Of a stretch of DNA of 64,000 bases, positions 1 through 64,000 are shown one piece after another. Within the stretch, counting starts at the first letter, position 1. Each line of letters begins with the position of its first letter. The position numbers and the translations under genes were made by a program. The notes under the pieces were generated by a model. That model saw only the letters and a list, made by a program, of their open reading frames with translations. It was not told the DNA's origin and made no database searches. This stretch comes from Anolis carolinensis (taxonomy: Eukaryota): positions 182,420,107 through 182,484,106 of the forward strand of contig NC_085844.1 of assembly GCF_035594765.1 (NCBI RefSeq). Reading direction: 5' to 3'.

Positions 1-578
1 AATTTCTACAGATGAAATTCTGGAATGAAGAGTAAAAACAATGGGATATGTAATACTATCTTTTACTGTGCTGAGGGGTCAGGACTGTTAACTTGACTTT
101 ATTTTCTATTATAACATTTCCATTTTCTTTAATAGCCATAAAGAAAAAGACTCTTCTTTCTCCTTGTCCCCTCCCACCATATAAGAATATGCAACATGTG
201 TTTTATAGATCTTTGGGAGACCACACCTTCCTGCATCCCTAGAGACATATAACTTTAAATTCTTGTTGTTCTTGTGTGCCTTCGAGTAATTTCTTATTTA
301 TTGCAACCCTATCACAGGGTTTTCTTGGCAGATTTTGTTGGCGGAGGAGGGTTTGCCCTTGTCTTCCTCTGAAGTTAAGCATGTGACTTGCCCAAGATCA
401 TCCAGTAGGTTTCCTTGGTTGAGCAGGGTTCTGAACCCTGGTTTTCCAGTAGCCTAGTCCAGCACTCAAACCTCTCTACCACCCTGGTTCTCCAGCTTAA
501 AAATAATTTATTGCCAAAAGAGGTTACTCAGTGGTTACTTACAGGAGAGCCCTCCATAACTACCAAAGAAAATGTTAC

Positions 579-788
579 CTTCTGTTTCATCTTCCAAATG
601 ACTTTTTCCATTAGATCCAGGCTGTTGTCTCTCCATTGCCTGGCCTCCTCCATCTTCCTCTGGATCCTTCTGCGTGACAGCCATTTCCATAACACGATCG
701 CAGTGGCAGAACCACAGGTCAGAGCAAAGGCTGCCTGAAGGTTTATGGCATCCCTGGGCAAGATCTCCCCCAGCATCTCCTCGACCAT
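579..788 (-). CDS. Exon 1 of a second FAAH-family amidase (FAAH/vitamin D3 hydroxylase-associated protein-like); gene continues off the left edge
   Basis: gccATGG Kozak start at 788; 70 codons MVEEMLG...TCGSATAIVLWKWLSRRRIQRKMEEARQWRDNSLDLMEKVIWKMKQK, then phase-0 donor gtaac. Hydrophobic anchor plus basic helix match exon 1 of the neighbouring paralog (CCSAATLLWLRWQRRRKIRRKIEEAQ). Confidence 0.85.
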
Positions 789-870
789 GGCAAAACGTCT
801 GTCCTTCTTGTGTAGCTTACTCAGAAGGCAGCCCAAAAAAGGCGGGGAGGGGAGGAGATGCTACCTGGGG

Positions 871-880
871 CTATTTAAGC
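871..880 (-). promoter_or_regulatory. TATA-like element upstream of FAAH-like paralog 2
   Basis: CTTAAATAG about 85 nt upstream of the ATG; a similar CTTAAAG lies about 50 nt upstream of the paralog 1 ATG (34347-34353). Confidence 0.35.
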
Positions 881-1584
881 CTTAGTTACTGAGCAACTTC
901 AAAACTCAAGAGACCTTCAAAAATTCATGACTAACTCCTCCCAAGGGGCCCCAGAATCTGACCTTTAATCTGTTAGACAGTAACCTGATTAGAAGCCTCT
1001 ACTCCATGTCTTCTGAAGAATTTGCGCAACTCCCAAACATGTCATGATAAAGACAATACACACATGCCACTGCTACACAATCCTTGCTGGTTTTAGCAAT
1101 AAACTATTAATCTCTAATCTGTTTTGTGTATCGTTTATATAAATACATTTAAAATATGTGTATTTGTGGTATTTTTACAATGTTTATGTGTTTTATTTAT
1201 TCTGTAATCCACCTCGAGGAGAGGTGGTCAAGAAATAAAATAATTATAATTATAGAATTGCCTGCAAAAAAACCCCATGTTGCCAAGACTGTGATTTGCA
1301 GACTTTAGGTTTGTGGATGTGAGCATGTGGAAAGTGCCTACTGTGACCCCAACCAGGCCCTTTTCAGTGTAAACCAAGTTATTCCAGTCTCAGTGAAGAC
1401 ATGGGCAATTCTGCCAAATCCAATAACTCTATACTTATGTATCGCCACAAAAATATTTTTTCATAAGCCCAATTACATACCTTGCAGCAATGTACTGTAA
1501 AATTAAATTTTTATGCTGATTTAGTTTAAGAACCTTCTAATGTAAATGCTCTCTGGTCAGAGCAGCCACTACTGCCCAGTTACA

Positions 1585-1644
<60 letters not shown>

Positions 1645-1760
1645 TATTGTATTTATACCACGCCCTTCTCACCCTGAAGGGGACTCAGAGAGACTTACAA
1701 AAAGGCACAATTCAATGCCGCATATATGTACATATAATAAAACAAACAGTATATAGTAAA
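1585..1760 (-). repeat. (TAA)n microsatellite plus L2-type 3' tail
   Basis: (ATT)n at 1585-1645 adjoining ccacgcccttctcaccctgaaggggactcagag...cttaca. Similar tails near 8680, 9190, 13680, 17540, 27660, 31380, 45600 and 55580. Confidence 0.65.
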
Positions 1761-1974
1761 ACCAAAATGTTATTCTGATGTTTTCTGGTAGACTCTGGTA
1801 GGTAAAATTTCCAAGCTCTTCTTAATTCCAAAACAGGGAAGACATGTCTGGAGGAAGCTGGATGTGAGGGCAGAAATAGTTGGGGAACATATTTGGAGTT
1901 AAAATCAGTGGGCATGATATGCGTTCCCCATCACTGACCTCTTAAGCCCCCTAAGATATGGAGAAAAACACGTG

Positions 1975-2703
1975 AAGATACAGAATGGGGGACACCTGGC
2001 TAGACAGCAGTACATATGAAAAAGATCTTGGAGTCCTTGTGGACAACAAGTTAAACATGAGCCAGCAATGTGATGCGGCTGCTAAGAAAGCCAATGGGAT
2101 TCTGGCCTGCATCAATAGGGGTATAGCATCTAGATCCAGGGAAGTCATGCTCCCCCTCTGTTCTGCCTTGGTCAGACCACACCTGGAATACTGCGTCCAA
2201 TTCTGGGCACTGCAGTTGAAGGGAGATGTTGACAAGCTGGAAAGCTTCCAGAGGAGGGCAACTAAAATGATCAAAGGTCTGGAGAACAAGCCCTATGAGG
2301 ACAGGCTTAAAGAACTGGGCATGTTTAGTCTGCAGAAGAGAAGGCTAAGAGGAGACATGATAGCCATGTACAAGTATGTGAGGGGAAGTCATAGGGAGGA
2401 GGGAGCAAGCTTGTTTTCTGCTGCCCTGCAGACCAGGACGCGGAACAATGGCTTCAAACTACAGAAAAGGAGATTCCACCTGAACATCTGGAAGAACTTC
2501 TTCACTGTGAGGGCTGTTTGGCAGTGGAACTCTCTCCCCCAGACTGTGGTGGAGGCTCCTTCTTTGGAGGCTTTTAAGCAGAGGCTGGATGGTCATCTGT
2601 CGGGGGTGCTTTGAATGCGATTTCCTGCTTCTTGGCAGGGGGTTGGACTGGATGGCCCATGAGGTCTCTTCCAACTCTACTATTCTATGATTCTATGATT
2701 CTA
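1975..2703 (+). mobile_element. CR1 LINE 3' fragment
   Basis: ORF 1985-2614 is the CR1 ORF2 C-terminus (EKDLGVLVD, LVRPHLEYCVQFW, WNSLP); ends in (ATTCTATG)n tail. Confidence 0.95.
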
Positions 2704-3433
2704 AGACACCCGAGATTTAAAGCTAAGATAGGAAAAGCAAATATTTATACACAGGCTAAAGATCTCCCTCATTGTGCTTTTTAAAAAAGAGGATTCTAAT
2801 GATCTTAGGGTGTTAATAAAACAGAGCAATATACCTGCATGGTAAAAACAAAATCAACATAATGAAGTCATTGGAGCTTGAATAAAAGTGGCTGCGGTGG
2901 TAGAGACAGACTTTGGATTCCCTTAACTGTGTCCAATGGTTATTCATTTCCAAGCATAAACCTGTTTGCAGCATTTCAAAGATTAATGTATTCCATGACA
3001 CCAAATGATTTATTTGTGCACTTTCAAGTGTGGGACAAAGGAAGTGGCTCAGGTTTCTACATTTGCTGGCCATGATTCCCATTGACCACCTTGACTGTAC
3101 TCACCTTCATGGTGAACCAAGCCCTCCAATACTTCCTATCCATTCCCTTTTTACCCCTTGATTTCTCTAGCTTTAAAAAGCAGGTGTAGTTCAGTGACAG
3201 AAAAAGTGATCTGCCTGAAAAACATATCAGGAAAGAATCCTGTCTGAATCTGCAAGGAACTATTGCCTGTTAATGTCTACTGCTCTGGATGGCCTAATGG
3301 TCTGGGTGTATTGTGTGGCAGATTTCTATATTGCTGTCTGGGAATCTTGGATATGGATGCTTATACAATACCAGCAGCTGCATTGACTGTACACTCTTTA
3401 ATGGAAACACTTGCAAATATAATGGGACCAATT

Positions 3434-3622
3434 TATTTTCACGTCAGGAGCGACTTGAGAAACTGCAAGTTGCTTCTGTTGTGAGAGAATTGGCCGTCAG
3501 CAAGGATGTTGCCCAGGGGACGCCTGGATGTTTGATGTTTTGCCATCCTTGCGGGAGGTTTCTCACACGTTCGAGCATGGGGAGCTGGAGCTGACAGAGG
3601 GAGCTCATCCACACTCTCCCCA
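3434..3622 (-). mobile_element. Vingi-related SINE copy (part of head retained)
   Basis: Family body ...gggcaac...ggccaattctctc...gcaacttgcagtttctcaagtcgctcctgac plus A-rich tail, shared with copies at 14117, 20461, 30534 and 35835. Confidence 0.8.
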
Positions 3623-3808
3623 TGACCAATTTGAATGGGACCAATGCAACACACCCTTTCCATGTTCATGGCAGTGCCATAAATTTAAGCACGAAGCAGA
3701 AAAGCATTTCAGCATTTAATCAAAACTTGGTCTGATCAAAGTCTGTTATGGGTCTACTAAACCCAGAAGTTCAGTTTCTCATTTTTCTGTTTCTAGCAAG
3801 TTTTACAC

Positions 3809-4508
3809 TCAATGTGTTCTTCTTTTTTCTGAAGTCAATGTTTCTATTTCCTTCATGAACCGGAGGCACAGTTCTTCCTGCCATGGCAAAGCCACACACT
3901 GAACGGTCACAGGGAGCCCCACACCCCCTTCCACTGCCTGCAAGGACAAAACACAGGAAGAGTAAGGATTTTGTGTTATAGTTTTGATACCCAAGAAAAG
4001 TGGCTGACAGACCTTATGAAGTACTAGATGACACAGGACATACCTTGGCAAAGATTTTGTCCCATATATCATTATAGTACCCTCTGAAGTTCTTCAGTTC
4101 CTCCTCATCTTCCTTCGTCACTGTTGTGACAGGAACCACTCCAGCAGGGAAATCCAAGTAGTTATACAACATAGTATAAATGGCTCCCACTGGAATGACA
4201 AAACCCAATAGGTTACTATGAGCTGCCAAATTAAATTTTTTGCTGACAGCTTGCAATGCTTTTGTAATTACTAATATACTACTTTTGAGGGAGAAGTGGC
4301 TTTATAACCACAGCCTCCTCAAATTTCTATTACAAATCCCCCAAAATGTAATTTTTCCATACCCAGTTTATGAAAATACTGGTAGGTGAGCTGCTTTAAT
4401 TATTGTGTGATTTAAGTTTGATTTGGTTGTATGTTTACTATAGTGTGTTTCTTCTGTTGTAAGCTACCGCAAGTCCTTTCTGGAAGAGTGAGTGTGGTAT
4501 AAAAAAAG

Positions 4509-4539
<31 letters not shown>

Positions 4540-6172
4540 GACACAACGACGTTGTATGACACAGCAAACAAGATAGATATGCTGGATTTCGTTTCACAAA
4601 ATCACAAGTCGAACACTTCCCAAGTGTCTAGGACTGTGTGATGTATTTTCGGATGATGCGTGCAGATCCCAGTAAGGTGGCCTTTTGCAGTTGGCAGATC
4701 GTAATTTTGTCAATGTCTATTGTTTCCAAATGCCGGCTGAGATCTTTTGGCACGGCACCCAGTGTGCCCATCACCACCGGGACCACCTGCACTGGTTTCT
4801 GCCAGAGTCTGGGAAGTTCAATCTTGAGGTCCTGATAGCGGCTGAGTTTTTCCTGTTGTTTTTCTTCAATGCGACTGTCACCTGGGATGGCAACATCAAT
4901 GATCCAAACCTTGTTCTTTTCCACCACTGTGATGTCTGGTGTGTTGTGTTCCAGAACTTTATCAGTCTGGATTCGGAAGTCCCACAGTATCTTTGCGTGT
5001 TCATTTTCCACAACCTTTGCAGGTTTGTGATCCCACCAGTTCTTAACTGCAGGGAGGTGATACTTGAGGCATAGGTTCCAATGAATCATTTGGGCCACAC
5101 AGTTGTGCCTCTGTTTGTAGTCTGTCTGTGCAATTTTCTTACAGCAGCTGAGGATATGATCAATGGTTTCATCGGTTTCCTTGCACAGTCTGCACTTTGG
5201 GTCATCAGCTGATTTTTCGATCTTGGCCTTGATTGCATTTGTTCTGATGGCTTGCTCCTGGGCTGCAAGGATCAGGCCTTCTGTCTCCTTCTTCAGGGTC
5301 CCATTTGTGAGCCAGAGCCAGGTCTTCTCCTTATCAGCTTTTCCTTCAATTTTGTCAAGGAACTTTCCATGCAATGTTTTGTTGTGCCAGCTGTCAGCTC
5401 TAGTTTGTAGTGCGGTTTTCTTGTACTGGTTTTTTGTCTGCTGTGCTTTGAGGAGTTTCTGATTTTTGACTTCAATGAGAGCAGGTTCTTCACTTTGTTT
5501 TACATATTCTGCCAGGGCATGTTCTTCTTCTTTGACTGCTTGTTTTACTTGCAAGAGTCCTCTGCCCCCTGATCTTCTAGGCAGATACAGCCGGTCAACA
5601 TCACTGCGAGGGTGCAGTGAATGATGAATGGTCATGAGTTTTCTTGTTTTTCTGTCCAAATTGTCCAGTTCTGCCTGTGTCCAATTTATAATGCCAGCAG
5701 TATATCTTATGACAGGTATGGCCCAGGTGTTTATGGCCTTGATGGTGTTGCCTCCATTGAGCTTGCTTTTGAGAATTTTTCTGACCCTTTGTGTGTATTC
5801 TTTACTGACCACAGTTTTCACATGTTCATGCTTGATGTTGTCCAGCTGTAATATGCCCAGATATTTATAGGCCTCTGGCTGGTGACACCTTATTGTTTGG
5901 CCGTTGGGCATATTGATGCCCTCACTTTCAATTATTTTTCCCTTCTTCAATGCCACTGTCGAACATTTGTCCAAACCAAACTCCATGTTGATATCAGTGC
6001 TAAAAATTCGGACAGTGTTGGTCAGAGATTGGATTTCAGTTTCCGTTTTCCCATATAGCTTCAGGTCATCCATGTACATCAAATGTGAAATTTTGTGAGA
6101 ATTCTTAGATGTTTGGTAGCCGAGATTTGTTTTTTGTAAGATTGTTGACAGAGGGATCATGGCAATAATGAA

Positions 6173-6214
<42 letters not shown>

Positions 6215-9200
6215 GAGGCTTACTGCAGTGGTGGGCACTTTATACGTGGAAGTCTTCTTGAAAGTATTCTTTAGGAAGATGCAGTTATTATGAGTCAGGA
6301 ATCCAGAAATACAGGCTGGATCTACATTGCCCCCATATCCTAGGATTTGATCCCAGGTTATCTGCTTTGAACTGGATTAAATGAGTGTCCACTGCCATAT
6401 AATCTGGGATAAGCAGATAATCTAGGATCAGATCCTGAGATATAGGACAGTGTAGAAGGGGCCACAATCAACCAACCCTCTACATTTTTCAGTTTGGCCT
6501 TTGCAGATTTGATTATTCACTGATTTGATCAAAATATTCTCAGAGGGGAATTCTTTTTTCCAACACAAATTATTTAAAACAGCCACTTGTGGAATACTGT
6601 TGCCTCCTAGGGGACAATAAATATAGTCCTTTTTTAAAAAATGGGGGTACTTTCCCCAAATCTGAATAGGCAGAGACCATGAAGCCCAAGAAACCTCTAA
6701 GACCCAAAGACAAAAAAAACCTTGAGACCCAAAGCTCCTTTCTCTTGATACAGCAAACTTACAATAGAAGTTAAAATTAATACCTAAACACAGTCATAAC
6801 ATCTAGATTGCCCAATCCTGATCAATACAGAGCTAAGAAACATCTGATAGTATGGGGTACATTGTCACCAATATACAGATGACATGCTATTCCTTGTTTC
6901 CTTACATCAGCAGAGTTATAGATCTTTCATCCCAGGGTTTGAATTGGGAAAAATAATTTTAAAGATGTAACACCAAAGAATTAAACAAAGACGACAAGTG
7001 AAACTATAATGTTCCCGATGCATTCTGACATCTTTGTCCAGAGAAACTAGTTTCTGAAAATTCCCCCAAAGAACTGTGTGGAACTGTTTCACTTCTGCCT
7101 TAGCAAAGAAATGAATATTTGAAAACATTCTAAAGATTCCCAATGCCCTCTGGAAATCTGATTTCACACATAATGTCCAAGTACTTGAAATTTTGCCGGG
7201 ATATCCAATCTTATAAGCAGGAGACAGTGCAGGGCAAAGCATCACATCCAGCTGTAGTTTCTTCCACTCTGCAATAAATTTGTAGCAGTATTCCTAAGCA
7301 AGAAAGAATGAGAAAAGATAGCAAGATTTCAGTATTCATGTCTTAATTACACTGTTCCTTGACTTTAAGCAATGTTCTATACATGGAAGTGCCCTCATTC
7401 TATTACTGCAAAATACACAAGATAAGCTGTCTATTGATGCATAGTATGAATATCATAATATTCCAGTACTGGGCTAGTTGCCACCTGCTTTTTGGGTTCA
7501 ATTCAATGTGCTGGTTTCAATCTTTCAAGCCCTAAAAAGCTTGAGACCTGACTATTAAAGGGACCCACCTGTTACATTATGAACCTGACTTTATGTTAAG
7601 ATCTTCAGAGAGGGTCTTCTTCAGAATAACATCATATACATAGGTAAACTGAAATTAGGGAGAACTTCTACATATGAATCTATGTTGCTCCCAGGCTTTT
7701 TATTTTCTCAGAACTTTAAACAGTTCCCTCTCTTGCTGCTGTAGTGAAGAGTGTCAAGAAATTGTATTTTAAAATTGTCTTGATGTTTGCTAATTATTAT
7801 TTATTTTAATGGCTTCAGTGATCATTATCTTCATGCTTTGTTTAATTAGGGATAGTGGCATCTGCCTTAAGAGCTTTTTAGTGGATAATCACAATAAAAT
7901 AAAAGTATTGTATTTTAGTGTTCTAAAAAAAATTAAGACCCTAAAGATAAAGGTTTTCCCCTGACATTAAGTCTAGTTGTGTCCGACTCTGGGGGTTGGT
8001 GCTCATCTCCATTTCTAAGCTGAAGAGCCGGCGTTGTCTGTATGCACCTCCAAGGTCATGTGGCTGGCATTACTGCATGGAACACCATTACCTTCCCGCT
8101 GGTGTGGTACTTATTGATCTACTCACATTTGCATGTTTTCAAATTGCTAAGTTAGCAGAATCTGGGGCTAACAGTGGGAGCTCACCCGTTCCCCGGATTC
8201 AAAATGCTGACTTTCCGGCCAGCAAGTTCAGCAGCTCAGCGGTTTAACCCACTGTGCCATCGGGGGCTCCTTAGTAACAACTAAGACCCTACAGTAAAGA
8301 TAAAGGTTTTCCCCCTGATATTAAGTCTAGTCATATCCGACTCTGGCGGTTGGTGCTCATCTTCGGCTCATCTAAACCAAAAAGCCAGTGTTGTCTGTAG
8401 ACACCTCCAAGGTCATGTGACCGGCATGACTGCATGGAGCACCGTTACCTTCCCACCGGAGCGGTACCTATTTATCTACCCACATTTGCATGTTTTTGAA
8501 CTGCTAGATTGGCAGATGTTGGGACAAAAGCAGCAGCTCACCCTGCTCCATGGATTCAAACCGCAGACCTTTCGGTCAGCAAGTTCAGCAGCTCAGCGGT
8601 TTAACCCCTCTGTGCCACCGGGAGCTCCTTAGTAAGTTACTTAGTTACTGAGACCCTAGTAATATTATATTAGTTTGTTATCTGCCTCTCCTCACAGCTC
8701 GAATAGGGGCACAAAACAGTTAAAACACATCATCATAAAATATCGTAAAATGCATAAAACACACCACTTCAAAATACATATAATACAATATTAATAATTA
8801 AAATTGAATTAAAATACAAAACAAATAATAAATTAAAACACAAATAGAATGTAAATGTAAAATTCAGTTTAAAATTGACTGGGTAGGCCTGAAGAGATAG
8901 GTCTTCAGTTCCGTCTTGATTGCTTGAGATGATACAGAGCCGTACAAATGCTAAAATGGCTGTGGACTAGTTTTGCTTAAGTGTGTCCCTACATAATAAA
9001 GCATCCAGTAAGTTATCTGTATATCAATTTCAGATGCTCAAAATACACTTTTTTAAAAGGATGTTAGTACAAAATAGAAAAGGTTGCAATAATAATTTTG
9101 GACAAACCTAGACACTGATTAGGGTGACTTAGTATAACTTTGAACATCTAAATCAGTGGTTCTCAACCTGTGGGTCCCCAGGTGTTTTAATAATAATAAT

Positions 9201-12200
9201 TATTATTATTTTATTTTTATACCCCACCCCATCTCCCCGAGGGGACTCGGGGCAGCTTACATGGGGCCAAGCCCAGGCATCAAACAATATAAAACTCAAC
9301 AATAAAAACAAATCATAAGCAAATAAAATCACATATACAAATAAACAATAAGCACACTTTGATAAAATCCTGGGTTGGCTCCTAAAAGAGGTAGTAAGCC
9401 AGAAAAGCGCAAATAGTTTTGTACGGTACAAATTAGCCTACAACTCCCAGAAATCCTGGCCAGTTTACCAGCTGTTAGGATTTCTGGGAGTTGAAGGCCA
9501 AAACATCTGGTTGAGAACCACTGATCTAAATAATACAGATGTTCCTGTCTCATCTCATGCCCTGGAAGATTTGTGGCGTGAGGCTGGCTACTACCGCAGC
9601 ACCAGCTCCTGCAAGTTCCACTGGATATTGATTAAGCTGCAAATGGACTCAGGAACTCTTAAAATAAATTTTACCTCAATTTCAAAGTGAAGTTCCCAAA
9701 GTTCTTTCACAGACCTAAAATTTTAAAGAGAAGAAGGTGGTAAACTAGGAAAGAAATAGCATGGTCCTTCCATGTCCAGTCCAGTCTATGTAGCTTTGCC
9801 CAACCTTATAGTCTCCCAATGCCTCAGGACTATAAGCCTCATCATCCCCACCTAATAATAAGAAGGCTGTCATATACTAATAACAGATCTAGACAATACT
9901 TTGTCAAATGACTGCTGGTGGGGTAATTGAGAAAGAAGCCAATAAGCCACTTGTAGGAAAGGATCATTGAGTGGGAAGAATGGATACTTCAAACTTCCCA
10001 TGTACACAAATATACCAAAGTTACAAACACTAATCCGGGGAATTGCCCTCTATTCCTTAGAAATATGAAATTATGGATGCATCTATACTGTAGAATTAAT
10101 GCATTTTGACACCACTGTAATTGTCATGGCTCAATACTATGGCATCATTGGAAATGTAGTTCTACAAAGCCTGTTCCACTAGAGTGTGTTGGTGTCTCAC
10201 TGAATTACAACCCTCAGGATTTCATAGAATTGAGCCATGACAGTTAAAGTAAGTTACACTGCTCTAACTCTAAAGCATAGATGCACCTTGAGTTTCCACC
10301 AAGAAGTCCTTACCTCTCTGTCATGTTTTTCACAAGTTTTGATGCACGAGGACTCTAAGGAAGCAAAAGAATTGACAGAAGAATGGGCTTTTATTTTAAA
10401 ATAATACACTTTTTATAACATTACAAAAATAATACACTTATATCAAAGTGTGCCTAGAAAGTACTGTGAGATGAGTTTTCCCCAGTCCATGAAACCTCAG
10501 TAATCTACTCAAGTTTGTTTGCCCAATCCAATCTATTGCAGACCACAGAATAACACAAGTCAACAAAATCAAACTATTTTTATCATCAAAAATGATAAAA
10601 AGTAGCACAGTTTAAATCAATTTTATGCTGATTTTAAATATTTCTTTATTTTTTCCCCATCACGTCAACTTTTTAAAATATGACAAATGGTATATTACAG
10701 CGAACTACTGTAAAGTCTGCATATTTCATAGCATATTCATGTAGCACAAACCAACAAGCATTTTTTGTCAGATATAATTTTAGGTCATTCTTATAGAGTT
10801 TTTTGCGCTGAATTCAGATCTGTTTATTTTTTCTCTATCATGTATAGTTTTTGCAATGAGGGTAATTAAATAATAAATGCATTTACACACTAATCTCAAT
10901 AGACTCTAATTCGGGGGTCCCCAAACTACGGCCCGCAATCCACATGTGGGCCATCGAAGTCATTTATCTAGCCCCTGCGGCGGCATTAATACACATAAAC
11001 AGTATATAAAACTTAAAAACATATAAAATGCATAGTTCCGTTCTTGGACTTGTTTTCTTCTCTTCCAGTGAGGAGAAAACCACAGTAATTGCACAGCCCA
11101 ACAACAACAAAATAATTTCTTGGTGTCTTGGTTTTTAGACCTGTTCCTGGGGTTATTTGGGCACCAATTCAGAAAACGGCATTCAACAGACCCCATCAGC
11201 TCTAGTAGCTTAGATGATTATCATGATTTTCTATGGGCAAGCAGATGGTAACTGGTAGATAGCATATGGTCTGTATCTCAAAAACTGGAGATGATGGGGT
11301 TGGGGGCGGCGGTGTTCTGGGGCCATTTTTGGAATCAGCAGGTCAAATATACATACCCAGAAACAGGGATAACATTTGAGGTACCAAAATGTGTGTTGCC
11401 CCACTAGTACTTAATCTTTGCATGTGAGGTAAAGATATTAAGGGATTTACATCCCTAGACATAAATGATTATTGAGTTCAGTTATTGTTTCAGTTAAACA
11501 GCTCACTCCCTTTCCCCCTTCTCCCCACTTGCATTAGCATGTGCCCTAACAATGTGCCTCTCCTTTGCTTCTTACGTGTTGTTGCTTAGGTAGCTCACTC
11601 TCCGTTCCTCCTATTCTCTGTTGCAACAGTTCCACTGGCTACCAACCTATTTCCCAGAACAATCTGAAGTGCTGGGTATGACCTATAAAGCCTTATAGAC
11701 CTTGAGCCCAGGTTATTAGAAGACCAAATCTATATGAACTTACCAGAAAACTATGATCATCAGGAGAGGGGGTGATGTGTATTTAGTGTGAACAATGGAG
11801 TGGGCTTTGTGTTGCTTACTCCCAGACTCTGGAACTCCCTCCCAAGAGAGACCAGGATGGCTCCATCCCTGCTTGCCTTTTGTAGGCAGGTGATAACACC
11901 CCTCTGCCATCAGGCATTTATGGACAGATGAGAGGCAAACTTTTGGAGTTGGGTGTGAAATTTTAATGTATTTTAATGAGTAATAGTTTTAATGACACAA
12001 AGGTTTAATTTTTTATTTATATTTAAACCGATTTACGCTGCTTTATTTAGCCCTAATTTATATTCATTATTAGCCGCTTTGAGTCCTAAGATAAAAAGTA
12101 AAGTAATATAATTCCCCTAACTTCACACCGCTGCAGTGAGCTCCTCACTTGATGCTTGTACACTACCATTTGCATCACCAGTAACCCTTCCATCTCTCAC

Positions 12201-13624
12201 CACACCCTCTCATAATGACACTCCCTCCCTTGCTTCTTACATGTCACCACTCCCTTTGCTGAATCTGCCATCCGTCTTATACCCTTCTTTACCTCAACCT
12301 CATTCTCTTGGAAATGCATCCCTTGCCTCACACCACACACTCTTGCAGTGTGCCCCGGCCCCCAAGTTCCTTAAACGTTTCTCCTGGAAATGCCTAGAGA
12401 AATAAGGAGTACTGGTATGGTGCATTTCTGGTCCTTAAATGACTTAGGGCAGATGTAACTGAAGACACACTTTCTTCCACATGTTTCTGCCTAATGGTTA
12501 AGATCAGGCATAACAGTTTATTTCAAAAGATATTTTCTTTATTTATACCCTGCCTTTCTCCCCATGTGGACGGAATTCTTCTCTGGATGCTGAAATGGTA
12601 TGATGGGCAGCCACTAAGAACAAACACATCTTCAAAATGATCCCGGCTCCTCCCTAGGGAGATCTGCCTTATGCTACTGAAACTCTTTATTCTCCCTGTG
12701 CTTTGCATTCACATGTGATCAAATATAGGCACGAATGGGTTTGCTATCAAGACTATCTTCAAGAAAAAATACAAAGAAACTCTGGTCATAATAACTACTG
12801 CTGCTTTCTTCAGCAAGTTAGGAAAGGTCAGTGAGGAAATAAGCCTTACTATTGGTCTGACAATCCAGCTTAGGAGGCGTCGCATCCAGTTAGGTACTTT
12901 TGCCAGGAGCAGCAAATCCTTTATTGAGGGATCCACCAACTCTCCTTTGCTGAAAACCAACCAAGACCATTTCATTATATAATCGTCACCATAATTATCA
13001 CTTCAACTACCAGTATTCCAGCACCAAGACTTTGACAATGGCAAATAGCATAATATAACAGGATTATCAACTATCACACATCTGAACTCCTCAAGGACTC
13101 CCAAGCGTGTGCATTGGGACTCAGTAATGTGTAATTTATCTCTTGTCTCTATTCCATTCTATTCTTGAGATGTACACCCAGATAAACAGCACCTGTTTCA
13201 GGACCAATATTTTTCACAATGAAAGCCAGTAGAAATGAATAATTTGTATTTTCCTTCGCTTCCATATCCTCCCCAATGTATGAAGTTAGGGAGGGCCATA
13301 GGAAAAGTTTAGACACGCAGTTGTAATGTGCCATTAAATGTAATGTGCATCTCTATTTTGGTTCAGCAATTTAGCCAATAAAAGGTGTGCATTACATTAG
13401 AGTAAATACAGAAGTTACAGAGATGTACCTATGATGCCAGTTCAGGATTCCAGTGAACAACCTTATGCTCATATTCATTTCTTTTATTGTCAGTTACTAT
13501 CTGCATTTACACAGGCATCACTCTTTCTTATTTTTTTCTCATTAGGATAAAATCTCTGCTTTTTGAACAACAGCCTTCCTCTTTTGTATATCTTCCCTGA
13601 TGTTAATGATGCAAGCATTCTAGC

Positions 13625-13678
<54 letters not shown>

Positions 13679-16600
13679 CAACTTTATTTTATAACCTGCC
13701 TCCATCTCCCTGAAGGGACTCGGAGTTGCTCACATGGGGACCAAGCCCAGAAGTGAAAATAAAGTTAAAACACAACAACAATATAGTTAAAACAGTTGAG
13801 CAATAAAATAAAACATCATAAAATACATCAGTGGGTATCAAAAATGAAAGGTGGGGCTATTAAAATTGCAAGGGAGGGGCAGCATGTGCAAAACGCAGGA
13901 CAGTAAAATCAGGAATGAGAGTAAAGTACTGGAGATCACCATTAAACATGCAAGCAATTACAATGTTACTTGAGATAGCATCCTAAGGGCTTTTTCTGGA
14001 TCACAAGTGATGCAAGGTGTCCAAGAAAGCTGCATCAACTCTAATTTGCAGAAAAGATTAGGTGTTTCATACAATTTTACTTTATCTACAACAGTCTAGA
14101 AATCACTTTTAAGCCAGGACATGAGAGAAGCCTTCCACAGGATGGTAAAACATCCATCATCTGGGCATTTCCTGGGCAACGTCCTTGCAGACGGCCAATT
14201 CTCTCACACCAGAAGCAACTTGTAATTTCTCAAGTCACTCCTGATACAAAGAAGAAGAAAAACGGTTAAGCCACATGCATGTCCATTCAGAGGTTAGAAT
14301 TATCAGAGTGAACAGAATTTTCAACATCAGAACATTGTAAGCCTGCCTTTTCCTGCAGTGGAGGTGATAGGAAAATGGAGCGGTAAGAAAGGAAGAAGCA
14401 AATTTCTTTACACAGAGTCCTGTCATCACCTTCTCTTACTTATGTAATATTAGGATTCAGGTAACACAGTACTTACAAGTGTTCTAGGTAGGTGGCAGAG
14501 CCATCAGCAAAGGTGCCTCCAATACAAAGGTTATACACAAAGTAGTCCATATTGATGAGCTTAAAGGGAACCAGCTGGAGAAAGAATTAAACAAAGAAAC
14601 AAGTCTGGATAAAAAATAATTATTACTGTAAAATCCCATTGTGAAGATAAGAAATAATTTGCCCATTCAACTAAACCATTTTGCATGAAACAGTAAGGCA
14701 GAGCCACAATTCTCCTGGTAATGATATCTACAAAGATTCTGAAAAAGGGAAAGTTGTTCCATGAAATGGACCCAAGTCATAACTGTTCAGTACAGGCTCT
14801 GGCATTTCAGAGACAAAGAATTATTAGAAGCTCAGCTGCCACACATCCTCTGGTGTTGACACCAACAAATACAGATATTTATGCCAAATATAGCTATTCT
14901 AGAATATGTGTACTCTTAGATATTTAAAATCTATGTCAGTATTCTTTCCCACAATACTAGAAGGATGTATGGCAAAAGCCTACAGATAATTTATTCAAGG
15001 CATCTGCCACAAGAAGGTACAACAGTATCAAAACTTAACATTCATTAAATTTACACCTATATCCATATGGTGCCTGGTAATAATCTGAGTTTAAGGCCGA
15101 AGTTCATGCACCCATTCGTAATTATGTATTTCCCCCCTTAAAAGATGACGGGAAAGAAATGTTAACTTGAGAAATCTAAGAAAAATAAGAAGCCTTTTCA
15201 AACTCATGTGCCTCTGTGGATTTATTTAACATGGTGCTACAGCTAAATAAATCCAGACACACACTGGCATGGCTAAACTGAATACTAGGGGGCGGGGTGG
15301 GTGGGGGGGAATACCGAATTTTGAGAAATGGCAAAACATTATTGCATCCTCAATGCAACATTTCTGTTCAATATAATATGCTTTTAACTGCCTGCTCACT
15401 AACCCTAGCTCTCAAGGTGCTCTTAAAATTATATCCTCCAATCACAATACTGCAAATATAGTTACTAAAATATAAAATGAACACCAAATCATCAGAGAAT
15501 GAATCATGTAATATAAAACAAATATTCTTCTTTGAGGACATGTCTCCATCAAGGATGCATTACTATAAGGGACTATAGACAGTCAATAGTGGAGTCTTTA
15601 AAGTGTCCCTGCAATAAAACGGTTTTGATTTTTTTCAGCATCTGGAGTTTCCACCATCATTTGTTTCATGTTGTGGTGTTATCCACATTTTTGTCATTGT
15701 TTTTATCCCATCCTAGTACCACCTAATTCAACATATTTTATAATGGCTGCTGTCAAGCCAAATTCTAACATGCACAGTATGAAGTGAGGAGTTGAAATGG
15801 AGGACACATACCACATGGCCAGCCTTTTCTAGAAGCTCCTTGGTTTCCAGTATAGCTCTTTTCATGGAAGGGGTTGGCATAAGAAATGAATCGGTGACAT
15901 AGTATCCTATTCGGAGGGGATGAGAGCTAGAGTACACCTGGAGCCACGAGGGAAGGGAAGAAAAGAATTTCAAAGTGATCAGAACACATACAAATCCTAT
16001 TGGAATCTGCACGGATCAGCCAGCAGGCTGGGTGAGCATGGGTGAATCTACATTGCAAAATACTGCAGCTTGACTCACTTTTTATTTTAATTTATATCAT
16101 AGTTTTCTTCCAAGCAGAATTCAAAGTGACAGACAAATATAAAACAGAACATCTGGAGCAACATGAAGTATATAATTTAAAGAGCGCTAAATCATCCATC
16201 AAATTAAATGCTTTTAACAGGTTGGATTAAAAAAATAATGTAAAAGTACATCTTAAAAACAGTACACCTGTTACATGGTCAATTAAGTCTGTTTAAACAT
16301 GAAGATTTTTCCTTGCTGGCAAAAAAGCAGCAGAAAGGGTGGAAATTAAACCTCTGTTGTGACTGCGCCTTCGGGGATTATGGTTGATGGGGATGGAATT
16401 CGAAGAGGAAGAAAAAACCCTCGTGATGAGGGTTCACTGGAGGAGTTGCGCAGGAAGCGACTTAGAGAGCTATATGGGGGATCTTCTGAGGAAGATTCAG
16501 ATGGGGAGATGGATGCTGAGGAACAGGTGGTGGCTGGGGAAGCGGGCACTGAATGGGCACAGCCACCGGAGATGTCTGGGGATTTGGGGCCTATGGATAC

Positions 16601-17488
16601 TTCTGAACCTGGGGTTTCTGCAGGAGCTGATCCCAATTGGGATGCTTGGAGAAGGGAGGATGGTTCTTTAAGTGTTCATGGGGCTACGTGTGGGCAGGAT
16701 GATTGGGACTCCGACGAATTGCTAGGTACTCCAGATCCACGAGCTCTAGCTGTGTGGAGTTCAGACTCTGAGTAGATTTGGGACACCTGGTGTTTGGGTG
16801 TGAGTGTTTGGTCACCCAGGAGGAAGGGGAATAAAATGGGAATGTTTGGCCACTGCACTTTGCGTGTGGCAAGGTGTTGCTGAGGCGCCATTTGGATCTC
16901 TGTGTTTCCATGAAGACTGGACTTGGACTATGATTTGAATCTGCTGATATCACCTAGCTTGGCTCTCGCTGTGTCTTATCGTGGACCTGTTTTGGATGAC
17001 TGCACCCTCTTCGGACTTTGGATTGAATTTGACCTGGCTTCTGTCTACACCCTCTGACTGACGGCTACTCCCGGCTTCTGACTATTGGTTTGTCTTTCAG
17101 AATTTCTGCTGCCTCCTGACCTGACCTTGGATTCTTCTGATGACGGCTATTCATCATCCCTTTGAGGCTTTCGGCTTATCTGCACCGTGGAAGCAGCTTT
17201 ATTGCTTTTCTAGTTTGTTTATTTTCCAGCAATTTATTTGTTTTCCAAAGCTGAATTGAAGCGTTATTTAGTTTTTTTATTGAATGCCAGCATGGGAAAT
17301 TAGCGTGGCTCGTTTTTGAGTTATTATTGTCCAATCTACTCTCGAAACACTGAAAAGTGAAGTGTTTCAAGGATATTTCCTGTGTTTATGTTATTTTCTG
17401 GCTTATCTTCGGAATAAACTCTGTTTTGTATGTTAACTGGCGTCTGACTCTTGACAACCTCCCTTAAGGTGTTCCACAGCTCTCCACA

Positions 17489-17536
<48 letters not shown>

Positions 17537-20500
17537 TTATTTTTATGCACCGCTTCTATCTCCCCGAAAGGACTCGGGGCAGCTTACATGAGGCCAAGCC
17601 CGGATAAAAACAACAAACCAAAATAAAATAACATCAGAGACTACAAACACAAATATTAAAATATAACAGTCTAAACACAGTAAAAAGTTTAAAATTATAA
17701 TCATTATAAGACATGGATTTGGGATCCAAGTGGAGGGGGTACAAAATGAGCTGGGCAAAGTGCAACAATTGAATATTGTATACATGAGGTAGATAATTAA
17801 GTGCTAGCATCAATGAGAGAGCAACTTGGGGTGGGGTGGACCCTGTGACTACAACAGACTAATAGGGCAAAATAAAGTAAAATAAATAAAATAAAATAAA
17901 ATGATCACTTTTTCCTCATCCAAACAGAAGGCAACAAGAAATCAAGCAAGCATCTGCAGTGCTGAGCAATAATATTTGTTTTGTTCTCCAGTTATCGGTA
18001 CATCAGTAAGAAAACAACGCTATTGCAAATGGCACAGCTATTGAAAGAGAAGGCAGAGAGATTTTTCAAACATTTCACTCCTTTCTCTATGATTTCTACT
18101 TTGAGTATGTACACAATCAAACGTCTCACCTGCTCATTGAAAGGAAGGGGAGGCACCTTGGGATCCAGGCGGAACATTTCCTCACACAGCAGAGATCTCA
18201 GACAAATAGCGAGGCTCTCAACATCCCTTGCCATAGGTCCTACACCTGCAACAACTAGGATCAAGAAAAGAATTGTAGTTTTCACAATCTGATCTTTCAG
18301 ACTCAGGGAACATTTCTGGGAGAAGTAAGAAGTTATGTTTACAACAAGAATCAACAAAGCTTGGGGCTCAGAAAAGATTACTTTTTGATTACATCCTCCC
18401 AAACATTACTTTTTGACTATGGGCCCTTCCACACAGCCCTATATTCCAGAATATCAAGGCAGAAAATCACACATTACCTGACTATGGACTCAGATAACCC
18501 AGTTCAAAGCCAATATTGTGGATTTTTCTGCCTTGATATTCTGGGATATAGGGCTGTGTGGAAGGGCCCTACATTGCCCCAAATCATTTCTGAGGGACTG
18601 TGGTAGCTGCATTCTGAAAAATGTAACTTTAACAAGTCCTGATCTTAAAGCGTAAAACAACCTAAAGTGCCATTTCCTTCTTGGAAGAGCTGGGTGATGC
18701 TGGTACCTAAAAAGTAATTTTCTGAGATTCCCCACCCCCATATGTAGCAAATCAAAATGATTTCAAAAAGAGACAAATCATGTGTTTGTGAATCAGATAT
18801 CTGAGACAACAACTTTCCTTGCAACCTAAAACTGCTCTATGTGAATGTCTCATATTCATTGTTGCTAGCAATTCAAAACTGAAATTTTTAAAACTTTTAA
18901 AATGTCTGTCAAGAATTAAATATTGCAAAGGAGATTATGGAAGAACCTTTGTGCACCCCAAAGGGATGTGAAAGATGCAATGCCCCCTCAGAGACTTTCT
19001 AACCCAGGCAAACTTTGACTCTCCAGGTGTTTTAGACTCCAACTCCCACAATTCCTAACATAAGGTAGGCTGTTAGGAATTGTGGGAGTTGAAGTTCAAA
19101 ACACCTGTAGGGCCAGTGTTTGCCCATGCCTATTTTAACCCCTTACTGCCACAACTTTTTCATTTTTAAAAACCACTGCAGAATTACATATCAATATAAC
19201 AGCACATTGTTTAGAAACCAAGCAAATCAAAAACACTACATTGAAAACTCATACCACCCTTTTGGAAACATGAACAAGGAGTGAGAGTATTGTGGTGGTG
19301 CTGGTAGGATGACGATATAGCCATTACTGTGTAGACCAGATAAGGCGTAAGACTTACACAATGCCAAATATCTATCAACTAATCTTTCCACTTTATTCAG
19401 ACAAAATCACACACCTGATTTCTGCCCACCAAGGCTTCGTATAACTCCTCTTTTGCTGTAAAAAGATAACCAAAATAAGAATGGAAAGCAAAAACAATAG
19501 TTTTAAACAAAGCTTCACTACTTTCCTAATTGGGAAATCTTTCTCAGGTCCAAAAGCAGTTGCTGCTTCAAGCAACTAAGGATGCATCTAGACTCTAGTT
19601 TGACATCACTTTAACTGCCATGGCTCAATGCTATGGAATCACAAAAGTTGTAATTTGGTGAAGTATCAGTACTCATTGGCAAAGAAGACTAAAGAACTTG
19701 TAAAACTTCAAATCCCAGATTCCATCACATTGAGCCATGACAGTTAAAGTAGTGCCAAAGTGTGTTAATTCTGCAGTGCAGATGCACCCTTAGAGGTCCC
19801 CTCCACCACGTGGCAGAGAAGGTACTTTAAGGAACAACAGCCTGCTCAGGCCCCTTCCACACTGCTGAATAAAATCCCACGTTATCTGTTCTGAACTAGA
19901 ATATATTGTCAGACATATTAAAAATTAACTAGGTATTTTAATTACAAAAATGTGATTTAAGCACTAGAAGGGTTAAATAAACCAGCATTGCCCTGAGGAG
20001 AGTGAGTACATCAAAGCCTGTTATAGTTAGTGGGCCAAAGCTAGTGTCGTCCTGAGGTGCGTGAGAGAAGCCTCACTATGAGGTAAGCCTCAGTGTGTGA
20101 GAAGGCCTGGTGTGAGAAGCTTCGGTGAGAGATGACCCAGTTGAAGGCCTCTTGTGTGAAGCTCCAGTGTGAAGGCTGCTGTGTGTAAAGCTACTGTGTG
20201 AAGCTACTGTATAACTTTGGTGTGAGAGGAGGCTCTGTGAAAGTGAAGCTGTTTATCTGCATGAAAAAGAAGTCCAGCATGGAAGCAAAGAAAGAAGTAC
20301 AAAGAACTTTATTTGTATTGTGAAAACCTTGTTTTTGTAAATAGTGCAAACCATATTATTTTACTATAAAGAAAAGCCTCCTAAGGAAAAGATAACATTT
20401 GTCTGTGTGTTTTTGTTCTATTTATCACTTTGGGCTACTGGTGCTGGGTTACACTGCTGCTTTTTTTTTCCATGTCAGGAGCGACTTGAGAAACTGCAAG

Positions 20501-23500
20501 TCGCTTCTGATGTGAGAGAATTGGCCGTCTGCAAGGACGTTGCCCAGGACACACCCGGATATTTTGATGTTTTTATCATCCTTGTAGGAGCTGGAGTTGA
20601 TAGAGGGAGCTCATCCGCGCTCTCCCCGGGTGGGATTCGAACCTGGCAGCTTTCAGATCAGCAACCCAATCTTCAAGTCACAAGGCTTTAATCCACTACG
20701 TCACCGGGGGCTCCCACTGCTGATAATAAGTTGCTATACATTTATGGGAAGGGTCTTTTGTTAATAAGCCCACTCGCCCAACAAGGGTTATGGGCCCAGT
20801 ATAGCCCTGTCTAGACCAATACAGACCATTGTGAGGCGGAAGAAATATGGCTATAGCATTTCAAGCAAGTGGACCGCCTTTTGAAAGGTTGAATGCCAGC
20901 AATTATGCCACATTGTTATTTAAAATAAAAAAATGTACCTTATTCGGTCGCCTGTAGTTTTGAGTCCACAAATCCCACAGAAGCCAGATGGAATACGGAT
21001 GCTGCCTCCTATATCTGTGCCGATGCCCAAGATTGATCCACCACTTTTAATAAGTGAGGCTTCTCCTCCTGAAGAACCACCTGGGGTTTTGGTGTGATCC
21101 AGAGGATGCACTGTCTGGCCAAATATTAAGTTGCTACAGTCAAAGCTGAAAATAAAGACAAGACAGCCAATAAAACAGACACAAATACCCCAAATCTTTC
21201 AAATAGAGGTCTGGAATACAATTTCAATCACACCCTGCCTTTAGCAACCCTGTCAATTGCTTGGGAAGAGAAATCTTTATTTCACTAAGGGACCACAGAA
21301 GCTCCAACTATGCAAAACCCTGCTTTCACTCTATTCCCCACGAGTGGGAGAGATTCCCCCATCTACCACAAACATTTGCCTGTCCAATTGGATAGTAAGG
21401 AGATGTTTTTCTATGCAGAAAGAGGCACAAAACGTCTGTAAATGGCCACTGAAATGAGCCCAGTTTGATATAAAAAGCACACCAGCTCCAAAATCTAAGG
21501 CTGTTCCCTGTCACTGCCTTGGGTCTTTCAAGGAGGTGTAATGCTCCAGGTCTTTTATTGAAACATGGCAAATACAGCCACAAGCTGGCTTTATTGCTGG
21601 GTATTGTAGGAGAGGGGAAAACAGCTATGGTGGTTGGGAAGCCAAAAGGAACCATTTTCAAACTTCTAGTTGAGCATGTAGAGTCTATCTCCTTTCTATC
21701 CTTTCGTACCACTAGAAAACAATAACTAGTCATTGTATTTCTTGAATGAGGTGTAGTAAGAATGGAGAGATGATTACCACAATAAAAATGGCTACTTTTT
21801 AAAATAAAAGCTGTGCATGCTCAAAGAAATTAAATATCACTGAAATATCACTTATAGTACAGTATAAATTGCTCCTTGGTAATATGGGAAGCATGCAGTT
21901 CTCCAATTTATTATTAGGTTGCTATTCTCATTAGTCTTCACTTCCTTCACCAATGGGGAGGGATCATGGGAGTTGTAATCTAGTTTCTCCCTCAATTTTC
22001 CATGAAGCATTATTTTTATTCCGAAGCTATTTTCAATATATTTTGGAACACAAGAGACTAATGGTCTAACAGCCAACAAGCTGATTTTGCAGAGCTAACA
22101 AAACCATTTTCCTTGCCCAACTGTCATACCACAATGTTAAGTGTTTTCATGCTTTTACACACTATAAAGATGGACTCTAGAAGCTCCACTGTCAGCCAGA
22201 CAGGGGCCAGTTTCATGGCATCCAGTTTACATCTTTTGTGTTTTATCTCTCTGGGGACAATTGAAGCGTTGCTCTAGGCAGTTTTTGTAAATCTGCTGTG
22301 TATCTATAAACAAGGGCCTTCAAATAAGTTGCTAGATAGAAATTGGACAGAAATTATTCATAGTTAGTAAACAGAAAGTTCCATTCTACCAGTCATGTGA
22401 GGTCTGAAAATATCTAGTAAGTTTCTGAGTATCTATGTAGAAATCCATATATACCAGCAGTTAAAAGAAAGATTTACTTCATTAAAGACTGAGGGACATT
22501 GGTTTTTACAAATGGAATTGCTCCTTGATGTTTCAACACCTGGACTAAAACAGCATCTTCCGCTGCTGGATGATTGAGACGTTTCACAAAACCCAAAGTA
22601 GAGTCAAAGCCCTGGAAAAAAAACAAAAGGAGATTATTCATATGCCCTGCAGAAACTTTATGTATCATGCAACAATCCTGATCATAATATAACAGAACAT
22701 CACAAGCAACAGACTAATCATAAATAACATGCATCTCCCACAATTTGTACACAAAATAGTTTCATTTCATTTTATATTCAGATCAGCGACATATGTAGGA
22801 ATGTTTACCATGTGACATTCCTCCAGTTCACCAAAATTAGCCAAAAAGAGATTAACATCTTAAATGTTCTTGTGATTAATTATGTAAAAAAGATTGTCAC
22901 ATTGCTGATTACTTTCACTTACCATTTCAAACATATGAAGTAAAGGAAGGAAATGTATTTTTAAAATGCATTTCATCCTGATGCATCTATTTTATTTTTG
23001 TCATTTGTTTTGTTTGCCATACTTTTGAGTAAATCAAAATAATTTTGAATATGAACTGATTAATAATATTCTTGAAATACATGGACAATTGTATTCCAGT
23101 ACTAAAGTTAAGCTCAACTGCATATGGCATGACTAAATTCTTGAAAATATATACTAGCAGGCTAATCAAGGAAACATTTTTGTTAACTGTCAATTCCACA
23201 ACTGTACAATTTTTTTTCAAAGGTTTCCAGAATAGTGAGGCTTTGAATGATTTGACATGACAAGAGGACCCATCATAGGATGGGAAAAGGACTTTATGAT
23301 GGAGTTCACCAAGCCATAGTTACATATTTCTCTGTTTCAGTCTATCAAAAAGATTGTTCAGCATATGAAATGGAATTTCATGAAATAAGAATGAAGAAAG
23401 GACATGGAGCTTGGGATATAGCATCTGAGAGGGACTGGAAATTACCATTTAGGGTCGTTTATAAGATCTCTTAACTAATCACATTTAGATGCTAGATTCC

Positions 23501-26500
23501 AAACCCCCTCGATAGTCACCTTGTCGTGGTGAGGGGGCTTGTGTGTTCCGATGAACCTGCGGGCACAACCACTGGAGTCATGCACTCCCAGAAGTGGCCG
23601 CAGGGGAGGTTCCAGACCAAGCACAATCCGAAGACCCAAAGACCTCAACGGCGGAGCAGGCGGAGGATAACATGGTACATGTTACAACGGCTGTGAAGGC
23701 AGAAGAAGGCTGCAACAGACTGAGAAGCCACTCTTGTTGTGTTAACCACACCACTGCTGGAACCTCACTCTGTGAAGACTGTGTGTTGACCAGCCGTGCA
23801 CTGACCTCCACACATTTAAAAAAATCACGCATAGGCGTCTTCCAACAAAAATAAAAACAAACCTACAAAAGTCCCATAGCGATCAGCTAGTGGCAACGGG
23901 GCCAGGACTGTGAAATCTGGAAGCCCCTAGTCACAGACTGGCACATGGGCCCTTCCCCATGTGGGGTGAGCAGAGCGGATCCTAAAAAGGGCTGCTCAGT
24001 CATGGATACAGCTGACGGACTACTCAACTGCCTCGGTCCTTGAGGTAGAACGAATGAGTCCATATGGTGGATATGGACTCAGTCGTTCTACCTCAAGGAC
24101 CGAGGCAGTTGAGGAGTCCGTCAGCTGTATCCATGACTGAGCAGCCCTTTTTAGGATCCGCTCTGCTCACCCCACATGGGGAAGGGGCTAGAAAAGGTGC
24201 CCTAAACATAGTCTGCCTCTCCTACCCTGACTGGACTGCCGCGTCCAGAGGGGTCACCACTCTGTGGCCAAAAAAGAGAAATGAACTTTGGAACATGGAC
24301 ACTCTTGGATAGCACAGACAGCGAACACCCCGAACGCAGGACTGCTATCATAGCAAGGGAGCTGGGACGCTTTAAGATCAACATAGCAGCCCTTCAGGAG
24401 ACCCGGAGAGCAGGAGAGGGACAGCTGAAGGAAGAAAAAGGAGGCTACATCTTCTTCTGGAAGGGACTGCCTGAAGAAGAGCGAAGAATACACGGAGTTG
24501 GCTTTGCTATCAGAAATGACCTGGTGAAGCACCTGATTGAAGCATCCACTGGCATCAACGAACGACTCTCAACCCTCCGAATTAACCTTGCCAAAAACCA
24601 ACAGGCAACCATCATATGCGCCTATGCACCAACTCTAGATGCTGACGAAGACATCAAGGAAAAATTTTATTGTCAGCTGGACACCATCCTATCGGAGATA
24701 CCTAAGAAGGACAAAATCATCCTCCTGGGGGACTTTAATGCCAGAGTCGGACGGGACTCCGACCTGTGGCCAGGGATCATGGGAAAAGACGGGGTCGGAA
24801 ACAGCAACTCGAATGGCATCTTGCTTCTCACCAAATGCGGAGAGCACAACCTTGTCATCACCAACACGCTCTTTTGCCAGAAAAACAAGCTCAAGACATC
24901 ATGGAAGCACACCGGGTCAAAGCATTGCCACCTCTTGGACTATGTAATTACACGTGCCAGAGACCGCCGCGATGTGCTTCTCACAAGAGCCATGACAGGT
25001 GCTGATGACTGCTGGACAGACCACAGGTTAATCCGATCCACAATGGCTATCAAGATCGTCCACAAACGGCGACTCCAAGGAAGAAAAACAAGGCGTAAAA
25101 TGAACACCCAAGCCCTTCAGGAGCCCTCCAAACGAGCCCTTCTCCAAACAACACTCAAAGATCATCCACCCACAGAACACCCCGAAAATGTTGAGGAACA
25201 TTGGAACAAACTGAAGACCTCCATCATCACAGCCTGCGAAGAAACCATTGGATACCAAACTAAGAAACATCCAGACTGGTTTGACGATAAGGACAAAGAG
25301 ATCCAACAGCTAATTGATAACAAAAGGAAAGCCTTCCAAACATGGCAGAGAGACACCAACTGTGCTGCCAAGAAAAAGTTCTATGCCAGTGCAAAAGCTG
25401 AGGTCCAAAGAAGGACCAGAGAACTCAAGAACATCTGGTGGACAAAGAAGGCTGAAGAAATCCAACACTTTGCAGATACCCATGATGCTCAGGGATTTTT
25501 CAAAGCCACAAAGATCATTTACGGACCAAGAAACCATGGCATACAGCCTCTATGCTCATCAGATGAAACCAAAATTCTGAAGGACAAAACATCAATTGCA
25601 CTACATTGGAAAGAGCACTACCAGAACCTGCTGAATCGCAGCTGCAATGTGGCTGAAGAGACCCTCTCACAAATCCCGCAACAACAAACCAGGGATGAGC
25701 TTGCAGCACTGCCTAGTTTGGAAGAAGTTAGCAATGCCATCAGCCAACAAAAAAAACAACAAAGCCAGCGGACCTGATGGGACCCCTGCTGAAATGTTCA
25801 AAACGGGTGGACCTGAACTGATACAACAACTCCACCAGCTGATTGAAAAGGTGTGGGTGACCGAGAAAATCCCAGCAGACTTCAAGGATGCCACCATCAT
25901 TACCCTTTTCAAGAAAGGGGGCAGAACAGACTGCGGGAACTATCGTGGTATCTCCCTTCTAACCTCCGCTGGGGAAATCCTCGCAAGGATTCCTTGCAAA
26001 CCGCCTTCTCCCTGTTTCAGAAGACACCCTCCCAGAATCCCAGAACGGCTTCCATCCCTCCAGAGGAACAGTGGACATGATCTTCACTGTACGACAGCTC
26101 CAAGAAAAATGCAGGGAACAAAACCAACCTCTGTACATGGCATTCATTGACCTTGCAAAGGCATTCGACACAGTGAATCGCAGCGCTCTCTGGACCATCC
26201 TCCAAAAAATCGGGTGCCCTGACAAATTTGTGAACATCCTGCGGCTCCTCCATGATGACATGATGGCAACAGTCTTGGACAGCAACAGCTCCCAAAGTGA
26301 CCCATTTAAGGTGAAATCAGGTGTCAAGCAGGGATGTGTTATTGCCCCCCCCCTTATTTTCCATCTTCATCGCTATGATACTTCACCTTGTTGATGGGAA
26401 GCTTCCCACCGGTGTGGAAATCATCTATCCGACAGATGGCAAGCTATTTAACCTCAGAAGACTGCGAGCCAAAACCAAGGTCACCACAACATCTGTTATA

Positions 26501-27720
26501 GAACTCCAATATGCCGATGACAACGTAGTCTGTGCACACTCAGAAGAAGACCTACAAGCCACTCTAAACACATTCACAGAAGAATACGAGAAGCTTGGCC
26601 TCTCATTGAACATCGAGAAAACCAAAGTGCTCTTCCAACAGGCACCAGCTAATCCCTCTGCGATGCCAGGAATACAGCTTAATGGTGTAACATTAGAAAA
26701 CATTGACCATTTCCGCTACCTTGGCAGCCACCTCTCCACAAAAGTCAACATTGACACTGAAATACAACACCGCCTGAGCTCTGCGAGTGCAGCATTTTTC
26801 AGAATGAAGCAGAGAGTGTTTGATGACCGGGACATCCGTAGAAAGACCAAGGTGCTTGTTTATAAAGCCATTGTCCTCCCAACCCTGCTCTACGCCTGTG
26901 AAACGTGGACAGTAGACAGACATCACACCAAACTCCTGGAGCGTTTCCATCAGCGTTGCCTCAGAAAAATCCTGCAAATCTCTTGGGAAGACAGGCGGAC
27001 AAATGTCAGCGTGCTGGAAGAAGCGAAGACCACCAGCATTGAAGCGATGCTCCTACGCCATCAACTCCGCTGGACTGGCCACGTTGTCCGAATGCCCGAT
27101 CACCGTCTCCCAAAGCAGTTGCTCTACTCCGAACTCAAGAATGGGAAACGTAATATTGGTGGGCAGGAAAAGAGATTTAAAGATGGGCTTAAAGCCAACC
27201 TTAAAAACTGTGGCATAGACACTGAGAACTGGGAAGCCCTGGCCCTTGAGTGCTCTAATTGGAGGTCAGCTGTGACCAGCAGTGCTGCGGAGTTCGAAGA
27301 GGCACGAATGGAGAGCTTAAAGGAGAAACATGCCAAGAGGAAGGAGTGTCAAGCCAACCCTGAACAGGACCACCTTCCACCTGGAAACCGATGTCCTCAT
27401 TGCAGGAGAACATGCAGATCAAGAATAGGTCTCTTCAGCCACCTGCGGACACACCCCCAAGACCCTATAACTGGAGGACCATCACCCTCGGCCTACGAGG
27501 GATCGCCTAAGTAAAGTAAGTAAGTAAGTAAGCTAGATTCCAAGCTCCACAACTATCCTTCATGCTTTTATGGTTTTAACCTGGATTGGTTTAATATTAA
27601 TGTTGTTTAATACAATTTTAATATTTGTATACTTGTATATTTTAAGTTGTATTGAAATGCTTTTAGTTGTGAGCCGCTTTGAGTCTCTGCATGGAGAGAG
27701 AAAGTGGGATATAAATAATA

Positions 27721-27771
<51 letters not shown>

Positions 27772-30700
27772 GTGGACAGTGTCATACTATAATGCCAATC
27801 CCACCCACTTCTATTGGTTTTTCTTGGGAAAGCATTCTTGTCCCAAGTTTTGGGCAATATATTTTAAAATAGACACCCCATACTAAAATTTGCTCAAGAC
27901 ACCTGCTCAGTGCCCATAAAACATTTAAACTCCATGCCCAATTTATGCTTTGTCACATGAATGCCAAGCAACCTGCCCATGGTCCATCCTGGCTGTACCT
28001 TGCAGTCAATTGAGTCCTTTATACTGACAGGAACCCCATAAAGCAAACCCTTATTTCCTTGACTTTTCACTTGCAGAAGTTGTGATTCACTGTCTTCAAG
28101 ATAATCAGTCAAACAGTTGACATCCTTAGTGACTTTCAAAGCCTATGGAAAGCAAGAGAAGGCAGCCAGTTAAGCAAGACAGCTGTAGTGGAAATATCAC
28201 AGAAGACAAATGTATATAGAGGAAATAGTACAGTGTCACAGTTGTGTTATGTATTTCCTACAAATACCTTAAGGCAGTGATTCTCAGCCTGTGGGTCCCC
28301 AGGTGTTTTGGCCTACAATTCCCAGAAATCCCAGCCAGTTTACCAGCTGTTGAGATTTCTGGAAGTTGAAGGTCAAAACATCTGGGGACCCACAGGTTGA
28401 GAACCACTGCCTTATGGGTAAAAAGTTTATTTATGATCTATATTTGCCAAGTATGTAACTTTGAATCAAATTTAACTGGGAACAAATGGCCTTGAGATGT
28501 GGGATGCCTTGACCTGGACAGGTTCCTCCTGATGATCAAATTGATCATTATTCACCAGATTGGGTGATCTGGCCAGTGTCTATTGTTTAATGCAGTGGTT
28601 CTCAACCTGGGGTCCCCATTTGTTTTTGGCCTTCAACTCCCAGAAATCCTAACAGGTGGTAAATTGGCTGGGATTTCTAGGAGTTGCAGGCCAAAAACAT
28701 CTGGGGACATAGGTTGAGAACCACTGTTTTAATGGTTAACTCCAGAAGCGACTTGTAGTTTCTCAAGTCACTCCTGAAACACAAAAAATAGTTTAGTTAG
28801 CCCATTATTCACCTGATTGGGTGACCTGGCCAGTATCCACTTGTTCATAGCTGGGCAGTGTTTACTTGTTTAATAGTTCAGATAGACCTGAGTTTCTCAA
28901 ACTGTGCTCCTCCAGATGTTTTGGACTTCAGCTCCCACAACTCCTAACAGCTGGCAAACTGGCTGGGATTTCTGGGATCTGAAGTCCAAAACACGTGGAG
29001 GAGTACAGTTTGAGAAACACTGAGGCAAACCATCATTTCCCTGATTGAGTAGCCTAGCTAGTGTCTACTTGTTTAATGTTTTGTGTAGCCCAATTAAAGA
29101 CATACAGTAGGATTAAAGCAAAGTACTTAGGCAACTGAGATGCTTATATAAGTCAAGAGAAGTTAGATTTAAGTTGAATTTCACTACCGACTGAGGTCGG
29201 GGATATAGGATTTGCCATTGGGGCATCTCTGGCTGTCATTCTCAGCGTTCCCAACAGACTAATTGAGACAGATTTGCTAGGTTTGTATGCATTCTTTGAT
29301 GTCTTGCCTGTTTTTCAATAAAATCTTGTATCACTTGGGTGTTCATTGTCTTTGAATCTCAAAAGAACCCTTTACCTTTGGCAAAACAACAGCTGCCTCA
29401 AACAGCAGATTGGGGAGGCAAATACCAACAGTGACTTGTTGCCGGACAGAGCTGTATATGACCCTCCCTAAGCTAGTTTGCTAGGAAGTAGGATTTGACT
29501 GGCACTCCACTTGGATTCTGTTCATATCATAGTGAGTAGGGGAAGATATCACCTTATCCTTTGCCTCAAAGATCAAAAATGATTTGACTGAGCCCTGAGA
29601 TACATTAATTGTAAGCCATAGCACAAACTTATGGCACTATATAAATATACAGTACAGATACCATCTCAAAATAACCATTTTAAGGGCATTCCCCCTGGAT
29701 TAATGTGGATGTTCTTTGTTCCACAACATTGACAGGGTTCACACTGGCTATCATTGGCCTTTCTCACATACTTCACCTTACTTGTTCGGTTGTTCAGAAG
29801 CCATCCCTCACCTTGTCCATGTAAGTATAGAGAACACTTTCAGGCAAAAGTAAACCATCCCTGAGTTTCCTACAGAGTTCAGGCAGGCTCAAAGACAAGA
29901 TTGATTCTGGTCGGTGGCTTGGATTCTGAATGAGAAAAGGAAATTATCCATGCATTAACTATAGCTCCCAATGATCAAAACACTCTGCCCAGCCTGGCTG
30001 TTTATACCATATAATCCACCCACACAAGCACCATGTGTCTATGTTTCTTTTGAGAGAGCAGAGCAGAGGACCCAGAATTAGCCAATGTTGTTGCATAAAC
30101 TGATTCAAGGATGTTTGATCTGCATCTGAAGAGTCTGGCCTTGGATTTCATTTCTCACTGGTCGCCCTTAAAACCTACTTGTCAGCCACAAAATGAGAAC
30201 AAGAACAGCCTGTTTTGGAAGAGCCCTTGGGAAGTTACATAAAACAAAATTATTCAAGATAACAATCTTATATTTCAGGTTGCCACACTATTTTGAAATA
30301 AAACGTATAACTAAGCACAAACACATATAACTGGAAACATGCACAATCTTTCTCTTTTTTAGCTCAGAGCATTGAACCATGTTAAAGCGGTGTCAAACTG
30401 CATGAATTCTACAGTGTAGATGCACCCCTGGATAAAGTATTCTCAACCTGTATTGTTAACTGGAGCCAGTTTGACAACTGACTTGAAGAAATAATAGTTG
30501 GTTACTAAGTCCAGCCATCCATAATTTAATGAAGGAGCTTCTGGTGGCGCAATGGATTAAACCCTTGTGTCAGCAAGGCTGCTGACTGACAGGTTGGCAG
30601 TTTGAATCCTGAGCTTCCATCTGTCAGCTCCAGCTCCCCTTATGGATCATCCTTGTGGGACATGAAAGGCTCCCACAAGGATGATAAAACATCAACATCC

Positions 30701-33700
30701 GGGCATCCCCTGGGCAACGTCCTTGCAGACGGCCAATTCTCTCACACCAGAAGCAACTTGCAGTTTCTCAAGTCGCTTCTGACATGAAAAAAATTAATGA
30801 AACCTCTAAAATATTCACATATTCAAAACAACTGAAAACGATTTCAGTTCATTTGATTGCAGATGCCGTTTGGTTACAAAAAGTCATTCTGCTTCTTCAA
30901 TAATGAAATCATCTCATCACATGAAGAATTATTTTATTCTGTTCTTTTGTTTGCATCCATCCGCCAATAAATATCTCCAGACTCTTAATAGTATTATAGA
31001 AATGTGTGTGCATCACAACATGCTGTGTATGTCCTGGTGCTGCTCTGCTCCAATGACCACAAATATGGACTTTCTTCTAACAGCCACATCTAAAAATCAT
31101 TACAGGAGTACAGTATAGCTGTATCACAATTAGTGGTTACTGAATGTTAGATCCAGACCTACAGCACTAGGTTCAAAGTCTCTTTTGCCAGGAAGCTGGT
31201 TTCGTCATAGGGCAGCATCAGGTCTATTGGTTTGAAGTTACAGAATGATAGATTTCAACTGAACTGCAGAAGGAACCTCTTGACAGGAAGAGTGTGTCTA
31301 CACTGCAGAATGAATACAGTTTGAAACCACTTTGACTGGTACAACTCAATGCTATGGAATCGTTGATTATTTATTTATTTATTTACCATACTTGTATCCC
31401 GCCTTTCTCAACCCCGAAGGGGATAAAAGGCAGCCTTACAAAGGCAACAATTCAATGAATAAACAAAAACATTAAAACCAAACAATGAAAACATATTATT
31501 AAAACAAGAATTAAAATCATATAATCCAGGTTGCAGTTTGTGGAGACACAAGCCCTTTTTGTCCCTGGAGGCTAAAGACTTTGGGTGTATCTACACTATA
31601 GAATGAATGCAGTTTGATGCCACTTTATTTTTGTTATGGCTAATTGCTGTGGAATCATAGGAGTTGCAGTTTGATGGGAAACCAGCACTATTTGGCTGAG
31701 AAGGCAAAAGACCTTCAAAAAACACAACTCCCATGATCACAAAGCATTGAGCCAAGGTAGATGGAAGTGGTTTCAAACTCTGTTAATTCTGCAGTGTAGA
31801 TGTACCCTTTGGAAAACTGCAACTGCAAGAATTCTATAGCATGGAGCCATGGCAATTAAAGTGCTGTCAAACTGTATCGATTCCACAGTGTAGATGCACC
31901 ATAAAAGTTTGGCAGTGGACTCAACTGGCTAGGGAGATGGTGGGGTTTCCTTTTGTGGGTATCTAAAAGGCAGATTGCCATAAGCATTTGTGGGGGGAAA
32001 ACACTTCAGGCAGCATCTTTAAAGTGCAAGGATAACAATATGAATTGGTTCAATTTCATTTTAACAGGCTTAATTCTGACTCAACAATAGGTTTAGGATT
32101 GCAGTGCACAAGTTGCATGCCAGCAGGTGCCTTTTCCATTCCAAAGGAAGGGGAACAGAGATTTCTATACCATTAGATTATGTAACACAATTTTGCTCCT
32201 GGGTGATAAAAGCCATTTCCTAACTGGTTCTATCATAAAAACATGGGGAAAGTTTATTAAACTGCAAAAACTTTGTTTTGGGAGGACATCCTGCAGCACA
32301 TTTTGCTATAGTTTTTCAATGAATATCTCATAGAGTCTCAATCAATTCAACATAGTTTGTGGAAGCCACGAAAATGAAGTTTCTGCAGGATAATAACTAC
32401 TGTACTTTCAAAGTAAGTTCCACACATTTAAACAGGAAATAACACTTTCAAACTAGGAACATAGTTCTTTTCAAATTTTGTAACATAGTGTTATGGTCCC
32501 ACTTGAATTTCCTGGGCTGCCTCCCATGGAATCATCTTTGAGAGCTCTTGGAGAAAGGGACAAGTCTCAGCAGATTGGAGGAGGGCAAATGTCATCCCTA
32601 CCTTCAAGAAGGGAAAAAAGGTCAACCTAAAGAATTACCGTTCGGTCAGCCTCACGTCGATACTGGGCAAGATTCTAGAAAAGATAATTATGGAAGTGGT
32701 CTGCAAACACTTAGAAAGGAATGCGGTAATTGCTAATAGTAAACATGGATTTTTCAAAAACAAGTAATTCCAGACTTATCTCATCTCTCTCTCTCTTTTT
32801 TTAACAGAATTACAAGCTGGGTAGATGCAGGGAATGCCATGGATGTAGCCTATCTGGATTTCAGTAAGGCCTTCGGCAAGGTCCCCCATGACCTTCTGGC
32901 AAAAAAGCTAGTCAAATGTGGGCTAGGCAAAACTACGGTTAGGTGGATCTCTAATTGGCTAAGTGAACGAACCCAAAGGGTGCTCACCATCCTGGAAAGA
33001 AGTGACAAGTGGAGCGCCGCAGGGTTCCGTCCTGGACCCGGTTCTGTTCAACATTTTTATTAACGACTTAGACAAAGGGTTAGAAGGCACGATCATCAAG
33101 TTTGCAGACACCAAACTGGTAGGGATAGCTAATACTCCAGTAGACAGGAGCAGAATTCAAAACGATCTTAACAGATTAGAGAGATGGGCTGAAACTAACA
33201 AAATGAAGTTCAACAGGGACAAATGCAAGATACAGAATGAGGGACACCTGGCTCAACAGCAGTACGAGTGAAAAAGACCTTGGAGTCCTTGTGGACAATA
33301 AGTTAAACCTGAGCCAACAATGTGATGCGGCAGCAAAAAAAGCCAATGGGATTTTGGCCTGCATCAATAGGAGTCTAGTGTCTAGATCCAGGGAAGTCAT
33401 GCCCCCCTCTATTCTGCTGGAATCACACTGTGTCCAATTCTCGGCATCGCAATTGAAAGGAGATGTTGACAAGCTGAAATGTGTCCAGAGGAGGGCGACT
33501 AAAATGATTAAGGGTCTGGAGAACAAGCCCTATGAAGAGCGTCTTAAAGAGCTGAGCATGTTTAGCCTGCAGAAGAGAAGGCTGAAATGAGACATGATTT
33601 ATAAGGGGAAGTCATAGGAAGGAGGGAGCAAGCTTGTTTTCTGCTGCCCTGGAGATGCGGAACAAGGGCTTCAAACTGCAGGAAAGGAGATTCCACCTGC

Positions 33701-34301
33701 ACATCAAGAAGAACTTCCTCACTGTGAGAGATGTTCAGCAGTGGAACTCTCTGCCCTGAGTGTGGTGGGGACTCCTTCTTTGGAGGCTTTTAAACAGAGG
33801 CTGGATGGCCATCTGTCGGGGTGCTTTGAATGTGATTTTCCTGCTTCTTGGCAGGAGGATGGACCGGATGGCCCACGAGGTCTTTTCCAACGCTATGATT
33901 CTATGAATCCTGAGGTTTGTCCTTAGGTAATGCACTAGAACTAGCTGAAGCTGCATTCAACAGTGTTAGAATAAATGCAGTTTGACACCCTTTGAACTGC
34001 CAGGGATAAATGCTATAGAATCCTGAGAGTTGCAGCTTTGCAAGGGCTGTAGCCATCTCTGCCAAAGAATCGCTCCCACGATCCCACACCATTGCGCTGT
34101 AGTCATTCAAATGGAGTAGTCCGCTCTCCCCACCTGCTCCGTGAACCTCCGCGCCGCCGCCCCCATCCGCTCCAGGGCGCGCTCCCGCTTCTGCTGGGCC
34201 TCCTCGATCTTCCTGCGGATCTTCCGCCGCCGCTGCCATCTCAGCCAGAGGAGCGTGGCGGCCGAGCAGCAGAGCAGAGCCGAGAGAAGGCCGACACTCA
34301 T
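3809..34301 (-). CDS. FAAH: Fatty acid amide hydrolase-family amidase, 15 coding exons, 573 aa
   Basis: Exons: 34134-34301, 29812-29925, 27999-28142, 22478-22611, 20939-21145, 19415-19455, 18130-18254, 15812-15937, 14477-14574, 12850-12949, 10314-10354, 9675-9714, 7185-7293, 4044-4189, 3809-3937. Total 1722 nt, all GT-AG, frame continuous. Amidase signature GVPVSIKD (catalytic Lys), PGGSSGGE and GTDIGGSIR (both catalytic Ser). Exon sizes mostly match mammalian FAAH as I recall them. Lies next to NSUN4 like FAAH, but which paralog is the 1:1 ortholog is uncertain. Confidence 0.93.
4540..6173 (-). mobile_element. Dong/R4-clade non-LTR retrotransposon, 5'-truncated, with RT and restriction-like endonuclease
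   Basis: Uninterrupted ORF with HLMYMDD, CRLC...HILSCC zinc knuckle, RHN, PD...IIDV...EKLSRY endonuclease motifs; flanked on both sides by (TAA)n (4510-4539 and 6173-6214). Confidence 0.92.
7942..8270 (-). mobile_element. Sauria SINE, full length
   Basis: ggagccccc tRNA-like head, central catgcaaatgtgagtagatcaataag, tail ...gacttaatgtcaggggaaaacctttatcttta. Confidence 0.9.
8294..8628 (-). mobile_element. Sauria SINE, second tandem copy
   Basis: Same structure, head-to-tail with the previous copy. Confidence 0.9.
9154..9522. mobile_element. hAT-type palindromic MITE interrupted by an L2-type tail
   Basis: TIR cagtggttctcaacc / ggttgagaaccactg; flanks atctaaat on both sides. Intact family members at 28275-28409 (TSD ccttaagg/ccttatgg), 28593-28726, 36509-36642, 49220-49353 and 63198-63332; deleted copy at about 60171-60258. 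Confidence 0.85.
10076..10287. mobile_element. Palindromic MITE (ggatgcatcta...tagatgcacc family, Harbinger-like by inference)
   Basis: Self-complementary arms. Further copies or fragments near 19579-19789, 31294-31910, 33950-34090, 34500-34840, 48960-49100, 52230-52385, 52790-53140, 53440-53580, 60440-60657, 61125-61310 and 62930-63125. Confidence 0.7.
10912..11400. mobile_element. Non-autonomous hAT-like DNA element fragment
   Basis: Terminus gggggtccccaaactacggcccgc; internal ttcagaaaa...agacc.catcagctct shared with the TIR/TSD-bounded element at 57760-58116. Confidence 0.5.
14117..14262 (+). mobile_element. Headless Vingi-related SINE starting within the HDV-like ribozyme P1
   Basis: 8-bp TSD ttaagcca (14109-14116 and 14266-14273); starts ggacatgagagaagcc; family tail. 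Confidence 0.85.
16355..17456 (+). mobile_element. Solo LTR (Gypsy-like, class inferred), 1102 bp
   Basis: TGT...ACA termini, 5-bp TSD acctc (16350-16354 and 17457-17461), TATA-like aataaaa near 16830, AATAAA at 17413-17418. Confidence 0.88.
18421..18569. mobile_element. Palindromic MITE (gggcccttccacacag TIR)
   Basis: Near-perfect long inverted arms; relatives at about 6315-6463, 19849-19906 and 60700-60820. Confidence 0.8.
19907..20844 (+). mobile_element. Probable solo LTR-like insertion with internal gtgagaag-type repeats
   Basis: Starts TGTCAG, interrupts a MITE at aatatat|ggc with possible ATAT TSD; 3' terminal CA not intact; hosts a SINE. Confidence 0.4.
20461..20715 (-). mobile_element. 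tRNA-headed Vingi-related SINE with internal deletion
   Basis: TSD cactgctg (20452-20459 and 20716-20723); B-box ggttcgaatcc; family tail and poly(A). Confidence 0.85.
23503..27531 (+). mobile_element. Apparently full-length RTE-clade LINE (APE endonuclease, RT, C2H2 finger) with about three frameshifts
   Basis: 12-bp TSD gctagattccaa (23491-23502 and 27532-27543); (TAAG)n tail; motifs AALQET, YAPT, LGDFNA, TDH, FIDLAKAFD, VKQG, QYADD, CPHC...HLRTH; antisense in FAAH intron 3. Confidence 0.96.
23950..24186. repeat. Long inverted repeat, 116-bp arms, 5-nt spacer
   Basis: 23950-24065 is the reverse complement of 24071-24186 with 2 mismatches. Confidence 0.97.
28454..29375 (+). mobile_element. 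Degenerate LTR-like element with tandem U3-type repeats and nested insertions
   Basis: TGTAAC start, three approximately 65-bp repeats, tatataag near 29146, AATAAA near 29317, ends ...ccctttac; no clear TSD. Confidence 0.4.
30534..30793 (+). mobile_element. tRNA-headed Vingi-related SINE
   Basis: TSD ttaatgaa (30526-30533 and 30794-30801); A-box tggcgcaatgg; family tail. Confidence 0.88.
32535..33905 (+). mobile_element. CR1 LINE 3' portion, degenerate
   Basis: RT pieces YLDFSKAF, PQGSVL, IKFADTK; ctatgatt tail. Confidence 0.93.
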
Positions 34302-35834
34302 CCTGCTCTCCCGGCTTCCCTCTCCTTCCTCCCAGGAGGGCCTTCCCCTTTAAGAGCAGGCCGAGGGGCGGCGCAATTGAACCACCCAGTTGCCTTCCGG
34401 CGTCCGTATCCCAGTGGCGGAGGGTGAACCTCGTGCTGCAGAATTCATGCGGGGAGTTCTCCTTTAGCGAGGCACCCGCTCTTTGGCAGAAAAGGCTAAA
34501 GACCTTGTAAAACTACAGTTCCCATGATCCCATAGCCTTGAGTCATGGTAATTAAAGTGGTGTCAAGCTGCATTGATACTACAATGAAGATGCACCATGA
34601 ATGATGATGCACTACAACAGGCATGGGCAAACTTTGGCCCTCCAGGTGTTTTGGACTCCAACTCCCACAATTCCTAACAGCGTAGCCAGGGCTCAATGCT
34701 ATGAAATCCCAGGAGTTGTAAGTTTATAAGATCTTCTTTGCCAAAGTGCTGGAGCCCTGCAAACCACAACTTCCAAGATTCCATAGCACAGGGCCATGAA
34801 AGTTAAAGCTTTAATTCTACGGTGAAGATGCACTCCTAGTTCCTGAAAACTTGTTTGAGGAAATTATTGTTATGTAATTATTCCCAATTATTGCTATTTA
34901 TATATTGTGAAGAAATTAGTTATATACCTTATAGAAAAGTATTACACTTCAATGTAATTTTCTACTTTTTAAAAGACTGCTGAAAAAAGTTTGATTTTGA
35001 AAATATGTATTATGGAGGTAAAGACATAATGTTGTTAGATGCACCCCAGCGCAGGTTGCTATAAGGATTACGAACCTAGATTCTCATCATTCCTCAGTCC
35101 CAAATTATGTTTTGCTTGCATGCATGCAGACACAGGTCTAGTCATACACGCACACAGTCAATAAGCCAACAAAAGAGATTCAATTAAACTTAATGTGTTA
35201 AGCAATCACTTCTTGGAACTGAAAAAGCTGCCCAGTTTCACAACCACACCAAGCTTCTGGGAGCTTACAGATAGCTCCTCACTCTCCACAAAAACAGCTG
35301 TTTTCCAGCTCTTAGAAAAGGGAAACTTAGAACCGCAAAATACTATTTATGCCAAAACGAAGAATGTGGTGCATTTCCAGAAGTAGAAGCCTTCTTATTG
35401 CACATACAACCTACTCAGAATTCTCCAAATAGCTTCAAGGTAGCTTCCTTTATTCCTAAGCAATCCTGAAGCAGGATTAGCAGTGGCCGTCCCATTTTCA
35501 AGCCATGGACAAGAGTGGAGGCTTACTCTTCAACACAGTCAATAAACAAGCCTGGTTCTTATAGGGAAAAATCTTTATCTTGCAGGCTTCCAAAGATACT
35601 GGGACTTGGAAGAGTATTAGGGGTTTCAAATCACAGGTAAAATTCTACATTAGGGAAAACTATCCTCATGTAAAGAGCAGTTCTGCAGCTGGATATGCTT
35701 CCTCGGAGTGTGGTGGAGGCTCCTTCTCTGGAGGCTTTAAAGCAGAGGCTGAATGGCCATATGTCGGGAGTGCTTTGATTGTGTGTTCCTGCAGGGCAGG
35801 GAGTTATATTGGATGGCCTCTTCCAAGGATTCTA

Positions 35835-36109
35835 TTTTTTTATCATGTCAGAAGCGACTTGAGAACATACTGCAAGTCGCTTCTGGTGTGAGAGAATTGG
35901 CCGTCTACAGAGATGTTGCCCAGGGGATGCCCGGATGTGTTACCTTCCTGCTGGGAGGCTTCTCTCATGTCCCTGCAAGCTAGATCTGACAAACAGGAGC
36001 TCACCCCATCTCGCAGATTTGAACCGGCAACCTTCAGGTTACCAAGCCAACCTTCAGGTCAGCAGTCCAGCCAGCACAAGAGTTTAACCCACTGCATCAC
36101 CGCAGCTCC
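35835..36109 (-). mobile_element. tRNA-headed Vingi-related SINE inserted in an old CR1 3' end (about 35600-35835)
   Basis: attctat duplicated on both sides; family body and tail. Confidence 0.85.
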
Positions 36110-36737
36110 TATTCTATGACCCTGTCCTACACAATTTTTTTTTAATTTAAAGACCAACCCATTTGGAATGGACGCAGAGAATACGTCCCATAGAACAGAT
36201 AGAAAATATGACTTCACTGTGTAATATTGAGAAGTGCCAGGGATGCAGTGGGTGCTATAACAAAGCAAAACAAAACAAATGAGTGCCACTTTCATTTAAT
36301 AAATGCTTATAGAATCATAGACTTGGAAGAGACTACAAGAGCCATCCAGTTCAATCGCTTGCCATACCTAGTTATCTGAACTATATTCTCCCATGAGTCC
36401 CTTTATCCTTTAAGATCTTCTGGACAGGCCTTTCTTTCTCTCCCACCACTTCCATAGGTTCATGTTTGGGAACGTGGTAGAATGCCTTATTGATGGCTGT
36501 GTTTAAACCAGTGGTTCTTAACCTGAGGTCCCCAGATGTTTTGGCTTTCAACTCCCAGAAATCCTAACAGCTGGTAAACTGACTAGAATTTCTGGTAGTT
36601 GTAGGCCAAAACACCTGGGGACCTACGGGTTGAGAACCACTGTTCTAGACTCTGGGAGTCACTTCCTATACCTATGAGTTAGACTGTTGCCTTTCCTATG
36701 GTTCTTTCACAGGCAGGTAAAGACTGTTTTGTTTCGA

Positions 36738-39700
36738 GGACTTCCGGTTTGGCGAGATGGCGGCAGGGCGGACTTCTTGAGGGCTCCCGAGAAGCCAGCC
36801 GAGCGGAGCGACCGGGTAGAGCGCAGAGCTCCCTCCCCCCAACGGATCGAGTTTGGGGGGACAGCCAAACCCGTAGGGCACCAACCGACGGTCTTGAGGA
36901 CCTCCATCCCTCAAGGGTGGGGGTCAGGAGAGACCCGGACTGGTAGCCCGCAGGGTGAGCGGGTCGTAGCGAGGCGACCGGACCAAGCGCCCGGATCACT
37001 GCCGAAACTCGCCCGATTTTAACAGTGCTAACAGGACACCAGAAAAGGTACGAAAGAAAATCCTAATCTATATTGGACTAAATACTTCACTAATACTTCA
37101 GTATTACATGTATATTTAGCATCTTGAAGAACTGGGAACCTAGAAAGTTAACCCAGAACTTAAAAGGGTCTCGTATATTGGATAAATTTCTACCCACGAA
37201 TAAAGGGACACACAATATTTCAATATAAGAAAATCGGAAAGACTCAAATTTTAAATCGCCCTTGCTAGGATTTGTAAAGAAAAGCGAGACATTGAAATTA
37301 AGAGGTTTAAAAACTAAAAGAATTTAAAATAATCTGATCTGACCTTGGGACAATATTGTTATGACTACGCCGGCAAACCCAGTCTAAACAATCTGATAAC
37401 GAAGAGGAGACACCAGCGGAAAGAACAAAGAAAAACCGGAACGGAAAGGAGATAGCTGCCCACGAACCATAGAGCAGCAGGAGGACTGGGTAGAGCAAGC
37501 AGTAGACAAAGAAGAGGAAATGACGAGGGGAGTGAAGGAGACTATAGATCGAGAAAAGTAAGGAACCCGAGAGCATAGACTGAGTTAAGGAAAAAAGAAA
37601 AGAAAAGAAATTGAAAGGGCGGCCCCGCGTAGGGGCCCACTGATAAAGAGAGCGACAAATAAAAGGGCAAAAGGGCGATCGTGGCTACGACAGAGGAGGG
37701 GTGAAGAGGTGAGAAAAGAGGTTAGGAAAAGAAGAAGTGAGAGTCATAGGAGACGGAGGAGGCACGATGGAGAAGAAATAAAGGAGCCACAGACAGCTGG
37801 GGAAAGACAACACTCAGTAGACAACGGACCATAGACCCAGGCAAAAAGAAGAAAGAGAAGGGGAAGAAGAGAAGAAAGGGGGAGAAGAGAGGGGGAAGAA
37901 GGGGAGAGAGAGAAGGGAAAGAGAAGAAGGGAAAGGAAGGGGAAAAAGACAAGAGGAAGGAAGGAAGAGGAAGAAGGGAGAAGGAGGGAAGAGAGAAAGG
38001 GGAAAGGAAAAGAAAGAGAAGGTCCGAAGGAAACCTAGCCTATAGACAGGTAGATTGGAGACGAAGAAGGACAGATAGACGGAAGAAGAAAGAAGGGAAG
38101 GGAAAAGGAAAAAGAGAAAAAAAGACAAACAAAGTAAAGTACGAGGATAGGAGGAACAGGGGGATAAAGTAAAGAAAATCCCCCCTCCCTCCTCTTTTTT
38201 TCTCTCTCTCTTTCTGGTTGGTGGGGAGATAAATAGATAGAAAGGAAGGGAGAAGGGAACGAGAGAAAAAAATAAAACTAGGAAAGAATGGCAACTTAGA
38301 ATTAAGATGGATAAAGACAAAGACAAAGATAAAGGAATGCAAAGGAGAGGTTCACTTGGGGAAGATATAAGCCTAAGAGACATTATGAAGGAAATGAGGG
38401 AAGTCATGAAGGAGGTCCAGAAAGTGGCCGAGAAACAAGACGCATACCAAAAAATGTTCCAAGACCAAATGTTAAGCATGAAGAATGAAATTACAGAAGA
38501 ACTGGGGGACATGAAGAAAGATATTAATAATCTAAAACAGGAAATTCAAGAAATAAAGCAAGACAAAATAAAACAAGAGAAATCCCAGATAAAAATCCAG
38601 ACAAAAGTAGAGAACCTAGAACTTAAAAATCAAAAACTAGAACAGAAACAAGAATTGATGGAACAGAAAAATCTAGAATCCCAGCTGAGATTTAGAAACA
38701 TAGAAGAAGAGAGTAGGGAGAATCTAAGAGAAATAATAATTAACTTATCATCGAATTTAACGCAAACTACCTACGAAAATATGGATCAGGAGATCGACAG
38801 AGTATACAGAATATCAACAAACTATGCAAGAAGAAATAAGGCCCCAAGAGACGTGATTGTCCATTTCTCAAAAAAAAAGAATTCGGGACAACATCCTAAG
38901 GGAGAACAACAAGAAACCAATATATTACAAAGGAAAAAAAATAGCTATTCTCAAAGAATTCCTACCATCAACTCTAATCAAAAGAAGAAAATATACGTTT
39001 TTAACAGAAGAATTAAAAAAGAGACAAATTAAATTCAGGTGGGAGCAACCAGAAGGAATTATGACGACCTATAAAGAAGAGAGACTGTGGATCACTACCG
39101 AAGAAAAGGCCAAGGACTTTTATAGAAATCTGAAGAAAGACGACAAAACTAACTTCCAAAGAAATAAAAAGAAGGAAACAAAGGACAGGACTGACAAGAA
39201 GAGACTTAGAGAAGAATCTCAGGACATAGAGAATATCAAAGGAGATACAAGCTCCGCGATTTTAGACGAGATTGAAGAGGTAGAGGAAGAAGGACAGGAG
39301 GAACTGGAAAACGATAAAGATGGGAAGATCGATAAGATGTTACTCGAACAACATTAACGGACTGAATTCACCAAAGAGGAAAAAAGTCTTCAACAACATC
39401 AGAACAGGACTCTACGACATTGTGGCCCTACAAGAAACCCACATTGCACAGAAGCATGTAACATATTTGACACAAAAACACTTAGGTAAGGAGTTTTACT
39501 CCTCGTCTATTGAAAAGAAGAGGAGAGTAGTAACATACATCAAAGAATGGATTCCATCGGAACTAGCTTTTAAAGACAACGAAGGAAGAATCCTGGGAAC
39601 TTTTGTATACCTGGAGAATAAAAAAGTCTTAATTTGTAATATTTACGCCCCTAATGGGCCAAAAACTCAATTTGTTAAGCAATTAAAAGATTTAATAATG

Positions 39701-40236
39701 GAACACGAATTTGAAAACTTGATTTTATTGGGTGACTTTAATGGAGTGATGAACGTGGATATAGATAAAACAAAAGACACAAAAAGAAAGAGTAAAAAGG
39801 GGGGGAGAGAATCTACCAAAAAACTTTATCAATCTGCAACAGGAAGTGGATTTACAAGATGTATGGAGATCCCACCACCCACAGGAAAGAGACTATACTT
39901 TTTTTCCTGACAGACACCATGTTTGGTCACGAATAGACATGGTATGGATCTCAAATTGCCTCTCAACTAAAATATCCAAAATGGAAATATTAGCTAGAAC
40001 TCATTCGGATCATTGCCCAATAAAATTTATAATACATGAAAGTAAAAAACCAGGGAAATGGAGGTTAAATGATCTACTATTAAAATCAGAAGAAGACATA
40101 GAGAAAAATAAACTTATATTGAAGGAATATTTTAAAATCAATACAACCCCAGGAATCTCGACCCAAACGGTATGGGAGGCCAGTAAGGCCGTCATGAGAG
40201 GCCACTTTATAAAACAGAACACATGGAGGAATAAAA
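36738..40236 (+). mobile_element. L1-clade LINE: 5'UTR, ORF1 (38307-39357, one frameshift) and ORF2 endonuclease; 3' part missing
   Basis: GC-rich start ggacttccgg...agatggcggc; coiled-coil plus RRM/CTD-like ORF1 (IDRVYR, PRDVIVHF); APE motifs NINGLN, LQETH, IYAPN, GDFN, SRID, SDH; stops after WEASKAVMRG. Confidence 0.93.
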
Positions 40237-41080
40237 GCTCAATCAGTTTAAACCTTTGTGAACCGCCTTGCATTTGGGATGGGAAAACGATGGGATACAA
40301 ATTCTTCCGTTTCCGTGTAAGAAAGGCAGAGCCTCTGACTTCTAACCATTCAAGAGAATGTGTAGACGCCTCATTAGGAACAAACCTAGTTAGACCATGG
40401 CTCAGATTTTTCCTTGTTGCCTTCCATACAATAGTATAGAAGGGTTTGGGCTCTGGTTTAACTATATCTAATTAAATGCATATAATTTCCAACATGTTTT
40501 CTTGATGCACTTAAATTCTGAGTACAGTGGAATGGTTGTTCATCAAGAAGTTTGTTCTAAACAAGCATGGAGAGAAAAAGACAAGAGATCCTTTGTGGTG
40601 AAAATTTTCACTTTAAACCGTTAGACCATATTCAAAGGTTTATGCATGCCCTAAGTACATGAAAGATTAGCCATCTTCCATAATAACTGAGGACTTCTGC
40701 AGGCTGATGTTCTACAAATCACACTGACTTGTTCCAGAAGCCAGCATACTATTATTTTTGTTGTTACTGGTGTTAGCACTGACTGAAAACCTATTCAGTC
40801 TTCATAAACATCTTTATCTTTTTAAAACTTTTCTGGTAAGAGGAACTATTGCAGTGGTAGAAAAGTATTACTACATAGTAGTGAAAAAAAGAATTCTTGG
40901 GAGGGATCTAGAAATATAACCTTGGTCTGGTTAATCCCTAAATGGAAGAGTTTCAGAAGAAGGTCATGACAAGCTCCCTGAGATATTCCTTGTCTTAAAA
41001 CACTGTATGAAATTAATGGGGGTTGTCATTATGTAAACAGAGGACTTGCAAGCACATAAACATGCAATGCATATATCATT

Positions 41081-41371
41081 CAGGTTGTGCTTCCCTTATC
41101 CCAAATGCTTGGGACAAGTAGTGTTTTAGATTTAGATTTTTTAATATTTTGGAATACCTGTATTTGCATATATACACATGATTAGATACACTGAAGATGG
41201 AACCCAAATTTCAATACGAAAATAATTTATGTTTCACACATCACCTGAAGAAAATATTGTAGAAAAAAAACCAGGGCAAATTGAGCACCAGAAAGTAAAA
41301 GCATCAGTATCTCAAATACCCATATGACCAATTTCAGATTTCAGAATTACAAATAAGGGATACTCAACCCA
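41081..41371. mobile_element. Tigger-like MITE
   Basis: TIR caggttg.g..tcccttat / ataagggatactcaacc. Confidence 0.6.
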
Positions 41372-41655
41372 TACTCATGAAGTATACTGACCACAATGGT
41401 GGCTACGTAATGTTTTACAAATATCTGTAAATGTTGGGCAATGCTTGTTTAACAACTATCCCCTCCATGTGAGGTTAAGGATTATTTTCCACTGCATTCA
41501 CAAAAATCAAGTAAGGGGTACACACAGGTCCACAAATGTTGCTGATAACACAAGAAGTTTCAGGCTTTTTTTGCAAATGCCATTACAGCTTTAACTTTTT
41601 AAAAGGCATGAAAAGATGGATAGTTTCCCTTCTGTCGTGCCATGTACTGTCCATT

Positions 41656-52682
<11,027 letters not shown>

Positions 52683-53655
52683 TGCCGTGGCTCTGCCGCA
52701 CCTCCGAAGCCCAAGCGCCGCCTCTCCAGGATGGACTGCCTTCTCTTGCATTGGGATGGGAAACGTAGGCGGAAGCAGCAGCAGCATTGCAGCCTATTGC
52801 AAAATGAATGCAATTTGACACCACTTTTATCGGCTGTTGCTCAAGGCTGCCGAATCCTGGGAGTTGTCGTTCTGCAAGGTCTTTAGCCCTCTCTGCCTAA
52901 GAGCGCAGGCGCCTTGCCAAATACAACTCCATGGATTCCATGGCATTGAGCCAAAGTGATGCCAAACTATACAAATTCCAGTGTGGGTCAGGCATGGGCA
53001 AACTTGGGTTTTCCTTCCAGGTATTTTGGACTTGAACTCCCACCCTTCCTAACAGCCTCAGGCCCTTTCCTTTTCCCCCTCAGCCGCTTAAGCGGAAGGA
53101 AGGAAGACCCAAGTTTGCCCATGCCTGGTGTAGATGCACCCACTCGACCCTGTGGAATCTGCACCCACAGTGTTTCCACCCTCCATAAAATCCCCATTCC
53201 CCAAAGTACATCTTGATTTTTCCATTTTTATATAAAGGACAGCATTTTACACCATTGTATATAACTGGAGTTGAGTTTCCACAGATTTTGATATCCACTG
53301 GGCTCCCAAAGCCATCAGATACCAAGGCCCCACTTCCAAGTCCAGGTTGATAGACCTGATCCAAAAATGCTTGGGCTCAGAACCATTTTGAATTGTTTAA
53401 TATTTGCATATACGTATTTATTTATTGCCATTCTACAAGGGGATTGCAGCTTTATAAGGTCTTTAACTGACTGACAGGAGTGTTGATGTCTCTCCAAACT
53501 ACAAATCCCAAGATCTCAAAGCCTTGAGCCATGGCAGTTAAAGTGGTGTCAAACTGCATTATATCTAGTGTTGATGATGCACTCTAAGACTCCAGACCAG
53601 CGTTGGAGTGTCTGTTCAGCCATGGTAACTTACTAGGGACCTTGAGCAAGTCACT

Positions 53656-54312
53656 TTGTTGTTGTTATTTGTTCAGTCGCTTCTGACTCTTCGTGACCTT
53701 ATGAACCAGCCCATACCAGAGCTCCCTGTCAGCTGTCTCCATGCCCATTTCTTTCAAGATCAAGCCAGTCACTTCAAGGATACCATCTTGCCCATGGTCG
53801 GCGCCTCTTCCTTTTTACTTCCATTTTCCCCAGCATCATTATCTTCTCCAGGCTTTCCTGTCTTCTCATTATGAGGCCAAATATCCTTCTCTCCAGTGAA
53901 CAGTTGGGCTTTATTTCCTGGATTATGGACTGGTTGAATCTTCTCATGGTCCAAGTCACTCTTAGAATTTTTCTCCAACACCACAGTTCAAAAGTGGCTA
54001 TCTTCCATTGCTCAGCCTTCCTTATGGTCCAGCTTTCGCATCCATAGGTTATTACAGGGAATACCATTGCTTTAACTATGCAGAACTTAGTTGCCCATGT
54101 GATGTCTCTACTCTTAACTATTTTATTGATATTGGTCACTGCTCTCCTTCCAAGAAGTAAACATCTTTTGATTTCCTGGCTGCAATAATCTTTGTGCCTA
54201 GAAATAGAAAGTCTGTCACTGCCTCCACGTTTTCTCCCTCTATTTGCCAGTAATCAATTAGTCTGGTTGTCTAATCTTGGTTTTTTTTTTATGTTTAACT
54301 GCAACCCAGCTT
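53656..54312 (-). mobile_element. BovB (RTE) LINE 3' fragment
   Basis: KSRDIT...VKAMVFPVITYGCESWT...FELWCWR; (CAA)n tail. Confidence 0.9.
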
Positions 54313-54496
54313 CCCTGAATAAATCTCACCAAGGAATTTTGCCTGAGAGTCATGAGTTGGAAACAAAGGCACACACAATACACATGCCAGCTCTCAAATT
54401 AAAGATTTACTTTCAAAATCTTCTAGATTAAATCCTTATTTGAAATCTTTAAGAGATTCTCTCAGGGCAGAGAGTACCCATTACCATGCCAAAAAC

Positions 54497-55542
54497 ACAG
54501 AATCATAGAATAATAGAGTTGGAAGAGACTTTATGGGCCATCCAGTCCAACCCCCTGCCAAGAAGCAGGAAGTCACATTCAAAGCACCCCCCACAGATGG
54601 CCATCCAGCCTCTGCTTAAAAGCCTCCAAAGAAGGAGCCTCCACCACAGTCCGGGGCAGAGAGTTCCACTGCTGAACAGCTCTCACAGTGAGGAGGTTCT
54701 TCTTGATGTTCAGGTGAAATCTCCTTTCCTGTAGTTTAAAGCCATTGTTCCTCGTCCTAGTCTCCAGGGCAGCAGAAAACAAGCTTGCTCCCTTCTCCCA
54801 ATAACTTCCCCTCACATATTTGTACATGACCCTCATGTCTCCTCTCAGCCTTCTCTTCTGCAGACTAAACATGCCCAGCTCTTTAAGCCGCTCCTCATAG
54901 GGCTTGTTCTCCAGACCATTGATCATTTTAGTATAGTAGACACTATACTCCTATTGATGCAGGCCAAAATCCCATTGGCCTTTTAAGCTGCCACATCACA
55001 TTGTTGGCTCATGTTTAACTTGTTGTCCACAAGGACTCCAAGGTCTTTTTCACACATACTGCTGTCGAGCCAGGCTGTCGAGCCATTCTGTATCTTTGCA
55101 TTCCATTTTTTCTGCCTAAGTGGAGTATCTTGCATTTGTCCCTGCTGAACTTCATTTTGTTAGTTTTGGCCCATCTCTTTAATCTGTTAAGATTGTTTTG
55201 AATTCTGCTCCTGTCTTCTGGAGTATTAGCTATCCCTCCCAGTTTGGTGTCTGCAAACTTGATGATCGTGCCTTCTAACCCTTCGTCTAAATCATTAATA
55301 AAGATGTTGAACAGAACCGGGCCCAGGACGGAACCCTGCGGTACTCCACTTGTCACTTCTTTCCAGGATGAAGGCGCATTGGTAAGCACCCTTCGGTTTG
55401 TTCGCTTAGCCAATTTACAGATCCAACTAACTGTAGTTTTGTCTAGCCCACATTTTACTAGTTTGTTTGCCAGAAGGTCATGGGGGACCTTGTCGAAGGC
55501 CTTACTGAAATCCAGGTATGCTACATCCACGGCGTTCCCTGT
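54497..55542 (-). mobile_element. CR1 LINE 3' portion
   Basis: YLDFSKAFDKVPH, GVPQGSVLGP, IKFADTK; attctatg tail. Confidence 0.95.
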
Positions 55543-55924
55543 ATGTTCACGTTCATATCTAAATTTCTTCAGGGAGCTATAATAATAATAATTTTATTTT
55601 TACATCCCGCTCCCATCTCCCCAGAGGGGACTCGGGGCAGCTCACATGGGGACAAGCCCAGTTTCAACATACAATAAAATACTGCATAATTAAACCAATG
55701 TAAAACAGGTAAAATAGTATAAACATACAAACCGGCATAAAACATAAACATCAGAACATTAGAGTCTGAATATAATATACAAACTGTAAGATAAAATTCA
55801 GACTCTACAAGAGGGAATTAAGGATCTCATTACAGATTTCAATCAATAAAAGTGGAGTGTGATAAAGTGCAGTAGTTGTGGCAATAACTAACCGGAACTA
55901 TTTATTCGAATGCACATTGAAATA

Positions 55925-56232
55925 CAGTAGAGTCTCACTTGTCCAATATTCTGGATTATCCAACACATTTTTGTAGTCAATGTTTTCAATACATCGTGAT
56001 ATTTTGGTGCTAAATTCGTAAATACAGTAATTACTACACAGCATTACTACATATTGAACTACTTTTTCTGTCAAATTTATTGTCTAACATGATGTTTTGT
56101 TGCTTAATTTGTAAAATCATAACCTAATTTGATGTTTAATAGGCTTTTCCTTAATCCCTCCTTATTATCCAACATATTTGCTTATCCAACATTCTGCCAG
56201 CCCGTTTATGTTGGATAAGTGAGACTCTACTG
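55925..56232. mobile_element. Tc1/mariner-superfamily MITE
   Basis: TA TSD; TIR cagtagagtctcactt / aagtgagactctactg. Confidence 0.85.
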
Positions 56233-56717
56233 TAACCATGTTTTAAGGTCCTTTCGAAAGATGGATAGTGATAAAACCAGCCTCTAAGTTGGCTACCACA
56301 TTATGACCTGAAAAACATGTTCCAGTGTCCCTTGTGTTATTGCAAAGACTTGAAATATCCTGTCGCTTTAGATATGGATCAGATCTGGCCAATATAGTGT
56401 ACATTGTCCTATATTTCTTGAATATTCCTGAACACATTTGCTCAATTTCAGCATGTGCTAAAATGCTGTAAGACCCACACAAAAAAACAAATGCTTTCAC
56501 ATGTCACAGGAAATATGTTTAATATGGAAATCTACAGAAATGTTTTTTTAACAGCTGCAAATCTTCCACGGAGCACAGGTGTTATCCTGATGACCAGAGA
56601 TTGCCAGAGACAAGGTTCCATTCTTCTCTAGACACAGATATAGAGCAGCACATCTATTCAAACGGAACATGCTCAGGGATTCAGGTATGAAGAAGAAGCA
56701 GACAGATTTGCGAATTG

Positions 56718-59700
56718 TTACTTCAGTTTTGGGAAGAGCTTATGAGCCACCTGAAAGCGAAGAAATAAACACATTAAGGAAAATATATGCAACCTATTAG
56801 TTCCTTTGGGAACAATTGTGCCCCATGCACAATAATCTTTGTCTCGTCACATTCCAGAAAGCTATTTATACAGGGATGTACTGTAATAGCAGCATATTGT
56901 CTCATAGAATTTAATAAAACTTTTGCATCGTTACTCAAAAGTCTTGTCTAAACTATCAATGTAAATAAGATGTCTAAAAATCATACATTTTATGCTAGAA
57001 ACCTGAAAGTATTTTAATGCCTACAGAACGCCAAAATGAAATTTCAATTTTTTTGCAAATGAGTGGATACTTAATTGTTCCTTATTTTATGCTGATGGCA
57101 AGTTTCTGTGATTCAGCACTAGGGAGGCTTCACAGTCACAAACTAACACTTACACAATGATCTCTAGCATGCAAGAAGTCAAAGAGTTCCTCTGTACACC
57201 GTTCTTCCGTATGGGACCTAGAGGACACTCGAGCATCACACTCCTCCAGACGTTCCCTGGCTTTCACACATTTTTCTGTCTGTTCACAGTGTTCCCTGAT
57301 AGTAGTCAAAGGATCCTGGAAAGAAAGTGATGTGTGAACAATTAATCGAGATCTCATTGCTAAAAGAGTGGTTCATCTTTATCAAGACAAGCTGATAATA
57401 AAAATGTACCTTCTGTAGCCCTACAATTATAACAAGTTTAGAAATCCTGAACTATATCCTTATAACTTCATCAATTTTATACTACGTACTTCCTATACTG
57501 AACAGCATCTTCAAGTGGTGCATAGTGTTAACAATGTGTCATTTCAAAATAATGTACTATTCTTCCTGTATCATCATTTTAAAAAGATATGATTAGGAGT
57601 CCTAGAATTATAAATGAGTTATGTATGACTGATTAGGGAGCAGGCCCCACATATAGCCTGCAGTCCATACAGAATTCATTTTTTACTCTAAAATAAATGT
57701 TGGTGCTTGCAAAAAACAAACATACATGTTTTGAGCTTTCTAGACAGCACAGTTTAAAACAGTGGTTTTCAACCTTTTTTTGACCAGGGATCACTTTGAC
57801 CAGGGACCACTCTCCAACATTAGTACCAAAAGGGTTGCAAATCAGTTTTTGGTCAACTTTAGATTTGGTTTGGTTATTTGAGATGCTAATTCAGAAAATT
57901 GCATAGGATAGACCACATCAGCTCTGATGCAGAACATATGCCATCCAGTAGCCGCCATCTGCTCACCCACAGAAAACCATATTTAATAATCCAGAGCTGA
58001 TGTGGTCTATCCAATGCAATGGTCAGCTCTGCAGAAAGGGGTGGAAATAAAATAAATAAAATGGATAAATAAAGAGGAAGGAGGTTCGCGGACTGGATTT
58101 TCATTGAGAACCACTGATTTAAAAGAACAAATTATAAAAAGCATAGAATAACATGCAACACTGATATTTGCACAGGATAGCAAAAAGTTTAAACTAGGCT
58201 TTACCCCTTCCATCTATCTATTAATGTATCACTATTCCTAAATTATCAGTTTCCAAGAAAAACACTGTATACTTCTGAGGATTAAAGCAAGATATAGTTA
58301 TACTTAGAAAGATCAACTTTTCTGAATGTGACAATGTGCAGAAATCAGTGTAGTACTCTACCCATATTAAAAATTATACAAGTTGGCAATATGGTAAGTA
58401 CCATAAGAGACTGCATTATGATTCTAAGATAAAGTGTTATTTGGGTATTGAAGGACTACCGGCATCTCATTTTTACTAATTAACTTTTGATTCTGAACCT
58501 GAATACTCGCTACCATTTTGTGCCATTAACAGCTTTCGAGATCTAATAGGGAAATTTCTTAGAAACTATTTTTTGTTGTTACTCATGATCACCAGGGAAA
58601 CCTGGTCAGTTATTATTATTAAAATTACATACCACAAGGTCTTCTTCCTCCTCCTCCTCCTGGATCAGAAAACAAGAAAATCAGAATGGACTTACAAGTG
58701 TGCTTACATTTACACAATGAGAATACACCCAGTCATAGCTACACCAACAATTATGTCAACTATTTCCATTTTTGCTTTATTTTATTTTGTGTCAAAAGCA
58801 TTGCATAATAAATAAATTTAAAAAGTGATGAAATAAAAGAAATCACAAGCAGCTAAATAGTTTTAGACCAAAAGCAGGCAACAGCAACCACATTGTCCCT
58901 AGCTTTAAACAACTCCTCCTCTGTACATGAGGCAGGACATTGTGGGCAAGCATACATATGAGGAGTTGTTTGTTCTGCTCTACAGCCACACAAGGTGGAG
59001 GATTCCTCCAGGTAGTGCCACTTTGCCAAGTTGTCTTTTGATCTGCCCACTCCGCTTCTGAGTCTGTTTAGGGACTTCTAAGTTGCCCATTCTTGGTTTG
59101 CCCCTGGAGGAAGACCCTCATGGGGGGCCATCCAGTTAGAATTGCCTGGTTTAGCTACCCAGAGGGACACTCTTGCTGTTGCTGGGGGAACAACTAGAGG
59201 AGTGGTGGTTCTCATGAAGCCCTTCCTTGATTTGAGTCTGGTGGGAGGAGGCTGATAGTCATGCAGTGGGTGGCTTTCACAATGTTCGACCTTATTCCTC
59301 TCACAGTTAGCAACAACTTCCAGTCGCACGTCAGGAGGGGCAATGGCGGCTAACTTGTAGGGTTTATCAACAGGTGTAAGTTTAAGGCATCCTGTGATTA
59401 TTCTGCATGTTTTGTTCAGTGCTATGGCCACCTGCTTCGCATGGGCAGACTTGTGCCAGACAGGATAAATGTCTATGGGGGACATAGAAAGAGCCTCCTC
59501 GAAGACTGAGTGAATTCAGTCGGGCGTCCCCCGGGCAACGTTTCTTGTAAACAGTTAATCTTTCCAACTCAAAAGCTTTTTTAATTTTTTTTGTTAAATA
59601 CTATAGTTCTCTATTATAACACATGTTTTATATTTGCTTAGTACAGAAAATATTTTTTTTAATTCCTAGATACTTGTCTCATATTTATGCAAGCTGATTT

Positions 59701-62327
59701 TCAAAACCAATATAAAATTTACATTTTTGCAGGCCAGGCTGTAAGTAGAAACCTAACCTGGGATATAATACAAATATAATGGCTTTCAAAAGATCATGTG
59801 AATTAAATCAGAAAAAATGCAAAGATAAACAGAAACAGTACTGAAAGGGATATTGCATAGAATGTTTTTTCAAAGTACAGTAGATACACTACAAAGTCAT
59901 AATTATTGTAGGAAAGACGATTTAAAGTACCTAAAACCCATAAAATGGTAATGGGAAATCAATTTGAAAATCAGAGCATATAGGTTCACACACAAAAGAA
60001 GTTAATATCTCTATGAAAAGTGGGACGGGGTAGGGCATGATAAATACAGTAATGATGAAACTAGAGGATTTAATATAAATATTAAGGAGAAGCAAGTAGT
60101 GATGAAAAAGCTAAAATTAAAAAAAACCCCACAGAATTTGTTTAGAATATTTATATGCATCTGAGTAAAATAGTGGTTTCCAACCTTTGGGCTTCCAGGC
60201 GTTTTGGACTTCAACTCCCAAAAATCCCAGCCAGCTTATCAGTGGTTGGGAACCACTGGAGTAAAGCAGATTTCAGTGAAGTAATTTGTCTCCTGCCATG
60301 ATCAGTTATAAGGTGCTCAATGGGGCTAGCTAGTGCATTAGTCCATTTATGTATGAATGTAAATTGGTTCGTCTCTGTCTGAGGCCTATCCTCCAGCTCA
60401 TCCCAATCTACCAGTGAGAGAATAAGAAACTATCACTGAAGGCATCTACACTGTAGAATCAATGCAGTTTGATACCACTTTAACTACTGTGTCTCAATGC
60501 TATGGAATCATGAGACTTTTAGTTTTACAATGTCTTTATCCTTCTCGTCCAATGAGCGCTGTCACTCACCAAATAACAAATACCATGACTCCTTAGGATT
60601 GGGCTATGACCATTAAACTGGTGTAGGACTGCACTAATTCGACAGTGTAGATGCAACCATTGATGACACACTCCTATACACATAGTTCCCAGGAAGTATG
60701 GGCCCTTCCAGACAGGCCCTATATCCCATGATATGATCCCAGATTTTCTGCTTTAAAATTGATTATATGAGTTCCCACTGCCAGATAATCTGGGATAAAC
60801 AGAAAACCTGGGATATAGAGCTGGAAGAATCATTGGCCTTTGCTCTGAGTAAGTCATTTTAGGTAGAGAGTGAATAGAAGTGAGCATAATAACCAGTGGG
60901 AGGACAAACCAATCCAGTGTGTCCACTGAACACTGAAGGAGAATGGGATATACTCTCATGTAAGGAGGGAGGGTCATCTAAGTATCCTAAATTCATCAGA
61001 ACCTATATGATCTTGGAAGCTAAGCAGGGTATGCCTTGATTAGCATGTGGGTGGGGAATCAACAAATGTCTGGTGCTGCAGACTATATTTCAGAAGAAAG
61101 AAATTATAAAGCACCCCTGAGTCTTCAGGTGCATCTACAGTATAGAACGAAGGCTGTTTGTCGTCACTGTAACTGCACATGGTTCAATGCTATGGAATTA
61201 CTGGAGCTGTAGTTTTGCAATCTCTGCTGAAGAGGGCAAACTATACTAGGAATCCCTAGTATGGAGCGATGGCAGTTAAAGTGGGGTCAAACCAAATCAC
61301 TTCTACAATAGGTTACCTTCCCACAGAAGAGATACCTATTCATCTCACATCTCTCATGTTTTCGAACTGCTAGGTTGGCAGAAGCTGGGGCTAACAGCGG
61401 GAGCTCACTCCACTCCCCGGATTCGAACTGCCAACCTTTCGGTCGGCAAGTTCAGCAGCTCAGCGGTTTAATCTGCTGCACCACCAGAGGCAGTTTAACC
61501 CACCACCAGGGGCGGAATATAAACGCTTTAAATAAATAAATAATAAATAAACTTGGGCCACCCAGGAGTTTTGGACTTCAACCCCCACAATTCCTAACAG
61601 CCTACTGGCTGTAATATCAAAGGCCTTCATGGCTGGAATCACTGGGTTGCTGTACGGCCATGTTCCAGAAGCATTATCTCCTGACATTTCACCCACATCT
61701 ATAACAGGTATCCTCAGAGGTTGTGAGGTCTGTTGGAAACTACAGTCAAGTGGGGTTTATGTATCTGTGGAATGTCCAGGGTGGGAGAAAGGATTTCCCC
61801 CAGGCAGGAAATGGCCAAGCTTTGAAGCTGCAAGGCCATTCAATGCTAATTCAACATTCATACTTACCTCAAACAGACAAGAGTTCTTTCTCCCACTCTA
61901 GACATTATTCCACAGATATATAAACACCAACAGACCTCACAACCTCTGAGGATGCCTGTCATAGATGTGGGTGAAACGTCAGGAGAGAATGCTTCTGGAA
62001 CATGGCCATACAGCCCGGAAAACTCACAGCAACCCAACCTACCGCCTATTAGGAATTGAGGAAGTTGAAGTACAAAACTCCTGGAGGGCTGAAGTTTGGC
62101 CATGCCTGGTATAGATGCATCTATAGGAAGAGCTGCAAGGAGAACAAGGAAGGAAGGCCCGAAGGTGGCAGAGGCGAGGGTGAGTGGCTATCAGAGAAGG
62201 AAATAAAAGACTTGATGTCTCCTGAAGGGAAAGGATAGACCTCGCTGCTTCTTGATTCAGAGAAAGCGGAGCTTACCTCAGGGTCCCCGCTCCGTCCCTC
62301 CAGCGCGGACTCGTCCTGCCTCCCCAT
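56718..62327 (-). CDS. UQCRH: Cytochrome b-c1 complex hinge protein, 4 coding exons, 90 aa
   Basis: Exons 62277-62327 ([17 protein letters not shown]), 58633-58659 (27-nt microexon EEEEEEDLV), 57154-57315 ([10 protein letters not shown]...FLHARDHC), 56718-56750 ([10 protein letters not shown]); all GT-AG, phase 0; candidate ATTAAA at 56518-56523. Confidence 0.97.
57760..58116. mobile_element. Non-autonomous hAT element
   Basis: TIR cagtggttttcaa / ttgagaaccactg; 8-bp TSD gtttaaaa/atttaaaa. Confidence 0.8.
58776..59466 (-). mobile_element. Vingi (Ingi-related) LINE 3' fragment
   Basis: PVWHKSAH...CRIITGCLK...IAPPDVR...RLKSRK and C-terminal CGC...QTTPHMYAC finger; 3' end tgacacaaaataaaataaa resembles the SINE family end. 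Confidence 0.8.
59477..59565 (+). ncRNA. HDV-like ribozyme fold (probable Vingi 5' end); this copy has T at the catalytic C position
   Basis: P1 GGGGGAC/GTCCCCC, P2 GAAAGA/TCTTTC, P3 GCC/GGC, L3 TCCTCG plus inserted hairpin, GGGCAAC, P4 GTTT/AAAC, J4/2 AGTTAA. Confidence 0.75.
60990..61110 (+). mobile_element. 5S rRNA-derived SINE fragment
   Basis: tgatcttggaagctaagcagggt resembles 5S box A; another relic near 49640-49735. Confidence 0.6.
61313..61490 (-). mobile_element. Sauria SINE 5' half
   Basis: Matches the head and body of copies at 7942-8628. Confidence 0.8.
61615..62035. mobile_element. Inverted pair of Penelope pseudo-LTR fragments nested in a hAT MITE
   Basis: Minus copy at about 61615-61790 and plus copy at about 61790-62035; MITE halves on either side. 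Confidence 0.85.
61935..61987 (+). ncRNA. Minimal type I hammerhead ribozyme motif (Penelope-associated)
   Basis: CTGAGGA (61946-61952), stem II gcctg/tgggt, GAAA (61973-61976), minimal palindromic stem III, GTC cleavage triplet (61978-61980), stem I cct/agg. Confidence 0.75.
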
Positions 62328-62615
62328 CTTTAATTCAAGCCTCAGAAGGACGCTCAAGGGTCATCCCACGCACACTCCAACGGATATCCCGCCCCATTCC
62401 GAGACCCGCTTCCGGTCGACCTTCTTAAGGTGGCTCCTCCCCTTTCCTTATTCGCCGGCGTAAGACGAAGTGTCCGACTCTACCAAGATGGCCGACCAGT
62501 TCCGACCTCCTGAATATGGCGGCCGCATCACGCCTCTACCTAACAATGAGGGACCCTCCCAAGATGGCGTCACCCAGCCAAGTTCTTCCAGGAGCTTGCT
62601 AGCGCCTGGGCCATC
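62328..62615. promoter_or_regulatory. Bidirectional CpG-rich promoter of UQCRH/LRRC41
   Basis: 288 bp between start codons; YY1-like motifs at 62484-62494, 62513-62523 and 62560-62569; ETS/GABP-like gcttccggt at 62408-62416. Confidence 0.8.
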
Positions 62616-62736
62616 ATGGAGGCCGAGTCTGAGGAGGAGGTTGCTGCTGCCTCTGAGCAAAGGCCTCTCAGCCTTTTCCAGCTCAGTGGGAAGAGAGTCA
62701 GCTCCATCATGGGACGAGTCGAGAAAGAGGTTTGGG
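62616..62736 (+). CDS. LRRC41: Leucine-rich repeat-containing protein 41, coding exon 1 (gene continues off the right edge)
   Basis: MEAESEEEVAAASEQRPLSLFQLSGKRVSSIMGRVEKEVW resembles the LRRC41 BC-box region ([24 protein letters not shown], from memory); phase-1 donor G|gtaaga; conserved head-to-head position with UQCRH. Confidence 0.85.
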
Positions 62737-63376
62737 GTAAGAAGGGGGAAAAAGGACAAAATAACACACACAGGATGCATCCATATCAGGCCTGGGCAAA
62801 CTTGGCCCCTCCAGGTGTTTTGGACTTCAACTCACACAATTCCTAACAGCCTACTGGCATTTAGGAATTGTGGGAGTTGAAGTCCAAAACACCTGGAGGG
62901 GCCAAGTTTGCCCAGGCCTGATCTATATTCTGGAATTAATGCAGTTTAACACCACTTTAACCTTCATGGCTCTGCAATCCTGGGAGTTGTGTTTCAGCGA
63001 GGCCACAGCCCTTTTTGGCAGAGAGGGCTACAGATCTTGTGAAACTACAACTCCAACGGTTCCATACCATTGAGCCACGACAGAGTGAAAGCGGTGCCAA
63101 ACTGCATCCATTCTACAGTGTGGAACTGAACTGTCATAAGGCAACCTCTTTCTCGTCCTTTGAAATTCTTCTAAGGACATTGGGAGATCTTCTGGAGCAC
63201 TAGTTCTCAATCTGGAATCCCCAGATGTTTCTGGTCGTCAACTCCCAGAAATCCTAACAGCTGGTAAACTGGCTGGGATTTCTGGGATTTGTAGGCCAAA
63301 AACATCTGGGGACCCCAGGTTGAGAACCACTGCTCTGGAGAGTTTGTCAGGTGGATTCGGCCTTGGGTATTCCTCA

Positions 63377-63590
63377 CCACACCAGGCTGAAATACCCAAA
63401 ATTCACCAGATCCTGCCTGATCTTGGAAGCTAAGCAGAGTTACCGCTAGTTGGTACTTGGATGGGAGGCCGCCAAGAAGTACCAGGCTCTATTTCAGAGG
63501 ACAGAATTGGCAAAACTACTTTTGCGGGATTATTTGCTTAACAAAATCCTTTGAAAATCATGTTGTTGACAGGTGGCATGAAGGTAAAGA
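63377..63590 (+). mobile_element. 5S rRNA-derived SINE
   Basis: gatcctgcctgatcttggaagctaagcag...ttggtacttggatgggag is diverged 5S sequence followed by a non-5S body. Confidence 0.7.
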
Positions 63591-63594
63591 CAGT

Positions 63595-63957
63595 AAGTCA
63601 TTCCTCCATATTTCACAGGGCTCCCACAATCAGGGCCAGCTAACACCTCCCAACAAAGGATTCTGCCAGGCAGGAAGAAGCCAGACTTTGAAGCTGCAAG
63701 ACCATTCAATGTTAAGCTGGCCAATTGCACTACACACGTGTCTCAAGCAGACAAGGGTTCTTTCTCCCGCCCTGTACCTTCCACACATATATAAACCCCA
63801 TTTGCATAGTTTTCCAACAGACCTCACAACTTCTGAGAATGCCTGACATAGATGTGGGTGAAACGTCAGGAGGGAATGCTTCTGGAACATGGTCATACAG
63901 CCCAGAAAACTCACAGCAACCCAGTGATTCCAGCCATGAAAGCCTCCACCAACACAA
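63595..63957 (+). mobile_element. Penelope 3' end/pseudo-LTR fragment
   Basis: Same sequence family as 50291-50600; hammerhead-like motif with CTGAGAA core variant at 63833-63867. Confidence 0.85.
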
Positions 63958-64000
63958 TGCAAATAAATAAGTTGTTCTTTTTCTTTTTAACCTGAGAGAA

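Follow-up and report, generated by a model that had tools for sequence, protein, structure and literature searches.

Two Vingi LINE families of Anolis carolinensis carry at their 5′ ends a variant of the HDV double pseudoknot, and a tRNA-headed SINE family built on one of these ends has C instead of G at the first position of the fold, lacks G25 in its dominant subfamilies and leaves headless copies which start preferentially at the third base of the fold. We propose that leaky cleavage of the SINE RNA followed by loss of two bases produces these headless +3 copies, and that the changes in the masters leave residual cutting; we give this reading about an even chance (roughly 0.5). The analysis started from a window of 64,000 nucleotides, the whole stretch of DNA studied, and was extended to copies elsewhere in the same genome.

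Architecture of the SINE Family and Its Partner LINE

A search of the own genome with a 23-base pattern of the SINE tail gave 18,764 exact matches. Most copies have a tRNA-like head, recognised by the B-box-like GTTCGAATCC, while ARAGORN found no tRNA gene in the window. The head is followed by a Vingi 5′ part and a Vingi 3′ end, with TSD and A-rich end, as in the SINE2-1_ACar type. SINE2-1_ACar and SINE2-1B_ACar were documented, with Vingi-2_ACar as partner, as a tRNA head, a Vingi 5′ UTR and a short Vingi tail (PMC5786205; PMC3747384). Judged by that published description our family fits the type. The architecture is already in print, and so is the idea of a conflict between head and ribozyme: Kojima 2018 stated that 5′ truncation results when a SINE head is followed by a self-cleaving ribozyme (PMC5786205). 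In the part of that article used here, the list of clades with a demonstrated ribozyme includes Ingi and does not name Vingi.

The partner LINE was identified through headless copies continuing into an ATG and an endonuclease-like start. Its ORF has a match to RVT_1, and one copy comprises 3,124 bases between 12-bp TSD copies, the TSD abutting G1. The SINE body corresponds to the 5′ UTR of this LINE as far as the ATG, and 15 nt of the SINE tail correspond to its 3′ end, which was obtained from L321–L323; the 3′ end of L142 was rejected as it belongs to the other Vingi family. From its anatomy (APE start, RT, ~3.1 kb) and its link to the SINE, the partner is probably a member of the Vingi clade. 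Moreover, some bipartite copies have five G and the SINE tail and no head (L033, L050 with TSD, and L054). Since such headless G1 bipartites exist, the module existed without a head. The proposal of the initial annotation, a tRNA head joined to a Vingi-derived ribozyme-plus-tail module, found support in the shared body, the tail match and these bipartites.

Some further features of the family were observed. The tail hairpin (14210–14243 in the window) has a 5′ arm from the LINE 5′ UTR and a 3′ arm that overlaps the LINE 3′ end, and it is shortened in the young C subfamily. In the dimers L253, L259, L263, L267 and L269 the second copy begins at −15 to −18, directly after the A-tail of the first, and in L073–L075 the SINE 3′ half lies in a tandem array. 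LINE copies are normally 5′-truncated, and the many partner-LINE copies among L121–L150 which retain the 5′ end, with homology ending after 300–1000 bases, are unusual.

An HDV-Like Fold at Vingi 5′ Ends

The first ~90 bases of two Vingi LINE families fit the HDV double pseudoknot (P1, P1.1, P2, P3, P4), with L3 enlarged on its 3′ side by an extra hairpin. In a fold alignment of 12 rows, 92% of the cells were paired against 36–51% in controls with slid partners. Both sides have changed in 8 of 28 pairs (four in P2, two in the L3 hairpin, two in P4), a covariation which represents a single split between the two families and not many events. Comparison of one Vingi 5′ end with Rfam returned the three HDV-like families as top matches (E 8e-4). 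The alignments run from end to end, place the insert within L3 and score under gathering (27.8 bits vs 44); a further Vingi stretch scored 19.7. A Rfam scan of the whole window found no ribozyme at E ≤ 1, the matches appearing only on short stretches of the Vingi ends.

The genomic HDV, F. prausnitzii and CPEB3 ribozymes (RF00094, RF02682, RF00622) share with the Vingi fold P1–P4, P1.1, GGGCAAC, C75 and the L3 core U-C-C-N-N-G. The Vingi fold differs from them by its hairpin of 17–20 nt at the 3′ side of L3 and by its scores below gathering. The positions G1, U20, G25 and C75 are given in what we take to be the HDV numbering, matched to the Rfam alignments. At the LINE ends the +1 purine is paired at the end of P1 (G1·U or G1–C), U20, C21/C22 and A78 are in place, G25 (a CpG site) is found in 15 of 26 and C75 in 25 of 26; the L3 is longer than the 7–8 nt of HDV, as the hairpin is inserted. 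On this model, the Vingi LINE 5′ end is predicted to self-cleave before G1, and the L3 hairpin may itself weaken the cleavage. This variant of the fold, with its hairpin in L3 and support from covariation, is new here, and Rfam misses it at threshold. A literature search for Vingi with ribozyme, and for tRNA SINEs with HDV-like ribozymes, found no description of the fold; one may be in print.

The second Vingi family has ~25 exact 5′-end matches genome-wide, none of which showed a tRNA head within the 16 bases listed, and the window holds a 5′-inverted insertion of it at 58787–59564.

Start Sites of LINE Copies

In 30 ORF-anchored copies of the partner LINE, one of which was the query, the start lies at +1 in 15, at +2 in two, at +3 in four and further in for six, the region being absent from three; internal deletions were judged by eye. 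For the second Vingi family, 18 of 25 matches begin at +1 (by eye). The pooled LINE starts, 33 at +1 and 9 at +2 to +4, differ from the SINE starts described below with p 3e-6, even when five doubtful SINEs are counted as +1. The base before the start is T in 16 of 18 second-family +1 ends and in 8 of 14 partner LINE ends (by eye). G1 is missing from 3 of 10 LINE 5′ ends.

Position +1 and G25 in the Headed SINE Masters

Forty headed A/C copies were picked regardless of their 5′ part (tail-anchored or incidental). At +1, opposite U, they have C in 33 and T, the CpG product, in seven, with no G; the eight B copies have C in four, T in two, G in one and A in one. G25 is absent from all 40 A/C copies vs four of eight B copies which keep it, as the majority of Vingi ends do. 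C75 is kept in 38 of 40, and the helices are intact in the subfamily majority sequences. The headed masters therefore lack the purine which HDV has at +1, and A/C lack in addition the G25 opposite U20. Searching for G at +1 gave 207 exact matches; among 30 that were read, six are headless LINE-type or bipartite and most of the others are headed copies with single-copy changes. The comparison of P1 position 1 suggested in the initial annotation thus separates the headed masters (C or T in 40/40 A/C) from the LINE. G25 loss in the dominant subfamilies was absent from that annotation, as were the L3 hairpin and the location of the start-site spike at +3.

In the literature, HDV is stated to require a 5′ purine (PMC11331408, citing earlier work), mutants of the HDV U–G pair in L3 are 232–528-fold slower or inactive (PMC3386971), and a Leishmania ribozyme with a C1 mismatch cuts very poorly (PMC4035085), as far as the consulted parts of these sources go. 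By analogy, C at +1 and the loss of G25 are predicted to slow cleavage.

It had also been claimed that headed copies have a damaged 5′ half. Per-copy defects are indeed present in the window copies at 3434, 20461 and 30534, the 35835 copy has C at +1, and gross damage as a trait of the headed lineage was rejected on the 40-copy sample: divergence from the reference is 5.9% in the 5′ strands (P1 2–7, P2, P3) vs 7.4% in the 3′ half, and over 16 positions of the P1/P2/P3 5′ strands 17 of 40 copies show no difference and 14 show one. On this comparison, the damage in three headed window copies is ordinary per-copy decay. Sequestering of P1 by the head as a special attenuator was likewise rejected, since the leader of B, A or C pairs no more strongly than random flanks do, and only A2 stands out; the pseudoknot energies are rough and were excluded from the evidence.

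Copies in the Window

The features of the window are collected in Table 1. In the 14117 copy, GGAC directly follows the 8-bp TSD and corresponds to P1 +4, which lies 3 nt beyond the predicted cut. In a related species, contigs from two runs join 14055 to 14265 by 53 letters, which is as long as the unique flank. The site is empty in that species; therefore the copy was inserted headless. Sequence and empty site agree with the earlier description of a headless copy whose TSD abuts GGAC within about 3 nt of the predicted cut. The 3434 copy had been counted as headed; its P1 is replaced as noted, while its 5′ end lies inside the head and the A/B box is absent, which makes it a copy 5′-truncated within the head. 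Of the 3′ half, said to be intact in five copies, the stretch from GGGCAAC to GGCCAATTCTCTC is present in 5/5, and the 14117 copy (ATTTCCT) and the 20461 copy (GTGTCCT) carry changes in the P1 3′ strand.

Table 1. Positions of SINE and Vingi features in the window
Feature	Position	Strand	Detail or basis
Headless SINE copy, 5′ TSD copy TTAAGCCA	14109..14116	+	sequence; empty site in related species
Headless copy (A2 subfamily), HDV-like fold remnant	14117..14206	+	sequence mapped on fold; subfamily score
14117 copy, P1 5′ strand +4..+7	14117-14120		
14117 copy, P2	14123-14129/14199-14205		
14117 copy, P3	14130-14132/14164-14166		
14117 copy, L3 core	14133-14139		G25 absent, C21>T
14117 copy, L3 hairpin	14140-14144/14151-14155		
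14117 copy, P1 3′ strand	14167-14173		damaged
14117 copy, P1.1 GG	14174-14175		
14117 copy, P4	14180-14183/14190-14193		
14117 copy, catalytic-C position	14195		
14117 copy, remaining Vingi 5′ UTR followed by short tail (3′ end Vingi-like) and A-rich end	14207..14265	+	
14117 copy, 3′ TSD copy TTAAGCCA	14266..14273	+	
SINE copy truncated inside head	3434..3622	-	P1 5′ strand replaced, copy-specific
Full-head SINE copy	20461..20715	-	P1-P3 5′ strands deleted internally, copy-specific
Headed SINE copy	30534..30790	+	local rearrangement before P1, copy-specific
Headed B-subfamily SINE copy	35835..36111	-	+1 = C, G25 kept
Sixth SINE copy	28739..28788	+	tail only
Vingi 3′ fragment adjoining inverted 5′ end	58787..59465	-	
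Second Vingi family, 5′ end with covarying HDV-like fold	59477..59564	+	starts at G1, C75>T

Apart from these elements, the window contains hairpin MITE-like repeats (19025–19106, 28301–28996, 36534, 49246–49852, 62813–63307) with sub-threshold Rfam matches to mir-5408, which are likely repeat-derived and not microRNA genes. A near-perfect palindrome of 237 bases is found at 23950–24186, with 116-nt arms of 98% identity and a 5-nt spacer. Elsewhere in the genome, the same 3-base insert between the P3 3′ and P1 3′ strands occurs in L062, L064–L068, L070, L080 and L250, in several subfamilies and only near contig starts (the first 2.1 Mb of C1; C2, 1.4 Mb). For an insert common to different subfamilies, gene conversion, a local source and an assembly artefact are the alternatives.

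Headless SINE Copies and the Spike at +3

For the histogram of starts, SINE bodies were anchored at +17 with bases −24 to −21 not fitting the head, and the matches listed were 100 of 242, 55 of 55 and 87 of 87. Of these 242 listed matches 90 were taken as loci and 80 of the other 152 were fetched; the 72 that were left nearly all showed the head continuing. The 170 that were scored comprise 74 headed copies with internal deletions, 23 dropped (microsatellite two, duplicate two, other element eight, head remnant four, dimer five, inversion one, out of range one), one LINE copy and 72 truncations, which span −19 to +17. Expected counts were obtained from simulated uniform starts.

Among the matches listed, 17 of the 72 truncations start at +3 (2.4 expected, p 2e-10) and 24 start at +2 to +4 (6.2 expected). 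None of the 72 listed starts at +1, or at most five when CpG decay and chance matches are counted generously. A second cluster at −4 to −2 holds 14 of these listed truncations (6.4 expected, p 0.004), for which cleavage offers no explanation. It had been predicted that headless copies start at P1 and that a histogram would show a spike there. The starts are not uniform and the spike was found; it lies at +3 and not at the cut site, and other starts are common. Disjoint lists inspected by eye repeated the spike: one gave about 8–10 of 22 starts at +2 to +4, and another gave ~23 headless +3 copies among the 100 listed of 295 matches. Scaled up, there would be roughly 180 exact-anchor headless +3 copies, ~1% of the family; unbiased samples contained one in 30 and none in 30.

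The head itself contains a CGGGGA run that can serve as a control. At the matching offset there were 0 of ~19 starts (by eye, best 100 of 189 matches; Fisher p 0.018), while over a three-position window the run gave 3–4 of 19 against the 24 of 72, which is not significant in the same best 100 of 189 matches (p 0.41). The 3434 copy of the window begins within this run.

The spike copies come from A (six), A2 (six), C (five) and B (seven), with one further A2 copy read as +5, and in several of them the TSD ends at, or overlaps, +3. Descent of the +3 copies from one headless master was rejected, as all four subfamilies contribute. Template switching to Vingi RNA predicts five-G starts on SINE bodies and was rejected too, none being found in the 72 truncations among the matches listed. 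The share of the spike is similar in B, which keeps G25 (7 of 16), and in A/C, which have lost it (17 of 56; Fisher p 0.37). Among the spike copies the base before the start is T in 16 of 24 (9.0 expected), and in the disjoint +3 list it is T in 19 of 23. At other truncations this is so in 9 of 25 and 3 of 13, and at full-length SINE heads in only 13 of 33, for which reason this T was rejected as a generic mark of run-off. The signature connects +3 insertion with the end joining of full-length LINEs; therefore the +3 RNA likely ended at P1.

Proposed Mechanism and Alternatives

In the mechanism that we favor, Vingi LINE RNA would self-cleave before G1. C at +1 together with G25 loss would leave only residual cutting of SINE RNA in the dominant subfamilies, and these changes may have been kept as cleavage would remove the Pol III promoter. 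The rare SINE RNA cut at +1, with a 5′-OH, would then lose one dinucleotide by a DXO-like activity and be inserted as a headless +3 copy. If the in vitro behavior of DXO, which removes dinucleotides faster from a 5′ C than from a 5′ G, applies here, C-started SINE RNA would become +3 and G-started LINE RNA would mostly stay at +1, which is the pattern observed. With neither promoter nor G1, the headless copies would be dead ends. The DXO step is a post hoc proposal, and the pairing of P1 could keep DXO from the RNA end.

The equal spike in B and A/C counts against a source limited by catalysis. This, with two changes predicted to be crippling, is also an argument for a less probable reading in which the SINE ribozyme is dead, the fold or a bound Vingi protein marks the end for a host nuclease, and intermediates at −4 to −2 and +3 are reverse-transcribed. 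Such a nuclease would fit the lack of +1 starts and the extra cluster just upstream of P1, and HDV folds have been proposed to block 5′–3′ exonucleases regardless of activity (PMC11331408, in the part consulted). An exonuclease should nevertheless stop before P1 and not two bases within it, the Vingi-type T is seen only in the +2 to +4 group and not at −4 to −1, and a minor +3 class is also present in Vingi. The last point, +3 copies from a Vingi with G1, also speaks against slipped cleavage, in which C1 is unpaired, P1 shifts and the ribozyme cuts before G3. The spike is sharp, and P1 pairing sets the cut site of the R2 ribozyme, which can shift (PMC3774820, as far as consulted), but the shift would need two mismatches or a 2-nt bulge in place of six straight pairs; we regard this as very unlikely. 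Only slightly better placed, and still improbable, is an origin of the spike at the DNA level through RT drop-off or G:C microhomology of cDNA and target in the GGGG run. In L199, L298, L310, L311 and L252 the TSD does overlap one or two of the leading G, and in A2 a hairpin of the head can form pairs with the G-run. On the other hand, TSDs end exactly before +3 in L244, L264 and L313 and before +4 in the 14117 copy, the spike is present in B, which has no head hairpin, the leader pairing in B, A and C is no stronger than with random flanks, and the matched CGGGGA run is empty at that offset (best 100 of 189).

Whatever the origin of the +3 copies, the changes in the masters may have arisen without selection: C at +1 would be the base with which the head ended in the founding fusion, and G25 would have been lost by drift. 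We consider this a serious contender, somewhat short of even. It agrees with a single origin in this genome and with the LINE ends that are without G1 anyway. Against it, there is no headed subfamily with G1 among the 207 exact G1 matches, mostly single-copy changes in those read, the G25-less subfamilies exceed B by 40 to 8, and the alligator SINE2-1_AMi matches its own Vingi from position 2, according to the section of PMC5786205 consulted. With one founding fusion, selection and accident cannot be told apart.

Relation to Known Systems and Significance

SINE2-1_ACar and SINE2-1B_ACar with Vingi-2_ACar have the same tRNA head, Vingi 5′ middle, Vingi 3′ end and lizard host as the present family. 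In the parts of their descriptions consulted (PMC5786205; PMC3747384), the ribozyme fold, the changes at +1 and G25 and the start-site spike were not found. SINE2-1_AMi of alligator likewise has a tRNA head directly before a Vingi 5′ end and is an independent family by its published description (PMC5786205); its match to Vingi from position 2 hints at a second case of a headed SINE without G1. The Pr77 of L1Tc/ingi elements (L1Tc, NARTc, RIME, SIDER) likewise has an HDV-like fold and is placed at the 5′ end of a LINE related to Ingi and of the bipartite elements derived from it, and its variant with a C1 mismatch has very low activity; these elements differ in that they have no upstream tRNA head, and no L3 hairpin is described in the part of PMC4035085 consulted. 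The hammerhead SINEs of Schistosoma are likewise Pol III SINEs in which a ribozyme detaches the copies from their promoter, and differ by an active hammerhead in tandem monomers which is not LINE-derived (PMC6765202, as far as its account was consulted). The variant fold, the two specific changes in the masters and the quantified, displaced start spike are new here.

Vingi-1_Acar serves as a platform for gene writing with its native 5′ UTR, and in the portion of that report consulted ribozymes are mentioned for R2 only (PMC13708176). A ribozyme at Vingi 5′ ends, if true, would bear on the design of templates for this system. It is possible, and we put it forward tentatively, that Vingi carries an undescribed HDV-like subtype which was hijacked by a SINE and disarmed stepwise, first at G1 and then at G25, and that the +3 copies are fossils of 5′-OH RNA processing in the germline. 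The incompatibility of LINE ribozyme and SINE head raised by Kojima 2018 (PMC5786205, as far as consulted) becomes directly testable in this family, in which two bases can be named and the headless copies have been counted.

Follow-up and report, generated by a model that had tools for sequence, protein, structure and literature searches.

An HDV-like fold with an L3 hairpin at the 5′ end of Vingi LINEs and an inverted fossil copy in Anolis carolinensis

A 64,000-nucleotide stretch of Anolis carolinensis DNA (the window, repeat-rich lizard DNA, in which all positions below are counted) contains, next to a piece of a Vingi LINE, a sequence resembling the HDV ribozyme with an extra hairpin in L3. 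The locus raises two questions: whether this sequence is a genuine ribozyme fold of the Vingi element, and how it came to lie inverted with respect to the rest of the insertion. Taken as a whole, the explanation that we favor with fair confidence is that Vingi RNA begins with an L3-stem HDV-like fold and pairs its two ends, and that the window copy is a fossil of twin priming. The features are as follows.

59477-59564, plus strand: Vingi RNA nt 1-88 in an HDV-like ribozyme fold, turned around with respect to the remaining insertion; carries the inactive alleles C75U (59555) and G73A (59553)
59477-59483, plus strand: 5′ strand of P1; G1 is the predicted cleavage site and the first base of full-length Vingi
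59487-59492, plus strand: 5′ strand of P2, partner 59559-59564
59493-59501, plus strand: 5′ strand of P3 (GCC) and catalytic L3 core U20 C21 C22 .. C24 G25, in which only positions 21 and 23 vary
59502-59522, plus strand: L3 insert in place of HDV nt 26-27, made of W-A, a 6-bp hairpin (59504-59509/59516-59521) and G
59523-59534, plus strand: 3′ strand of P3, 3′ strand of P1 and the GG of P1.1
59535-59558, plus strand: J1.1/4, P4 and J4/2 (G74, U75 in the window copy, A78)
59570-59576, plus strand: 5′ arm of the 5′-3′ end-pairing stem, cut at RNA nt 100, the end of the inverted piece
59466-59476, no strand: 11-nt filler of the inversion junction, differing from the family's continuation; its last base, T, is position -1
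58853-59465, minus strand: Vingi ORF, 3′ part with its last ~200 codons, element nt ~2428 onward, with one in-frame stop at 59080-59078
58793-58803, minus strand: 3′ arm of the end-pairing stem, directly 5′ of the terminal ACAC(G)
58776-58792, minus strand: terminal ACAC(G>A), followed by a short (AAAAT)n tail; loose ends of the family at 58776 and 58781
58774-58778, no strand: left TSD copy, GCTTT
59575-59579, no strand: right TSD copy, its GC common to RNA nt 99-100 (priming microhomology)
3483-3575 (minus), 14116-14205 (plus), 20514-20582 (minus), 30655-30743 (plus) and 35890-35975 (minus): SINE2-1_ACar-like copies with the Vingi ribozyme fold and an end-pairing hairpin

We found five helices in nested double-pseudoknot order across 59477-59564. 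P1 (59477-59483/59526-59532) is paired at 7/7 positions and P2 (59487-59492/59559-59564) at 6/6, P3 is formed by 59493-59495 and 59523-59525, L3 (59496-59522) opens with TCCTCG, and GGGCAAC lies at 59533-59539. Every helix of the double pseudoknot proposed in the initial annotation was thus recovered at its position, as were the GCC-TCCTCG and GGGCAAC blocks that it had likened to the genomic HDV core. Indeed, a local alignment to Rfam RF00094 runs from end to end (1-89/89) with 21 nt replacing 2 at the end of L3, where the extra hairpin (59504-59509/59516-59521) had been placed at nt 26-27. The window copy has a G1-C pair, where 6/9 aligned sequences have G-U, and the position equivalent to C75 (59555) is T, as had also been noted. 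A strict HDV descriptor allowing a long L3, composed after the site was known, matched the window at this site alone and none of 20 shuffled windows; a relaxed version gave 81 matches in the window and is not specific. The local RF00094 score was 25.1 bits, below the gathering threshold of 50, and the whole-window Rfam scan returned 76 weak matches and no ribozyme, which appears only in the local scan. Because the folding energy of the whole motif is ordinary (z -0.94), the case rests on covariation. A chance resemblance to HDV within a GC-rich repeat, for which the sub-threshold Rfam score and the ordinary z might speak, is of negligible probability given the unique strict match and its absence from shuffles, and is ruled out by the covariation of P1, P2, P4 and the hairpin together with the fixed position of the motif at element starts, both described below.

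Other repeats lie in the same window. By-eye assignment of the LINE remains at 4628-6238 (minus), 24281-27514 (plus), 38307-40439 (plus), 1985-2614 (plus) and 55015-55530 (minus) gave R4-like, RTE-like (near full length), L1-like and CR1-like ORF pieces. A near-perfect 116-bp inverted repeat with a 5-nt spacer (23950-24186) lies just upstream of the RTE-like element. Palindromic MITE-like repeats at 19025-19106, 28301-28996, 36534-36616, 49246-49852 and 62813-63307 match Rfam mir-5408 below gathering, and the mir-5408 family may derive from such a repeat.

We gathered Vingi relatives by protein similarity and not by RNA motif, and nearly all those with a readable 5′ end open with an HDV-like fold. 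Eight loci besides the window copy (L002, L003, L007, L086-L089 and L091, from hosts including lizard and insects) carry the L3 hairpin with compensatory changes, and all have C75. In the alignment of these nine sequences 98.5% of the cells are paired, compared with 86.5% after shuffling (0/500 shuffles) and 35-50% in slid controls, neither control taking account of relatedness among the nine. Changes on both sides were seen in 12/29 pairs, so the covariation across copies on which the initial annotation had made its reading depend is present. P2 is 100% paired with 4/6 pairs altered on both sides. All cells of the L3 hairpin are paired as well, with 2/6 pairs altered on both sides; one column has five pair types, another three, and four are invariant, so the hairpin's covariation comes from two columns. 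Its loop is free to vary, so that L3 measures 27-53 nt. From the nine sequences RNAalifold recovered P1, P3, the L3 hairpin and P4 unaided. Single-sequence MFE prediction misfolds L002 and L088. U20, C22, C24, G25, G38/G39 and A78 are invariant in 9/9, and the C21/C22-G38/G39 pairs (P1.1) are invariant or wobble. C75 is present in 8/8 other aligned members and in L178, a full-length Anolis copy, the window copy being the sole exception. In the RNAalifold consensus, U20 has a possible alternative partner in an invariant G 5′ of P3, and this pairing could compete with the catalytic U20-G25.

Comparison across animals confirmed the predicted HDV-like fold at the Vingi 5′ end as real, and the covariation supports the L3 hairpin as the putative mark of a Vingi ribozyme subclass. 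The L3-extended subclass proposed earlier is therefore upheld, but not its restriction to vertebrates, since L088 from the psyllid Diaphorina citri has the hairpin. In the subclass, found in one Vingi subclade to which this Anolis family belongs, W-A-[6-8-bp stem, free loop]-G stands in place of HDV nt 26-27 with the catalytic residues all kept. About a dozen other, more distant Vingi elements have a canonical 7-nt L3; several match Rfam HDV-like families, and L019 exceeds the gathering score of CPEB3 (RF00622). In phage and bacterial genomes the L3-hairpin pattern gave 86 sequence matches, none with the full fold, and we saw no sign of the L3-stem variant outside Vingi in the phage and bacterial genomes searched; a search of viral contigs found no Vingi relatives.

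On the ORF tree the L3-hairpin subclass is confined to one well-supported subclade, yet is not one clade: a single origin of the hairpin without loss or exchange was ruled out (at least 3 changes, p-AU 0.0004), with the labels of L004 and L005, both truncated before L3 is complete (L004 by its contig end), assigned by identity to L001. The element whose ORF is sister to the Anolis hairpin family, L004, has its visible 5′ module in common with L001, which points to an exchange of 5′ modules between families. Three Vingi families carry a near-identical 5′ module (L001:2-82, L004:1-60, L005:1-17), possibly by exchange, and the L3 of L001 is canonical. We also observed canonical Vingi ribozymes (L019:16-92, L036:663-760 and L001) in which G21 and a GC partner replace C21 and GG, a compensatory change in P1.1, and a very short HDV-like fold with P4 almost absent at the 5′ end of deeper-branching Vingi/Ingi-like elements (L030:104-160, L056:439-495).

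We then placed the motif within the element. Two full-length copies, L178 (3.1 kb) and L088, start at G1, the first right behind a 10-nt TSD and the second right behind its own TSD. These 5′ ends support the motif as the 5′ terminus of the Vingi LINE, nt 1-88, in agreement with the earlier proposal. L002, another Anolis locus, has the same motif (88% over 104 nt), and its ORF ATG lies 109 nt after G1. The window ORF piece is 87-91% identical to A. carolinensis LINE proteins with APE endonuclease and RT and no RNase H; the domains of P0282 are Exo_endo_phos and RVT_1 only, and the single ORF is of Vingi type. From the Anolis origin and the 5′ and 3′ likeness to the SINE tied to Vingi-2_ACar (PMC5786205) we infer the Vingi clade, and the family is presumably Vingi-1_Acar. 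As to the surroundings of these copies, L178 (L178:2505-5635) lies within a C2-domain (synaptotagmin-7) gene, and its 847-aa ORF is labelled 'synaptotagmin-7 isoform X1' by NCBI, apparently an annotation artefact; in L002, from ~4925, the Vingi ORF is interrupted by repeated LTR-like sequence and its 3′ half is outside the locus.

Whether the RNA cleaves itself at G1 is a separate matter. Starting at G1 is compatible with the predicted cleavage and equally with an internal promoter, and indeed the 77-nt ribozyme of L1Tc doubles as one (PMC3185411). As to expression, no RNA record was found among the matching database entries. The fold could be real and kept for a non-catalytic role (shielding the 5′ end, binding the RT, starting translation or serving as an overlapping internal promoter), with the L3 hairpin slowing or blocking cleavage and transcription starting at G1. 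The dual nature of the L1Tc element (PMC3185411) lends this some plausibility, as do the invariant G that can pair with U20 and the literature searched, in which we found no natural L3-insert ribozyme with measured activity. Against it, G1, U20, C22, C24, G25, G38/G39, C75 and A78 persist in every non-fossil member despite ORF divergence of up to ~50%, and the drift falls on the hairpin loop, P2 and P4. T occupies position -1 in 18/20 loci (a count that omits the ambiguous L086 and L091 and includes some related loci), and HDV cleavage works best with U at -1 (PMC1874588). In TSD-defined cases this T belongs to the target, where a target preference or pairing with an A added to the cDNA is possible.

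The SINE copies bear on the same point. All five match the ribozyme model (E 4e-9 to 2e-3), and they retain the paired P2, P4 and L3 hairpin and the GGCCAA attributed to them in the initial annotation. Cleavage in such copies would cut off the tRNA head, and they mostly lack G1 and G25: position 1 is C in 3/4 readable copies and G25 is missing in 4/5, while C75 is kept. G25A cuts HDV activity ~3000-fold (PMC1874588). Because of the C at position 1 and the loss of G25, the SINE ribozymes are probably inactive, disarmed as needed to keep the tRNA head. Weighing these points, we regard a purely non-catalytic role as unlikely and prefer a predicted 5′ ribozyme.

The 5′ module has a counterpart at the 3′ end. 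In 15/15 elements with both ends available, a segment after P2 complements the bases immediately preceding the terminal A(C/T)ACG, with 4-12 contiguous pairs whose sequences differ between families. The 5′ arm starts 5-6 nt after P2 in 14/15 elements and 65 nt after it in L009. Cognate end duplexes have a mean of -15.4 kcal/mol versus -7.8 kcal/mol for swapped partners (0/100000 permutations), and the exact permutation value on 8 representatives is 1/40320. Covariation thereby shows that the two ends of the Vingi RNA pair in one stem, whose 3′ arm is the final ~10 nt preceding ACACG. The arms lie side by side in the SINE copies, where they close into a local hairpin. We infer that the stem would be the recognition structure of the RT, limiting mobilisation to RNAs with both ends. 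If so, it would account for the retention of both ends in Vingi derivatives, a question left open in PMC5786205, and for the priming of the second nick at the window locus inside the 5′ arm.

With both ends defined, the geometry of the window locus can be read. The Vingi ORF piece (59465->58853) and the ribozyme are on opposite strands, head-to-head and inverted. The initial annotation had the ribozyme attached to a Vingi LINE fragment; a Vingi ORF piece does adjoin, but the orientation does not fit, the ribozyme being on the plus and the ORF on the minus strand, which rules out the ribozyme as a same-strand upstream part of the window ORF. Relative to L178, the locus consists of RNA nt 1-100 inverted, the 11-nt filler, and nt ~2428 to the end; RNA nt 101-2427 (~2.3 kb) are absent, and the 3′ piece of ~690 nt is on the minus strand. 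A 5-bp TSD, GCTTT (58774-58778 and 59575-59579), brackets both pieces in A/T-rich DNA, and its GC coincides with RNA nt 99-100, a microhomology at the internal priming site. An 8-bp repeat (58792/59569) was rejected as a TSD, since it corresponds to the two end-pairing arms. The filler gave only 7-8-mer matches to element sequence, and no empty-site allele for the GCTTT duplication was found among the contig joints listed.

At least eight other Anolis contig joints link differing Vingi 3′ breakpoints (58868, 58873, 58884, 59014, 59058, 59064, 59117 and 59395) to ribozyme nt -1 to ~+11 in the inverted sense, on short public contigs whose outer ends are outside view. Since the inverted joints recur at ribozyme nt -1 to +11, the template RNA ended repeatedly at or near G1, an outcome that cleavage would give and so would an internal promoter such as that of L1Tc (PMC3185411). 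At window position 59576, 22 contigs depart with ATTG and agree poorly beyond it; RNA nt 100-104 may be where many Anolis 5′ modules end.

L1 twin priming, reportedly described by Ostertag and Kazazian in 2001, is said to leave a 5′ inversion, a single TSD and microhomology at the internal priming site. The gap in classic L1 twin priming is far smaller than the 2.3 kb seen here. Apart from this very large gap, the geometry of the window locus is that of twin priming; it differs from the L1 case in that only the outermost 100 nt of the 5′ end are inverted, that 2.3 kb are missing, and that Vingi junctions cluster at the first bases of the ribozyme. The first-strand cDNA would have extended from the tail over ~690 nt. 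Priming from the second target nick would then have begun at RNA nt 99-100, within the 5′ arm that end-pairing kept close to the target, the second cDNA would have run off the RNA 5′ end at G1, and the two cDNAs would have been joined through the filler.

A full-length copy altered later by deletion/inversion, or a 5′ fragment that landed head-to-head next to an older 3′ fragment, would be compatible with the shortness of the TSD (5 bp), the filler, whose matches to the element are no longer than 7-8-mers, and the slightly different divergence of the two pieces from L178 (86.7% nt identity for the 5′ piece, 90.6% for the ORF piece). We nevertheless consider such a history quite improbable: both pieces lie within one TSD, whose overlap with RNA nt 99-100 is what twin priming predicts, G1 is exactly where the inverted piece stops, and the same geometry recurs at the other loci (at least eight) with different 3′ breakpoints. 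The twin-priming product is now a fossil, because it is inverted, ~10-13% diverged and carries C75U. The corresponding C-to-U change at the catalytic site inactivates HDV-like ribozymes (PMC3774820, PMC10879173). With C75U and G73A the window copy is very likely dead, as the initial annotation had supposed from the T at 59555, and it has no likely function.

L3 forms the HDV active site, and to our knowledge it measures 7-8 nt in the natural HDV-like ribozymes described. The genomic HDV ribozyme (RF00094) and the HDV-like families RF00622 (CPEB3) and RF02682 have the same nested P1/P1.1/P2/P3/P4 double pseudoknot as Vingi, with the GCC-UCCUCG core, GGGCAAC and C-N-R-A in J4/2 in common; most Vingi members have a G1-U37 wobble. 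In contrast to their L3 of 7-8 nt, that of the Vingi subclass has 27-53 nt with a covarying stem replacing nt 26-27, and the window copy has U75. In the sister clade, L1TcRz/Pr77 of the trypanosome L1Tc-ingi elements (PMC3185411, PMC4035085) is likewise an HDV-like ribozyme in the first ~80-90 nt of an APE-type LINE; its cleavage site is element +1, as predicted for Vingi, and like the Vingi module it is retained in internally deleted derivatives, but it has no L3 hairpin, and we found no 5′-3′ end pairing described for it. As predicted for Vingi, the 5′ ribozymes of the rDNA-specific R2 (PMC3774820) free the retrotransposon RNA by an HDV-like fold and lose cleavage upon the catalytic C-to-U change, but their variation sits in J1/2, P4 and J1/4 and not in an L3 stem. 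The LINE clades listed with ribozymes are R1, R2, R4, RTE and Ingi as well as LOA, with Vingi absent (PMC5786205), and a 2026 review of Vingi gene writers names a ribozyme for R2 only (PMC13708176). The papers searched contained no Vingi ribozyme, L3-stem HDV-like ribozyme or Vingi end-pairing; prior description is possible.

The five SINE copies of the window have a Vingi 5′ module and 3′ end like the bipartite SINE2-1_ACar/Vingi-2_ACar derivatives of PMC5786205, which traces only where the sequences come from and does not settle why bipartite elements arise from Vingi; in our analysis the 5′ module has the ribozyme fold and the two parts pair. The end-pairing offers a testable answer to the question of bipartite non-autonomous Vingi derivatives. 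A wider reading, for and against which we see equal weight, is that Vingi has a two-part 5′ device, an active L3-stem HDV-like ribozyme subclass and an end-pairing stem acting as RT recognition structure, with 5′ modules also exchanged between families. If this is true, only RNAs with both ends would be mobile, the bipartite Vingi SINEs and non-autonomous elements would be explained, and the stem would cause the recurrent ribozyme-only 5′ inversions.

With these findings Vingi joins the LINE clades with (predicted) 5′ ribozymes, across lizards and insects. A natural covarying L3 stem would extend the known tolerance of the HDV fold, and, with an Rfam score under threshold, such ribozymes would be overlooked by short-L3 descriptors. 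Anolis Vingi-1 serves as a platform for RNA-only gene insertion, with the native 5′ UTR in both driver and donor RNAs (PMC13708176). Should this 5′ UTR cleave itself and pair with the 3′ end, there would be consequences for capping and stability, for truncated or inverted products and for the design of templates, and the two-part device, if real, would set the template design rules for Vingi gene writers.
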